DNA of 46,382 nucleotides from Methanobacteriota archaeon (GTDB taxonomy: Archaea; Thermoplasmatota; Poseidoniia; Poseidoniales; Thalassarchaeaceae), in NCBI GenBank assembly GCA_002719615.1, contig PBHZ01000010.1, forward strand, positions 1-46,382. The letters are read 5' to 3'. The translations under genes and the position numbers were made by a program. The notes under the pieces were generated by a model. The model was not told the origin of the DNA and made no database searches. It saw only the letters and a program-made list of their open reading frames with translations. Positions 1 through 46,382 of the stretch are shown here, one piece after another (positions within the stretch are counted from its first letter, which is position 1; every line of letters begins with the position of its first letter).

Positions 1-410
1 GCACCAGATACAGTTACTGCATCTGCAGAAACTGTGAAAGATAGTTCATCACCATTCAATGCTGTTGCAGTCATTCCATCTGTTAAATCACAGGACATGA
101 CTTGTCCAGCTACGACATGGTAGGTTAGTATATCTACTAATGTCTCATTTTCCGCATCGGTATCAAAGGATGTTAGATCTATACCTGCTGCTGCGAATGC
201 ATCATCTGTTGGTGCAAATACAGTGAAAGGTCCATCGCCTGATAGTGTTGAGACGAGTCCTGCGTGGCTCAATGCTGCTACGAGAGAATCATGCACACCT
301 GTTCCAATGGCATTGGTAGGTATGTCTTCTGTCTCATCTGCTAACACAATGGGTGACATCACGAGACTGGTGGTCATTAGTAAGGCAATCATAACTTTAA
401 AGTTAAACAT
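1..410 (-). CDS. Secreted fasciclin (FAS1)-domain protein; the C-terminal part runs off the left window edge
   Basis: Absent from the ORF track because there is no stop in the window. Reverse-strand ATG at 408-410. My translation is MFNFKVMIALLMTTSLVMSPIVLADE (signal-peptide-like), then ...LSGDGPFTVFAPTDDAFAAAGIDL...TLVDILTYHVVAGQVMS..., which are typical FAS1 signatures. Confidence 0.75.
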   Translation of the reverse strand, partial: MFNFKVMIALLMTTSLVMSPIVLADETEDIPTNAIGTGVHDSLVAALSHAGLVSTLSGDGPFTVFAPTDDAFAAAGIDLTSFDTDAENETLVDILTYHVVAGQVMSCDLTDGMTATALNGDELSFTVSADAVTVSG

Positions 411-536
411 AAATCGCGTTGCCACACTTACTCCTTTTATATGAATGTTTGAAACCATAGATATTTGATTCATCAATAAGTCATATTTTTTGAAAACGAT
501 TAATTATAAGCAACAGTCAATTCAGTTGGATGTAAT

Positions 537-2099
537 ATGAGTGATATGAATTCGGACGTTATTATTGTAGGAGCAGGACCTGGTGGCCTTGCATGTTCAC
601 TACTTCTTGCAAAAGCTGGTCTGAAAGTGAAAATAATAGAAAAAACAGATAGTGTTGGAGGTAGAACTAAAGTAATAGAAAAAGATGGGTACAGATACGA
701 TAACGGCCCTACTTTTTTCCATTACACAGAAATCATAGAAGAGATTTTTCAAGCTATTGGAAAAAATGCTCATGAGGAATTAAATCTTATAAAACTAGAT
801 CCAAATTACAGATTAGTATTTGGAGAAGGCGGGTCATTAAATGCTAGTACCAATATAGAGTACATGGTAGAACAAATTGAACAGTTGTGTGGAAAAAATG
901 ATGCTGAAGGATTTAGGAAGTATGTACTAGACAATAGGAAGAAATTGAAATTGTCTAAAAATTGTCTAAACTCTCCTTGGACAAGTTGGACTGACCTTGC
1001 CAACAGAAGAGCTTTGCGAGTTACTCAAGTATTGAGGCCATGGAGAAGTGTGGCATCTGATTTGTCGAAATTTTTTGATGATGATAGGATGCAACTAGCA
1101 ATGAGTTTTCAAACAAAATATTTAGGAATGTCTCCATTTCAAGCACCTAGTCTTTTCACGATATTATCCTTCTTGGAACTTGAATACGGTATCTATCATG
1201 CAAAAGGAGGATTAGGAACTGTAACAGAAAAAATGGGATTATTAGCAAAGGAATTAGGAGTAGATATTTGTCTTAATGAACCTGTTGAAGAATGTCTTTT
1301 TGATGGCAAAAAAATAGTTGGAGTCAAAACAGGAAAAAATACTTACACTGCTAAGAAATACGTAATGAATGTAGATTTTGCTACTGGAATGAAGGGATTA
1401 ATTCCTGATAAATTAAGGAAAAGATGGTCTAATAAGAAACTAGATAAAAAATCCTACTCCTGTTCAACGTTTATGTTATACCTTGGAGTAGATAAGAAAT
1501 ATGATTTAGATCACCATCAAATCTATGCGTCTAAAGACTATCATAAAAATCTAAAAGATGTCACTGAAAATAAAATCACATGGGATGATCCATCACTATA
1601 CGTTCAAAATGCATGCCTAACAGATCCATCTATGGCCCCAGATGGGCATTCTACCATCTATGTACTGGTTCCTGTTTCCAATGTCCATGAATCAATAAAT
1701 TGGGAAGAGATAAAGTATGAGTACAGGGATGTAGTAATTGAAACCATGAAAAAATTAGGATATGAAGATTTGAAGGAACACATAGTATCAGAGACTATTG
1801 TTACCCCAGACGATTGGGGCTCAAGAGATATTTACAAAGGTGCAGTTTTCAATCTAGCACATGGATTAGACCAAATGCTGTGGAGAAGGCCACAAAATAG
1901 ATTTGAAGAATTAAACAATCTATTTTTAGTTGGCGGAGGAACTCACCCAGGAAGTGGGTTACCGACCATATTTGAGAGTGGTAGAATAAGTGCAAAATTA
2001 ATCTGTTCAGATTTAGGAATAGAGCCGGATTGGAATGGCGTAGAAACTTGGTTTGAAGATATTAAAAAACCTAAAATAAAATCTAAAATGGTGGTTTAA
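537..2099 (+). CDS. Phytoene desaturase-family FAD-dependent oxidoreductase (CrtI/CrtD-like)
   Basis: N-terminal Rossmann dinucleotide motif VIIVGAGPGGLACSLLLAKAGLKVKIIEK. C-terminal LFLVGGGTHPGSGLP motif typical of CrtI-type amine-oxidase-fold enzymes. 520 aa. Confidence 0.85.
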   Translation: MSDMNSDVIIVGAGPGGLACSLLLAKAGLKVKIIEKTDSVGGRTKVIEKDGYRYDNGPTFFHYTEIIEEIFQAIGKNAHEELNLIKLDPNYRLVFGEGGSLNASTNIEYMVEQIEQLCGKNDAEGFRKYVLDNRKKLKLSKNCLNSPWTSWTDLANRRALRVTQVLRPWRSVASDLSKFFDDDRMQLAMSFQTKYLGMSPFQAPSLFTILSFLELEYGIYHAKGGLGTVTEKMGLLAKELGVDICLNEPVEECLFDGKKIVGVKTGKNTYTAKKYVMNVDFATGMKGLIPDKLRKRWSNKKLDKKSYSCSTFMLYLGVDKKYDLDHHQIYASKDYHKNLKDVTENKITWDDPSLYVQNACLTDPSMAPDGHSTIYVLVPVSNVHESINWEEIKYEYRDVVIETMKKLGYEDLKEHIVSETIVTPDDWGSRDIYKGAVFNLAHGLDQMLWRRPQNRFEELNNLFLVGGGTHPGSGLPTIFESGRISAKLICSDLGIEPDWNGVETWFEDIKKPKIKSKMVV

Positions 2100-2689
2100 T
2101 GATTACAAGAACAATTTTTTTAACTTTAATATTCTTAACCAGTTTTCTGGCAGGTTGTATAACGGAAAATCAATCAATGGTCGAAGAAGAAATAATTGAA
2201 CCATCTGCACCTGAAAGAATGTCTTTTACTTCACGGGTCATGGGTGATGAAAATAACTCTGATTTAGATCTACATGATTATGCTTCAAATAATTCAGTTC
2301 TCTTAATTTGGGTGGCTGCAAACTGTAAGGGCTGTCACGATTGGACTGATGTCTTAGCTGAAGAAGTTAATAATGGAAATATTAGTAATGATTCTATTTT
2401 GAGCATTCATAGATATCCAGCGTTTGAATCTCCTTCATCCGTAGAAAATGTTTACGGCAAAAACTCCACTAATCCAGTATCTTGGCCTCTTTTACTTCCA
2501 TCGGAAGATACCCAAGTATACGATTTAGACACAGGTTTAGAAAGTGAATATTCTATATATGACGCTTTTGGAAATCCTTCTACACCTACATTACAGATAA
2601 TTGATTCAACAGGAAAGTTAACATGGTCATCCAAGACCTACTGGGCAACGGAGGAGCTTGTTGACGAGATCAAGGTTTTACTAGAATGA
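2099..2689 (+). CDS. Thioredoxin-fold (TlpA/redoxin-like) lipoprotein
   Basis: Signal peptide with lipobox-like FLAGC. WVAANCKGCHDW contains a CxxC redox motif in the usual WCxxC context. The start overlaps the upstream stop (TAATG). Confidence 0.6.
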   Translation: MITRTIFLTLIFLTSFLAGCITENQSMVEEEIIEPSAPERMSFTSRVMGDENNSDLDLHDYASNNSVLLIWVAANCKGCHDWTDVLAEEVNNGNISNDSILSIHRYPAFESPSSVENVYGKNSTNPVSWPLLLPSEDTQVYDLDTGLESEYSIYDAFGNPSTPTLQIIDSTGKLTWSSKTYWATEELVDEIKVLLE

Positions 2690-2698
2690 GGTTTTAAT

Positions 2699-3142
2699 AT
2701 GGATGTTTACGATTTATCTTTTTTCTTATCAACAATGTGGGTCGGGCCATTTTGGATTGCGATGATGATATATCCTGAGCATGAAAAGACCCAACAATTA
2801 ATGCAAGGGCCATGGTTTTTTGTAGGCCCTATCCTAATATGGTATTTAATTACCTTCTCAGATGTATCTGGACTTATTGGATTGGCGAAAGATTCCATGG
2901 ATCCCAGCAATGCCCTACAAGGTTTAGCTGATTTATTGGGTACAAAAGCAGGTGCTTCAGCAGCATGGGCACACATGGTTGCAGGAGATATTTTTGTTAC
3001 CAGATGGATATGGAAGAGATGTATTCAAGCAAAAACTGAAAAGTGGATTACAATAACTTCAGTATTTTTCGGAGTAATGTTGATGCCAATAGGTTTAGCA
3101 TTGAATCTAGTATTGGTTAGAGGAATACCTAATAAACAATAA
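2699..3142 (+). CDS. ABA4-like / DUF4281 family small integral membrane protein
   Basis: About 4 TM segments in 147 aa. AAWAHMVAGDIFVTRWIW resembles the family signature W-H-x-x-A-x-D-L-F-V-G-R-W as I recall it. Confidence 0.5.
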   Translation: MDVYDLSFFLSTMWVGPFWIAMMIYPEHEKTQQLMQGPWFFVGPILIWYLITFSDVSGLIGLAKDSMDPSNALQGLADLLGTKAGASAAWAHMVAGDIFVTRWIWKRCIQAKTEKWITITSVFFGVMLMPIGLALNLVLVRGIPNKQ

Positions 3143-3168
3143 TTCCTAGATTCGCTTATTGGTCGCGT

Positions 3169-3948
3169 ATGAAAATTAGATTACATCAATTTCTATCGAA
3201 ATGCGGTATTTTTTCTTCTAAAAATGAAATCAAAAATGCAATATGGGAGGGAAAAATTACTGTAAATGGATCTATTGTCAAAAATATTAGTTTTGAATTC
3301 AATCCTGAAAAAAAAAAGGTAATTTATGATAATAAAGAATTATCACTTCCTCAAAATGAAAAATATTTTTTATTGAATAAACCTATGGGATTTATTTGTT
3401 CAAGATTGAATTCACAAGAAAAGAAATTAGGAAAGAAATCAATATATGAATTATTTTATGGGAAACTCCCTACTATGGTATATGAATCTCTAATTACTGT
3501 GGGAAGATTAGATGAAAATACTACTGGTTTATTACTGGTAACAACCGACGGAAAATTGGCTCACAAGATTACCAACCCTCAGAATAAAATTAAAAAGACA
3601 TACTATATTGAAACAACGAAATTGATTTCTTTAAATCAAATTGATGCAATAAGAAAAGGTGTAAAAATAAAAATTAATGATAATGGCAAGATTGAAGAAT
3701 ATATTTCTAGACCCACAATATTAACCGAAATTGAAGAAAATAGCATGATATTAACAATTGATGAAGGTAAGAAAAGAGAAATTCGTCGAATATTCAATTC
3801 CGTTGGGAATGAAGTATCTAAATTACACAGGTTATCAACCGAAAAAATGTCCCTAGATGATTATAACTTGGATTTAGGAGAGTTTTGTGAAATTAATTTT
3901 GAAGATATTGTTCGGGAAATATTTGATGATAACAAAACTGTATTATGA
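3169..3948 (+). CDS. Pseudouridine synthase, RsuA/RluB family (S4 domain plus catalytic domain)
   Basis: N-terminal S4-like RLHQFLSKCGIFSSKNEIKNAIWEGKITVNG. Catalytic-Asp motif GRLDENTTGLLLVTTDG. Confidence 0.85.
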   Translation: MKIRLHQFLSKCGIFSSKNEIKNAIWEGKITVNGSIVKNISFEFNPEKKKVIYDNKELSLPQNEKYFLLNKPMGFICSRLNSQEKKLGKKSIYELFYGKLPTMVYESLITVGRLDENTTGLLLVTTDGKLAHKITNPQNKIKKTYYIETTKLISLNQIDAIRKGVKIKINDNGKIEEYISRPTILTEIEENSMILTIDEGKKREIRRIFNSVGNEVSKLHRLSTEKMSLDDYNLDLGEFCEINFEDIVREIFDDNKTVL

Positions 3949-3997
3949 TTATTATTTACCAGGAATAATTAAAATTTAGTGGCATTGCTTCGAGTTT

Positions 3998-4174
3998 ATG
4001 GCAACTGGTGAAAGTGACATAGCGGCGGTTGTAGTCGAAGGTGTATATGAAGGAACTTTAGGACGTTTAGATAATAGATGGTGGTGGAAAGATTGGATCA
4101 AACCGATACTATTCTACTCTCTTCCGTTGATTCCTTTTATTTATATTGCTGGATGGTATCTTGGATATTTCTAA
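3998..4174 (+). CDS. Hypothetical small membrane protein (58 aa), below the ORF-track size cut-off
   Basis: My translation is MATGESDIAAVVVEGVYEGTLGRLDNRWWWKDWIKPILFYSLPLIPFIYIAGWYLGYF, with one C-terminal hydrophobic helix. It fills an otherwise 260-bp gap in a very compact genome. Confidence 0.3.
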   Translation: MATGESDIAAVVVEGVYEGTLGRLDNRWWWKDWIKPILFYSLPLIPFIYIAGWYLGYF

Positions 4175-4210
4175 TTTAGTAAAATATCCATATATCAAAA
4201 TAATTGAGTA

Positions 4211-4945
4211 TTATGTGATATTTGAAAGTCCACCATCAACATGAATTACTTCACCGGTAATCCAATCAGGGGCTTTGCTAACCAGCCACGAAGCAACGTC
4301 TCCAACTTCAGAAGCTATGCCAATTCTTCCAGATGGATTCTTATTGTTACTAATCTCTCTTGCAGCATCTGAAGATAGTATTTTCGAAGCTAATGGCGTG
4401 TCCGTTAGTCCTGGAGAAACAACATTTATCCTAATGCCTCTTTTTGCATATTCTGAGGCAGTTGCTCTAGCCAATCCCTCTAGTCCAGCCTTTGAAGCAC
4501 TTATTGCTCCATGATTTGGCATACCAATACTAGCAGCTGCTGATGAAAATAAAATAATTCTTCCATTCTTTTCTTTCATCATTATTTTTGCAGTTGAATT
4601 AATGGTATTGTGTGCAGTGAGTAGATTTTGTTCTACAGTTTCCATGAATTGTTCTGATGAAGTTGCATGTGTAGGTCGCAGGAATATAGTCCCTACTGCT
4701 AAGACAACTGCATCAATTTTACCATAATCTTCCTTAATTGAGTTGGCTACATCATGCATCTCGGAATTATTTCTAGCATCAACAGGACGTGTCTCTATAC
4801 CTGTTTCATTAGAAAAATTTGTTAGATTTGTTTCATCTCTGGCACTTCCAATAACTATCCAGTTCTCTTTCTTTAAATTGGAAGATATACATCTACCAAT
4901 TCCACCTGTAGCTCCAATTATCCATACAACTTTATTCTCTGTCAT
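4211..4945 (-). CDS. Short-chain dehydrogenase/reductase (SDR)
   Basis: Cofactor motif IIGATGGIGRCI. Catalytic S...YxxxK region (ISASKAGLEGL). 244 aa. Confidence 0.85.
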   Translation of the reverse strand: MTENKVVWIIGATGGIGRCISSNLKKENWIVIGSARDETNLTNFSNETGIETRPVDARNNSEMHDVANSIKEDYGKIDAVVLAVGTIFLRPTHATSSEQFMETVEQNLLTAHNTINSTAKIMMKEKNGRIILFSSAAASIGMPNHGAISASKAGLEGLARATASEYAKRGIRINVVSPGLTDTPLASKILSSDAAREISNNKNPSGRIGIASEVGDVASWLVSKAPDWITGEVIHVDGGLSNIT

Positions 4946-6186
4946 GTTTTCACTTCCTTACCTAATCCTAGTCCTTCTCTGAATTCATTTAATGATGGTC
5001 TCATTTCAAGAATTAATTTAACATCTGGATGTGTCCTAATTACTAGACCATCCATGTACATTAATGATCTGATTATAGGAAATGCTTCTTCGCCAAAATC
5101 TGCACCTGCGTCTTCTACTGCAGCCCTAACTGTTTTCATCATTACTTCTGTTAAGCTTTGTTCTCCAACCGATTTATCTTCAAATCCATCATATATTGAT
5201 TTCATATTTTGTTTGAATCTATTTACTTTTTTCTCTGGAGGCCGGCTACCTGCAAGATTTAATAATGATTCGAAAGCATATTCTTTATTATTTTTTGAGA
5301 GGTTTTCAAAAAAATTGAAAAGTGATAGGCTAATATTTCTGGGAGCATCACAAATTGCACCATTATCAATAAAAACAAAATTTCCATCTTTATCTATTAT
5401 GCAATTACCTGGATGAAGATCGCCATGAAAAGTTCCTACACCAAACATGTAAGCGCCATGAATTCTAAATAATTCGATTAAGTAATCCCATTCCAAAGAT
5501 TGATTTCTAATTCCTTCTTCTAATGTTTTTCCCTCTATAAACTCAGAAACCAAAACATCTTCATTTGATAGATTTTCCCAATACTCTGGAAATTTTAATC
5601 TTGGCATTGGAAACTCTTCTGCGAGTTCTGATTGAATCTTTTTTAATTTATGCCCACCTTTAATTTCATTATTCAAATTTAATTCTCTAAGTGTATAATC
5701 CTCCACATGATTTAACAATGCTATAGGATTGCCGACCTTTCTTAATTTTGGAGAAAATAAAATTAATATTTTTAGCCATCTTTTCATTCTAAAAACATCT
5801 TTTTTGAATTTTTTCTTGTGATCTGCCTTAATTATCTTAACAACAACTTCTTCTCCAGATTTTAGTCGTGCCCTGTGAACTTGGCCTACTGAAGCAGCAG
5901 CTAATGGCTCTTCATCAAACCATTCTATTGAATCGTGAAATTCATTCGAGGCTTTTTGTTTTAAGATAGAAAGAACATTTTCTGAAGGAATGGTGGATGC
6001 TTGGCCATATAATGTCTGTAATTGACGACACTTTTCTATAGAAAGTAGGTCTGGTCTCAAAGCAAATATCTGAGAAAGTTTAACTGCTAAAAGTCCTTGA
6101 TTTTGAATCCAATCTAGGTTAGCTGGACGTTTTTTTAATATTTGATACATGAAACGAGAGAACGTGAATAATCTCATAATTTTCAC
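4942..6186 (-). CDS. ABC1/UbiB (AarF) atypical protein kinase family
   Basis: AAASVGQVHRARL, VVVKIIK and catalytic-loop HGDLHPGNCII motifs characteristic of ABC1/UbiB kinases. Confidence 0.85.
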   Translation of the reverse strand: MKIMRLFTFSRFMYQILKKRPANLDWIQNQGLLAVKLSQIFALRPDLLSIEKCRQLQTLYGQASTIPSENVLSILKQKASNEFHDSIEWFDEEPLAAASVGQVHRARLKSGEEVVVKIIKADHKKKFKKDVFRMKRWLKILILFSPKLRKVGNPIALLNHVEDYTLRELNLNNEIKGGHKLKKIQSELAEEFPMPRLKFPEYWENLSNEDVLVSEFIEGKTLEEGIRNQSLEWDYLIELFRIHGAYMFGVGTFHGDLHPGNCIIDKDGNFVFIDNGAICDAPRNISLSLFNFFENLSKNNKEYAFESLLNLAGSRPPEKKVNRFKQNMKSIYDGFEDKSVGEQSLTEVMMKTVRAAVEDAGADFGEEAFPIIRSLMYMDGLVIRTHPDVKLILEMRPSLNEFREGLGLGKEVKT

Positions 6187-6224
6187 CTTAAATATTGATT
6201 AGTTTGCAATAAAAAAATAATTAG

Positions 6225-7601
6225 TTAATTATCATCAGATAATATCAAGTTATATCTACAGAATTCATCTTTATTGTCTGATGATTGAATTCTTTCGATG
6301 ATAACTTCTTTCATTGAAGAATATCTACTCAGTAAAGTTCCTTCAATTATGCCATCATCAAGTTCCCATAACGGGAGTTGATCTGAGTTGTCAGCATCTG
6401 GTAAGAGATGTACTTTGATATGAAAGATTGGATCTGCATCATAACTTAGTTCTCCAAGACCTGCATATTCATACCAATCCATCATTTCACTAAGGAATTC
6501 TACATGTCCATCAATTTTCCTCAAACTAAATGCAAGTTCTTCGCCTATTCGGTTACCTACCTGACGGAGTAATGATCCAATATCAATTCCAAATGTATTG
6601 AGGCTGGAAATTCCACCTTTTCCTAACTTTTTCCTTGCATCACTTATTTCTAGGCCAGATGCCATAAAGGCATCTAAATTAAATGGAGAATCAGATTCTG
6701 GTAATTCTTCGGATATTTGCAATACATCCCTAATTCGATCTAAAAAGGAGCCTCCCTCTAAAGTTAGCTTTAATGGGTCAACTATTCTTTCTTCGGTAAA
6801 CCTCTTTGATGCTAATTCAAAAGGTATAGCTTCTTCCCAAATACTTTCAATTAAGTTTCTCTGAGATTCTGCGAATGGTGATGACTGAATGAGAAGAGCA
6901 GCATCGGTTTTTCCTCTACCTACCGGATTTTCCTCAGTGTTGAGGTATTGAATAGCTTCTAATTGATCCATTACGGTTCCTTGTGATTCCAAATCATCAC
7001 TATGTCTTACTTCAATTGTTGAGTCTAATTCAGAGAAGAATCGTATCGTACGTCGATCTAGTTGTGCCATTACTTTTACTTCAACGCCTCTTTTTGCAGC
7101 TTTATTTACTTCTGATAAGGCAGTACTTCTGCACAAATGAAGTATACCAAATTTACCTAATGTCAAGATTAGGGAATGCTGAGACTCAAGAGCCATTTTT
7201 TCTATTTTTGAGAATATGTGTACCCTTTCTTTTAGCACTGCAAACTTTGGATCTGTTTCCAAATCGAGAGTGATGTCTTCTTGAATATCTTGTATTTTTC
7301 CTTCCTTGATATCCTCAAATCCTTGTTCAATTTTCTTCAACTGCTCTTTCCTGATATTAATCAAGTGTTCCAGAACATTCTTTAAAGGAGGGCTTGAAAA
7401 TTTCATAGGCCTATCCACTGTTACTGTAACTAATCCGCCGCTTTGCAATCGTTCAAGAGAATTATATGCATCTAATCTCGTAGTTCCAAGTTCCTTTGCT
7501 AATTCGCTGGCCTTTAGATTTGGTTTTGCAGATAATACGATCACTGCCTCAGCTTCTCTTTCAGATAGTCCAGCATCAATTAATAGTGTATTCCAACTCA
7601 T
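6225..7601 (-). CDS. TrmB-family transcriptional regulator with a long C-terminal domain
   Basis: N-terminal winged-HTH LSEREAEAVIVLSAKPNLKASELAKELGTTRLDAYNSLERLQSGGLV is typical of TrmB. The start overlaps the bcp stop by 4 nt. Confidence 0.7.
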   Translation of the reverse strand: MSWNTLLIDAGLSEREAEAVIVLSAKPNLKASELAKELGTTRLDAYNSLERLQSGGLVTVTVDRPMKFSSPPLKNVLEHLINIRKEQLKKIEQGFEDIKEGKIQDIQEDITLDLETDPKFAVLKERVHIFSKIEKMALESQHSLILTLGKFGILHLCRSTALSEVNKAAKRGVEVKVMAQLDRRTIRFFSELDSTIEVRHSDDLESQGTVMDQLEAIQYLNTEENPVGRGKTDAALLIQSSPFAESQRNLIESIWEEAIPFELASKRFTEERIVDPLKLTLEGGSFLDRIRDVLQISEELPESDSPFNLDAFMASGLEISDARKKLGKGGISSLNTFGIDIGSLLRQVGNRIGEELAFSLRKIDGHVEFLSEMMDWYEYAGLGELSYDADPIFHIKVHLLPDADNSDQLPLWELDDGIIEGTLLSRYSSMKEVIIERIQSSDNKDEFCRYNLILSDDN

Positions 7602-8074
7602 TCGAACCTGTCTCCATCAGTAATTCTACTCATCGCGGAAAGTATTTTCGCCACATGAGTCCTAGGCCTAAATAACCAATCATACACATGATGAATGGTA
7701 TTGTCGGGGCCTAATAAAAAAGATGATTTTGCTGGAAATAATCCCAAATGATTAGCTACACCATATTCTACCGCAACTTTTCTATCAGGATCGGATAGTA
7801 ATGTGAATGGTAATTGTAATTCTTCCTTGAATTCTTTATGTTGTTCTATTGTATCTTGGCTTATGCCGATGACTTCCACAGGAGGAGTTAAAGAGCGGAA
7901 TAAATCATATTGGTCTTTAAAAGATAGGCATCCCCTTTTACAGGTAGGTGATCCGTCTTTAGCATAGAAAAATAGTACTTTCCATTGACCATTATAATCA
8001 GATAACGAAAACAATTCACCATCACTGGTGTTCAAAGTAAATTCTGGTGCAGTAGAACCAATTAATGACGACAT
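7598..8074 (-). CDS. bcp: Peroxiredoxin, Bcp (AhpC/TSA) type
   Basis: WKVLFFYAKDGSPTCKRGC carries the peroxidatic Cys in the PxxxTxxC-like context. 158 aa. Confidence 0.85.
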   Translation of the reverse strand: MSSLIGSTAPEFTLNTSDGELFSLSDYNGQWKVLFFYAKDGSPTCKRGCLSFKDQYDLFRSLTPPVEVIGISQDTIEQHKEFKEELQLPFTLLSDPDRKVAVEYGVANHLGLFPAKSSFLLGPDNTIHHVYDWLFRPRTHVAKILSAMSRITDGDRFE

Positions 8075-8114
8075 AATTTAACCTCCATTGTTAATAGATT
8101 AAAACTTAATTGCT

Positions 8115-8741
8115 TTAGAGCATATGTCCCATTCTATTTTTTTTCGTTTCAAGGTAGTTTTTATTGTCTTTTGAAACACCACTGACATGAGAGAATCTCT
8201 TCTGAACTGAGATGCCATTGTCTTCTAAACCTTTTATTTTTAGAGGATTATTCGTCATCATTCTAACTTTGTTGATTCCGAAGTCCTTCAACATATCTGC
8301 AGCAATTTTGTAATCTCTAGCGTCAGCAGGTAAGCCTAGTGCTAAATTGGCATCTAGAGTATCATAACCTTCGTCCTGTAATGCATATGCTTGTATCTTA
8401 GAATGTAAACCAATATCACGACCTTCTTGTCTGAGGTAAACAACTGCTCCAACTCCTTCTTCCTGAATTTTTTGCATTGAAAGTCTTAGTTGCGGTCCAC
8501 AATCACACTTCATGGAACCAAAGGCATCGCCGGTTAAGCATTCGGAATGTATCCTTATTAACGGCGATTTTACGGAATTTAAGTCCCCTGCGTACAACAG
8601 GGAGTGTTCTTTTCCTTTGGAGTCTACGGTTACCCTCACTCTAAAGTTACCATGCTCTGTAGGTAGCAGGGCATCGACTTCAATATCTACTGGTTCAGCT
8701 TCTCTTCTAACTTGTATAGTCATACTTGCTGAATTGTACAC
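8115..8741 (-). CDS. ribA: GTP cyclohydrolase II
   Basis: RIHSECLTGDAFGSMKCDCGPQL zinc/active-site motif. DLGLH...TNNP tail pattern. GTG start. Confidence 0.9.
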   Translation of the reverse strand: MYNSASMTIQVRREAEPVDIEVDALLPTEHGNFRVRVTVDSKGKEHSLLYAGDLNSVKSPLIRIHSECLTGDAFGSMKCDCGPQLRLSMQKIQEEGVGAVVYLRQEGRDIGLHSKIQAYALQDEGYDTLDANLALGLPADARDYKIAADMLKDFGINKVRMMTNNPLKIKGLEDNGISVQKRFSHVSGVSKDNKNYLETKKNRMGHML

Positions 8742-8841
8742 TTACTTATGAATTGATGTTTATTACAATCTGTTTTTAATTCACATTTGAAAACACTTAC
8801 TTATAGGTAATAGGGTATAAGCAAACCTCCGAAGAGGCTAC

Positions 8842-10389
8842 GTGATGAATATTTTTAGACCAGAATCGCCTCGAATTCGTAGCTTAAATAATGAGTCTAT
8901 TGATCCATCAGGGGATTATATTCTATATTGGATGACCTCTGCAAGAAGATTTCACTATAATGCTGCTATGGATAGAGCAGTAGAATTAGCATTAGAATTG
9001 AATAAACCAGTACTAGTTGTTGAATGTATGTCAATCAGACATGATTGGGCAAATGAAAGAATACTAGCATTTTCTGTTCAAGGTATGCTAGACAACATCA
9101 AAATTTTCGAAGATAATAATATCACATATCTTCCATGGGTTGAGACTCACAAAGATTCAGGAAATAAGCTTCTTGCTAAATTATCAACTCACGCATGTTC
9201 TGTAATAGTTGATGATTATCCGACATATTTACCAAGAACCATTATGGAAAAAGCAGCTAGAATATGCAAAGTTAACACAGAGGCTGCGGATTCAAATGGG
9301 ATATTACCCATGGCATGGGCTGGCAAAGAACATTTGACGGCATACTCATTTAGAAAACATGTACAAAGAAGTATGGCAGAAGCATTACTAAATCTACCAT
9401 TAGAGAATTCAATGGAATCAGTATCAACTAACCTTAGGTTTAACCAGAAAGAAATGGCATCTCTGTTTGCAGCAGTTGAAGTAGAATTTACACCATTGGA
9501 ATGGTTGTGGAGAATTGGGGAAGCAGGAAAAATTTCAGAAGTTGCAATGGCTCCATTGAACATAGACCATGAGGTTAAACCTGTTGAAAAAATGAGAGGC
9601 GGTAGATTTGAAGCATTAAAAAGAATGGAAGTTTTCCTAGAAATTAATCTCAAAAGATATGCTACCGACAGAAATAGTACTGAAAATCCAGCTGTAAGTA
9701 CGCTTTCACCTTGGTTTCATTTTGGTCACATATCAACAATAGAAGTTGTTGTTGAGCTCTTCAAAAGAAGCAATTGGAGTTATGATATGACTTGTTTTGA
9801 GGATATGGGCAAAGGAACACGATCTGGATGGTGGGGATTGTCAGAAAGTGAGGAGTCATTCCTAGACCAAATAATTACATGGAGAGAATTAGGATTTAAT
9901 TTTGCCCATTACAGGAGAGATCATAAATCAATCGACTCAATACCAAATTGGGCAAAAAAATCCTTAGAAGACCACGCAGGAGATGAACGTAAACCATATA
10001 CATTCGATGATATTGAAAATGCAAAAACTGATGATGATGTTTGGAATGCTGCTCAAAGAGAGTTGCTAAGAACAGGTTTGATTCATAATTACATGAGGAT
10101 GGTTTGGGGAAAGAAAATCCTAGAGTGGGCGCCAGATCCTAATACTGCTGCCGATTGGATGATAAAAATTAATGATAGATGGGCATTAGATGGTAGAGAT
10201 CCAAACTCTTACACAGGAATATTTTGGGTCTTGGGACGTCATGACAGAGCATGGGGGCCAGAAAGACCAGTATTTGGGAAAGTACGTTACATGACTACTG
10301 AGAGTGCTAGGAGGAAGTTAAAATTGAATAATTACATCAACAGATGGTCAGAAGATGCTCCAATTCCTAGAGAGATACAGAGGTTGTGA
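8842..10389 (+). CDS. phr: Deoxyribodipyrimidine (CPD) photolyase, class II-like
   Basis: The C-terminal FAD-binding region HNYMRMVWGKKILEW...DGRDPNSYTGIFWVLGRHDRAW matches the class II photolyase signature. 515 aa. Confidence 0.88.
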   Translation: MMNIFRPESPRIRSLNNESIDPSGDYILYWMTSARRFHYNAAMDRAVELALELNKPVLVVECMSIRHDWANERILAFSVQGMLDNIKIFEDNNITYLPWVETHKDSGNKLLAKLSTHACSVIVDDYPTYLPRTIMEKAARICKVNTEAADSNGILPMAWAGKEHLTAYSFRKHVQRSMAEALLNLPLENSMESVSTNLRFNQKEMASLFAAVEVEFTPLEWLWRIGEAGKISEVAMAPLNIDHEVKPVEKMRGGRFEALKRMEVFLEINLKRYATDRNSTENPAVSTLSPWFHFGHISTIEVVVELFKRSNWSYDMTCFEDMGKGTRSGWWGLSESEESFLDQIITWRELGFNFAHYRRDHKSIDSIPNWAKKSLEDHAGDERKPYTFDDIENAKTDDDVWNAAQRELLRTGLIHNYMRMVWGKKILEWAPDPNTAADWMIKINDRWALDGRDPNSYTGIFWVLGRHDRAWGPERPVFGKVRYMTTESARRKLKLNNYINRWSEDAPIPREIQRL

Positions 10390-10390
10390 G

Positions 10391-11806
10391 ATGCCAACAA
10401 ATTACAAACATGAAACCAAAGTAAATGCAGATATAGAATCTACATTTGATTGGTTTGAACATGAAGGATCATTTAGGAGATTGATGCCACCTTGGGAGGT
10501 TGCAGAAGAAGTTAGAGCGGATGAATCTTTAGAAGTTGGTTCTCAAAGAGTATTCAGATTTCCTGCGCCAGGTGCACCTTTTTTCAAAATGACTTGGGTT
10601 GCAGAACATACAGGTTATGAAAAACCAAATGGTACAAAAAAGGCATATTTTGCAGATACAATGGTAAAAGGTCCTTTTTGGAAATGGGACCATGACCATT
10701 ATCTTACAGAAGTTGATGGAATTACTACAGTTGTTGATGATGTAACATACAGCGTTCCTTTTGGACCTCTAGGAATGCTAGTAGACAAAGTACTCGGTGG
10801 ATCTTTAGTGACTGGAAGGATTTCATCTATGTTCAATGCAAGAGAATTTAGACTTGTTAGAGATATGGAAAATCACAATAAATTTAATCACTTGAAAAGG
10901 AAGAAAATACTTGTTGCTGGTTCGTCTGGTTTGATTGGAACACAATTAGTCGCTTTTTTGGATACTGGTAATCATGATGTTTGGAGGCTAGTTAGAAGAG
11001 AAGCTGATTCCAATAAAAAAGAAATATCTTGGGATCCCTCGAAAGGAAAGATTAATTTTAGTGAATTAGAAGGTTTTGATATAGTAATCCATCTAGGTGG
11101 CGTAGGAATAGGCGATAAGAGATGGAGTAAGAAAAGGAAGGCTGCAATCAGAGATAGTAGAGTTGATAGTACAACATTATTGAGTAATACTCTAGCCAGT
11201 CTAGAAAATAAACCTGAATTATTCATGGTATCAAGCGCAATAGGATATTATGGAAATAGAGGAGATGAAATTGTAGATGAAAATACTAGCATAGGTGATG
11301 ATTATCTCACAGAAATTTGCGAAAAATGGGAGAATAGTGCTGATTCTGCAAGGAAAGCTGGAATTAGGACTATTCATACCAGAACAGGTATTGTAATGTC
11401 TGCAGTTGGTGGTGCATTAGGTAAAATGCTTCTACCAGCAAAAATGGGAGGAGGAGGACCTATTGGAGGAGGTAAGCAATGGATGTCTTGGATTTCAATG
11501 GATGATCAAATTTATTCCATGTACCACTTGATGATGAGTGAAGATACTGAAGGTGCATATAATCTTACAGCGCCAAATCCAGTCAGGCAAAAGATATTTG
11601 CAAAAACTCTTGGTAAAGTTTTGAGGCGTCCAGCATTCGCACCATTACCAGGATTTGTCATGAAAATAATGTTCGGAGAAATGGGAGTAAAACTAACTCT
11701 AGATAGTCAAAGAGTGATGCCAAAGAGACTTCAAGAATCAGGATATGAATTTGTTCATGAGGAATTAGAACCTGCATTGAGAGATTCTCTCGGAAAATGG
11801 AGATGA
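10391..11806 (+). CDS. SRPBCC (START-like) domain fused to a TIGR01777/SDR39U1-type NAD-epimerase-fold protein (DUF1731 C-terminus)
   Basis: The N-terminal roughly 150 aa are SRPBCC-like. Then ILVAGSSGLIGTQLV Rossmann motif. The C-terminal PAFAPLPGFVMKIMFGEMG...LDSQRVMPKRLQESGYEF is typical of DUF1731. ATG at 10391 is preferred over the track start at 10355, which overlaps phr. Confidence 0.8.
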   Translation: MPTNYKHETKVNADIESTFDWFEHEGSFRRLMPPWEVAEEVRADESLEVGSQRVFRFPAPGAPFFKMTWVAEHTGYEKPNGTKKAYFADTMVKGPFWKWDHDHYLTEVDGITTVVDDVTYSVPFGPLGMLVDKVLGGSLVTGRISSMFNAREFRLVRDMENHNKFNHLKRKKILVAGSSGLIGTQLVAFLDTGNHDVWRLVRREADSNKKEISWDPSKGKINFSELEGFDIVIHLGGVGIGDKRWSKKRKAAIRDSRVDSTTLLSNTLASLENKPELFMVSSAIGYYGNRGDEIVDENTSIGDDYLTEICEKWENSADSARKAGIRTIHTRTGIVMSAVGGALGKMLLPAKMGGGGPIGGGKQWMSWISMDDQIYSMYHLMMSEDTEGAYNLTAPNPVRQKIFAKTLGKVLRRPAFAPLPGFVMKIMFGEMGVKLTLDSQRVMPKRLQESGYEFVHEELEPALRDSLGKWR

Positions 11807-11810
11807 CTAC

Positions 11811-12284
11811 TTGGTAGATTCTCATGAATATTTAGTAGGAACTATTTTGCCTAATTTTAATTGCTTAAATGATGAAGGGGACTTAGTAACAAGTCAAGAT
11901 GTTTATGGTAAGTGGACTGTGATGTTCTTTTATCCTAAAGATGAATCACCAGGATGTACGCTCCAGTCTTGCTCATTCAGAGACAGATATGAACAATTTA
12001 CAGAACAAGGAATTTCACTCTATGGAGTATCATCTGATTCTGTTGAATCTCATAGAAAATTCAAGCAGAGATATAAACTACAATATTCTCTATTAAGTGA
12101 TGAAGGTGGATTACTTGCAAAAGCGTTGAAATTGAAGAAAGACTTTGGTTTTCTTCGCGCAAGAGTTACATTCGTAATTGATCCCGAAGGCACTATTGCC
12201 TTTGCACATACCAGTCAATTAGGAGTAACTGGACATGTGAAAAAGGCATTAAAAGTAATTAAATCTCAAGGAGCAATAGCATGA
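11811..12284 (+). CDS. bcp: Peroxiredoxin, Bcp type (second paralog)
   Basis: WTVMFFYPKDESPGCTLQSC motif. 157 aa. The stop overlaps the start of the downstream transporter. Confidence 0.85.
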   Translation: MVDSHEYLVGTILPNFNCLNDEGDLVTSQDVYGKWTVMFFYPKDESPGCTLQSCSFRDRYEQFTEQGISLYGVSSDSVESHRKFKQRYKLQYSLLSDEGGLLAKALKLKKDFGFLRARVTFVIDPEGTIAFAHTSQLGVTGHVKKALKVIKSQGAIA

Positions 12285-14989
12285 AAAATCCATTTGATAG
12301 GCTAAGTGAAATTTCTATAGATAAGCCAAAAATCGTTATCAGTATTGTAATATTAGGTATTTTGACATTATCTTCGTTTGCAAGATTCATAGTTTTTGAT
12401 AATTCTGAGGATGCATTTTATCCGGAAAATGAAACTACAGACTTGTTGTATGAAGTAGAAGATACATATACAGTAGATGTAGACTTAGTTAGATCTGTGG
12501 TAAGATTTGGAGCTGGAGATTTAGAAACTATTGAAACATGGAATTTACTTGCAGATATTGAATCTGATATGTTAAAAAAATCTGATATGATAGAATATCA
12601 TTATCCGTTATTTGGAGGGGCTGCAAACTCTGGTCCAGCAAGTTCAGTAATTTACTGGCAACAAATTCAGGACCCAGGTTCGGATAAATGGTCAGAAACA
12701 GTTGAAAATGCTTTGCTAGATGTTATGATGTCTGATGATGTAAATCTAAGTAATACAATTTCTGATGCAATAATTACTCTACAATCAATTCCCTCTACCG
12801 AATATCCTGATTCTGGAGATTTGGATAACTGGAGTGTCACAAATCCAAAGGATTGGCAAAGTAGAATGGACAGCGGAGAAAATAATCAGGATAAAATCCT
12901 GAGGCTAATTGGAATAGTTTCAGGACTTACAGAAAACAGAAGTGAATCACAAAATATCTCAATTATTCAACTCCAAGGACAAGCTATGGCTATTTTATCT
13001 CCACTTAATGCATTGCAAGAGATAGATTTGAGAACTTCAATGATGAGTATGTTTCCTGCAGATATGAGAGAAAATCCCTGGACTGAAGCTAACATAGCAT
13101 TGGTAACTTTAGCAGTAGATACAAAACCTGCAATTCATAATGTGGAGTTAGATACTGAAGTTTCACCAATTGTAAGTCAGATGACTGTCGACTTAGAAAA
13201 AACGTTGCAAGATAGTCATGGCTCAACTATAACTGTTTTTGGATTTTCTAGATTTGCTGAAGAACAGGCGGGAAATCTTGGAGCTGAAATTGGAATTCTA
13301 ACTAGTGCATCAATTGTTATTTTGGGAATCATATTATGGAGGCAATTTAGAAGTTTAAGAGATACCAGTATTGTCATTTTCTTGACTTTATTAGCAATTG
13401 GTGCTACTTATGGTGTTGCAGGTATTTTAAAACTAGAATTTAATGGTGCTATGAATAGTATTCCAATTCTACTTTTGGCAATAGGAGTTGATTACGGCTT
13501 ACATGTAGTATTACGGTATAGAGAAGAATTAGTTAACTTAGATTCTGAAGGAAAAGAAACAATGGCAGAGTTTTCTGCTGAAATAAGAGCCAAAGCAATG
13601 AAAACTGGAACAGTTCTGACCTCGGCAGCATTAGTTGTAGCAATATTTACTGATATGGTAGGTTTTCTTAGTTTTAGGTTATCTGCCCAGAATTTCTTAG
13701 TAGTTTTTGGTACAGTAATTGCTGTTGGATTATTTTTCATCTATTTACTTTCAGTGACTGCTCTTCCAGCAGTACTTACCATCCTAAAACCTCAAAATAT
13801 TACATTACTAAAATCCGTTAAGGTTGAAGAAAGTAAATTCTCAAGATGGTCAGGTGAACAGACACTAAATCCAATAACAGTTATTGTTGCTGCTCTACTG
13901 ATTTCCTTTCCTGTAGGTGCAGGAATATCACAATTAGAAATTGGATTTGATTTTAGAGATCAACTGGATGAAGATATTCCGGTAGTAGCTGATTTTCTTA
14001 TTTTAAGTGATGATTTTTCTGGACAAAATACTGCACCTCTTTATGTTGTAATAAATACAGATGTATTCAGTGAATCTGGAAAAAATGCTTATCTAAATGC
14101 AATGTCAGTTCTGGATTCTGATGATAGTATTTCAGAACAAACTGGAGTTTGGGAAATATTAGAATTGGAAGCAACCAAGGATTCTGAATTAAGAAATATA
14201 TTAGACAGTTTAGAAAGTGAAAGTCCAGAATGGTTACAATTACAAAATTGGGTTGATGCTAATCAAGATTTGACATTTAGATACCTCAGAGGTGATTTTA
14301 AACAAACAGTGATTAGTTTCTATGCACCTTCTCTTGATTGGCAAGAAACTGTAGATTTTGTTAATAGTATTGACAGTGGTTTGAATGAATTTGAGGGAGA
14401 TTACAAAGTTTCTGGAAGGGGCTTGATACTAGCACAAATTAGTGAAGATGTGGCAAAATCTGCCGTAGCATCTACTGGAATAGTGGCAGCTATGATTTTA
14501 CTTATGTTAGTAATGATAAATATTTCGCGCGAAAATACCCCGCAAAGAGGTTTTTTGAAAGGATTCGTGATGTGGTTGCCTCTTGCAATTGTAGTGATAT
14601 GGGTATATGGCTTGATGGGGTGGTTTGGATACCAATTAAATTCTCAAACAGTAACAATTGGAGCATTGACTCTTGGTCTTGGTGTAGATTATGCTGTTCA
14701 CTTTGTGACAAGACTTGACGAAGAAATAGAGCATAATCCAAGTGGAGGAATAGTAAATTGGATTTCGATAACTAACGCGACTACTGGAAGAGCGATGATG
14801 GCTGCAGCACTAACTACTGCAGGTGGATTTGCAGTACTCAATCTAAGTTCACTTTTGCCACTGAGATTATTCGGTCAAGCTTTCGTTGTTGCAATCCTCT
14901 TAGCATTGGTTTCCAGTATAATTTTATTACCTTGTTTGATGAGTATATTTGGATTACTTCCAAAAGAAGAAGTTGTATCTAATTCCTAA
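12281..14989 (+). CDS. RND-superfamily / MMPL-type (sterol-sensing-domain-like) membrane exporter
   Basis: Internally duplicated architecture of two TM bundles. Each bundle carries a GVDYxxH motif (AIGVDYGLHVVLRYREE and GLGVDYAVHFVTRLDEE) and each follows a large soluble loop. 902 aa. Confidence 0.8.
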   Translation: MKNPFDRLSEISIDKPKIVISIVILGILTLSSFARFIVFDNSEDAFYPENETTDLLYEVEDTYTVDVDLVRSVVRFGAGDLETIETWNLLADIESDMLKKSDMIEYHYPLFGGAANSGPASSVIYWQQIQDPGSDKWSETVENALLDVMMSDDVNLSNTISDAIITLQSIPSTEYPDSGDLDNWSVTNPKDWQSRMDSGENNQDKILRLIGIVSGLTENRSESQNISIIQLQGQAMAILSPLNALQEIDLRTSMMSMFPADMRENPWTEANIALVTLAVDTKPAIHNVELDTEVSPIVSQMTVDLEKTLQDSHGSTITVFGFSRFAEEQAGNLGAEIGILTSASIVILGIILWRQFRSLRDTSIVIFLTLLAIGATYGVAGILKLEFNGAMNSIPILLLAIGVDYGLHVVLRYREELVNLDSEGKETMAEFSAEIRAKAMKTGTVLTSAALVVAIFTDMVGFLSFRLSAQNFLVVFGTVIAVGLFFIYLLSVTALPAVLTILKPQNITLLKSVKVEESKFSRWSGEQTLNPITVIVAALLISFPVGAGISQLEIGFDFRDQLDEDIPVVADFLILSDDFSGQNTAPLYVVINTDVFSESGKNAYLNAMSVLDSDDSISEQTGVWEILELEATKDSELRNILDSLESESPEWLQLQNWVDANQDLTFRYLRGDFKQTVISFYAPSLDWQETVDFVNSIDSGLNEFEGDYKVSGRGLILAQISEDVAKSAVASTGIVAAMILLMLVMINISRENTPQRGFLKGFVMWLPLAIVVIWVYGLMGWFGYQLNSQTVTIGALTLGLGVDYAVHFVTRLDEEIEHNPSGGIVNWISITNATTGRAMMAAALTTAGGFAVLNLSSLLPLRLFGQAFVVAILLALVSSIILLPCLMSIFGLLPKEEVVSNS

Positions 14990-15058
14990 ATTATTTTTCA
15001 GAATCTTTAGTTTAACTATAGAACACTTTCAGTATTACTAATACCTCAGTGAAAAGTT

Positions 15059-15080
15059 CATTATACCGCCGAGTTAATAT
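15059..15080 (+). promoter_or_regulatory. Promoter/operator motif CATTATACCGCCGAGTTAATAT directly upstream of the small-protein/PolB operon
   Basis: The TTATA (TATA-like) at 15061-15065 lies about 25 nt before ATG 15090, a leaderless-type geometry. A 21/22-identical copy in the same gene-relative orientation sits at 18410-18431. Confidence 0.6.
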
Positions 15081-15083
15081 TCA

Positions 15084-15341
15084 GTGCCCATGGGCAGAAC
15101 AGTACCAACTTGGAGAAACAGGATAGAACGTAGAATAGACAGTTGGAAGCCTTTTAGGAGAGTTTTGAGGCATTCTGAAAGAGATGAATTTGATCGGATG
15201 TTGAATTCGGTGAGAAGTCGTTCTTCTGCTTGTGGTATGCTTCCGACTTCAGATGTTCTTGAGCCCGCTTTACTTGCTATGCTAATCGATATTAATTCTA
15301 GGCTCACCAAATTAGAGGAGGAAAAAAATAGAGATGATTGA
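15084..15341 (+). CDS. Hypothetical small basic protein, translationally coupled to PolB
   Basis: 85 aa (GTG 15084 or ATG 15090), Arg-rich N-terminus MGRTVPTWRNRIERRIDSWKPFRRVLR. The stop overlaps the PolB ATG (ATGATTGA). The antisense ORF 15074-15373 is judged a shadow ORF. Confidence 0.55.
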   Translation: MPMGRTVPTWRNRIERRIDSWKPFRRVLRHSERDEFDRMLNSVRSRSSACGMLPTSDVLEPALLAMLIDINSRLTKLEEEKNRDD

Positions 15342-17736
15342 GGGATGGATTCTCGATACATATCAAGATTCAAACTCTGAAGGAATGGTTGTATGGGTTA
15401 AATTGGATGATGGATCAGTTAGTAAATACATATTCTATTGGTCACCCGTATTGCATATTGCAGGTAATTTAGATGATATTGATGCACTTGAAGTGAAACT
15501 AAAGGAAATGGAATATCAAACACTATTCGGAGTAATGAAATTCTCAAGACAGAAGAGATTCAAAAGTCATGAAGAAAATGGAGTTTCAGAAGTTCTAGCA
15601 ATTTCTATTTCTAGGCCTTCTAAACTTAAACAAGTAGCCGATGTAGTTTCGGCAATTGGTAAATGGAGTAAATTTGATGTCTTTTCGGTTGATCCTAAGC
15701 CCTCTCAAAGATTTCTTCATGATATGAATACACATCCATTTGGTAGGATAAGAATTTCAAATAATCAAATAATTTCACTGGATAAAAGAACAGATGCACA
15801 ATGGGCGCCTCCACCATTAAGACAAGCAATGTTGAAAGTTAACTGCAAAGATAAACATGGAAAACGTAGTTCAAACGGATTAGTCACAGGAGTGACGATA
15901 ATCGATATGGGCTTTTTAGGTTCTAATTCAAAGAGAATACCTATTCATATTCACCTTACTCCTGAAAGAAATGAAGATGAATTTCTCTATGAAGTTGAAC
16001 GAGCAATACATTGGATTAATCCTGATGTTTTGATTACTAACAAAGGAGATAGTATAGATTTTCCAGCTTTGATAAATATTGCATCTAGAAATGGTAGAGA
16101 ATTACGATTTAGTAGAAATAAACGCGGTACTAATATTAGAAGAAAAGCGATTACAACTTGGAGCTATGGCAGAATACTACGATCAGATGCTTATCATGCT
16201 TTAGAAGGTAGAATACACGTAGATATGGGTGCTTCTTTCATCGGTAAAGAAGGTGGTTTAGAAGGGTTATGTGAACTTGCAAGAATGTCTGGAATACCTC
16301 CACAGGATCTGTCAAGATTATCTCCTGGTTCTGCAATTTCTGCTATGCAAATAAGACAATCTATGGAAGATGATGTATTAGTTCCTTGGAAGAAAAATAG
16401 GCCTGAAGATATGAAAACAGGGACGCAGATGCTCATATCGGACAGAGGTGGTTTGTATCTAGATCCAGAACCTGGCGTCCATAAACAAGTGTATGAATTA
16501 GATTTTGCAAGTCTATTTCCAAGTATTATTGCAACCAGAAATATAAGTCCTGAAACAATGAATTGTGAATGTTGTAAAGTTTCAGAAGAAGAAAATTTAC
16601 GAACTGGTAAACTACCTTTAAGGCCTGAAAGTGCTTTTAGAGAAATTGAAAAACGTAAACAATCTAATCAAAAATTACAACTAATAGTACCAGAATTAGG
16701 AATGTATACTTGTACTAAAAAATATGGATTCTTAGGTAGAGTTGTTGCACCCATTATTGAAAGACGTAGTTATCTCAAATCTAGAAGGAAGGTCAAAGGA
16801 GATGTGTGGGATAGAAGACAAAATGTTCTGAAATGGCTTCTAGTGACTTGTTTTGGATATACAGGATATAAAAATGCTAGATTTGGGCGTATAGAATGTC
16901 ATGAAGCAATATGTGCTTGGTCACGTGAGATGATAATAGATGCGATGCATGATGCTAACGAAGAGGGTTGGGATTGTTTACATGCAATTGTAGATTCTAT
17001 TTGGCTTATAGACATACAAAACAGAAGTAATAAGGATCGTGACGAATCAATATCTAGATTGATGGCCAAAATAGAGGTTAAATCTGGTGTACCAATAGAG
17101 CTTGAAGACGTCTATGAATGGATTGCATTTGTACCCAATAGAACTACAGGAGTTGGTGCTCTAACCAAGTATTTTGCACATGGTAAAAACGGGTGGAAAA
17201 TAAGAGGTATTGAGTTACGTCAGCACTCAACTTGTCAATGGATAAAAAATCTTCAAAAAGATATCTTAGAAGAATTGCGCAAACGACCACCAAAGGAAAG
17301 TATTAGAAGATCTGTGAAATTATTTAATGAAGAAATTGTTAAGCTAAAAAAAGGTAAAATTCCTTTATCTAAGCTTATTTTAGGAAGAAGAGTTAGGAAT
17401 AAAGCAGGAGAACATAAGGTATTGAATTTAACAGCTGCAGCACAACTTAGAGAATTGAAGTTGGGTCAAAATACATATCCGGGTAGAAAAATTAGATTTG
17501 CAGTTGTAGGTCAAAGTAGAAGAAATCCTCAGGACAGGATTAGGATGGCATCAGAAATTAAATCAATAAAAACGACGATAATAGGTCAAAAGGGTGATGT
17601 CGTTTATTATGAGACACTTGCTTTACGAGCTGCTTCTGCGTTGTTATCTCCCTTTGGATTATCAGAAGAAGAATTGGTTTCAAGAGGTTCTGTCCAAACT
17701 ACTTTGGATATGTGGTCAGGTAAAATAAAATCTTGA
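15334..17736 (+). CDS. polB: Family-B DNA polymerase, divergent (PolB2-like)
   Basis: Motif A YELDFASLFPSIIATRNISPET. Motif B KWLLVTCFGYTGYKNARFG. KxY motif LTKYFAHG. ExoII-like ITNKGDSIDFPAL. The C-terminal QTTLDMWSGKIKS resembles the tail of Thermococcales PolB. There is no recognisable ExoI DxE, and motif C reads HAIVDS instead of YxDTDS. Confidence 0.9.
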   Translation: MIEGWILDTYQDSNSEGMVVWVKLDDGSVSKYIFYWSPVLHIAGNLDDIDALEVKLKEMEYQTLFGVMKFSRQKRFKSHEENGVSEVLAISISRPSKLKQVADVVSAIGKWSKFDVFSVDPKPSQRFLHDMNTHPFGRIRISNNQIISLDKRTDAQWAPPPLRQAMLKVNCKDKHGKRSSNGLVTGVTIIDMGFLGSNSKRIPIHIHLTPERNEDEFLYEVERAIHWINPDVLITNKGDSIDFPALINIASRNGRELRFSRNKRGTNIRRKAITTWSYGRILRSDAYHALEGRIHVDMGASFIGKEGGLEGLCELARMSGIPPQDLSRLSPGSAISAMQIRQSMEDDVLVPWKKNRPEDMKTGTQMLISDRGGLYLDPEPGVHKQVYELDFASLFPSIIATRNISPETMNCECCKVSEEENLRTGKLPLRPESAFREIEKRKQSNQKLQLIVPELGMYTCTKKYGFLGRVVAPIIERRSYLKSRRKVKGDVWDRRQNVLKWLLVTCFGYTGYKNARFGRIECHEAICAWSREMIIDAMHDANEEGWDCLHAIVDSIWLIDIQNRSNKDRDESISRLMAKIEVKSGVPIELEDVYEWIAFVPNRTTGVGALTKYFAHGKNGWKIRGIELRQHSTCQWIKNLQKDILEELRKRPPKESIRRSVKLFNEEIVKLKKGKIPLSKLILGRRVRNKAGEHKVLNLTAAAQLRELKLGQNTYPGRKIRFAVVGQSRRNPQDRIRMASEIKSIKTTIIGQKGDVVYYETLALRAASALLSPFGLSEEELVSRGSVQTTLDMWSGKIKS

Positions 17737-18398
17737 AGAGAGACTTGAGGATTCCTTTTTTCTAATGGTTTTACAGTCATATCTATTGAATGTAGTTTTG
17801 CTGTGATTGCACTTTTTGATTGTGATAAAATTGTTAATCTATCATTAGCAGAATTTTTTAATTCAGATTTCATTGATTTAGGAAGAAAGGGTTTTGACTG
17901 GTAATTTACAGTCACTAAAACCAAAGAATTCCATTTTTTTGCTATATATTGGATAGCAGATAATGATTCTTTGAGCATAGCAGAGCCTTCTGCCCTCTTT
18001 ACTTGACTATCTGCAAACATAGATGCTAAATCAGAAACGACAATCAATCTTCCCTTTCTTAAATTCTCATCAGAAGTTTGGGAAGCTAAACGTTTGATAA
18101 TTTCAGCCATCTGATGAGCAGTAAATCCTCTACAAGCGTACAAATTATCTAATAGTTCTATTCCTTTTTTTTTACGAGCTAATGGACGAATTAAGGTAGA
18201 AGGATCTAGTCCCATACCTCCGTCAATCCAATGTACAGGCCTTCCTTTTACTAATTCTTCACAAATCATGTACCTAGTTAGATATCTAGTAGAACGTTTT
18301 GACCCTTCTATTAGTAACATTCCACCAACTTCTGGACTTGGGAGGCTAGATTTGAGAGATCGTATTCCCCATGATACATTCTTTGGCTTGTTGGGCAT
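17607..18398 (-). CDS. RecA/RadB/KaiC-fold protein with a degenerate Walker A
   Basis: GGMLLIEGSKRSTRYLT occupies the P-loop position without a GxxGxGK[ST] consensus. There is a Walker-B-like GRLIVVSDLASMF and a later LVLVTVN strand. 263 aa. The 3' end overlaps the PolB 3' end. Confidence 0.5.
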   Translation of the reverse strand: MPNKPKNVSWGIRSLKSSLPSPEVGGMLLIEGSKRSTRYLTRYMICEELVKGRPVHWIDGGMGLDPSTLIRPLARKKKGIELLDNLYACRGFTAHQMAEIIKRLASQTSDENLRKGRLIVVSDLASMFADSQVKRAEGSAMLKESLSAIQYIAKKWNSLVLVTVNYQSKPFLPKSMKSELKNSANDRLTILSQSKSAITAKLHSIDMTVKPLEKRNPQVSLQDFILPDHISKVVWTEPLETNSSSDNPKGDNNAEAARKASVS

Positions 18399-18409
18399 GG
18401 TAATATATT

Positions 18410-18431
18410 ATATTATCTCGGCGGTATAATG
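18410..18431 (-). promoter_or_regulatory. Second copy of the promoter/operator motif (CATTATACCGCCGAGATAATAT on the minus strand) upstream of the RecA-fold gene
   Basis: It is the reverse complement of 15059-15080 with one mismatch. The TATA-like element lies about 27-31 nt upstream of ATG 18398. Confidence 0.6.
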
Positions 18432-18508
18432 TAGTTTTCTTTGTAGGCGATATTAAAGAATAACATCTGCTCGACTCAGATGTAGGAGTTGTAAACATAC
18501 CACGAGTA

Positions 18509-19147
18509 ATGATAATTGGTGCCAATAGAGGAATAGGTAGAGCTCTGTTAGATGGTTACTTAGAAAGAGGTTGGGAATGTATAGCAACATCTCGCAAAGA
18601 ACAAGTTGCAGAAGATAATGTTAGTTGGATCAAATTAGATGTACGTAATCCAAATAACCATGTCCCAATAACAGGAGAGTTAGACTTATTGATTTGTAAT
18701 GCTGGTGTTTTTTTGGATAGAGGAGATAAAATTGGATCTGGTTTTGAACCTGAATTGTGGGAAGATACATTTGCCACTAATGTAACTGGAACATACCTAG
18801 CAATAGAAACACAACTTGAGGCTTTAAGATCTGCTAATAATTCGAAAATCGCTATAATTTCTTCTCAGATGGCAAGTGATACCACAGCACCTGGAGGATC
18901 ATACATTTATCGATCTTCAAAAGCAGCCTCATTGAATCTTGGAAGAAACCTAGCAACAGATCTAAAGTCAGAAGGAATCTCAGTCGGAATATATCATCCG
19001 GGTTGGGTACAAACCGATATGACCAGTAACAAAGGCAAGCTTACTCCTACTGAGTCTGCCAATGGATTAATAGAACGATTTTCGGCTTTATCAATTGAGA
19101 CAACAGGTTGTTTTGAAACATGGGATGGTAGAATACACCCATATTAA
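18509..19147 (+). CDS. Short-chain dehydrogenase/reductase (SDR)
   Basis: IIGANRGIGRAL cofactor motif, NAG motif (ICNAGVF), and YRSSKAA catalytic YxxxK. Confidence 0.8.
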   Translation: MIIGANRGIGRALLDGYLERGWECIATSRKEQVAEDNVSWIKLDVRNPNNHVPITGELDLLICNAGVFLDRGDKIGSGFEPELWEDTFATNVTGTYLAIETQLEALRSANNSKIAIISSQMASDTTAPGGSYIYRSSKAASLNLGRNLATDLKSEGISVGIYHPGWVQTDMTSNKGKLTPTESANGLIERFSALSIETTGCFETWDGRIHPY

Positions 19148-19437
19148 TTTATTATTCTGGCAGATATATCAGAGAAATTAATCATTCCAAAATTATGACT
19201 ATCTTCACTTGCTGTAGGGTCTGGATTATCTCCAACCAAGAATACTCTATTATTTTCAATCAATTGAATTCGCTTAATTATTTTAGTATCCTTTCTAAAG
19301 GGATGTTTAGCTAGAACAATTTGTCCAACTTCGGGAAATCTATCTCCTAAAATCTCAAACTTTACAGTATCGCCATCAACTAATGTGGGCCACATTGAGT
19401 CGCCTTTGACGACTACGTTTAAGAAGCGCGAATCCAA
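19144..19437 (-). CDS. sodX: Ni-SOD maturation protease SodX (S26 signal-peptidase-like)
   Basis: VKGDSMWPTL (Ser nucleophile box) and IKRIQLIENNRVFLVGDN (Lys box / GDN). It lies immediately downstream of sodN and overlaps it. Confidence 0.8.
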   Translation of the reverse strand: MDSRFLNVVVKGDSMWPTLVDGDTVKFEILGDRFPEVGQIVLAKHPFRKDTKIIKRIQLIENNRVFLVGDNPDPTASEDSHNFGMINFSDISARIIN

Positions 19438-19886
19438 GGTACTTCACGGCCTTTTGCAGCCCAGAACATGTTATGAATTTCTTCTACTGCATCCATTAAT
19501 TCTTGTGCATGCTGTTCTGAAACTTCAACTTTACAAGCAGAACATAGTTTTGCAGCCTGCCAGAATGTATCATGAAGATTTGGGATTGATTCAAGATGTT
19601 GTGGTTTGAAGAAATCAGTCCATAGTACTAATAATTCATCTTTGCACTTTTGTGCTTCTTCTTCTTTAATTACTGCATATCTTGACATAGTATTGATGTA
19701 AGCTGCAGAATTACTTCCAGAGTCCCCATGGTTGGCTTCTAAAGTATTCATCTTCTTTGTCATTGATTGAACTGCTTCTGCTGCTACACGTGCGCTTGCA
19801 GGATCATAGACGCCACAAGGCCCATCACAATGTGCACTTGCTTCGATTGTTGGTATGCTATCGTTGGTTTGTTTTGTATCTGTCAT
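19419..19886 (-). CDS. sodN: Nickel superoxide dismutase precursor
   Basis: Pro-peptide followed by the nickel-hook HCDGPCGVYDP (canonical HCxxPCGxY). 155 aa. Confidence 0.92.
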   Translation of the reverse strand: MTDTKQTNDSIPTIEASAHCDGPCGVYDPASARVAAEAVQSMTKKMNTLEANHGDSGSNSAAYINTMSRYAVIKEEEAQKCKDELLVLWTDFFKPQHLESIPNLHDTFWQAAKLCSACKVEVSEQHAQELMDAVEEIHNMFWAAKGREVPWIRAS

Positions 19887-19956
19887 ACTATCTACCTCTG
19901 ACTCCTCGCATTGGGTGCTTGAATATCAATGCTAAGGTAAGTGATTCTAAACAATT

Positions 19957-21090
19957 TTATGGATGAAACCAGAATGCTAGTGCTAAAACTGCATAAGTTC
20001 CCAGTAACATTGCACCCTCTAGCCAATTAGATTTACCATCAGAGGCTATTGCATTTGCTATCAATACTGCAAGGAATGCTGCAACTGTTTCAAGTAAACC
20101 AAATTCGAAAGTTAATGGTAGACCTAATGCCCACGCAGTAATTACCATCAAAGGTGCGACAAATACTGCAATTTGTGTACTAGAACCTATTGCAATGGCA
20201 AATGAAAGATCCATTTTATTTTTTCCAGCTACAGAAACTGCAGTAAAATGTTCAGCAGCATTTCCAAACATTGGTAACAAGATTACTCCGATAAAGAGAT
20301 GAGACATTTTCACTTCTTCGGCCGCCTCCTCTAAAGAATGAACTAAAATTTCAGCCATCCATGACACAAGAATAGTAGAAATTACTAATAAAATAATTGC
20401 TTCTTTCATAGTCATTGAAGATTCTTCATGCTCATGTGTATCATCAGTTGCAAATAATTCTGAGTGTGTCTTTAATTGAAAGAATAAAAATAACATATAA
20501 ATTGCCAATAAAATAACAGCTGCAGCTCTCGAAAGATCTTCTAAACCAGTATCTCCTTGTTCTCCTGAAACTGTAAAATGATACACGGTTGGAACGACTA
20601 AAGCAATGACTGAAAGGAGCAATAGAGAGCTATTAGAGCCAAATTGGGTTTCATTAAATGATTGTTCTTTAAAGTGAATGCCGCCCCAAACGAATGCCAA
20701 CCCCATTACTAGTAATAAATTACCAAGAATACTGCCAATTAGACTTGCTTGAACTATATGAATCATAATCTCAGCAGTCTCTGAATTCACGCCTGCTTTG
20801 TATGCTGACCATAATGCTAAGAGACAAATAATAATCTCTGCAGCATTACCAAAGGTAGCATTGAGAAGTCCTCCAATAGATTCTGATGTTCTTAATGCAA
20901 TTTCCTCAGTAGCATGACCCATAAGGAATGCTAAGGGCATTATTGCTACCATTGAAGCAAAAAAGGCATTTGTTCCATCTTTTGATACGTAAGCAAAATA
21001 ACAACAAATAGGCATCGCTATTAGTAAAAAATTAAGTTTGGATTCTTTTGGATTTATCGCTTTAACTAATCCCTGATATGACTCGCTCAT
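19957..21090 (-). CDS. Ca2+/H+ (cation) antiporter, CaCA/CAX family
   Basis: Two alpha-repeat signatures GNAAEIIICL and GNAAEHFTAV separated by an acidic loop (DDTHEHEESS). About 11 TM. Confidence 0.85.
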   Translation of the reverse strand: MSESYQGLVKAINPKESKLNFLLIAMPICCYFAYVSKDGTNAFFASMVAIMPLAFLMGHATEEIALRTSESIGGLLNATFGNAAEIIICLLALWSAYKAGVNSETAEIMIHIVQASLIGSILGNLLLVMGLAFVWGGIHFKEQSFNETQFGSNSSLLLLSVIALVVPTVYHFTVSGEQGDTGLEDLSRAAAVILLAIYMLFLFFQLKTHSELFATDDTHEHEESSMTMKEAIILLVISTILVSWMAEILVHSLEEAAEEVKMSHLFIGVILLPMFGNAAEHFTAVSVAGKNKMDLSFAIAIGSSTQIAVFVAPLMVITAWALGLPLTFEFGLLETVAAFLAVLIANAIASDGKSNWLEGAMLLGTYAVLALAFWFHP

Positions 21091-21182
21091 GTTGTTCCTC
21101 AGTATCTTGGCATGTACGATAAGAAGTCAATGTTACGCCTGTAACACGTAGTATTCATCAGATATGGCATCTACGAAGAGTT

Positions 21183-21725
21183 GTGGCAGTACCTTATCGG
21201 CTTTCTTTGTCTGGCTCACCAGGTTCAGGAAAAAGTACCTTAGCAAAAGAATTTGAAAGATTAGGTTTTCATGTCATTTCTGTAAAAGAACTAGCAGAAG
21301 ATTATGATTGCATAGGAGAGATTGATAGTGATGATAATGCTCGTCCAATAGATTTAGACAAATTAGTAGATTCTATTGAAGAAGAATGGCAAAATAATCC
21401 TCCAGAGCCCCTAATTATTGATGGTCATCTTTCACATCATTTACCAAGCGATGCTGTAGTAGTTCTGAGATGTTCACCTGATATTCTAAAAAAAAGAATG
21501 TTAAAGAGAGGATATTCAGAATCAAAAATTAGATCTAATTGTGATTGGGAGATTTTAGGAAGTTCATGGAATGAAAGACAAGGAGACATTCCCTGGACTG
21601 AGTTCGATACTACGGAAAATGAGGTACACTCAATACTCATGTCCTTATCACTTTGGATATCAGATGGATTCAAGCCCGATACCCCTCCCTCGGTAATTGA
21701 CTGGGTATCCAAAATGGAGGATTAG
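21183..21725 (+). CDS. Adenylate kinase-like NTPase (archaeal Fap7/AK6 type)
   Basis: P-loop SGSPGSGKSTLAKEF, short 180-aa kinase fold with IIDGHLSHHLP and VVLRCSPDILKKRMLKRGY. GTG start. Confidence 0.7.
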   Translation: MAVPYRLSLSGSPGSGKSTLAKEFERLGFHVISVKELAEDYDCIGEIDSDDNARPIDLDKLVDSIEEEWQNNPPEPLIIDGHLSHHLPSDAVVVLRCSPDILKKRMLKRGYSESKIRSNCDWEILGSSWNERQGDIPWTEFDTTENEVHSILMSLSLWISDGFKPDTPPSVIDWVSKMED

Positions 21726-21727
21726 TA

Positions 21728-22405
21728 ATGTTCGAAAAGTTTAGAGAAACATGGACTAAAACAACTGAGCCGATAGTAGTGAAAATGGGTAATCTTGATC
21801 CTAGTATACTTACTTGGACAAGTCTTGTAATAGCAATTGTAGCATTTGTACTTCTTGCAGAGGCGCAATTTGATGAGACAGGAGGTTTGATGATAATTGG
21901 AGGAATTGTGCTAATTATTGTTGCAGGAATATTTGATGCATTAGATGGTGCTTTGGCTAGACATCAGGGAACTGATGGTCCATATGGAGATTTTTTGGAC
22001 CATACTATAGATCGTGTTGTAGATGTAGGATTACTAGTGGCTCTTGGAATGAATGCTGCATTTGTAGATGATATGAGTTCTGGATCAATGGCCGCACTAT
22101 TGACTTTGATGGGTTCTTACATGGGGACACAAGCACAATCTGTAGGGCTGGGGAGAATATACGGAGGTTTCTCTAGAGCAGATAGGTTAGTAATAACAAT
22201 GATTGGTCTATTAGCAGCAGCGATTCAAGCCATTACTGATACTGTCGGTATTTCTAGCGATTCAATTCATGAATATTTTGATTGGATTATTTTAGGAAAT
22301 TCTGAGCTTAATGGAATCACATTTGCAATAGCATTCTCTGCATGGGGAGGGGTGTATACTTTTATCATTAGATTCCTGAAAACTCGTAAAGGATTATTGG
22401 GCTAA
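21728..22405 (+). CDS. CDP-alcohol phosphatidyltransferase (archaeal lipid head-group synthase type)
   Basis: The signature D-x2-DG-x2-AR-x8-G-x3-D-x3-D appears as DALDGALARHQGTDGPYGDFLDHTIDRVVD. Confidence 0.85.
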   Translation: MFEKFRETWTKTTEPIVVKMGNLDPSILTWTSLVIAIVAFVLLAEAQFDETGGLMIIGGIVLIIVAGIFDALDGALARHQGTDGPYGDFLDHTIDRVVDVGLLVALGMNAAFVDDMSSGSMAALLTLMGSYMGTQAQSVGLGRIYGGFSRADRLVITMIGLLAAAIQAITDTVGISSDSIHEYFDWIILGNSELNGITFAIAFSAWGGVYTFIIRFLKTRKGLLG

Positions 22406-22494
22406 TTGGCGAATTCTGATATCTATGAAAAACCATATCTTACACCATGTTTGTAGGGCAATAGTTATCCTCTGCCTAATGTCCCTCTCACTCC

Positions 22495-23604
22495 GTGAAG
22501 CACATTATAGACAGAGTTCTCGAGCTTCAAGAGGACGAAATTGCTGCTCAAAATATTCCTGAGCCAGTTGAAGATTTGAATCTTCAAGATTTACTAAAAT
22601 CTTTACAACCAAAGATAAGGGTCTTTGGATGTGGGGGTGCTGGTAGTAATGCAGTAGCAAGACTCGAGGCAGAATCATTGTTTGATGATGAATATGTAAG
22701 AGGAATGGCAATTAATACAGATGCTCAGCATCTGTTGAAAGTTGCTGTTGAAAATAAAATTCTAATTGGTCGCACAGCCCGTGGCAGGGGGGCAGGTGGC
22801 GATCCAGAAAAGGGAGAACAAGCAGCATATGAGTCTGAAAGAATATTGAAGACTGAAGTTGAAGGTTGTGATCTTGCGTTTATTACCGCAGGATTAGGGG
22901 GTGGATCTGGTACAGGATCTGCCCCTGTAATATCCCGATTAGCTAAACAAGCTGGAGCATTAACAATTGCAGTGGTTAGCTATCCATTCTTATCAGAAGG
23001 ATCTCTAAGAAAGCAAAATGCAGATTGGGGATTAGAGAGACTTAAGGAAACTGCTGATACTGTTATTGTATTACCAAATGAAAGATTATTGGAAATTGAT
23101 ACTGTTAAGCAATTGCCGTTAGATGCTGCTTTTCGCGTAGCTGATGAATTATTAGTTCGTAGTATCTCAGGCGTTTCTGAGATGATATCTAGAGAAGGGA
23201 TAGTTAATCTTGACTTTCAAGATTTGAAATCGGTCCTCAGTAATGGAGGAGGAATTGGAGTAATTGGACTTGGAGAAGGCGAGACTGCAGAGATTGCTAC
23301 AAATGAAGCAATTGAAAATCCACTACTAGACATGGATATTTCAGATGCAAGGGGCGCTCTGATTAATGTTGTTGGAGGCCCAGGTTTAACTCTTGGAGAA
23401 GCAGAAAAATGTGCAGACATAATTCGAAAGAAAATTAATACATATGCAAAAATTATTTGGGGAGTTACAACTGATGAATCATTGGGTAATAATATCAGAG
23501 TGTTGTTGGTATTAACTGGGGTAAAAAGCGAACAAATACATGGTGCTTCGATGCATACTCAGATGAGAAATTTAAGAAGTAGAACTGTAGAATTTATCTC
23601 TTAA
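22495..23604 (+). CDS. ftsZ: Cell division protein FtsZ
   Basis: GCGGAGSNAV and the tubulin signature GLGGGSGTGSAPVI. GTG start. Confidence 0.95.
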   Translation: MKHIIDRVLELQEDEIAAQNIPEPVEDLNLQDLLKSLQPKIRVFGCGGAGSNAVARLEAESLFDDEYVRGMAINTDAQHLLKVAVENKILIGRTARGRGAGGDPEKGEQAAYESERILKTEVEGCDLAFITAGLGGGSGTGSAPVISRLAKQAGALTIAVVSYPFLSEGSLRKQNADWGLERLKETADTVIVLPNERLLEIDTVKQLPLDAAFRVADELLVRSISGVSEMISREGIVNLDFQDLKSVLSNGGGIGVIGLGEGETAEIATNEAIENPLLDMDISDARGALINVVGGPGLTLGEAEKCADIIRKKINTYAKIIWGVTTDESLGNNIRVLLVLTGVKSEQIHGASMHTQMRNLRSRTVEFIS

Positions 23605-23694
23605 TTTTAATAATTTTATATTTTCCAATGGACGTGCCTTCCCGTCGCCCTTAAATGGAATTGGTCGGACGCTTGGCCGATTTGAGGGAGAACG

Positions 23695-23961
23695 ATGAGT
23701 GTCGAAAATTCCAAAGTTAGTAAATTCGAAGAGAAAGTCCAAGACGTTCAAGACGATATTGAAAGCCGAGTTAGAAGTTTACAAACAGGGTCATATGCAA
23801 GAATTTTGAAGATGGCACGTAAACCAACAAAGGCTCAATTTAGACAAACTATGATAGTTTGTGGCATAGGTATGTTCATATTGGGATTATTTGGTTTCGT
23901 TGTACAAGCTATGATGAACAACGTTTTCCCAGCATTTTTTGATTGGTTAACAGGAGCATGA
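23695..23961 (+). CDS. secE: Preprotein translocase SecE / Sec61-gamma
   Basis: KPTKAQFRQTMIVCGIGMFILGLFGFVV is a single C-terminal TM after a basic amphipathic segment. It occupies the conserved position between ftsZ and spt5. Confidence 0.7.
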   Translation: MSVENSKVSKFEEKVQDVQDDIESRVRSLQTGSYARILKMARKPTKAQFRQTMIVCGIGMFILGLFGFVVQAMMNNVFPAFFDWLTGA

Positions 23962-23971
23962 GGTGTAAAAT

Positions 23972-24838
23972 ATGTCTGAGTCATTTACAGTTTATCTAAG
24001 AAATGAAGAAAAGGTACTCTTGATGCAAAGAGCCGATGGAATTTCTGATTTCCCTGGTGCATGGGATGGGATTTATGGACTAGGAAATCCCGACGATCTT
24101 GACGTTGTAGCAAAGAGAGTTGAGGAGTGTACTGGTATTTCACAAGAAAATTTTGAATTTGTACGTACTGGTGAAGCACGTGGATTAGAATATGGAAATA
24201 GACTAGTTGATGTTACCCCAATACTTTGTGTTTGTAAAATCAAAGATGTTGTGCCAAATACATTATACAAAAATAGTGAATGGGTAGATCCCGGAAGAAT
24301 TAAAGAAAAGGAATATTCAACTCCCAAATTAACTGAAATGTATGGAGATGTTGCATCATATCTTTACATCTTAAAAACTTCAATAGGTCAAGAACAAAAT
24401 GTTGCTAAAGAAATCAGAGCAAGACTTTCAGGAACTGGATCTCTGCAAGATATTCAAGATGAAATATTTGGTGTACTAAATCCACATTTCATGAGAGGTT
24501 ATATTTTCGTTGAAGCATCTGCTCTGCATCATGTTGAAAAATTAATTGGCAGAGTAGGGATAGGAGTTACACCTCTAAAGAACTGTAGAAAGGTTTTGCC
24601 AGGAGAATCGCCACTTGAAGATGTATTACCTTATTTAGAGCCTAAGGCTGCTACATCTGGAATAGAAGAAGGTAGTCTTTGTGAAATTGTTGGAGGGGCA
24701 TTTAGAGGCCAAAATGCACGTGTAATTCGTGTTACTGAATCAAAAGAAGAAGTTACAGTTGAGTTATTCGAAGCTGCTGTACCTGTTGCACTAACAGTAC
24801 GAGCAGATCAAGTTAGAGTAACACAAAGGGTTGAATAA
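23972..24838 (+). CDS. spt5: Transcription elongation factor Spt5 (NusG: NGN plus KOW) with an N-terminal roughly 120-aa Nudix-like extension
   Basis: NGN region YLYILKTSIGQEQNVAKEIRARL. KOW region GSLCEIVGGAFRGQNARVIRV. N-terminal VYLRNEEKVLLMQRADGISDFPGAWDGIYGLGNPDDLDVVAKRVEECTGI looks Nudix-like. GAGGTG RBS before ATG 23972. Confidence 0.85.
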   Translation: MSESFTVYLRNEEKVLLMQRADGISDFPGAWDGIYGLGNPDDLDVVAKRVEECTGISQENFEFVRTGEARGLEYGNRLVDVTPILCVCKIKDVVPNTLYKNSEWVDPGRIKEKEYSTPKLTEMYGDVASYLYILKTSIGQEQNVAKEIRARLSGTGSLQDIQDEIFGVLNPHFMRGYIFVEASALHHVEKLIGRVGIGVTPLKNCRKVLPGESPLEDVLPYLEPKAATSGIEEGSLCEIVGGAFRGQNARVIRVTESKEEVTVELFEAAVPVALTVRADQVRVTQRVE

Positions 24839-24923
24839 ACGAGGAATCGAATAAATTGGTCTTTACATCAATATCAAATAGGGTAAGTAGGTCGGCGAGA
24901 CACAAATACAGGAGGTTGCACAG

Positions 24924-25202
24924 ATGTCAGCAAGGAATGAAACACCACACATGGTGAGTCAAACACTTGGTGTGAAGAAGTGTAATGGATCCTGGGATGA
25001 TGCTACCGAGAACTTGACAATGGATCAAGTTAAACAGATAGCAGAGAAACAAAAAGATCGTTTAACTGGTTCTACTCTTTACGCAAGATGCCGTGAAGTA
25101 ATGGGAACATGTGTATCTATGAGAGTTAGTGTAGAAGGAATGCGACCAAAAGAAGCATTAAATGCAATGAGTGAGGGGAGATTTAGCGAGCATTTTAGTT
25201 GA
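24924..25202 (+). CDS. rpl11: Ribosomal protein uL11, C-terminal (rRNA-binding) domain only (92 aa)
   Basis: NLTMDQVKQIAEKQKDRLTGSTLYARCREVMGTCVSMRVSVEGMRPKEALNAMSEGRF aligns with the L11 CTD (..LTxEQVxxIAxxK...AVKEVLGTCxSMGVTVEGKxPKE..). GGAGGT RBS at 24911-24916. In-frame stops at 24888-24890 and 24879-24881. Confidence 0.8.
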   Translation: MSARNETPHMVSQTLGVKKCNGSWDDATENLTMDQVKQIAEKQKDRLTGSTLYARCREVMGTCVSMRVSVEGMRPKEALNAMSEGRFSEHFS

Positions 25203-25216
25203 AAAGAACACGAATT

Positions 25217-25243
25217 GCGGTAGAGGGAAACCTCGTTGACCGC
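25217..25243 (+). promoter_or_regulatory. Candidate L1-binding autoregulatory hairpin in the L11-L1 spacer
   Basis: GCGG-UA-GAGG-GAAA-CCUC-GUUGA-CCGC has two helices, an asymmetric internal loop and a GAAA tetraloop. It abuts the L1 Shine-Dalgarno GGAGGTG (25244-25250). Confidence 0.35.
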
Positions 25244-25255
25244 GGAGGTGAGATA

Positions 25256-25903
25256 ATGGAAAATAATTTACAAACAGCAATTCAAAAAGCACTTGAAGGT
25301 GCTCCAGAAAGAAATTTCGTAGAATCATTGGAAATGTCATTTACTTTGAAGGACATTGATCTGAAGAATCCCTCAAACAGAATACAAGAAGAAGTCAGAC
25401 TTCCTTCAGGAAGAGGTAAGGAACCAAAGATTGCAATGTTTGCTGGTGGAGAAATGGCAGCTAAAGCTAGAGCTGCCGGATTGGAAATTATTGATCCATC
25501 AACAATAGAAGATTTAGGTGGAAAACGTCAAGCAGCCAGAAAAATGGCTAATAGATATGATTTCTTCCTATCAGAAATACCACATATGGGTTCTGTGGGT
25601 AGATTCTTGGGTGTAGTCCTAGGTCCTCGTGGAAAGATGCCTCGACCTGTGCCTCCTCCAGTAGATCCTGCTATGATAGCAGGAGGTTTGAAAGATACTG
25701 CAATAGTTCGTTCTAGAGATAAAATAACATTTCACACTGCCATAGGTACTCGAACTCAATCAAATGAGGAGTTGACGGCCAATGCTCTAGCAATATGGAA
25801 GAGAGTGATTGGAAGATTAGATCGTGGAGACAAAAATATCAGATCTTGTTACATTAAAACTTCTATGGGTCCTGCAATAAAAGTGGAGGTTGCTAATTCA
25901 TGA
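25256..25903 (+). CDS. rpl1: Ribosomal protein uL1
   Basis: NFVESLEMSFTLKDIDLKNPSNR...RLPSGRGKE...LGPRGKMP are typical L1 motifs. ATG 25256 with a GGAGGTG RBS is preferred over the track's TTG at 25199. Confidence 0.92.
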   Translation: MENNLQTAIQKALEGAPERNFVESLEMSFTLKDIDLKNPSNRIQEEVRLPSGRGKEPKIAMFAGGEMAAKARAAGLEIIDPSTIEDLGGKRQAARKMANRYDFFLSEIPHMGSVGRFLGVVLGPRGKMPRPVPPPVDPAMIAGGLKDTAIVRSRDKITFHTAIGTRTQSNEELTANALAIWKRVIGRLDRGDKNIRSCYIKTSMGPAIKVEVANS

Positions 25904-26913
25904 TTCCTAAAGTAGCATCTTGGAAAGAAGGGCGTGTTGCCGAACTAAAAGAAATTATTAGCAGTCCAGGTGTAGTTGGAATTGTAGATATTGGAGGAGT
26001 TCCTGCGAAGAATATGTTAGATATGAGAAGTTCACTAAAAGGTATAGTTAATATGACAATGGCTAAAAAGACATTGATGAGGCTTGCTTGGAAAGAAGCT
26101 GGCCGTTCTACAGAAGAGTTGGAAGTTTTGTTTGAAGGTGCTTCTCAACCTTGTATAGTACACAGTGACTCTCTAAATGCATATCAATTATTTGATGAGT
26201 TGAAGAAGACACGCCAAGGTCGTGCTGCAAAAGAAGGTGAATTAGCACCTACAGATATTATCGTTCCAGCCGGACCGACAGAATTTGCACCAGGTCCTTT
26301 AGTTGGGGAATTTAATGCTGTAGGAATTCCTGCAAAAATTGACAAAGGTAAGATAGCAATACAAAAAGAAACTAAAGTTGTATCAGCTGGAGAGCCTATG
26401 TCTGCTGATTTGGGTATGATGTTAGCAAAACTTGGAATAAATCCTATAGAAATTGGTTTAATTTTGATTGGTGCTATTGAAGAAGGATTACTATTACCTG
26501 CAGATGATTTAGATCTAGACGTAGACGGTCTGAAAGACGATATTGCTGTCGCAACCTCACGTGCATTTAATTTGGCTTGTAATGCACATTGGTTCTCTAC
26601 AGCAACCACTCCAGTATTACTAGCTAAAGCTAGCAGTGAATCATTGGCAGTAGCAGTTGAAGCTGGTATTGTAAATGATAAGACAGCAGAATTATTTGTA
26701 ATGCGTGCTAATGCGCGTATGATGGCTCTTGCGAGTCAATTAGATTCCTCAGCACTTGATGAAGAATTAACGGCAGCACTAGGTGCTGTTTCAAGTGCTG
26801 TTGTCGTGGCCTCTGAAACGACTGAATCAGATGCAGGAACTCCTGCTACTGAAGAGGAAGAGGAGGAAGAGGAGGAAACTGGGTTCGGTGGACTTGGTGA
26901 CCTCTTCGGTTAA
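25900..26913 (+). CDS. rpl10: Ribosomal stalk protein uL10 (P0)
   Basis: Position after L1. C-terminal acidic tail EEEEEEEETGFGGLGDLFG, which is the P-protein stalk signature. Confidence 0.93.
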   Translation: MIPKVASWKEGRVAELKEIISSPGVVGIVDIGGVPAKNMLDMRSSLKGIVNMTMAKKTLMRLAWKEAGRSTEELEVLFEGASQPCIVHSDSLNAYQLFDELKKTRQGRAAKEGELAPTDIIVPAGPTEFAPGPLVGEFNAVGIPAKIDKGKIAIQKETKVVSAGEPMSADLGMMLAKLGINPIEIGLILIGAIEEGLLLPADDLDLDVDGLKDDIAVATSRAFNLACNAHWFSTATTPVLLAKASSESLAVAVEAGIVNDKTAELFVMRANARMMALASQLDSSALDEELTAALGAVSSAVVVASETTESDAGTPATEEEEEEEEETGFGGLGDLFG

Positions 26914-26929
26914 ATAAAAGGTGAAAAAA

Positions 26930-27241
26930 ATGGAATATGTATATGCTGCAATGTTACTGCACTCTGCTGAAAAGGAAATTGACGAAAAAAGTGTTAGCGG
27001 AGTATTAACTGCTGCTGGCGTGGATGCTGACAAAGGTCGTGTAAAGGCCCTAGTTGCATCTCTTGGATCTGTTGATATCGGTGAAGCTATGGCGACTGCT
27101 ATAGCTGCACCTGCTGCCTCTGCTGCTGCACCTGCTGCCTCTGGTGGCGGAGATGCTGCTGAGGCTCCTGCCGCAGCTGCAGAAGAAGAACCTGAGGAAG
27201 AAACCGGTGGTTTCGAAGGCCTCGGTTCTCTCTTCGGATAA
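26930..27241 (+). CDS. rpl12: Ribosomal stalk protein P1 (archaeal L12)
   Basis: [23 protein letters not shown]-terminus, Ala/Pro hinge, and C-terminal [22 protein letters not shown] 26930 with an AGGTGA RBS is preferred over GTG 26921. Confidence 0.92.
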
Positions 27242-27275
27242 GTAAAAGCGATAATTAATAATACGCGAAGACGAT

Positions 27276-27776
27276 ATGGGCGAGAGCCTAGAGGAATTCT
27301 GTATGATGTCGAGCCGATTAGTCGAAATACCTGTCAGTGTGACACCTACTGATACAATAAGAGCGATTAGAGAAATCGGTGAATATAATAATTGGGAAAT
27401 GCGTAGGATTGAAGAATCAAAAATAGTTAGTAGATGGGCAATAGTAATGCCGATAAGTAAAATGACAAAAGTATTAGGAATAGTCGTTGAAGAAGGTGAA
27501 GCAAAAGGTCTTGTGATGAGAGTATGGTCCCATACTCCTGGTTCAGCTGGTAAAATAACAAAGGTTTCTTTTGAAGTACCAATTGAAATCGAGGGAAAAA
27601 TATGGATTAACATACTCAATCAATGGGTTTCAAAATTTAATCGGTGTCCTTGGAAATGGAGTTTTGGAGAAAGATCTATGATTGGATATTTTCAGCCGGA
27701 GTTTTACAAATCTAAATCTCTATTGAAGAAAGAGGGAGTAGATATTACAAAATGGACAAAGGAGTCTGTTTTTTGA
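27276..27776 (+). CDS. Hypothetical protein (166 aa), no recognisable family
   Basis: Long ORF co-directional with and 35 nt after rpl12. The antisense ORF 27050-27619 is low-complexity and judged spurious. Confidence 0.5.
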   Translation: MGESLEEFCMMSSRLVEIPVSVTPTDTIRAIREIGEYNNWEMRRIEESKIVSRWAIVMPISKMTKVLGIVVEEGEAKGLVMRVWSHTPGSAGKITKVSFEVPIEIEGKIWINILNQWVSKFNRCPWKWSFGERSMIGYFQPEFYKSKSLLKKEGVDITKWTKESVF

Positions 27777-27839
27777 TAATTTTTACACTGTCAATAGAGG
27801 AATTGAAATGCAAATGACCTAACGGGTCGGTGTAATACA

Positions 27840-28514
27840 ATGGACTTTGAAGATTTGGTGAATACTTCTCGTAAGAGAACTATGTTGATGTGGAGTGTCG
27901 TTTTCATGATCGCCTTCCCATCTTACTTTGCTGTAATGCCGTCATTAATTGATAGTGAGATGGTTGGAGGAACAAATGGGATAAAAGGAGAATGGATGAT
28001 TTCATTTGAAGAGACGACAGAGACGTTGTCTGAAACAATTAATCTAGCGGATGAAGAAGCATATGACACATTCTTCGATATTGTTAGTGAAATTAATATC
28101 GGTTATGTAGAGTTAACAGTTACATGCATGGATAATGATGATCCGGGGCCGGGATTTACTGATGGAATGGACGTGGTTACTGGTCTAAGTGGAGTTGAGG
28201 GAGATTTCGAGGAACAGAATGAGCAAGGGTCATGTAATGGAGGTGGTAATTCCGGAGTAAACATCAGATGGGATGTAACAGCAAATTACACAGGAGACAA
28301 TATTACACAGAGTGAGACTACAGAACAAGAAATACGCAATCTATGGACAGACAATGGCTTTGGCAGAGGAACTTGGTCTGCAACAATAACTGCTGACATT
28401 AGTTCACCTCCCGCACCAATAGTTGGAGATATTGTAGACTCTGATGAAGATTATGATATCACATGGACAGTGGTATCGTACATAGTGACAATAAATCCGG
28501 TAATAGAGATATGA
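27840..28514 (+). CDS. Hypothetical N-terminally anchored, acidic extracytoplasmic protein
   Basis: N-terminal TM MLMWSVVFMIAFPSYFAVMPSLI followed by an Asp/Glu/Thr-rich domain. 224 aa. Confidence 0.5.
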   Translation: MDFEDLVNTSRKRTMLMWSVVFMIAFPSYFAVMPSLIDSEMVGGTNGIKGEWMISFEETTETLSETINLADEEAYDTFFDIVSEINIGYVELTVTCMDNDDPGPGFTDGMDVVTGLSGVEGDFEEQNEQGSCNGGGNSGVNIRWDVTANYTGDNITQSETTEQEIRNLWTDNGFGRGTWSATITADISSPPAPIVGDIVDSDEDYDITWTVVSYIVTINPVIEI

Positions 28515-28515
28515 A

Positions 28516-29040
28516 TTAAAAAAATTGTATATCACAGTATTTTCTCCAAATATGTATAAATAAATCTGCAACTTTATCTTGATTGTGGAGAATAAAATAA
28601 TCTAAATTTTCTTTTGAAAACCATTCTCCGGTTTCTATTTCTGATAAATTAGGACTTAAAAATTGATCAGTTTCTAGGTGATAGACCCAACTAAATTCAT
28701 TAGCAGTCAATTTTGATGGTTTTAATTTGAATAATTTTTTTGGTACATAATTTATTTTTATTCCAACTTCTTCTTCAATTTCCCGAATACATGCAGCATC
28801 ATAGGACTCATCTGCATCGACATGTCCAGAAACTGAAGAAGCCCAAAGACCGGGACTTTCTTGCTTTAGTAAACCTCTTCGTTGAAGAAATATTTCCCCC
28901 TTTGAATTAAAAATCAGCACATGAATTGAACGATGAAATAAATTTTGAGAATGTATTGCATCACGTCTCATTTGTCCAATTACATAATCTTGTTCGTTGA
29001 CAACAGACAAGATTTCAGCATCCTCCAGATCTCTGCTCAT
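28516..29040 (-). CDS. Nudix hydrolase of the type-1 IPP-isomerase-like subfamily
   Basis: Nudix box GHVDADESYDAACIREIEEEVGI. LFHRSIHVLIFNSKGEIFLQRRGLLKQESPGLWASSVSGHV aligns with E. coli Idi as I recall it ([40 protein letters not shown]). Confidence 0.8.
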   Translation of the reverse strand: MSRDLEDAEILSVVNEQDYVIGQMRRDAIHSQNLFHRSIHVLIFNSKGEIFLQRRGLLKQESPGLWASSVSGHVDADESYDAACIREIEEEVGIKINYVPKKLFKLKPSKLTANEFSWVYHLETDQFLSPNLSEIETGEWFSKENLDYFILHNQDKVADLFIHIWRKYCDIQFF

Positions 29041-29114
29041 GGAAATATTAGAAATTTCATAGATTAAATAATATCCGGCAATAATTTGATATTTGACTCA
29101 ATATCTCGAAAACT

Positions 29115-29753
29115 GTGGGAAAAAGAAGATGTGCTGCAGTAAATTGTAATGCACTAGAATTCAGAAGTGTTGGTTATTGCAACAGACACAAAAAGTTTTA
29201 TCCTCCACTGGAAGTAATAATTATTAAGAAGAGGCCGATTATAAATTCAAATGATTCAGATATTAGATATGATATTGATGGAAATAAGAATAGAATTAGT
29301 TCGAAAAGCATAGATGAATTATTTATTCTACTCAAGTCTGCAAAGCGTTATTGGGTGGTAGATTTAGGCAAATATGAAGATGAATTCGTACAATATGCAG
29401 TAAATAAAGGTGAATTGGAACATTGGGACGATAGTAAAAAGATTGAGAGTAAAAAAATGAAAATCGAAGATGCATTTGAAATTTTAGAATCTAAATTATT
29501 GGGTGATTTTACGGGCCATACAACATGGTGGGGTGATGGAGAGAATTTAGAAAAAAATCGAGGGATGTTACAGATATTAGGAATAGTATCACTTATTATT
29601 CTCGTAATATTAGTTTTATTAACTGGAGATGAGGATGGATTTTTAGCTATTATCGGTCAACTTGGAGTAGAAGCAATTTGTGGATTAGTATTTTTAGGAG
29701 GAGGAGCATTAACTTCACTCAATAGGTCGGATTCTGGTAAATTTATAAAATAG
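29115..29753 (+). CDS. Hypothetical protein with an N-terminal Cys/His zinc-knuckle-like motif and C-terminal TM helices
   Basis: RRCAAVNCNALEFRSVGYCNRHKK (C-x3-C-x11-C-x2-H). C-terminal ILGIVSLIILVILVLL and AICGLVFLGGGAL hydrophobic helices. Confidence 0.45.
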   Translation: MGKRRCAAVNCNALEFRSVGYCNRHKKFYPPLEVIIIKKRPIINSNDSDIRYDIDGNKNRISSKSIDELFILLKSAKRYWVVDLGKYEDEFVQYAVNKGELEHWDDSKKIESKKMKIEDAFEILESKLLGDFTGHTTWWGDGENLEKNRGMLQILGIVSLIILVILVLLTGDEDGFLAIIGQLGVEAICGLVFLGGGALTSLNRSDSGKFIK

Positions 29754-29758
29754 AGAAA

Positions 29759-31042
29759 TTAATTTTTTGCATGTATTCTGATTATATCACCATTTTTTAT
29801 TTCATAATCGGCTCCTACCACTCTTGAAGAGCGAGCATCCACTGCTCGAATAAATCCATCTCCAAGGTCAGAATGAACTGCATATGCTAGTCCTTTTGCG
29901 GTAGTTCCCTCAGGAACTAATATTACATCTGGAAGGATATTACCTTCTCCATCAACCCAGTGAGATTCATCTTGAACAGGGTATGCAACTTTACGATTAA
30001 GAAGTCCAAAAACTACCTCTGATAATAATCCAACTAATCCTCTTCCTTCCCAAGAATTTAGAGTCTTACTAATTGATAATAGTCCCTTTCTTTGTGGCTC
30101 AGATAATTTTTCTTCCCCGGTTTTAGTTATTTCAAAATTTGAATCGCCAGGAATATGGCTTATGAAACCTGAACGAGAAGCTCGTCTTAAGGCCAATTCA
30201 GCCTCTGCACTAGTTGGAACAACAATACCTCCATTTATTTTTACTACTTCTTGTAATTCTAACCAAGATTTTTGAGATGCTGAATCTGCTTTATTTGCTG
30301 CAACAGAAATAGGAAAAAGTTCGGATCTGATTGCTGAAGCAATAGTCGTCAATTCCTCTGTTCTCCATTCCCAGGGAACTCCAGCATCTGGAAATTTTTT
30401 ATGGAGAGCCGTCAAACCTAATGAAATATGTACCTCTTTAGCTCCTATACCAGATAACTGATCTAAAAGGTAGAGAGAGATTGCCTTTTCTCCTTCTGAT
30501 TGAACTCTCCTTGCACCGCGTTGCCAACCTGAACTAATTATTCCAGTTATCCAAGCATCCAATTCTTTGAGTAAAAAATGATATTCTTCCAAAGGCGTTG
30601 ATCCTCCTGTACCAATTGGATTACCTTCAATATCCGTTGAACCTGAAGTATCAACAATTTGTATTAATGCATCACATCTCGCTAAATCTGAAAGGAATTG
30701 GTTTCCTCTCCCTCTTCCTTCATGAGCACCAGGTACAAGTCCTGCAACATCGATCAGTGTAACTGGGACTAATCTAGTGAAGCCGACGCATGAACCAGAA
30801 TTAGGTGAACAAATACTTCCTTTTCTTTCATCATTATATCCAATATCCAGTTTTCCTTCTTTTTCCTTTTTTAATCTTAAATGAGAACATGGACAACTAT
30901 CAAGTAAGGGTAACCAAGCTATTCCGACATTTGGTTCGATAGTAGTAAAAGGATAATTTGCTATTTCTACTGGTTTTTCAGTTAAGGCTGAGAAGGATGT
31001 AGATTTACCAACATTCGGCTTTCCAACTAATCCAATGCGCAT
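29759..31042 (-). CDS. Obg-family (YchF/DRG-related) GTPase with a C-terminal TGS-like domain
   Basis: G1 GLVGKPNVGKST, G2 ANYPFTTIEPNVG, G3 DVAGLV, G4 NKAD. C-terminal NGDIIRIHAK is TGS-like. Confidence 0.8.
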   Translation of the reverse strand: MRIGLVGKPNVGKSTSFSALTEKPVEIANYPFTTIEPNVGIAWLPLLDSCPCSHLRLKKEKEGKLDIGYNDERKGSICSPNSGSCVGFTRLVPVTLIDVAGLVPGAHEGRGRGNQFLSDLARCDALIQIVDTSGSTDIEGNPIGTGGSTPLEEYHFLLKELDAWITGIISSGWQRGARRVQSEGEKAISLYLLDQLSGIGAKEVHISLGLTALHKKFPDAGVPWEWRTEELTTIASAIRSELFPISVAANKADSASQKSWLELQEVVKINGGIVVPTSAEAELALRRASRSGFISHIPGDSNFEITKTGEEKLSEPQRKGLLSISKTLNSWEGRGLVGLLSEVVFGLLNRKVAYPVQDESHWVDGEGNILPDVILVPEGTTAKGLAYAVHSDLGDGFIRAVDARSSRVVGADYEIKNGDIIRIHAKN

Positions 31043-31063
31043 AATATGACCGTAAAATAGAAA

Positions 31064-32746
31064 TCATTCTTCTTCAGTATGAAGTGGAGTGGGTTTTCCA
31101 GATTCATTACTTTCGAATGTGGGTACTACTTCAGTATCCAATACTGCTCCACTCGCTAAAATCTTACGAATAGAGGTAGATGAAGTCAACGGATATGAAG
31201 TAGGAGCAAATGTTGTCTCAGATATACTCACTTGAGAATTTACCTTATCTCCTCTATATAATCCACTTACAATATTGGTAGCGTGGAATATTGCTCCCAA
31301 AACAGTACCATAGAAAATTACTGAACCAGATTTCCTCATAGTTTGAGAAAGTGTACTAGGATCTTCGACAAGGGCTTCCGCCAATGCAAGATCAGTGATG
31401 TCTGATATTAGTGTAAGAACTAATCCTAATATGGCCCCTCCAGACAACATCCAAAATGCCATTCTAGCTCTATTTTGTGAAAGCGGATATCTTCCACTAG
31501 CTGCAGGTAATACTTGTAATGCTGCACCCAAAGTTAGTGGGATAAAAACAGTCCAGATAGTCATTAATTGAATTATATTAGAAATCCCAGTAAGTTCATT
31601 TACTCCGCTCAGATAATCGGTTTGTATAAATAAAGACCCAATACCTAACGGAAGTAGCATCCAAGCTCCAAAATTTATTTCTGGAATACCTGCTGAATCT
31701 GGGTTTTCTACGAAGGTATCAGTACCACGAAGTGTGATTAATATGTTTGATGATAGCGCTATTATTGGAATTATGGCTAATGCCATCAAAAAAGATCCAA
31801 TTACATTGTCTTGATTTGTAATAACTAATTCCGCTGTTGATAATCCAAGCATATCTACAGCCATTATTGGGTGAACATCCCCGAGTGGGTTAATTGTAAA
31901 TAATGTTCCAAATATAACTACACCTGCAACGGTTCTTGACCATAATGCATTTCCAGATCCATAACTAGCTGAATAAAGTGCTATTCCAGCTATTGATGAA
32001 AACCAGAATGTAGCACCAAATAGATGGTATGCCAACCATTGACCAATTCCTTCATCATATGCACCACTAACAAGTATAGATATGATAGCAATCGGTGAAC
32101 CAATTAATCCAAAGATAATCAACCAACCTGGTGTTGCCAGCGAGACATCTGAATTTGCTTTAGTGAGTAATTGATTAGCTGTAATAGCGGTGGCGACAAG
32201 CAAATTTACTGCTGTTCCAATCAAAATAATATCTAAACCCAAAATTTCGCTACTTTGAGAGCCAATGATGAGAATTATTACTGATATTGTCCATAAAAAA
32301 GAAGTTAAGACAGCGTTCTTCTCACTTGCTAAATCGACTTCCAATAATGAAGGGAGTATATGTAATCCTGAGCCAATAATGAACATTCCGACTGCACCAA
32401 ATAATGCAGCAAATTTACCTGCATAGAAAAGTTCTGATGAAAGAGCATTGTATCCCCAAGCTTCCAAACTATGCAGAGCAATTGGATCATGTCCGAGCCA
32501 AAGACCTATGAAAGTAAGAGTTGCAGAAACGAATAACCAAATTGTTCCTTGAATAATCCAGATCTTTGACCCAGAACCTTTTCTTCCTTCTACAAGATCT
32601 GAACCTGGCCCTAACGCCTTCTCGAGCATAAACATAGTCAAGCCACGCACAACTTCTCCTAATACGCCAAGACCTCTTTGAATTAGGATATAAGAAATAA
32701 TAATGAGTGCCCAAAAAATCAATAATGTTGATAATATTGTATCCAT
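31064..32746 (-). CDS. Polytopic integral membrane protein (about 14 TM), family unknown
   Basis: 560 aa, almost entirely hydrophobic helices with a hydrophilic C-terminal tail. No motif I can assign confidently. Confidence 0.6.
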   Translation of the reverse strand: MDTILSTLLIFWALIIISYILIQRGLGVLGEVVRGLTMFMLEKALGPGSDLVEGRKGSGSKIWIIQGTIWLFVSATLTFIGLWLGHDPIALHSLEAWGYNALSSELFYAGKFAALFGAVGMFIIGSGLHILPSLLEVDLASEKNAVLTSFLWTISVIILIIGSQSSEILGLDIILIGTAVNLLVATAITANQLLTKANSDVSLATPGWLIIFGLIGSPIAIISILVSGAYDEGIGQWLAYHLFGATFWFSSIAGIALYSASYGSGNALWSRTVAGVVIFGTLFTINPLGDVHPIMAVDMLGLSTAELVITNQDNVIGSFLMALAIIPIIALSSNILITLRGTDTFVENPDSAGIPEINFGAWMLLPLGIGSLFIQTDYLSGVNELTGISNIIQLMTIWTVFIPLTLGAALQVLPAASGRYPLSQNRARMAFWMLSGGAILGLVLTLISDITDLALAEALVEDPSTLSQTMRKSGSVIFYGTVLGAIFHATNIVSGLYRGDKVNSQVSISETTFAPTSYPLTSSTSIRKILASGAVLDTEVVPTFESNESGKPTPLHTEEE

Positions 32747-32755
32747 TTTAAAACC

Positions 32756-33034
32756 TCATTCAATAGTAGCCTCTGTAAGAATAGTGCCTAGAATAGCAAA
32801 TGCACCAATCATAGCACCCAGTATGAAGAACCAAATTCCTGAATCAAATACACCCTCGAACATGGGCAGAAGAGAAGAAAGGACAGGTAAATCTTGTCCA
32901 GGATATAATATATTATATATTACTAAGAAAATTAGTGCTGCTACAAAACCAATTACCAAAATTACCCATGAAGAAGATGGTTCCTTCTCACCTTGCAGAA
33001 ACTGACCTATTTTACCTGAACCGTCATTAGACAT
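32756..33034 (-). CDS. Small two-TM membrane protein, probably co-transcribed with the 560-aa membrane protein
   Basis: 92 aa with two hydrophobic helices. There is a 9-nt gap to the downstream gene on the same strand. The opposite-strand ORF 32703-33005 is judged a shadow. Confidence 0.45.
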   Translation of the reverse strand: MSNDGSGKIGQFLQGEKEPSSSWVILVIGFVAALIFLVIYNILYPGQDLPVLSSLLPMFEGVFDSGIWFFILGAMIGAFAILGTILTEATIE

Positions 33035-33125
33035 TGCGACACCACATACATCCCACCGCGTAGGACATGCTCAACCACTGAAGATTGCCCCTTAAGCATT
33101 AGGAGAAAGATGTGGTTGCTTTGGC

Positions 33126-34361
33126 TCATGGGGCACGAACGGTATCAGTTCTGGAAGATCTACGATCTAATCCAGATCCAAGAGAAATTGGGAGATTATT
33201 ATCATTGAAAATTTCGGCACTCCAGACCTTTTTGCACGAACAATCAATGCCTGAAAATTCTTCTAAGATACCAGATACAGAATATCTTTCTATTGCTGCA
33301 ACAACATCTTCATCACAAGAACCACAATTGTGCGCCCCCCTTATTCTACCTCCGGCAGTTGGATGTACAATAGTGCGACAATCCAGTTGTGATATTTCTG
33401 AATGAGTTTTTTCAATCATATCTACCAAAGACCATAACCATGGTGGCCTAAATTCTCTATTTCTAAATAAACGGTCTACAATTGTACTTCTTTGAATATT
33501 CATAGGGTTAATTGAAACTTCATCAGAAAGAGGAGCTACTTGCTTAACCCATTCTATTGTGTGATTTAAGGCATCACCTTCTGACATAAATGGTGGTTTA
33601 AATATTAAATATGTTTTAATTCTAAGATTATTTTCTCTGAGTAAATCAACTGCATTATGCCATTGTTTAGTGGAAAATCCTTTATTTACATGAAATCTTA
33701 ACACAGTATCATCATATGCTTCAAGTCCTAAAGCAATTGTACAACCTGGATGTTTTTTGGCTAGCCATTTGATTTTTTTTGGATGACATAATTGTGCTTG
33801 AGCTTCAACCACTAAGTGTATTTTTCTTTCAAAAGTTTCAACTAAAACTGATTCTTGGAAATCTACAGGAATTTCTTGATCCTCAAAAAAAGTCCCTGAG
33901 GTATATACCTTAATCATCTTACAGCCGTCAAAATCATTTGTTTGCCGCTTAGCTTCTTCCCATTGAGCAAAAAGATTTGCAGAGGTAACATCATCCCTTA
34001 CATCATTAAAATATCCACAAAATGTACATCCAGATTTCCACCACCAAACACAACCCTTGGTTCTAAGAATAACTGTAGCTGCAATACAGGACGTTCCATC
34101 CGGTAAATTTTCTGGGGTTTTGTAAACTATAGCTGGCTTATCTGCATCCCATGATTCTCTTCTTGAAATTGAATATGGAGTGTTCTCTGGAGCTTTGACT
34201 AGATGATGTATTTTAATGGCTTTTTTACCATTCCCCAATAAGCCAGATGCTATAGCCATAATTGATGCGTGGGACATTTGGTCTTGATACTGCCGTATGG
34301 TTACGAAATTATACATTAACGAAAATATACTATGAAAGTCTGTTGTTTTATCCCGAAACAT
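33126..34361 (-). CDS. Radical-SAM enzyme, TIGR01210 / RaSEA-like (archaeosine-pathway type)
   Basis: ILRTKGCVWWWKSGCTFCGY Cys cluster in the family's unusual C-x7-C-x2-C spacing. TIM-barrel-like body and an additional C-terminal Cys pair region (HNCGSCDEDV). The start codon is uncertain (34361, or internal Met codons). Confidence 0.6.
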   Translation of the reverse strand: MFRDKTTDFHSIFSLMYNFVTIRQYQDQMSHASIMAIASGLLGNGKKAIKIHHLVKAPENTPYSISRRESWDADKPAIVYKTPENLPDGTSCIAATVILRTKGCVWWWKSGCTFCGYFNDVRDDVTSANLFAQWEEAKRQTNDFDGCKMIKVYTSGTFFEDQEIPVDFQESVLVETFERKIHLVVEAQAQLCHPKKIKWLAKKHPGCTIALGLEAYDDTVLRFHVNKGFSTKQWHNAVDLLRENNLRIKTYLIFKPPFMSEGDALNHTIEWVKQVAPLSDEVSINPMNIQRSTIVDRLFRNREFRPPWLWSLVDMIEKTHSEISQLDCRTIVHPTAGGRIRGAHNCGSCDEDVVAAIERYSVSGILEEFSGIDCSCKKVWSAEIFNDNNLPISLGSGLDRRSSRTDTVRAP

Positions 34362-34386
34362 CTTCTCTGAATACTCTTACGGACTA

Positions 34387-35124
34387 TTGGGTGTACCAAT
34401 GAAGGGGTTCATTATTATTCAAAATTTTTTAACAGCACTAGTAATACCAATCTTCGCCGCTATAATTGGAATTACAGCGATTCCTGCTTTAGCATTATTT
34501 AATTATGGATATCAAATTTCTACTTCTAATACTGAAAATTACTTCTTGGAATTGATGGGGATTGGAGTTTCTCTTGGATTATTTATTATGGCTTGGGGCA
34601 TTAGTTTAGTGATATTTAGCGGTTTCATGGCAGGTCTTTTGAGGCCGAGACTAGCACCGGGAAAATATCCATTACAATCATTTGTTACAATTCAATGGGC
34701 ATGGTCAATGATTTTTCATAAAGCTGCTTTATTTTTCTTACCTAATCTAGTTCCATCTTTTATTGGAAATACTTACTACAGGCTTTCTGGGGCAAAAATT
34801 GGCAGAGGTGCACAAATAAATACCCCAAACGTTAATGATTGTGGATCAGTTACAATTGGAGAAAGAGTGGTAATAGGTGGAAAGGCAGTAATTAATGCTC
34901 ATCTAACTGAAAAAGGAGAATTAGTCATGGCACCAGTAGTTATTGGAAATGATGCACTTATCGGTACTGAATCAATTATTCAACCAGGATGTACTATTGG
35001 AGAAGGTGCAGTTATAGCATCAAGAGCAGTTGTGCCTAAATGGACTAATGTGCCTGCAGGAGAAGTTTGGGGCGGATTACCAGCAAAATGTATCCGTTTA
35101 GTAGATGGTTCAAAACCGAAATAA
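34387..35124 (+). CDS. Membrane-anchored hexapeptide-repeat (left-handed beta-helix) acyl/acetyltransferase
   Basis: Three N-terminal TM helices, then imperfect hexapeptide repeats IGRGAQINTPNVNDCGSVTIGERVVIGGKAVINAHL...IGNDALIGTESIIQPGCTIGEGAVIASRAVV. Confidence 0.7.
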   Translation: MGVPMKGFIIIQNFLTALVIPIFAAIIGITAIPALALFNYGYQISTSNTENYFLELMGIGVSLGLFIMAWGISLVIFSGFMAGLLRPRLAPGKYPLQSFVTIQWAWSMIFHKAALFFLPNLVPSFIGNTYYRLSGAKIGRGAQINTPNVNDCGSVTIGERVVIGGKAVINAHLTEKGELVMAPVVIGNDALIGTESIIQPGCTIGEGAVIASRAVVPKWTNVPAGEVWGGLPAKCIRLVDGSKPK

Positions 35125-35128
35125 GTGT

Positions 35129-35785
35129 TTATTCTGTTTCGTCGGAATCTTCTGATTTTTCTTGCGAAGCTTGTTCTTTAACAGCATCAAGAGCTTCATT
35201 CATACGGTCTTTGAATGTATCTTGCTTTTGCCGGAACTCAGCCATAGCTTGTACTGCACTGTCTATCATCTCATATCTAGTTTGAATAGCTTCATTGAGG
35301 TTTTCAAATAATTGCATATGTTGAACATACCAGTCATCCCTTGCAGACATTTCAGTAGTTGCTGTTTGTAAAGCTTCATCTAATTCTTCGGCTACTTCGA
35401 AAACACGCCCTAACCTTGCCTTTTCTCTGGAATACATTTCTTCTGTTTTCTCTAGTTTTGGTTCAAGATGTTCTATAGTTTTATTTGCCTTGGCACGCTC
35501 TAATTCCATTGCTCTCAAACGCTCATCTTTCTCATCCAGAAGTGCTTGAATTCCTTCTTTCTCAATTTCACTATTTACAGCCTCTTTTTCTAAAACTTCA
35601 ATAATGGCTTGTAATTCTTCATTTAGCTTTGATGATTCATTATATGCAATATATAATTTTTCTAATCTATCATTTGCTATTCTCAAATCCTCTTCTAAAT
35701 TTACTGAAGATGGAGCGTTTGGTTCAGGAAAACCGATTCCATTTTCGCCTTCGTTCATGTCTGCCTCGATATGTTCCACAACCAC
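35129..35785 (-). CDS. Acidic coiled-coil protein, function unknown
   Basis: 218 aa, heptad-rich, Glu/Lys/Leu-dominated (LEKLYIAYNESSKLNEELQAIIEVLEKE...). GTG start. Confidence 0.55.
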   Translation of the reverse strand: MVVEHIEADMNEGENGIGFPEPNAPSSVNLEEDLRIANDRLEKLYIAYNESSKLNEELQAIIEVLEKEAVNSEIEKEGIQALLDEKDERLRAMELERAKANKTIEHLEPKLEKTEEMYSREKARLGRVFEVAEELDEALQTATTEMSARDDWYVQHMQLFENLNEAIQTRYEMIDSAVQAMAEFRQKQDTFKDRMNEALDAVKEQASQEKSEDSDETE

Positions 35786-35790
35786 ATCTG

Positions 35791-35812
35791 ATTTAACATC
35801 GGCGGAATTAAT
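35791..35812 (-). promoter_or_regulatory. Weaker third copy of the CCGCCGA-core motif (ATTAATTCCGCCGATGTTAAAT on the minus strand) upstream of the coiled-coil gene
   Basis: 14/22 identity to the 15059 motif, including the whole TxCCGCCGA core. The core sits 14-20 nt upstream of GTG 35785, similar to the geometry at 15084. Confidence 0.3.
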
Positions 35813-35839
35813 ATCATTCTTGAGTCAAAAAATACAATT

Positions 35840-37276
35840 TTAACTTGATATTGCAGCGATTGTTGCAGAAAGAACAGCAGTTAGTCTTTTTGAGGATGGA
35901 ATGTGAAGTTTTTCATCTGGCCCATGAGCATTGTTACCTGGTCCGCCGGTACCAGTACAAAGGAATTTAGTATCTGGATATTTTTCTTGTATCATAGCCA
36001 TAAAAGGAATCGTTCCTCCAACCCATGTGGCCAATGGAGGTAATCCAGTTATATACATAGAAGCATCATGTAATGATTGAAGTAGTGCTCCTTCCAAAGG
36101 AGGTGCATGAAAACCATCTGCCGAAGAGTCTAGGGAGAAGTTGACTTGTGAGCCAAATGGAGGATTGTCTTCTAATTTTTCTTTGATTATTTTCTCAACA
36201 GAATTTGCCTTTATACCAGGAGGGATTCTAAAACTTAATTTAAAGTCAGTATTAGTACGTAGTACATTACCTGCATTTTGTACCGAGGGTATGCCATCTG
36301 CACCTATTACAGTCAATGCTGGTCTCCAATTAACATCGAGTAAGCTTTCTTCAACAGATTCTGATTGTGAAATCAGTGTATCTATTACAGGTAAAGTCTC
36401 CCATATCGAATTTCCAATTATTTCTGCAAGAGTTTTTGCTTGCTCTCGAATTGTTTCAGTTATTGTAGTATGCATTTCAGGAATTATGATTTCACCGGTA
36501 AGAGAATCTTCGACTCTATCTAAAAGAATTCTTTGAATTCTAAATGAAGATGGTATAGTTCCACCAGACATTCCTGAATGTACTCCTTCATGAGATACTT
36601 TTACAGAAAGCGTCCCTGATACTAATCCTCTCAGAGCTTCAGTTGTCCAAATATGGTCATAATCAGGCCCACCACTATCTAATACCACAACTAAGTCAGG
36701 ATTTCCAAGTTGATCAGTTAATTTTTCAAGGTAAGGAGGTAAATCGAAAGAGCCAGATTCTTCACATGTTTCAATCAAGAATTTGCAGGTTGGATGAGGA
36801 ATTCCGAGTTCTTGTAGTATTCTCAATGCTGTAACACAAAGATAGCCGCCATAACCATCGTCTAATGCTCCCCGACCGAATAGCCATGGATCTCTTCTAA
36901 CTCCTTTCAAAGGATGTAACCCTTCAGACCACAGTTCTGGTTTAGAAGGTTGCTTGTCTAAATGAGAATAAAATATTACTTCACCTGGCCCTGTTCCTTC
37001 TACATTAACCAGAAGAACAGGAGTAGAATTTTCTATTTTATGTACTTCGTATGACATTCCAGAAAGTTTTTGTTTATCTAGCCAGGAACAAAATAAATTA
37101 ATTGTTGCGTCTAATTCTCCTTTATTTGCCCAATTGGGCTCAAATGCAGGAGAAAGTGCTTCAATTTCAATAAATTTTTTCAAACTGGGTAAGATTGATT
37201 CTTCCCATAATTCATCACTACGTTTCATCAATGCATCGAGGTCAAGAGGCATGATGTCCTGTCTACCACCTTGCAA
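35840..37276 (-). CDS. M20-family metallopeptidase (dipeptidase, CNDP-like)
   Basis: VIFYSHLDKQP (HxD metal motif), GRGALDDGYG, and ETCEESGS (catalytic/metal Glu-Glu). 478 aa. Confidence 0.85.
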   Translation of the reverse strand: MQGGRQDIMPLDLDALMKRSDELWEESILPSLKKFIEIEALSPAFEPNWANKGELDATINLFCSWLDKQKLSGMSYEVHKIENSTPVLLVNVEGTGPGEVIFYSHLDKQPSKPELWSEGLHPLKGVRRDPWLFGRGALDDGYGGYLCVTALRILQELGIPHPTCKFLIETCEESGSFDLPPYLEKLTDQLGNPDLVVVLDSGGPDYDHIWTTEALRGLVSGTLSVKVSHEGVHSGMSGGTIPSSFRIQRILLDRVEDSLTGEIIIPEMHTTITETIREQAKTLAEIIGNSIWETLPVIDTLISQSESVEESLLDVNWRPALTVIGADGIPSVQNAGNVLRTNTDFKLSFRIPPGIKANSVEKIIKEKLEDNPPFGSQVNFSLDSSADGFHAPPLEGALLQSLHDASMYITGLPPLATWVGGTIPFMAMIQEKYPDTKFLCTGTGGPGNNAHGPDEKLHIPSSKRLTAVLSATIAAISS

Positions 37277-37297
37277 ATGTATTCTTCGTTTAATTAG

Positions 37298-40200
37298 TTA
37301 ATTTAACGGGCCACAGATAGGTAATTCTCCTTGATTAAATGGACATTTATGACATATGTCAGATTTACTTGATTCTAAAGGAGGGAAATTAGAAAGTGAT
37401 ACATTAGAGCCTAGAGACATTCTAGCTGCTAATGATAAATTTTCTTCTAAATCATCTAATGCATTTTGTAACATATCATCTGGATAGACTACTAATCTTC
37501 CTGTGACTCCAATCAAAATTGCTGGAGAAAGGACTTTTCTTGAAGGAAAACCATATTTTGACCTTTCATTTTCAATATTTTGTAGTGCTATATAGTAAAG
37601 AGCTTGTTGCATTCTATGTTCCAATAAAATTTCTATTTCTGCTTGGCATTTTGGTTCAGTTGAAGTCTCTCCTAATGCTTCAATCAATCCATCTGTATTT
37701 TGATCTATCAATTTACTTGCTTCTTCTGTTTTGAGATCTATGGGGCGAATTGTGGATTTTCCATTAATAACAGTACAAAGTACGAGATCAATAAGACCAC
37801 TCATTTCAATATTAGCAAATTCAATTTTAGATAATGACTCATAGCCTTCAGGAGTCCACCGACTACGAATTAAGCCATTTAAATCTATTTTTTTAGTAAT
37901 GTTAAATGGCATTTCAGTTCTTAATCCCTCAACTCTATGTCCATCAAAAATTTCACCTCTAGATAGTCTACCAAGAGGTCCGGATTTTATCCTATTAATC
38001 ATTAAATTGACTAAATGAGTGGTGCTCTCTCGATCTGCTTCAAAAGGCAATAGCTCATCAAAAACTGTATTATGTATTTCAGGGCTATCAATTAAATCAA
38101 TTTCTCTCTTTATCCATGATTCAGGTAATGGAGTTGATGGATATTCTCCTTTTGGACCGGGATTACCTATACCTATCTCGATTATCCTATGAACTATTGT
38201 ACCAAAAAGAGCAGCGTCAATTCCCCTCGGTAGTCCATTTGTTGAATTTACATCTATTGATGAAATGATAGGTTTAGGAGATAGGCCACCGATTGTCTCA
38301 TACCAATGCCTTCTTGGGCATTTTTCTATGATTGAAATTCTACTTGGTACAATCTTCAATCTTGCAGAGAAATCTGTTCTTGGAGAAATAAGAGAGTTTT
38401 TTTGTCGAGATACAGAATTTCTGGCAAATGTATCTAAATTTTCTATTCTAGTCAAAGGAGTTGATACAGGAGAAGATTGATTTACAGAAATAAAACAATC
38501 AGGATGATGTAATACTGTTAATCCTTTTAATGACTTGGAATTGCCTAAAAATCCCTCAGAAAATAATGAAGATGGGTCAAATTCACGATATCCTCGATTT
38601 TTTATATCTATTTCAGCTGTCAAATCATCAGATTGATCAAGCCACGGTGAATCTTGTTCATTCCTATTGGCTGATCCTTGGCGTAATGATTCTATCCACA
38701 TTTCACCTAATTGAGGTAATGATTCTGAATATGTCCAAGGGAATTTTATTCCTTTTCCATCCACCCATCTAGTGCCTTTTGTTGACCCGACTATGATGAG
38801 TTTATTTTGTGCCCTAGTTGCTCCAACATAAAGAAGTCTACGTGATTCAGCACTTTTGCGTGCTTGGTAAATCTTTCTGACATGTTTCCATAAAGCGGAT
38901 AATGGAGATTTTTCATTAGACCAGGGCTTTGGATTACCGGCGAAAAGCTCCGGCGTTACAATCAGTCTGTTTCTATCATCTATCGTCATATTGGTTTGTC
39001 GACCAGAAAATAAATCTGCAAGAATAACTACTTTGGCTTGTAGTCCTTTTGACCCATGTATAGTCATTACTCTGACTGCATCGCTCGGAGGGATTGTCAC
39101 TGCTTCCAGAGAATTACCACCACTTTCTCTTAAATCGCGTATTTTATCTGCTAAAATAATTGAATCTCCACCAACTTCTCTAGATAAAATTCTTATAATA
39201 TCTATTATTTGTTCTAGGTCTTGTCGAGATACTATATCTGGAAACGCCATTAAAATATCTGACCTATCTACTGTTTCTTCTAAAAGATCGACTATACGTC
39301 CTTCTGAAGAGAGATCTATCCATCTTTGTACCAATTCTTTTTGTCTCTCGTTGATTGTAAAATCTCTTAATCTGATTAGTAAATTATCTTCTTTTTTAGA
39401 GTAAAAAAGATATTCTTGTAGTTTAGCATCATCAAATCCAATCAAAGAAGATCTTGCAACCCAAGAAGCGTGATGTCTGGAAAATGGTCGTGCAATGAAT
39501 TGCAGTAACCCTTCTATTGTATGAGCCGCTGGTCGATCAAGTAATCCTCCTTCACGATCGGCCTGTGCAGGAATTCCTAAGTTGTGCAAATGACGGATTA
39601 TAATATCTCTAATTTTACTCCTACTTGGCAGTAGTATCATTATTTCACTAGGTTCTACAGGATTTTCCGCCGGTAATTCTATCCAATTTCCTCCAGATGA
39701 AATAACTTTTATTGGTTTACCTTCGATTAAATTCTTTATTCTTAGGGCTATCATCAAACTTTGTCTTTCAATAGAATCCGATTTTCCAGGTCCAAATGGA
39801 TCAAGAGGTATTCGTAAATCAGTAGGTGGATTTTCGTCTCCCTCTATACCTAAAGGACAAATCCATTCTAATGACCCTTGAGCATCGATTTTATCCTTAC
39901 TTGGAAATAGACGCTGCGGGCTTGCGTAGAAATTACCGTTGGGAAAATGTCTGTGTTTATCATTAAAGATATCTTGCCACCACTCATTCATAACATTAAG
40001 TAAAGCACCATCAGTCCTGTAATTGATTTGTAAACTAATTAGCCCTTGTTTTCTACATTCTACCTCTTGCGAAGTTGGTATAGGAAGATGAGGGTCAGAT
40101 AAATCAAATGGTATCCATGGTATTAAATTTCGGCCGCCTTCTTCATTTACTTCAGCGCCCTTTATTATATTCAAATTATATGAGTTTCTTGGATCCCGAC

Positions 40201-42229
40201 TTGCGTCTGATTTACGTAAGGGTGGTTTACGAGTTAATTCCTTTATACTAGAAAATTCATGTTGATTAATATCTCTTAAGGTTCTCGAGTATTCTAGAAA
40301 TCCAGTAACTTCTGCTTGACGAAATGCGTAGATGCTTTGCTTTACATCCCCAACATAGCAAATAGTTGGTTGCCATGGTGTATTTGGTACATCAGGATCT
40401 TCATCTTGAATAGTTCTCTCGCCCCATAATCTGGAAAGTAGTCTCCATTGTAAAGGAGAGTTGTCTTGAGCTTCATCAATAATGAAAGCACGATAACGTC
40501 GTCTAATTTGTTTCAATAATTCATAACGTTGAGTTAAATCTAAACGAATTGTAGATAGTTTTTCTAGATAATTACCAGCTTTTTTTTGATTTTTTTCTAA
40601 TTTTTCTAATACAGAAAATGCTTCGGTTATATGATCATCGCGCCATGTTTCCGTATTTAATGAATTCAAAGCATCTTGTATTGATTGCGGATAAAATGTC
40701 CGACATATTTCAGGGCAATTGGCAAGTAGTAAATCTCCGGTCAATCTTTGAACATCGTCATAATCATGTGTTTCTTCATTTTTCTTTAAATTTTTCAAGA
40801 TTCCTAAAAAACCATCATGTACTAGTTTTAAATTTTCTAAATTATTCACTTCTGCCTCTAGTGTGAAATGAAATTTATCAATTTTTGAATCATTTGATAA
40901 TCTGCTAGGAAGAGGGAATGGAAGAGGTTGTAAAGGATGTTTCCAAACAGTAGAAGTCAGTGGGGGATTGGAATTATCAAGCATAAGTGTAACTTGAGTA
41001 AAGTGTAGAATGAGTTTACCAATCTTTCCATACCATAGATTTTTAATCTGTGAAGAAATTTCTTTTAGACCGATTTTAACCATTTCTCTTGTTGTTTTGT
41101 TTTCAATTTCAGTATAATTTCTAATTCCACTTTCCCATGTATCTGAAGGTAACTTAGAATTTGGAAAAATAGATGGTTTATTATTCATTATTGATGCTTT
41201 AGAAGTAATACAAAGTAACAAATGGCCGAGTCGGATTAATTGTTTCCACTTATCAATAGGAGGTTGTGACTCGCAGAGAGAATCAAGACATGCTATTCTT
41301 GTATCAGAAAATACTCCTTCTGGTGCTAGAACAGTAATGTTTTCTTTAACAAAATTACAATATTTTGTTACTAAGGTAAATAGTTCTCTTGAGAAATTTG
41401 TTAGTTCTTCTTGATCTATAGACAGAATAATTCTTTCCTTAAGTGATTCTGGATTGATTTTTCCATCTTTATTAGTCATAAGTCTCGTACTTTCCTCGAT
41501 AAATATCGATTTGTAGACTAAATTTCTCAGGACGTTTGTTGCACTTTTTCTACTTGAATAATGCTTAGAAATATTATCTCTGGCATCTAGGACTTGTGAA
41601 GCTATCTCTGAAGGTATTCCTGCATCGACTGCATCTCCGATTAAGTTGATTGAGTTTGGAAGTCTCCAAAGAATATTGATTGCAGATTCTACCAAAAGTA
41701 TCCGGCTAGTGTCAGAAATTACATCTTTACTATTAAAATCTCCTAAATACCCTCTATAGGGAGATATTAATTGATTAAAAAATGAGTCTATAGTTCCAAT
41801 CGGAGCATCTTCCAAGAGTGTTAGAAGTTGTTCATTGAATCCTTGATGGCGGATTCTTGGATCTGTTCTACTTATTCCGTCATCACTTATTGGCCCTGGT
41901 TTTAATTTTGAAATACGCTTCCTTAATCTATCACGCATTTCATCTGATGCTCTATTGGTAAATGTAAGTAAAACAACCTCACTAGGAAGAAGGCCTCGCC
42001 ATTTGCGAAGATCAATCGTTTCTGATGCAGGAGACATCAATAAACCACCTTCTAATTTTGATGGTCTTTCCGGCATGGGTAAAATTCTAGTCGCACGCTG
42101 ATCTTCTGTGAGATAATGTTCTATTACTCTATCAACAATTGTACTTGTTTTACCAGTTCCTGCTCCAGCATCAACCACAATATGGGAATCAAGGTTTAAC
42201 GCTAAACGCTGGGCTGTATTTAGGCGCAT
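37298..42229 (-). CDS. AddA-like SF1 (UvrD/Rep-type) helicase fused to a C-terminal Cys4-stapled PD-(D/E)XK (Cas4/AddB-type) nuclease, 1643 aa
   Basis: Helicase motifs: I DAGAGTGKTS (res 20-29); Ia LLTFTNRASDEMRDRL; II FIIDEAQDNSP (res 582-592); III YVGDVKQSIYAFRQAE; IV LQINYRT; V VMTIHGSKGLQAKVVILAD; VI RRLLYVGATRAQNKLIIVG. Nuclease motifs: GTIVHRIIE, GLIDLV, IDLKT, QQALYY. Cysteines at residues 1304, 1626, 1629 and 1639. Confidence 0.85.
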   Translation of the reverse strand: MRLNTAQRLALNLDSHIVVDAGAGTGKTSTIVDRVIEHYLTEDQRATRILPMPERPSKLEGGLLMSPASETIDLRKWRGLLPSEVVLLTFTNRASDEMRDRLRKRISKLKPGPISDDGISRTDPRIRHQGFNEQLLTLLEDAPIGTIDSFFNQLISPYRGYLGDFNSKDVISDTSRILLVESAINILWRLPNSINLIGDAVDAGIPSEIASQVLDARDNISKHYSSRKSATNVLRNLVYKSIFIEESTRLMTNKDGKINPESLKERIILSIDQEELTNFSRELFTLVTKYCNFVKENITVLAPEGVFSDTRIACLDSLCESQPPIDKWKQLIRLGHLLLCITSKASIMNNKPSIFPNSKLPSDTWESGIRNYTEIENKTTREMVKIGLKEISSQIKNLWYGKIGKLILHFTQVTLMLDNSNPPLTSTVWKHPLQPLPFPLPSRLSNDSKIDKFHFTLEAEVNNLENLKLVHDGFLGILKNLKKNEETHDYDDVQRLTGDLLLANCPEICRTFYPQSIQDALNSLNTETWRDDHITEAFSVLEKLEKNQKKAGNYLEKLSTIRLDLTQRYELLKQIRRRYRAFIIDEAQDNSPLQWRLLSRLWGERTIQDEDPDVPNTPWQPTICYVGDVKQSIYAFRQAEVTGFLEYSRTLRDINQHEFSSIKELTRKPPLRKSDASRDPRNSYNLNIIKGAEVNEEGGRNLIPWIPFDLSDPHLPIPTSQEVECRKQGLISLQINYRTDGALLNVMNEWWQDIFNDKHRHFPNGNFYASPQRLFPSKDKIDAQGSLEWICPLGIEGDENPPTDLRIPLDPFGPGKSDSIERQSLMIALRIKNLIEGKPIKVISSGGNWIELPAENPVEPSEIMILLPSRSKIRDIIIRHLHNLGIPAQADREGGLLDRPAAHTIEGLLQFIARPFSRHHASWVARSSLIGFDDAKLQEYLFYSKKEDNLLIRLRDFTINERQKELVQRWIDLSSEGRIVDLLEETVDRSDILMAFPDIVSRQDLEQIIDIIRILSREVGGDSIILADKIRDLRESGGNSLEAVTIPPSDAVRVMTIHGSKGLQAKVVILADLFSGRQTNMTIDDRNRLIVTPELFAGNPKPWSNEKSPLSALWKHVRKIYQARKSAESRRLLYVGATRAQNKLIIVGSTKGTRWVDGKGIKFPWTYSESLPQLGEMWIESLRQGSANRNEQDSPWLDQSDDLTAEIDIKNRGYREFDPSSLFSEGFLGNSKSLKGLTVLHHPDCFISVNQSSPVSTPLTRIENLDTFARNSVSRQKNSLISPRTDFSARLKIVPSRISIIEKCPRRHWYETIGGLSPKPIISSIDVNSTNGLPRGIDAALFGTIVHRIIEIGIGNPGPKGEYPSTPLPESWIKREIDLIDSPEIHNTVFDELLPFEADRESTTHLVNLMINRIKSGPLGRLSRGEIFDGHRVEGLRTEMPFNITKKIDLNGLIRSRWTPEGYESLSKIEFANIEMSGLIDLVLCTVINGKSTIRPIDLKTEEASKLIDQNTDGLIEALGETSTEPKCQAEIEILLEHRMQQALYYIALQNIENERSKYGFPSRKVLSPAILIGVTGRLVVYPDDMLQNALDDLEENLSLAARMSLGSNVSLSNFPPLESSKSDICHKCPFNQGELPICGPLN

Positions 42230-45200
42230 TAAAAATCATCCTCCATCTTAACATCACATATTTGTTTCACTGAACAGTAACTACAAACTTTTTTTGAAGG
42301 AGTTGGATGTACTTTTCCTAATTTAGCATTATTAGCAACTCCCAAAGAGACCGACAATCGGTGAGTAAGCCAAGCTCTGAATTGATCACTACTAGGATTA
42401 TTATTTTCATTTGGAAATCTGTATAAATCTTCTGTTGTTCTTGAAATGATACCAATGTCTAATTTATTGATATGAGGAAAAAAATTAGATGTTTCTAGAT
42501 TATGTGATGTATTATGACTAAACAGAGATATCCCAACACCTACTACAAGATCTCCGGGATGTGCAATTTCCCATGCTCTAGCATAAATGGCTAATTGTAA
42601 TTCCTCTAAAAGACCAATATTATGTCTCTCTTTAGAAGACTTGGATTCAGAGGTTTTCAAATCTCTTATAATTATCAATCTTTTTGGTTTCCAATCACTA
42701 TCAGTTAATTTTAGAGGAGCTATACTATTATCTCCATCTTTATTATACCATATTTTTCTATCTTTATCAAGGGGCACTTGGTCAACTCTATCTATCTTGC
42801 CCTTTACTTTTATTGGTGGTAGTTTTTGCATATTAGGGCTAGTAATCTCTGATGGAATGTCTATCTCTATTCCATTATCATCATAATTATCAGTATCCCA
42901 TTCAATGCTTATTGGCATACCATCTGATATACTAAATTCAGCCTCTATTATTGTTCCAATTCTTCCTTTGGGTTCTACTGGAGTAGGATTTGCAAGCCAA
43001 TCATTATACTGTTCTCTGTTCATTCCGGTAAGGACCTGAAGTCTATGGATAGAAACTGCATCTGTACGATCTAACCAAGGTGCTCTCGAATCTAATGATT
43101 CTAATGCTACTTTCATGACTTCATTTTTTGACAAATATGAGTTTCCGATATTGATATTTTCTCTTTTTCCATTAATACTATCAAACTCTTCACCTATTTT
43201 CATATTCAATATACGACATAAAATGTCATGATGTATGAAATGAAGAAGGTTACCATGGGTTCTTGAGTCTAGATCTTCAGATTGAAGTTCTTCTTGATTG
43301 GCCTTGAGGATCCTATTTAACCATCCACTTCTTGGGCATTTTAGCCAATCATGTAATTTACTGGCTGACCAAATTGTTACATTTTGTCCTAATCCAGTTC
43401 CATGTCCGTGCCGCGAATCGCTGACATTAATTCCTGTAGATATTGGAGTGAAGGGCCTAGGATCTATAGTAGGAGTTCTTTTTCCATCTTTAGTGATACC
43501 TCCTATCACTGGCCATGAAAAAAATTCTCTAGGTATTATTTCTCCAGGAGGGGTTTTCCTGGATAAATCAGAATAATTGAAATAAAAAATATGATCTCGT
43601 GATTCAAAAGATAAGTATTGATTATCATCTACTATATCCGGTTGTCTTCTTTCTCGCTCACGTTGTAATTGGACATCGAGAGGGATGGATATCGAACTAG
43701 GATTGATTGGTGAGTATTGTGCCTTAATGCCTTTTATCAATTTATTACCATCTAACTGACGGTAATCTCTTGGACTAGTGGGACTAAATTCTAATGTTAA
43801 TTTTTCTATGTTTTCGTTTGATAAGATCCATTCCCTGATTGGTGCTGTGGGAGGGGCTGTGTCATCTAAACTTGGATCAAGAATTATAGTTTCTTTTGCG
43901 GAAAATAATAGGTGTTTTAGGAAATGTCTGGCTTTTCTGATTGGTCCGTCCGGCCTCAGCAAATTGAATTTATGTCGTTCTTCTTCTCCGATAAATGGTA
44001 ACTTAGGAACTCTCATATCCCATGATGAGCTGGATAAATTTGCCAAGATGATTAAATCTGCCGAACAACCAATTGCTTGATCAGGAGTAAGTATTCTTAA
44101 CCTTGAACTACTTTTTAATTGATTATCTGGTAGTAAGACAGAATTCATCAAAGTCAGATATTCTTCAACCCAATCTGTGCCCCTCTTTGGATAATTGTGC
44201 TTCAAGTTTGATTGCATATTTCTTAATTCTTGATGAGATGTTAGAAGTGTTTGAATTACAAGAAATTTACCTGTATAATCATCCATAAAATCAGAATTTA
44301 TCAGATTATTGGATGATTTAAATTGATTTAATATCCACTTATCACCATCAATATTTGATTCATCCAATGGTAAAATAATCTCTGAATGACATCCTGTAAG
44401 TAGTTTTCTTTCTTTTAAGACAGAAATATCTTCTTCTCTGAGTAACGGTTGAAGGGATTTAGCAAGACTCAATAGCCACCACTGTGTTGATTCTTTCTTA
44501 ATCTCATCAATTTCAGAATTTGGAGGTCTAGCAAGAGATTCTAGCCATCTTCTAAGAGCCCCTGGGCCACCTAAAATATGATCATTCCTGGCTAAATTAG
44601 TCAATAATTGAAAATCTGGCATTGGTATAATTTCAGAATTAGTAGGGTGGATTAAATTTGATTCAAAAGGAGATATTGTTTCTTGTTGAGCAATAGTCCT
44701 CAAGGATTCTAAAGAAAAGCTATTTGCACTATGACCTAATGTAATTAACTGTTTGAGCCAATGACCATAGGAATCGCTGATTATTGATTTATTATTTTCC
44801 TTCATCGATAAACCAATATTTTCAATCAATCTTTTCCATCTAAAAATATTTGAATCTAGAGAGGGATCGATAATTATTACTGTTGACGTGGAATCTTTTT
44901 CAAGGAATTGTTGTGCAAGAGAAATAGCAGAATTAAAAGAATGATCCTCCCTTTGAAGAAGGTATCTTGTAACATTAGGCTGTTGTTTTATCAACTCAAT
45001 TTCATGCAAGGGAATCCATTGTGGTAACTCATTTTTAGAATTAATTGGATATTTGTCAATTAATAAAAAACCATGATGGCCAAGCCTGAAATTACCAGGA
45101 TATACCAATTGATGAATAGGACAATGATTAGATATGGACAATAATAATTCTTGATGAGATTTAAGCATCCCCGGAGGATGGTTCAGCATTATTATTCCTT

Positions 45201-45819
45201 CAACATCAATTAAAGAAAATGGTTTATCTGAATTCGATAGTCTATCAATGATTTTTTTTGTTGCCATATCCGGATGTGTTCTTCCTGTTTTTTGCTCAAG
45301 ATTTTTCAATATTTTCCTGAAAGAATTCAGACCTGGTCCATCCCATGACTCAGCAATATTTTCATTAGAAAGATATTCATGTAATGTAGATAATGCAGAT
45401 GTTTTTCCTCTACTCCATTCCATTTCTGGAATAGGATTCATTATAGGAAATGTTAGTTTTTTAGCTTCTTTCCTACATTCTTCATGTAAAATAATGTTAA
45501 ACTCTTCTTTTACAGATAATAATCTTGGAAACCTGAAATCTGCTAATAATGAAATTAATAATGAATTTATGGTATGATGAAGTTTCCTATCGAATACAAA
45601 ACCTTCGAGGCTTAATTCAGATAAAGACTGCATTCGTGATTCTTCGGAAGGATATATTATCATTATCTTATTTTTCCTTTTTTCAGGTATAGAATTTGGA
45701 CTAATTGCTTGCCATCTGATGTGCTCTTTTAACCACACAGGAAGGTGTCCCTCAGAGACTAGTTCATTGGTAATAAAACAATCCTCCCTAAACGACATCA
45801 CATCACCGAGCACACTCAA
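42229..45819 (-). CDS. AddB/RexB-like subunit: helicase-like scaffold without a P-loop plus a C-terminal Cys4-stapled PD-(D/E)XK nuclease, 1196 aa
   Basis: AddB-like VRILTPDQAIGCSADLIILANL segment. Nuclease motifs HGNLLHFIHHD, GKIDRVD, IIIRDLKT, QLAIYARAW. Cysteines at 828, 1179, 1182 and 1188 (C-x350-CxxC-x5-C, the AddB spacing). The stop overlaps the AddA-like ATG (TAATG at 42227-42231). The start is TTG 45819 or ATG 45798. Confidence 0.75.
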   Translation of the reverse strand: MSVLGDVMSFREDCFITNELVSEGHLPVWLKEHIRWQAISPNSIPEKRKNKIMIIYPSEESRMQSLSELSLEGFVFDRKLHHTINSLLISLLADFRFPRLLSVKEEFNIILHEECRKEAKKLTFPIMNPIPEMEWSRGKTSALSTLHEYLSNENIAESWDGPGLNSFRKILKNLEQKTGRTHPDMATKKIIDRLSNSDKPFSLIDVEGIIMLNHPPGMLKSHQELLLSISNHCPIHQLVYPGNFRLGHHGFLLIDKYPINSKNELPQWIPLHEIELIKQQPNVTRYLLQREDHSFNSAISLAQQFLEKDSTSTVIIIDPSLDSNIFRWKRLIENIGLSMKENNKSIISDSYGHWLKQLITLGHSANSFSLESLRTIAQQETISPFESNLIHPTNSEIIPMPDFQLLTNLARNDHILGGPGALRRWLESLARPPNSEIDEIKKESTQWWLLSLAKSLQPLLREEDISVLKERKLLTGCHSEIILPLDESNIDGDKWILNQFKSSNNLINSDFMDDYTGKFLVIQTLLTSHQELRNMQSNLKHNYPKRGTDWVEEYLTLMNSVLLPDNQLKSSSRLRILTPDQAIGCSADLIILANLSSSSWDMRVPKLPFIGEEERHKFNLLRPDGPIRKARHFLKHLLFSAKETIILDPSLDDTAPPTAPIREWILSNENIEKLTLEFSPTSPRDYRQLDGNKLIKGIKAQYSPINPSSISIPLDVQLQRERERRQPDIVDDNQYLSFESRDHIFYFNYSDLSRKTPPGEIIPREFFSWPVIGGITKDGKRTPTIDPRPFTPISTGINVSDSRHGHGTGLGQNVTIWSASKLHDWLKCPRSGWLNRILKANQEELQSEDLDSRTHGNLLHFIHHDILCRILNMKIGEEFDSINGKRENINIGNSYLSKNEVMKVALESLDSRAPWLDRTDAVSIHRLQVLTGMNREQYNDWLANPTPVEPKGRIGTIIEAEFSISDGMPISIEWDTDNYDDNGIEIDIPSEITSPNMQKLPPIKVKGKIDRVDQVPLDKDRKIWYNKDGDNSIAPLKLTDSDWKPKRLIIIRDLKTSESKSSKERHNIGLLEELQLAIYARAWEIAHPGDLVVGVGISLFSHNTSHNLETSNFFPHINKLDIGIISRTTEDLYRFPNENNNPSSDQFRAWLTHRLSVSLGVANNAKLGKVHPTPSKKVCSYCSVKQICDVKMEDDF

Positions 45820-45872
45820 TAAAGCAGGGGGTTATTGAACCCAACTAATGTTTTCTATTATAAGTGGTGTAA

Positions 45873-46382
45873 TTAGTACTTTTTCGAGTAAATCAGTGAA
45901 GAAATCAAAAGACAGAGTATGGTTAAAATCATTGAAGGCCCCGGAAAGAAATTGTCATCATTATTTTCTTCAACCCAATCTACAATTAATATTACATTCA
46001 TATCATCATCATCCCATGCCGAGGGATAAGAGTAATTCATTGAACCATCTAATTCATCTAGTAAAATCACATGATGTAGGACATGGTGATAGTACTCTAA
46101 ATCATTAGATCCCTCTGGAAAATATGCTACATCTTCAACAAACAATAACCATGCTGATGTTGAAACAGATTTTCGACAATTATCAGAACAAATAGGCATC
46201 AAAGTAGATGTAGACCAAGTAAATGTAGAAGTTTCGATATCTTCAGTTAAGAAATCATTTTCAGTTACTGATAGGCTAATGTTACCATAAAGAGGCGCAG
46301 TAGAGCCTACAGAGATGGAGGTTATGAAATCATTCTCCAAAGTATCAGATTTTGGACGATGTCCGGGATGCATTCGTTCACC
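45873..46382 (-). CDS. Hypothetical surface protein with a C-terminal PGF-CTERM-like anchor; the reading frame is open to the right window edge
   Basis: Ser/Thr/Asp-rich body. The tail FFPGPSMILTILCLLISSLIYSKKY is Pro-Gly, a hydrophobic helix, then a basic end. There is no stop between ATG 46373 and the window end, so the N-terminus may lie outside. Confidence 0.45.
   Translation of the reverse strand, partial: GERMHPGHRPKSDTLENDFITSISVGSTAPLYGNISLSVTENDFLTEDIETSTFTWSTSTLMPICSDNCRKSVSTSAWLLFVEDVAYFPEGSNDLEYYHHVLHHVILLDELDGSMNYSYPSAWDDDDMNVILIVDWVEENNDDNFFPGPSMILTILCLLISSLIYSKKY

Follow-up and report, generated by a model that had tools for sequence, protein, structure and literature searches.

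Near-identical predicted core promoters and a putative damage-response box at a PolB2 mutasome module of marine group II archaea

Introduction

A contig of a Thalassarchaeaceae archaeon (GenBank assembly GCA_002719615.1, PBHZ01000010.1; the whole stretch of 46,382 nucleotides that was analysed is called the window below) carries three genes, one of them for a family B DNA polymerase, enclosed by two inverted copies of a short motif. Are these copies a regulatory sequence common to the three genes, or the ends of a mobile element that carries the polymerase? The original prediction preferred a shared promoter/operator and named terminal inverted repeats as the alternative. The Poseidoniales, to which this archaeon belongs, are uncultured, and we address the question by computational comparison of related loci.

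Results

The three genes form a PolB2 mutasome module

The genes of the locus are as follows.
15090..15341, + strand: PPB2 (arCOG07300 / DUF8156), 83 aa, partner of PolB2; PF26485 on a homologue
15334..17736, + strand: PolB2/Dpo2-type family B DNA polymerase, 800 aa; PF00136
17607..18398, - strand: iRadA, inactivated RadA/Rad51-core protein, 263 aa; weak Rad51/RadA/DMC1 matches
17607..17736, no strand: 3'-end overlap of PolB2 and iRadA, 130 nt, from the gene coordinates

Positions 15021-18439 hold the chromosomal PolB2 mutasome of an archaeon of marine group II (Thalassarchaeaceae), not of a thaumarchaeon. On the + strand PPB2 and PolB2 are joined in one operon with translational coupling, the PPB2 stop overlapping the PolB2 start by 8 nt; iRadA is a separate convergent unit. 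The same three-gene layout, the co-occurrence of which had been suggested as a check, was found in every complete locus among about 100 related loci; iRadA is convergent with PolB2 in all of them that include iRadA, and 3' overlaps of the two genes of 52-142 nt are kept in relatives. The three genes had been taken for a candidate damage-tolerance unit: they do co-occur and are of the damage-tolerance type, but the module is not a new candidate, as it has already been described (PMC11791011, PMC4104785).

The small basic protein was originally given 85 aa from a GTG at 15084. The open reading frame is present, but its start is ATG 15090 (83 aa, MGRTVPTW...), because relatives retain MGRT through synonymous codon changes and do not retain the GTG upstream. 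PF26485 (DUF8156) is recorded on the 83-aa homologue from locus L010, 99% identical to the PPB2 of the window by tblastn. A single-sequence AlphaFold2 model (pLDDT 73.6) has a free N-terminal arm (residues 1-7 unstructured) and three main helices (8-23, with a DSSP break at residue 19; 28-47; 54-82), and a Foldseek search with it against the PDB returned generic helical bundles alone, with E > 1. In size (class value about 90 aa), in its purely alpha-helical make-up of three helices behind a free N-terminal arm, and in its place directly upstream of PolB2, the protein agrees with the PPB2 class. [quoted passage not shown]

PolB2 matches PF00136 with E 7.5e-22 and PolB enzymes of the PDB with E down to 5e-39. 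The PolB2/Dpo2 group is described as having a 3'-5' exonuclease domain that has decayed and lost its active site; here the exonuclease domain PF03104 scores below threshold (E 0.012), and PDB PolB enzymes give no alignment over the N-terminal 200 residues. Motif C lacks its first Asp: IVD stands where Pyrococcus abyssi PolB has DTD ("haivDsiw" in the window versus "yidtDgly"). At the C-termini, QTTLDMW aligns with the QVGLGAW of the P. abyssi enzyme, which we take to be PIP-like. iRadA has weak matches that agree with one another (Rad51 E 0.004, RadA/Dmc1 models about E 5e-5, DMC1 chains E 0.015); in Pfam, NCBIfam and structure chains alike they are restricted to residues about 76-181. No GK[ST] P-loop occurs anywhere in its 263 aa, the expected position reading EGSKRSTRY, and there is no room for an HhH domain because the core homology begins near the N-terminus. 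Loss of Walker A together with absence of the N-terminal helical domain is characteristic of iRadA, and adjacency to PPB2 and such a RadA is characteristic of polymerases of the PolB2/Dpo2 group.

The locus thus holds the same three protein families as the archaeal PolB2 (Dpo2) mutasome operon (Makarova 2014, PMC4104785; Timinskas 2025, PMC11791011), and it shares with that operon the overlapping PPB2 directly upstream of PolB2, the loss of the first motif C Asp (IVD here, IID in S. islandicus), a RadA paralogue without P-loop and N-terminal domain, and a PIP-like C-terminus of the polymerase. Published mutasomes are mostly co-oriented and form one operon, whereas iRadA is convergent and has its own promoter in the Poseidoniales loci examined. 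The neighbours reported earlier are present as well: a class II CPD photolyase (8842-10389), peroxiredoxins at 7598-8074 and 11811-12284 (the latter named from the collinear L009/L010 homologue) and a Ni-SOD (19419-19886).

Within the window the inverted repeat is confined to the module, and it is most probably not the end of a mobile element

The two 22-nt copies, CATTATACCGCCGAGTTAATAT at 15059-15080 (+ strand) and CATTATACCGCCGAGATAATAT at 18410-18431 (- strand), lie where they were reported and are identical at 21 of 22 positions. The repeat extends further, with 30-nt arms at 15051-15080 and 18410-18439 (27/30 complementary). With up to three mismatches, the 22-mer has two matches in the 46-kb window, both of them the repeat arms, and none in 100 dinucleotide shuffles. 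CCGCCGA, the core of the GC block within each arm, occurs at three sites in the window (0.3 expected) and in none of about 17 other intergenic promoters listed for it. A motif scan over a sample of species genomes gave at least 13 archaeal matches; all those listed come from Poseidoniales MAGs and lie at PPB2 or iRadA promoters of PolB2 modules, which speaks against a generic promoter consensus.

That the arms are terminal inverted repeats of a PolB-carrying element is highly improbable, although some observations point that way. The arms do bracket the module; in loci L005, L006 and L007 the 3.65-kb module is 99.9% identical while the flanking genes differ; and homology of the window to L005 is confined to 15023-18443. 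The bases flanking the arms, however, show no target-site duplication, the Pfam and NCBIfam matches of the module include no transposase, integrase, Cas1 or protein-primed PolB, and no variable insertion sites were found. Close relatives share the flanks (adh_short on one side, MMPL on the other), L001 and L005 have a 292-aa neighbour in common, and the distal HxlR region recurs in both L005 and L006, whose flanks thus differ by indels next to a module that stays in place. More distant Poseidoniales have the same three-gene layout with dissimilar promoters, and therefore no inverted repeat, and in all relatives the spacing between arm and start codon is constant and the arms behave as promoters. 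Viral contigs gave only chance matches, and the window contains no tRNA gene. Casposons and self-synthesising PolB elements are alike in having a family B polymerase gene between inverted repeats, but the polymerase here is of the PolB2 type, the "repeats" are promoters and the locus is syntenic among relatives.

Each arm has the layout of a core promoter

The arms are resolved into these elements.
15051..15081, + strand: predicted core promoter of PPB2-PolB2, one arm of the 30-nt inverted repeat
15051-15057, BRE-like GAAAAGT; 15058-15065, TATA-like TCATTATA; 15066-15073, GC block CCGCCGAG; 15074-15081, AT-rich TTAATATT
18409..18439, - strand: predicted core promoter of iRadA, second repeat arm, conserved in relatives
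18433-18439, BRE-like GAAAACT; 18425-18432, TATA-like ACATTATA; 18417-18424, GC block CCGCCGAG; 18409-18416, AT-rich ATAATATA

Both thus follow one plan: a BRE-like GAAAA(G/C)T, an odd, non-canonical TATA box CATTATA, the GC block and an AT-rich stretch. The reported spacing of TTATA is confirmed by the sequence (25-29 nt before ATG 15090, 27-31 nt before ATG 18398), and the TATA 8-mer is centred about 27-28 nt before the PPB2 ATG and about 29-30 nt before that of iRadA. A purine-rich BRE and an AT-rich 8-mer centred some 26-30 nt ahead of the start are what is expected of archaeal leaderless promoters, as is the lack of a visible Shine-Dalgarno sequence before ATG 15090; given the position of CATTATA, the mRNAs would be leaderless or nearly so. 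In all relatives the distance from CCGCCG to the ATG is fixed at +23..+26. The common gene start (G/A)TGCCCA, correctly read in the window, is not conserved in relatives. Across 22 promoters from diverged relatives the columns AAA and CAT.A.ACC..CG are invariant and fall on the BRE, TATA and GC-block positions, while the flanking columns vary. The unit is kept at both promoters between clades in which PolB2 is 62% and iRadA 47% identical. We infer from this geometry that the arms are the core promoters of the two units.

Could the conserved sequence act in RNA instead, as a 5' leader or a small RNA? Each copy is indeed oriented alike relative to its own gene, but the ATG follows only 9-17 nt past the repeat end, CATTATA stands where transcription beginning at the ATG would need its TATA box, and Rfam gave no relevant match over 14500-19000, all of which leaves this explanation hardly credible. 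If one promoter had recently been duplicated or had converted the other, selection on each would not be needed to explain the 27/30 identity of the arms and the likeness of the iRadA promoter to the PPB2 core minus its upstream box. Such an origin is very unlikely, as a genome's two copies carry lineage-specific changes that they do not share (in L005, CATTACACCGCCGCG at PPB2 and CATCATACCGCCGAG at iRadA) and both copies persist across clades. A single ancient duplication is possible; maintenance afterwards requires selection. Since both copies are under purifying selection and specific to the module, near-identical promoters would drive both units.

A DDRE-like box lies upstream of PPB2 and is absent at the iRadA of the window

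Outside the originally reported motif, a further element was found.
15021..15038, + strand: DDRE-like upstream box GAACACTTTCAGTATTAC, located with a weight matrix of PPB2 promoters

Its ACTTTC hexamer (15025-15030) lies 65 nt before the PPB2 ATG. The matrix was built from Poseidoniales PPB2 promoters, iRadA and SRAP sites being left out of training, and the box has the best intergenic score in the window (14.5 bits). Of 71 distinct PPB2 upstream regions of Poseidoniales, 64 have ACTTTC between -85 and -50, and in 41 of these it stands exactly at -65/-66; at a threshold of 15 bits the matrix has 65 distinct matches in 1.0 Mb, nearly all of them 60-75 nt before PPB2 or iRadA. Across the Poseidoniales the box is more deeply conserved than the repeat.

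ACTTTC/A(N)TTTC is the hexamer of the UV/NQO-inducible promoters of Sulfolobales, bound by Orc1-2 (20-nt consensus AATAGTTTCRGWDTACTCWS; PMC6061795, PMC5817253). Induction of dpo2 in Saccharolobus islandicus depends on Orc1-2, the PolB2 operon of this species being a damage-induced target, and here an identical ACTTTC precedes the BRE of a PolB2 operon. The window sequence ACTTTCAGTAT(T)ACT aligns with AGTTTCRGWDTACTC, and both motifs are non-palindromic and often tandem (TTCACTTTCACTTTC). Several points are to be set against this likeness. The 6-nt core is low in information, with an estimated chance of about 1-2% of finding ANTTTC inside a conserved block; the box (-65..-60) lies about 20 nt farther upstream than in Sulfolobus acidocaldarius upsX, where it stands at -44..-39, directly upstream of the BRE (PMC5817253); and the host belongs to a euryarchaeal (Thermoplasmatota) lineage. 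Marine group II carries a protein of the Cdc6/Orc1-2 cluster (PMC3914693), and arORC2 genes neighbour PolB2 in many euryarchaea (PMC4104785); no locus examined has an orc1/cdc6 gene closer than 3.5 kb to the module.

Before iRadA of the window there is no ACTTTC box, the best DDRE score over 260 nt upstream being -0.4 bits, and the sister clade of L001, L112 and L160 has the core unit but the box at neither promoter. The proposed shared promoter/operator therefore stands in part: elements in promoter position are conserved before both units, but in this clade the two share a core promoter and not the whole regulatory region, because the box is on the PPB2 side only.

The GC block and a third CCGCCGA site

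Counting distinct iRadA promoters, the GC block without the DDRE occurs in 37, the DDRE without the GC block in 21, and both together in one; as this split follows clades, it may represent a single evolutionary switch, not many independent tests. The block is kept in iRadA promoters as ACC(G/C)(C/T)CGA across a shift in GC content from 35% to 58%. The third CCGCCGA of the window lies elsewhere.
35792..35806, - strand: third CCGCCGA site TCCGCCGATGTTAAA, 47 nt before ATG 35758
35129-35758, - strand (ATG 35758): conserved acidic coiled-coil gene adjoining AddAB-like genes

TCCGCCGA-N-GTTAAA is kept before homologues of the coiled-coil gene in genomes of 36% to 61% GC, and in high-GC relatives no TATA-like sequence is present upstream of this CCGCCGA. 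The gene may be a further member of the regulon, and CCGCCGA may there serve another purpose, in the manner of a BRE.

An operator function of CCGCCGAG is an unproven, candidate role. The arms might be nothing but basal core promoters, the block being a basal feature such as a TFB contact downstream or an element that tunes the promoter to one TFB/TBP paralogue; similar promoters would then suffice for co-expression, and all regulation would come from the ACTTTC box or from elsewhere. We consider this doubtful, although the block abuts the TATA box and is conserved as one unit with it and the BRE, GAAAAC-TTAATTATAA, a generic-looking promoter at another place in the window, has the same BRE-like part, and CCGCCGA stands directly before GTTAAA, BRE-style, in the coiled-coil gene promoter. 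Against it are the rarity of CCGCCGA in the window, its lack in the other promoters listed there, and the retention of ACC(G/C)(C/T)CGA over the GC shift, which exceeds what a basal spacer needs.

Discussion

The reading that we consider probable is a PolB2 mutasome with twin core promoters, a damage input through ACTTTC and a GC block that ties in iRadA. The near-identical promoters would coordinate the expression of three subunits that belong to one complex. DNA damage would most likely be sensed through a separate element, the ACTTTC box 65 nt before PPB2, acting as in Sulfolobales, where the Orc1/Cdc6 paralogue Orc1-2 switches on dpo2 along with further damage genes. The weakest step of the scheme is the coupling of iRadA. 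Its promoter in the Thalassarchaeaceae-like clade would have lost the box and carries the BRE/TATA/ACC(G/C)(C/T)CGA unit in its place. The GC block is probably a binding site for a second factor, which would tie iRadA, and perhaps the coiled-coil gene 35129-35758, to common control.

A bacterial counterpart is LexA SOS control of umuDC / Pol V, likewise an error-prone polymerase with accessory subunits and a dedicated cis-element by the core promoter; neither the proteins nor the transcription machinery are related, there is no LexA, and CCGCCGAG would be no more than a putative repressor site. Our literature search found no promoter analysis of PolB2/PPB2/iRadA operons and no mention of Poseidoniales. 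Overall, the module itself is a known one, and what is new is its regulatory arrangement.

Composition and Layout of the PolB2 Module

The repeat arms bracket three genes:

15090-15341, + strand: PPB2, 83 aa; the homolog in related locus L010 (99% identical by tblastn) carries DUF8156, a label that PPB2 relatives bear in precomputed annotations only
15334-17736, + strand: PolB2, 800 aa, family B polymerase (PF00136)
17607-18398, - strand: iRadA, 263 aa, with weak matches to the Rad51/RadA/DMC1 core alone

These genes were originally predicted to form a candidate damage-tolerance module, and this reading is right, but it is not new. The association of PolB2 with arCOG07300 (PPB2) and inactivated RadA was described by Makarova et al. 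in 2014 (PMC4104785), and a heteropentameric "PolB2 mutasome" was modelled by Timinskas et al. in 2025 (PMC11791011). Dpo2 of Saccharolobus islandicus is damage-inducible in an Orc1-2-dependent manner and, according to genetic work as cited in Timinskas et al. (PMC11791011), is needed for targeted mutagenesis. Given this published association and the Dpo2 damage data, the PPB2/PolB2/iRadA module is therefore of an already known kind.

The position of motif C in PolB2 is occupied by IVD, compared with DTD in Pyrococcus abyssi PolB; the exonuclease domain is below the Pfam threshold, and the iRadA sequence is devoid of the GK[ST] P-loop. The C-terminus of PolB2 (17716-17736) ends in VQTTLDMWSGKIKS, where QTTLDMW pairs in the alignment with QVGLGAW at the C-terminus of P. 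abyssi PolB, a motif that we take to be PIP-like, so the mutasome would carry a clamp-binding motif on its polymerase. The small protein had previously been given a different start: its real start is ATG 15090, since M-G-R-T is found in all relatives with synonymous codon changes, and the GTG upstream of this ATG is not conserved in them. The PPB2 stop and the PolB2 start overlap by 8 nt. A structural model of PPB2 built from the single sequence has three main helices and a free N-terminal arm, and a fold search with it retrieved helical bundles only, all non-significant. A Pfam scan of the window PPB2 gave no match, with a Pfam set that probably lacks the DUF8156 model.

Two side observations concern the coding regions. 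In a long-read "pilon" assembly (locus L009, 10001-12774), frameshifts break up both iRadA and PolB2, giving pieces of 167, 300, and 492 aa, and the promoters are intact, which is either an assembly error or a decaying copy. An Rfam search of 14500-19000 gave nothing beyond a sub-threshold similarity of part of the iRadA coding sequence (18015-18079, - strand) to a C/D-box snoRNA family (28 bits, gathering score 48, E 0.01), which is probably due to chance.

Co-occurrence of the three genes was confirmed in a set of about 100 related loci: all loci spanning them keep PPB2 and PolB2 on one strand with iRadA convergent, and in all of these iRadA and PolB2 overlap at their 3' ends. The nearest loci, from marine metagenomes, are collinear with the window (adh_short, iRadA, PolB2, PPB2, MMPL). 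The overlap, on opposite strands, is 130 nt in the window (17607-17736) and 52-142 nt across Poseidoniales. Transcripts covering each gene in full would therefore be mutually antisense, which could result in transcriptional interference or coupled termination. This convergent, overlapping two-promoter layout in Poseidoniales is new with respect to the literature searched.

The photolyase, peroxiredoxins, and SOD originally named as neighbors were all found, and the surroundings of the module are rich in genes for light and oxidative stress (6225-12284 and 18509-19886):

6225-7601: MsvR/TrmB-like regulator
7598-8074 and 11811-12284: peroxiredoxins
8842-10389: class II CPD photolyase
19419-19886: Ni-SOD
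among the stress genes of 6225-12284 and 18509-19886: GTP cyclohydrolase II

Repeat Arms as Probable Twin Core Promoters

Both 22-mers of the original prediction (15059-15080, + strand, and 18410-18431, - strand) are present and differ by one base; with up to three mismatches allowed, the window has these two matches and no others, and shuffled sequences have none. The inverted repeat is really 30 nt long, with arms at 15051-15080 and 18410-18439 that are complementary at 27 of 30 positions. The predicted "(G/A)TGCCCA" common to the two gene starts is present in the window and is peculiar to it among the relatives. TTATA lies 25-29 nt upstream of ATG 15090 and 27-31 nt upstream of ATG 18398. 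A purine-rich BRE is followed by a TATA-like octamer centred 27-30 nt before the ATG, and there is no Shine-Dalgarno sequence, a geometry that fits the archaeal core promoter of a leaderless mRNA.

In low-GC Thalassarchaeaceae-like clades the unit (G)AAAA(G/C)T-(T/A)CAT(T/C)A(T/C)A-CCGCCG(A/C) is conserved at both promoters, and the ATG lies 23-26 nt beyond the first C of CCGCCG. When 22 distinct promoters were aligned, AAA, CAT.A.ACC..CG, and a downstream AT were invariant and the flanks variable. The core unit is retained between clades whose PolB2 proteins are 62% identical and iRadA proteins 47% identical, a distance at which neutral sites should be saturated. In locus L005, for example, the PPB2 copy is CATTACACCGCCGCG and the iRadA copy is CATCATACCGCCGAG; since lineage-specific changes are not common to the two copies within a genome, this pattern points to selection on each promoter copy rather than to gene conversion.

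The arms could instead represent a generic strong-promoter consensus, and this explanation does not apply, because the other promoters of the window are unlike them: some have GGAGG leaders, and CCGCCGA occurs in only one other upstream region. A motif scan with one genome per species gave at least 119 stretches, most of them bacterial chance matches. Among the matches listed, Poseidoniales MAGs (Thalassarchaeaceae, "Euryarchaeota TMED129", and others) were the only archaea and the remainder were scattered single bacterial matches; all 13 archaeal instances among them lie directly upstream of PPB2 or iRadA, so that module specificity holds within this sample of listed matches, which is no census. 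A thaumarchaeal origin of the window, which its GC content had at first suggested, was rejected because every archaeal match listed belongs to a Poseidoniales MAG. On the bacterial side, the pattern TWCATYAYACCGCCGMNNNAAT had five matches in four stretches (L065, L070, L085, and L151) of OW818675.1 from Candidatus Electronema halotolerans, which suggests a dispersed repeat unrelated to the module, and a set of Psychrobacter species with one match each probably reflects one conserved gene.

The idea of a shared promoter/operator co-regulating the module is partly supported. The comparisons identify the repeat as a shared, module-specific core promoter that would co-express the subunits of a damage-tolerance polymerase complex, and CCGCCGAG is no more than a candidate operator; the likelier site of damage control is an ACTTTC box. 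The conserved twin core promoter is new with respect to the literature searched.

Fixed Location of the Module

The arms had alternatively been proposed to be terminal inverted repeats of a PolB-carrying element. Differing surroundings of some modules might suggest mobility: loci L005, L006, and L007 have identical 3.65-kb modules and different flanks. The distal HxlR region is nevertheless common to L005 and L006, and a 292-aa neighbor to L001 and L005; the flanks differ through insertions and deletions beside a fixed module. In the clade of the window the module has one constant location, no recombinase gene or target-site duplication was found at it, and in distant Poseidoniales the module is present with two promoters that are unlike each other. 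The mobile-element explanation is ruled out on these grounds, and the arms are read as core promoters. A scan of viral contigs gave chance matches only.

Across L005 (9738-13405), L006 (5660-9317), L007 (1-3655), and L008 (51-3698) the modules are 99.9-100% identical and the flanking genes differ on both sides, T5orf172, HNH, GshA, and pentapeptide proteins being among the neighbors; genes seem to be gained and lost especially often in the DNA that adjoins the module. Related loci L001-L004, from a sister clade with no ACTTTC box at either promoter, have a tRNA gene (about 9835-9915; anticodon GCA by eye) approximately 120 nt upstream of the iRadA start; no tRNA gene was found anywhere in the window.

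Candidate Damage-Responsive Element Upstream of PPB2

The ACTTTC box (DDRE) upstream of PPB2, an element conserved more deeply than the arms, escaped the original prediction. A.TTT(C/T)A occurs at positions -85 to -50 in 64 of the 71 distinct PPB2 promoters, from genomes of 32-68% GC, and in 41 it lies at exactly -65 or -66. The consensus is TTCACTTTCAC, often in tandem, and the window box GAACACTTTCAGTATTAC (15021-15038) is the top intergenic match in 46 kb. A weight matrix was built from the PPB2 sites, with iRadA sites (some of them shared with a divergent SRAP gene) excluded. In 1.0 Mb of Poseidoniales DNA it gave 65 distinct matches of at least 15 bits, almost all 60-75 nt upstream of PPB2 or iRadA. 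The window has 22 matches of at least 9 bits versus 12 in shuffles; among these the PPB2 site alone is intergenic. The candidate ranked after it (4004-4019) falls within a small ORF, and at this threshold the window gave no other DDRE target.

The same hexamer, ACTTTC, is known from two UV-inducible promoters of Sulfolobus acidocaldarius, those of upsE and upsA (PMC5817253), and is the core of a 20-nt element that is footprinted by S. islandicus Orc1-2 and required for induction (PMC6061795). The window sequence ACTTTCAGTAT(T)ACT compares with AGTTTCRGWDTACTC in Sulfolobales. Three points speak against the link: the window box lies about 20 nt further upstream than in Sulfolobus, the core comprises six bases only, and a sister clade (L001, L112, and L160) has no ACTTTC box at either promoter. 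The Cdc6/Orc1-2-cluster protein of marine group II branches near crenarchaeal ones (PMC3914693), and arORC2 genes adjoin PolB2 in many euryarchaea (PMC4104785). After clustering of the flanking genes of about 90 loci and a Pfam scan of the 20 most frequent clusters without annotation, neither an Orc1/Cdc6 gene nor an obvious transcription factor was found within 3.5 kb of the module. From the conservation of the box, the identity of the hexamer, and the published Orc1-2 observations, we infer that the damage signal would enter through the ACTTTC box upstream of PPB2, which makes it a likelier damage-response site than the arms. A Sulfolobus-type box in a marine euryarchaeal lineage is new with respect to the literature searched.

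In other Poseidoniales clades (L164, 9291-9932; L165, 5640-6341; L222, L236, and L239-L242) iRadA is paired with a divergently oriented gene for SRAP (abasic-site protection), and the intergenic region between the two contains one to three ACTTTC boxes. This arrangement fits the enrichment of SRAP near polB2 reported by Timinskas et al. in 2025 (PMC11791011).

GC Block and a Third CCGCCGA Site

Promoters of iRadA fall into two nearly exclusive types, with either the GC block or the DDRE.

Types of iRadA promoters (distinct promoters)
GC block ACC(G/C)(C/T)CGA at about -27, no DDRE: 37
DDRE, no GC block: 21
GC block and DDRE: 1
Neither (start codons partly mis-set): 4

The GC-block type is found in the clades nearest to the window (PolB2 at least 55% identical), genomes of 53-58% GC included, and probably goes back to a single ancestral switch that has been maintained for a long time. 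CCGCCGA has three sites in the window versus 0.3 expected, the third of them upstream of a gene outside the module:

35799-35805 (within 35792-35806), - strand: third CCGCCGA site, 47 nt upstream of the ATG of the coiled-coil gene
35129-35758, - strand: conserved acidic coiled-coil gene, 209 aa, JGI label "chromosome segregation ATPase"

The coiled-coil gene follows AddA/AddB-like genes and one for an M20 peptidase. Its homologs, from 36% to 61% GC, retain TCCGCCGA-N-GTTAAA in their upstream regions. GGTCGAG, about 27 nt further downstream, is also conserved in homologous loci of 36-61% GC. No promoter of the stress genes around the module contains CCGCCGA or an ACTTTC box of at least 9 bits.

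A putative second factor may read CCGCCGA beside the TATA box in Thalassarchaeaceae, the CCGCCGAG 30-mer and the TCCGCCGATGTTAAA site being candidate targets of one shared second-layer binder. Such a factor would explain why the block has been retained, how an iRadA promoter that lost the DDRE is co-controlled, and why a third site exists. A purely basal promoter role of CCGCCGAG, not that of an operator, is the less likely alternative given the rarity of CCGCCGA in the window; high-GC relatives of the coiled-coil gene have no TATA-like sequence before CCGCCGA, and there the block may act as a BRE.

The AddA/AddB-like pair itself is of bacterial type in an archaeon (37298-42229 and 42229-45819, both - strand): the 1643-aa protein has UvrD helicase and PD-(D/E)XK nuclease domains, its 1196-aa partner a PD-(D/E)XK domain, and the layout with the following M20 peptidase gene is conserved in Poseidoniales relatives.

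Discussion

The PolB2 module itself is known; the regulatory roles of the arms, the box, and the GC block are proposed here from sequence comparison. Under these proposed roles, Poseidoniales Orc1-2 would bind in an ACTTTC-dependent manner, leaderless starts would lie at 15084-15090 and about 18398, and the PPB2/PolB2 and iRadA transcripts would co-vary in ocean metatranscriptomes with daytime or UV induction. Tentatively, a Sulfolobus-type damage regulon driven by Orc1-2 (ACTTTC fixed 65 nt upstream of the PolB2 mutasome genes) and, in Thalassarchaeaceae, a CCGCCGA-binding factor might form a two-layer circuit for iRadA, PPB2-PolB2, and the coiled-coil gene, a possibility that we consider doubtful at present. 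If it is true, the Orc1-2 damage response would be either ancestral to Thermoproteota and Thermoplasmatota or exchanged between them.

In Sulfolobales, the chief mutagenic polymerase for translesion synthesis is PolB2, and the Orc1-2 circuit is, to our knowledge, the only known damage-response circuit of archaea. Among surface-ocean archaea, Poseidoniales belong to the most abundant, and we know of no cultured representative. The present analysis adds comparative sequence evidence for two cis-elements at the PolB2 module of sun-exposed marine group II archaea, and the identity of ACTTTC with the Orc1-2 damage box would mean that the archaeal damage-response circuit reaches into an uncultured lineage of euryarchaea.

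Follow-up and report, generated by a model that had tools for sequence, protein, structure and literature searches.

A diverged AddAB-like helicase-nuclease gene pair conserved in Marine Group II archaea

Mre11-Rad50 with HerA-NurA is the canonical archaeal machinery for resection, and, to our knowledge, archaea are usually described as lacking machines of AddAB type. A report of archaeal addAB genes from 2009 is cited in PMC2887965. Two overlapping genes of a Marine Group II (Poseidoniales) archaeon of the Thalassarchaeaceae raise the question of what an AddAB-like pair might be doing in such a cell. The pair lies in a window of 46,382 nucleotides, the whole stretch of DNA that was analyzed. 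A preliminary description of this DNA had recognized the host as archaeal, which is correct, and had assigned to the pair the architecture of the bacterial enzymes. It left undecided whether the pair was a repair machine, a replacement for HerA-NurA or a defense module. The host organism is uncultured.

Arrangement and conservation of the gene pair

Both genes are on the minus strand, as are all the features described below, with the AddB-like gene upstream and the AddA-like gene downstream. The AddB-like gene (42229..45819) is listed as an open reading frame (ORF) of 1196 amino acids beginning with TTG at 45819. An in-frame ATG at 45798 (MSFRED...) is favored as the start because close homologues are 1189 amino acids long, so that the protein is likely to have 1189 residues. 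The AddA-like motor-nuclease subunit is encoded by 37298..42229 and has 1643 amino acids. Both ORFs were therefore found as previously described, together with the TAATG stop/start overlap at 42227..42231. On the coding strand the junction reads ...TTTTTAATGCGC..., where the TAA stop (42231-42229) and the ATG (42229-42227) have a single base in common, an overlap of 1 nt that suggests translational coupling of the two genes. The pair is not a product of chance, because the ORFs are very long for a genome of 36% GC and have full-length homologues in hundreds of genomes. A TATA-like element (CTTATAATA) at 45855..45863, inside the gap of 75 nt that follows the upstream gene and some 60 nt before the ATG at 45798, may be an archaeal promoter of the pair.

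The small subunit is encoded in 331 GTDB species genomes. Among the 80 best genomes 78 have titles of Poseidoniales, Thalassarchaeaceae, Poseidonia or a generic archaeal metagenome-assembled genome; the other two have bacterial titles and look mis-binned. The helicase gene directly follows the AddB-like gene in every locus with enough flank, with no change of order, and the stop and start overlap in 79 of 80 related loci, by 1, 4, 10 or 31 nt. The conserved neighbors are genes for an M20 peptidase, a coiled-coil/SAP protein, a hexapeptide transferase, a radical SAM protein, an Obg-like GTPase and ribosomal proteins L12, L10 and L1. The GC and GC3 contents of the pair are those of the adjacent genes in the window. 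The pair is therefore a conserved core feature of the Poseidoniales and not an accessory one. The data favor its vertical inheritance. Comparison of the MGIIb window with MGIIa gives 28-31% identity for the pair against 45-72% for the neighboring genes, so the pair evolves fast.

Domains and motifs of the two subunits

The larger protein contains a complete SF1A UvrD-like motor (residues 1-1152; 38774..42229) followed by a C-terminal nuclease, as had been proposed. The motifs read from the sequence are I (GAGTGKT, residues 22-28), Ia (TFTNRA, 89-94), II (DEAQD, 585-589), III (GDVKQSIYAFRQA, 627-639), IV (NYRT, 736-739), V (TIHGSKG, 1056-1062) and VI (VGATRA, 1135-1140). Pfam finds UvrD-helicase (1.2e-34), UvrD_C (2e-14), UvrD_C_2, AAA_19 and PDDEXK_1 (1.7e-7). 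The top NCBIfam scores are those of Gram-positive AddA (143.5 bits), alpha-type AddA (137.9) and RecB (126.3), well above those of PcrA, UvrD and Rep. The first two lie below the curated AddA equivalog cut-offs of 707.65 bits (TIGR02785) and 860.75 bits (TIGR02784) respectively. Among solved structures the closest in sequence is AddA (3u44_A), with E = 5e-12 for the protein alone and 1.3e-21 with a profile.

The unusual length noted earlier is real, the subunit being about 410 amino acids longer than the 1232-residue AddA chain in 3u44. About 490 residues separate motifs Ia and II, close to the 480 first estimated. Part of this spacing is normal for RecB and AddA, since at motif II the alignment with RecB is offset by about 200 residues. 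The enlarged region (residues ~107-522; 40664..41911) occupies the position of domain 1B, and is bounded by the end of AAA_19 at residue 106 and the restart of UvrD-helicase at 523. It is about 200 amino acids longer than its counterpart in E. coli RecB, residues 324-432 of which align to 530-646, and no known domain was detected within it.

The nuclease of the motor subunit (37301..38362) is of PD-(D/E)XK type, with motifs GLIDLV (D1481), DLK (D1498, K1500) and QQALYY (Q1541, Y1545); these five residues are invariant in the 41 sequences aligned. An AF2 model of the domain (pLDDT 87) has a long beta-ribbon, and its top Foldseek matches are the nuclease domains of AdnA, Dna2, RecB and AddB. The nucleases of the two subunits are related to each other, with an hhalign probability of 94.5% (E = 8e-8). 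Cys1304 (KCPRRHW; 38318..38320), the first putative ligand of a metal cluster, is invariant across the 41 sequences, distant lineages included. It would be joined by a C-terminal triad, C1626-x2-C1629-x9-C1639 (37313..37354), of which C1626 and C1629 are invariant and C1639 is conserved in at least 90% of the same alignment. Most family members have CxxCx9C and some have Cx6CxxC instead. A few sublineages lack the triad, and none is present in two of the proteins (P0519 and P0520).

The AddB-like subunit is of a different character. Its N-terminal part (43720..45798, boundary approximate) is assigned from its fold as a helicase-like SF1 scaffold. A search of the whole protein for Walker A (G-x(1-4)-GK[ST]) found none, and no other helicase motif is present; the P-loop position reads IIYPSEESR. 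The only Pfam match on the 1196-residue protein is the C-terminal PDDEXK_1 (9.4e-14), and the scaffold region has no match in Pfam or NCBIfam. The AddB/RexB-like nature proposed for this scaffold cannot be recognized from the sequence of the window's protein, which matches none of the AddB/RexB models (TIGR02773, TIGR02786 and TIGR02774); likewise the family profile recovered no AddB from the PDB sequences. The fold supports it, as do weak matches within the family. The addB_alphas model matches the scaffold region in 10 of 22 members, below threshold (top E = 4.4e-9; cut-off 486.5 bits), and the only other NCBIfam families matched are AddB-like TIGR03623 and Cas4 (8 of 22 members each). An AF2 model of moderate confidence (pLDDT 75, pTM 0.55) has B. 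subtilis AddB (4ceh_B) as its top Foldseek match in the PDB, over the full length and about 1235 aligned columns (E = 2.9e-22). AdnA (3e-16), AddA, UvrD and RecC follow. TM-scores are low (0.39-0.41). About 800 residues of the model have the fold of a dead helicase, with AddB and AdnA as the best matches. Homology to AddB is therefore supported, although curated AddB membership is not. By analogy, the scaffold is presumed to be the site of ssDNA or hotspot recognition.

The second nuclease of RecB/Cas4 type, which had also been called correctly, is encoded by 42232..43374. Its motifs GKIDRVD (D1010), RDLK (D1053, K1055) and QLAIY (Q1075, Y1079) have residues that are invariant across 32 homologues. 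Four cysteines are putative Fe-S ligands, C828 (KCPRSGW; 43336..43338) and the C-terminal C1179-x2-C1182-x5-C1188 (42256..42285), and all are invariant among the homologues in two alignments. The CxxCx5C spacing is that of AddB, Cas4 and Dna2. The C...CxxCx5C ligands of a 4Fe-4S cluster around the nuclease are reported (Cromie 2009) for some AddB proteins but not for all.

Relationship to known helicase-nucleases

AddAB of B. subtilis (PDB 3U44, 4CEH) provides the closest parallel, and profile searches and fold together uphold the assignment of this architecture. It is the top fold match of the small subunit and the top sequence match of the large one. Like the archaeal pair it is encoded by two neighboring genes of the same orientation, B before A, and has one subunit that combines an active SF1A UvrD-like motor with a C-terminal RecB-family nuclease, and a second with a helicase-shaped scaffold lacking motifs and a nuclease with C...CxxCx5C. 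The differences are considerable. The archaeal B subunit is only ~10-11% identical, and the A subunit reaches a fifth of the curated AddA cut-off. The A-subunit nuclease has its own set of four cysteines, and we know of none in the AddA nuclease of B. subtilis. The usual partner of AddAB is RecA, whereas the archaeal host has RadA. The archaeal B subunit lacks a Walker A motif, while B. subtilis AddB keeps one (PMC3321194).

The nearest relatives of the helicase outside the archaeal family are AddA-like proteins of uncultured Acidobacteriota (Pyrinomonadaceae), Anaerolineae and Bacillota (P0521-P0548; locus L088). These are also encoded in two-gene arrangements with a recognizable AddB upstream (addB_Gpos 2e-34), several of the motor subunits end in CxxCx5C, and they too fall below the AddA equivalog cut-offs, at 280-380 bits. 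Yet they are shorter (1016-1324 amino acids compared with ~1450-1820), and reach no more than 104 bits against the archaeal helicase, covering 18-35% of the query. Scores within the archaeal family are at least 345 bits. The AddB-like profile found only 255 proteins among 1.84 billion. On the basis of these sequence searches both protein families are closed. In a rough neighbor-joining tree all 100 bootstraps recover the archaeal family as monophyletic, and it is not nested in a sampled bacterial clade; its most frequent sister is RecB, a position that probably reflects long-branch attraction. Neither subunit passes any curated AddA, AddB, RexB or RecB cut-off. Orthologues are named in the databases as 'UvrD-helicase domain-containing protein', 'hypothetical' or 'PD-(D/E)XK nuclease family protein', and at JGI as 'exonuclease V beta subunit'. 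With no orthologue annotated as AddAB and no nesting among the sampled bacteria, the objections foreseen to the novelty of the pair do not apply, and the domain assignments have withstood the HMM searches.

Mycobacterial AdnAB (PDB 6PPJ, 9NP6) is a heterodimer in which both subunits have a helicase fold and a nuclease, a combination that the two archaeal proteins share. Its known Fe-S cluster sits in AdnA, the non-tracking subunit, which is the second fold match of the archaeal small subunit and the first of the motor-subunit nuclease. However, AdnA retains Walker A and B and binds AMPPNP, while the archaeal small subunit has neither motif, and we do not class the pair as AdnAB. E. coli RecBCD shares a UvrD-like motor with a C-terminal nuclease and a long 1B region (RecB), and a dead-helicase scaffold (RecC). 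RecC, however, lacks both an active nuclease and a cysteine cluster, whereas in the archaeal small subunit the nuclease site and cysteines are intact. No gene for a RecD-like SF1B or further helicase was found at the locus, in the window or in its relatives, and assignment to RecBCD was likewise rejected. UvrD-Cas4-like fusions, reported from bacteria and mesophilic archaea (Hudaiberdiev et al. 2017, PMC5704561), resemble the motor subunit in joining a UvrD-type SF1 helicase to a cysteine-bearing nuclease of the Cas4/pfam12705 type. They stand alone or are linked to type III restriction-modification or Dcm/Vsr loci (PMC5704561), whereas the archaeal helicase is strictly paired with an AddB-like partner among housekeeping genes. 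Mre11-Rad50 with HerA-NurA would have the same presumed cellular task, the provision of 3' tails at DNA ends for RadA, although the proteins are unrelated and the mechanism differs, with a hexameric HerA translocase and the NurA nuclease.

Possible roles of the pair

The pair is best read as a highly diverged end-resection enzyme of AddAB type. We think it probable that the two proteins form a heterodimeric helicase-nuclease that has a single motor and two nucleases and has been inherited vertically as a core enzyme of the Poseidoniales. It stands apart from known AddAB in a size greater than that of AddA and in putative Fe-S-type nucleases on both subunits. Of the roles initially left undecided, core repair is favored by the data over accessory defense. 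Could the pair be mainly an antiviral module, in which a UvrD-like helicase and PD-(D/E)XK nucleases destroy invading linear DNA in the manner of UvrD-Cas4 fusions or Gabija GajB? RecBCD and AddAB restrict phage in bacteria, and divergence faster than that of the neighbors would also fit an arms race. UvrD-Cas4-type fusions are known from defense contexts in bacteria and mesophilic archaea (PMC5704561), and PADLOC models of GajB match the helicase domain. Yet those matches, the only ones from PADLOC, are to the generic UvrD-type domain, and the models are for proteins of 500-700 amino acids. Across the order the locus keeps its place among housekeeping genes, its composition is native, and its presence in so many species genomes is not a patchy distribution. 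No relatives of the pair were found on viral contigs, and no restriction-modification, Dcm/Vsr, GajA/OLD or other defense genes near the locus in the window or its relatives. Membership of the defense-associated UvrD-Cas4/GajB group was rejected on the grounds of neighbors and distribution, and we consider a mainly defensive role quite unlikely.

A genuine helicase-nuclease complex might instead act at stalled or reversed forks, in Dna2-like processing of flaps and Okazaki fragments, or in the breakdown of damaged chromosomes when the cell is polyploid, leaving break resection to Mre11-Rad50-HerA-NurA. The motor-subunit nuclease does best match the Fe-S nucleases of Dna2 and AdnA, and AddAB and RecBCD also process reversed forks in bacteria. 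Dna2, however, consists of one polypeptide, and its SF1B motor has the opposite polarity; the architecture and closest relatives of the pair are those of AddAB enzymes that depend on dsDNA ends; such a role seems rather unlikely. Independent action of the two proteins, a UvrD-like helicase-nuclease and a separate Cas4-like nuclease that are adjacent merely as an operon, is very improbable. The uvrD-cas4 fusion genes do occur alone or in non-conserved contexts (Hudaiberdiev et al., PMC5704561), but here co-occurrence is strict and the order fixed, with overlap in nearly all loci. Moreover the dead helicase fold of the small subunit is best matched by AddB and AdnA, where a fold of this type serves only as partner of the motor subunit.

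For the AddAB-type enzyme a mechanism may be proposed by analogy with B. subtilis AddAB. The complex would bind a double-stranded DNA end, and the 1643-residue subunit, with its intact SF1A motor, would consume ATP in tracking 3'→5' on one strand. The 1189-residue subunit, having lost its ATPase and helicase motifs, would provide a helicase-shaped ssDNA channel and scaffold. Each unwound strand would pass to one of the two PD-(D/E)XK nuclease domains, leaving a 3' single-stranded tail on which RadA, the recombinase of archaea, could act. Degradation of unprotected linear DNA, e.g. that of viruses, could be a by-product.

A further proposal, which we regard as doubtful, is that this machine is the main end-resection enzyme of the Poseidoniales, feeding RadA with HerA-NurA displaced or redundant, and that its dead-helicase subunit reads a lineage-specific Chi-like hotspot. 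Among planktonic archaea the Poseidoniales are the most abundant in the surface ocean. If the proposal is true, theirs would be the first recombination system of the Archaea to be regulated by Chi, served by an unusual pair of nucleases with an Fe-S cluster on both subunits.

Organization of the gene pair

Both open reading frames lie on the minus strand at the positions claimed in the preliminary description, that of the AddB-like small subunit (45819..42229, 1196 aa) being upstream and that of the AddA-like large, or motor, subunit (42229..37298, 1643 aa) downstream. The overlapping junction was also borne out; the coding strand reads TTTTTAATGCGC, and the TAA stop and ATG start have base 42229 in common. 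The 1196-aa frame starts with TTG as listed. Close homologs are 1189 aa in length, so that the in-frame ATG at 45798 (MSFRED...) is the fitting start. A TATA-like CTTATAATA lies ~60 nt 5' of this ATG, within the 75-nt gap behind the preceding gene, and is a candidate promoter of the pair. Taking the start of the second gene as the candidate closest to the stop of the first, stop and start overlap by 1, 4, 10 or 31 nt in 79 of 80 related loci. The large-subunit gene is directly 3' of the small-subunit gene in every locus with enough flank, and the pairing of the two is strict.

The motor subunit and the small subunit

The large subunit had been credited with a complete UvrD/Rep motif set, and every motif of this SF1A set can be read in its sequence: I is GAGTGKT (residues 22-28), Ia TFTNRA (89-94), II DEAQD (585-589), III GDVKQSIYAFRQA (627-639), IV NYRT (736-739), V TIHGSKG (1056-1062) and VI VGATRA (1135-1140). 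Pfam matches to UvrD-helicase (1.2e-34), AAA_19, UvrD_C, UvrD_C_2 and PDDEXK_1 (1.7e-7) support its assignment as a helicase with a C-terminal nuclease. The top NCBIfam models are AddA Gram-positive (143.5 bits), AddA alpha-type (137.9) and RecB (126.3), with PcrA (77 bits) and UvrD (47) well behind; all these scores are far under the equivalog cut-offs (~700-860 bits). The closest solved structure in a sequence search is B. subtilis AddA. Three regions contribute to the extra length relative to the 1232-aa AddA chain. The figure of ~480 aa between motifs Ia and II stands, but its oddity for the helicase class holds only in part, this region (residues 107-522) being ~200 aa longer than that of RecB (RecB 324-432 aligned to 530-646). 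A second gain of ~70 aa lies ahead of residue 822, where the AddA alignment resumes, and the part C-terminal to the motor is ~145 aa longer.

In 41 sequences spanning the whole family of archaeal homologs the nuclease residues D1481, D1498-x-K1500 and Q1541...Y1545 of the large subunit are invariant, as are C1304, C1626 and C1629, and C1639 is at least 90% conserved. The layout of one cysteine ahead of the core (KCPRRHW) plus a C-terminal CxxCx9C resembles the arrangement of Fe-S ligands in AddB, Cas4 and Dna2. Profile-profile comparison aligns the nucleases of the large and small subunits with 94.5% probability (E 8e-8), beginning exactly at the S..L....CPR..W motif. Residues 1200-1643 were modeled with confidence by AF2 (pLDDT 87, pTM 0.79), and the model is best matched in the PDB by the nuclease domains of AdnA and Dna2, followed by RecB and AddB. 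The profile match and the similarity to AdnA and Dna2, which bear Fe-S clusters, together tie this nuclease to the Fe-S class. Residues 1431-1488 (window ~37766-37939, minus strand) are modeled as a long two-stranded beta-ribbon with strands of ~28 residues (pLDDT >95) bearing the conserved E1439 and D1481. This is far longer than expected of the core PD-(D/E)XK hairpin, an expectation rather than a comparison with known structures.

In the characterized enzymes the Fe-S cluster is on the non-motor subunit, AddB or AdnA (PMC3321194, PMC8789073), so that in having such cysteines on its motor subunit the archaeal pair differs from B. subtilis AddAB. CxxCx5C is also found C-terminally in several of the nearest bacterial AddA-like proteins, and UvrD-Cas4-type fusions have already been catalogued (PMC5704561); such a set on the motor subunit is not unique to the archaeal family. 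The triad is CxxCx9C in most archaeal large subunits and Cx6CxxC in some, with variation in the sublineages of the homologs P0471, P0477, P0487, P0491, P0495 and others. It is lost in one fast-evolving MGIIb sublineage, P0519/P0520 (L087:10001-14758, in a related locus), which is abundant, with clusters of 417 and 191 members. Some lineages would thus seem able to do without the putative second metal cluster.

The small subunit has a C-terminal PDDEXK_1 domain (9.4e-14) as its sole Pfam match, in agreement with its proposed nuclease. The nuclease site (D1010, D1053-x-K1055 and Q1075...Y1079) is invariant, as are the cysteines C828...C1179xxC1182x5C1188. A Walker A motif is absent from the entire subunit, the sequence at the position of the AddB P-loop being IIYPSEESR. 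An NCBIfam scan of the window protein gave no AddB or RexB match, and PDB searches using either the single sequence or a 32-member profile found no AddB; the link to AddB came from the predicted structure. The AF2 model (pLDDT 75, pTM 0.55) is best matched by five B. subtilis AddB chains (E 2.9e-22 to 4e-21, ~1235 columns), upholding the suggestion of an AddB-like scaffold, and next by AdnA (3e-16), then AddA, UvrD and RecC. The TM-scores are modest at 0.39-0.41, as expected with a multidomain chain at ~10% identity. Among 22 diverse small-subunit members, NCBIfam matched addB_alphas in 10 (sub-threshold, best 4.4e-9), the AddB-like TIGR03623 in eight and Cas4 in eight, and no other family. 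From the fold match, the addB_alphas matches of family members, the cysteines and the missing Walker A, the small subunit is an AddB homolog of the class that has the cysteines and lacks Walker A. Cromie in 2009 is said to have found that Walker A absence and the cysteines are each restricted to subsets of AddB proteins. Saikrishnan et al. 2012 (PMC3321194) described the fold of AddB together with its Walker A motif and Fe-S cluster; B. subtilis AddB has a Walker A motif, whereas the archaeal small subunit does not.

Distribution, neighborhood and ancestry

The host had been taken as archaeal. The named homologs of both proteins come from Candidatus Thalassarchaeaceae, Poseidoniaceae, Poseidonia, Poseidoniales and 'Euryarchaeota archaeon' MAGs, which places the host in the archaeal Marine Group II (MGII). 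Of the species genomes in the collection, PATZ01000014.1 (locus L053) is closest, at 93-94% protein identity. Other products encoded in the window are a family B DNA polymerase, FtsZ, Spt5/NusG, an Obg-like GTPase, two peroxiredoxins and a range of metabolic enzymes, besides ribosomal protein L10 and ORFs placed where relatives have L1 and L12. The Spt5/NusG ORF (23972-24838, plus strand, 288 aa) has its NGN domain only from residue 131; the N-terminal extension of ~130 aa has no Pfam match, and may reflect either a wrongly placed start or fusion to an upstream gene. The two AhpC/TSA peroxiredoxin genes (7598-8074, minus, and 11811-12284, plus) lie within 4 kb, which fits with heavy oxidative stress in surface-ocean archaea.

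The small-subunit family is small and closed. Searched with its profile, 1.84 billion cluster representatives gave no more than 255 proteins at E <= 0.001, ~35 of them full-length. With each GTDB species represented by a single genome, relatives turned up in 331 genomes, and 78 of the best 80 of these are titled as a Poseidoniales-type or generic archaeal MAG. The other two, PAZG01000017.1 (L059, 'Flavobacteriales bacterium SP80') and NZEQ01000040.1 (L086, 'Verrucomicrobiales bacterium ARS100'), both carry the small-subunit gene. L059 has the full MGII gene order, helicase and downstream coiled-coil genes included, and L086 stops just past the small-subunit gene; both have the look of archaeal contigs that were wrongly binned with bacterial MAGs.

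Whether the pair is core or patchy could be answered from its setting, for a neighborhood of housekeeping genes is kept to ~50% identity and beyond: M20 peptidase, coiled-coil protein, hexapeptide transferase, radical SAM enzyme, Obg-like GTPase and L12/L10/L1. In a deep archaeal lineage, L005 (ENA ERZ26167216, 10001-18168), the pair is found at 25-27% identity, followed by the M20 peptidase, on a 3.0 Mb contig of 71% GC beside MCM, GatE and PTH2. This contig is far larger and more GC-rich than typical MGII genomes. In the window the M20 peptidase gene (35840-37276, minus) begins ~21 nt past the helicase stop codon, a position shared by MGIIb and L005 and not by MGIIa. Its co-transcription with the pair is possible, and no functional connection is evident. 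The coiled-coil protein of ~210-226 aa (35129-35785, minus) is just downstream of the pair in nearly all Poseidoniales loci, and its identity of 44-65% across loci is above that of the pair. Its L087 ortholog (L087:16288-16968) has a C-terminal SAP DNA-binding domain (1.4e-10), for which the window protein gave no match. It could be a DNA-binding partner of the pair, or mere synteny. ORFs of 166 aa (45873-46373, minus, just upstream of the pair), 560 aa (31064-32746, minus) and 515 aa (8842-10389, plus) have no Pfam family; the first two are kept in syntenic MGIIb loci at 33-48% identity.

We used the most divergent archaeal helicase as the query in a homolog search. Every family member reached 345 bits or more, with 82% or more of the query covered. 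The next matches (at most 104 bits, 18-35% of the query covered) are bacterial proteins of 1016-1324 aa with the JGI label 'ATP-dependent helicase/nuclease subunit A', those named being from Pyrinomonadaceae, Anaerolineae and Bacillota. These AddA-like proteins are non-canonical, with 280-380 bits on addA_Gpos, and at least one of their genes sits behind a recognizable addB (addB_Gpos 2e-34). A rough NJ tree (689 columns) included 18 archaeal family members, 28 bacterial AddA-like proteins and E. coli RecB and UvrD, and was built without canonical Bacillus AddA or mycobacterial AdnB. The family is monophyletic in 100/100 bootstraps, on a long branch within the AddA/RecB radiation. In 63% of bootstraps it has E. 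coli RecB as sister, which is probably an effect of long-branch attraction. The tree thus places the family cleanly within no sampled bacterial clade, and the simplest reading is ancient transfer, then vertical descent with strong divergence. A RecBCD class is ruled out by the lack of a RecD-like gene at the locus and by the intact nuclease site and cysteines of the small subunit, and an AdnAB class by the missing Walker A of that subunit.

Probable function of the pair and its significance

The pair is a well-supported, real feature, and the evidence supports its being a single-motor, dual-nuclease AddAB-type complex. Its most likely role would be to process DNA ends for RadA-dependent recombinational repair, with degradation of unprotected linear DNA as a side effect, as in bacteria. 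By analogy we infer that the two proteins form a complex, the polarity of the strands, the binding of Fe-S, control by a hotspot and the link to RadA.

Independent action of the two proteins is most improbable given their strict pairing, with adjacency in all loci with flank and overlap in 79/80. The pair might alternatively serve another DNA transaction such as fork processing, which we consider unlikely. A dedicated defence role has in its favor that the pair has only 28-31% identity between MGIIb and MGIIa, compared with 45-72% for its neighbors; a virus-driven arms race is possible because the pair diverges faster than neighboring enzymes. Yet no defence gene was seen near the pair, and PADLOC gave generic GajB helicase matches only, so that no defence system is supported; we regard such a role as quite unlikely. 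Scanning of viral contigs found no relatives of the small subunit. The GC content (0.345 vs 0.365) and GC3 (0.20-0.23) of the pair match those of the rest of the window, and recent horizontal transfer is rejected on this ground. The native composition, the lack of relatives on viral contigs and the lack of nearby defence genes all disfavor a mobile or recently acquired element. An AddAB-type enzyme for DNA-end processing remains the reading that we prefer.

Break resection in archaea is attributed to Mre11-Rad50-HerA-NurA. Archaeal addAB genes were reportedly claimed by Cromie in 2009. Reuter et al. 2010 (PMC2887965) cite Cromie 2009 for addAB transfer 'even into the archaea'. Hudaiberdiev et al. 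2017 (PMC5704561) list UvrD-Cas4 fusions for mesophilic archaea, and a 2026 preprint (bioRxiv 10.64898/2026.05.08.723854) states that RecBCD and AddAB are absent from archaea. Some family proteins are already called 'exonuclease V beta subunit' in JGI. The MGII genome surveys that we checked make no mention of the genes of the pair, and a literature search for links between this group (Marine Group II, Poseidoniales) and AddAB, RecB, UvrD or Rad50 found nothing relevant.

The pair is an order-wide, highly diverged archaeal AddAB. Its motor subunit is enlarged, its B subunit lacks Walker A, and both subunits bear nucleases of the Fe-S type. An AddAB-type enzyme is thus encoded by a fixed core pair of genes throughout an ecologically dominant archaeal order, and its divergence is such that neither curated models nor annotation pipelines name it. 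As a distant outgroup it bears on the evolution of AddAB, AdnAB and RecBCD. It raises the questions of how a bacterial-type resection machine works with RadA and archaeal SSB/RPA, whether there are Chi-like sequences in archaeal genomes, what task the second Fe-S-type nuclease performs on the motor subunit, and whether, in the surface ocean, gene exchange and the interplay of viruses and hosts are shaped by the enzyme.
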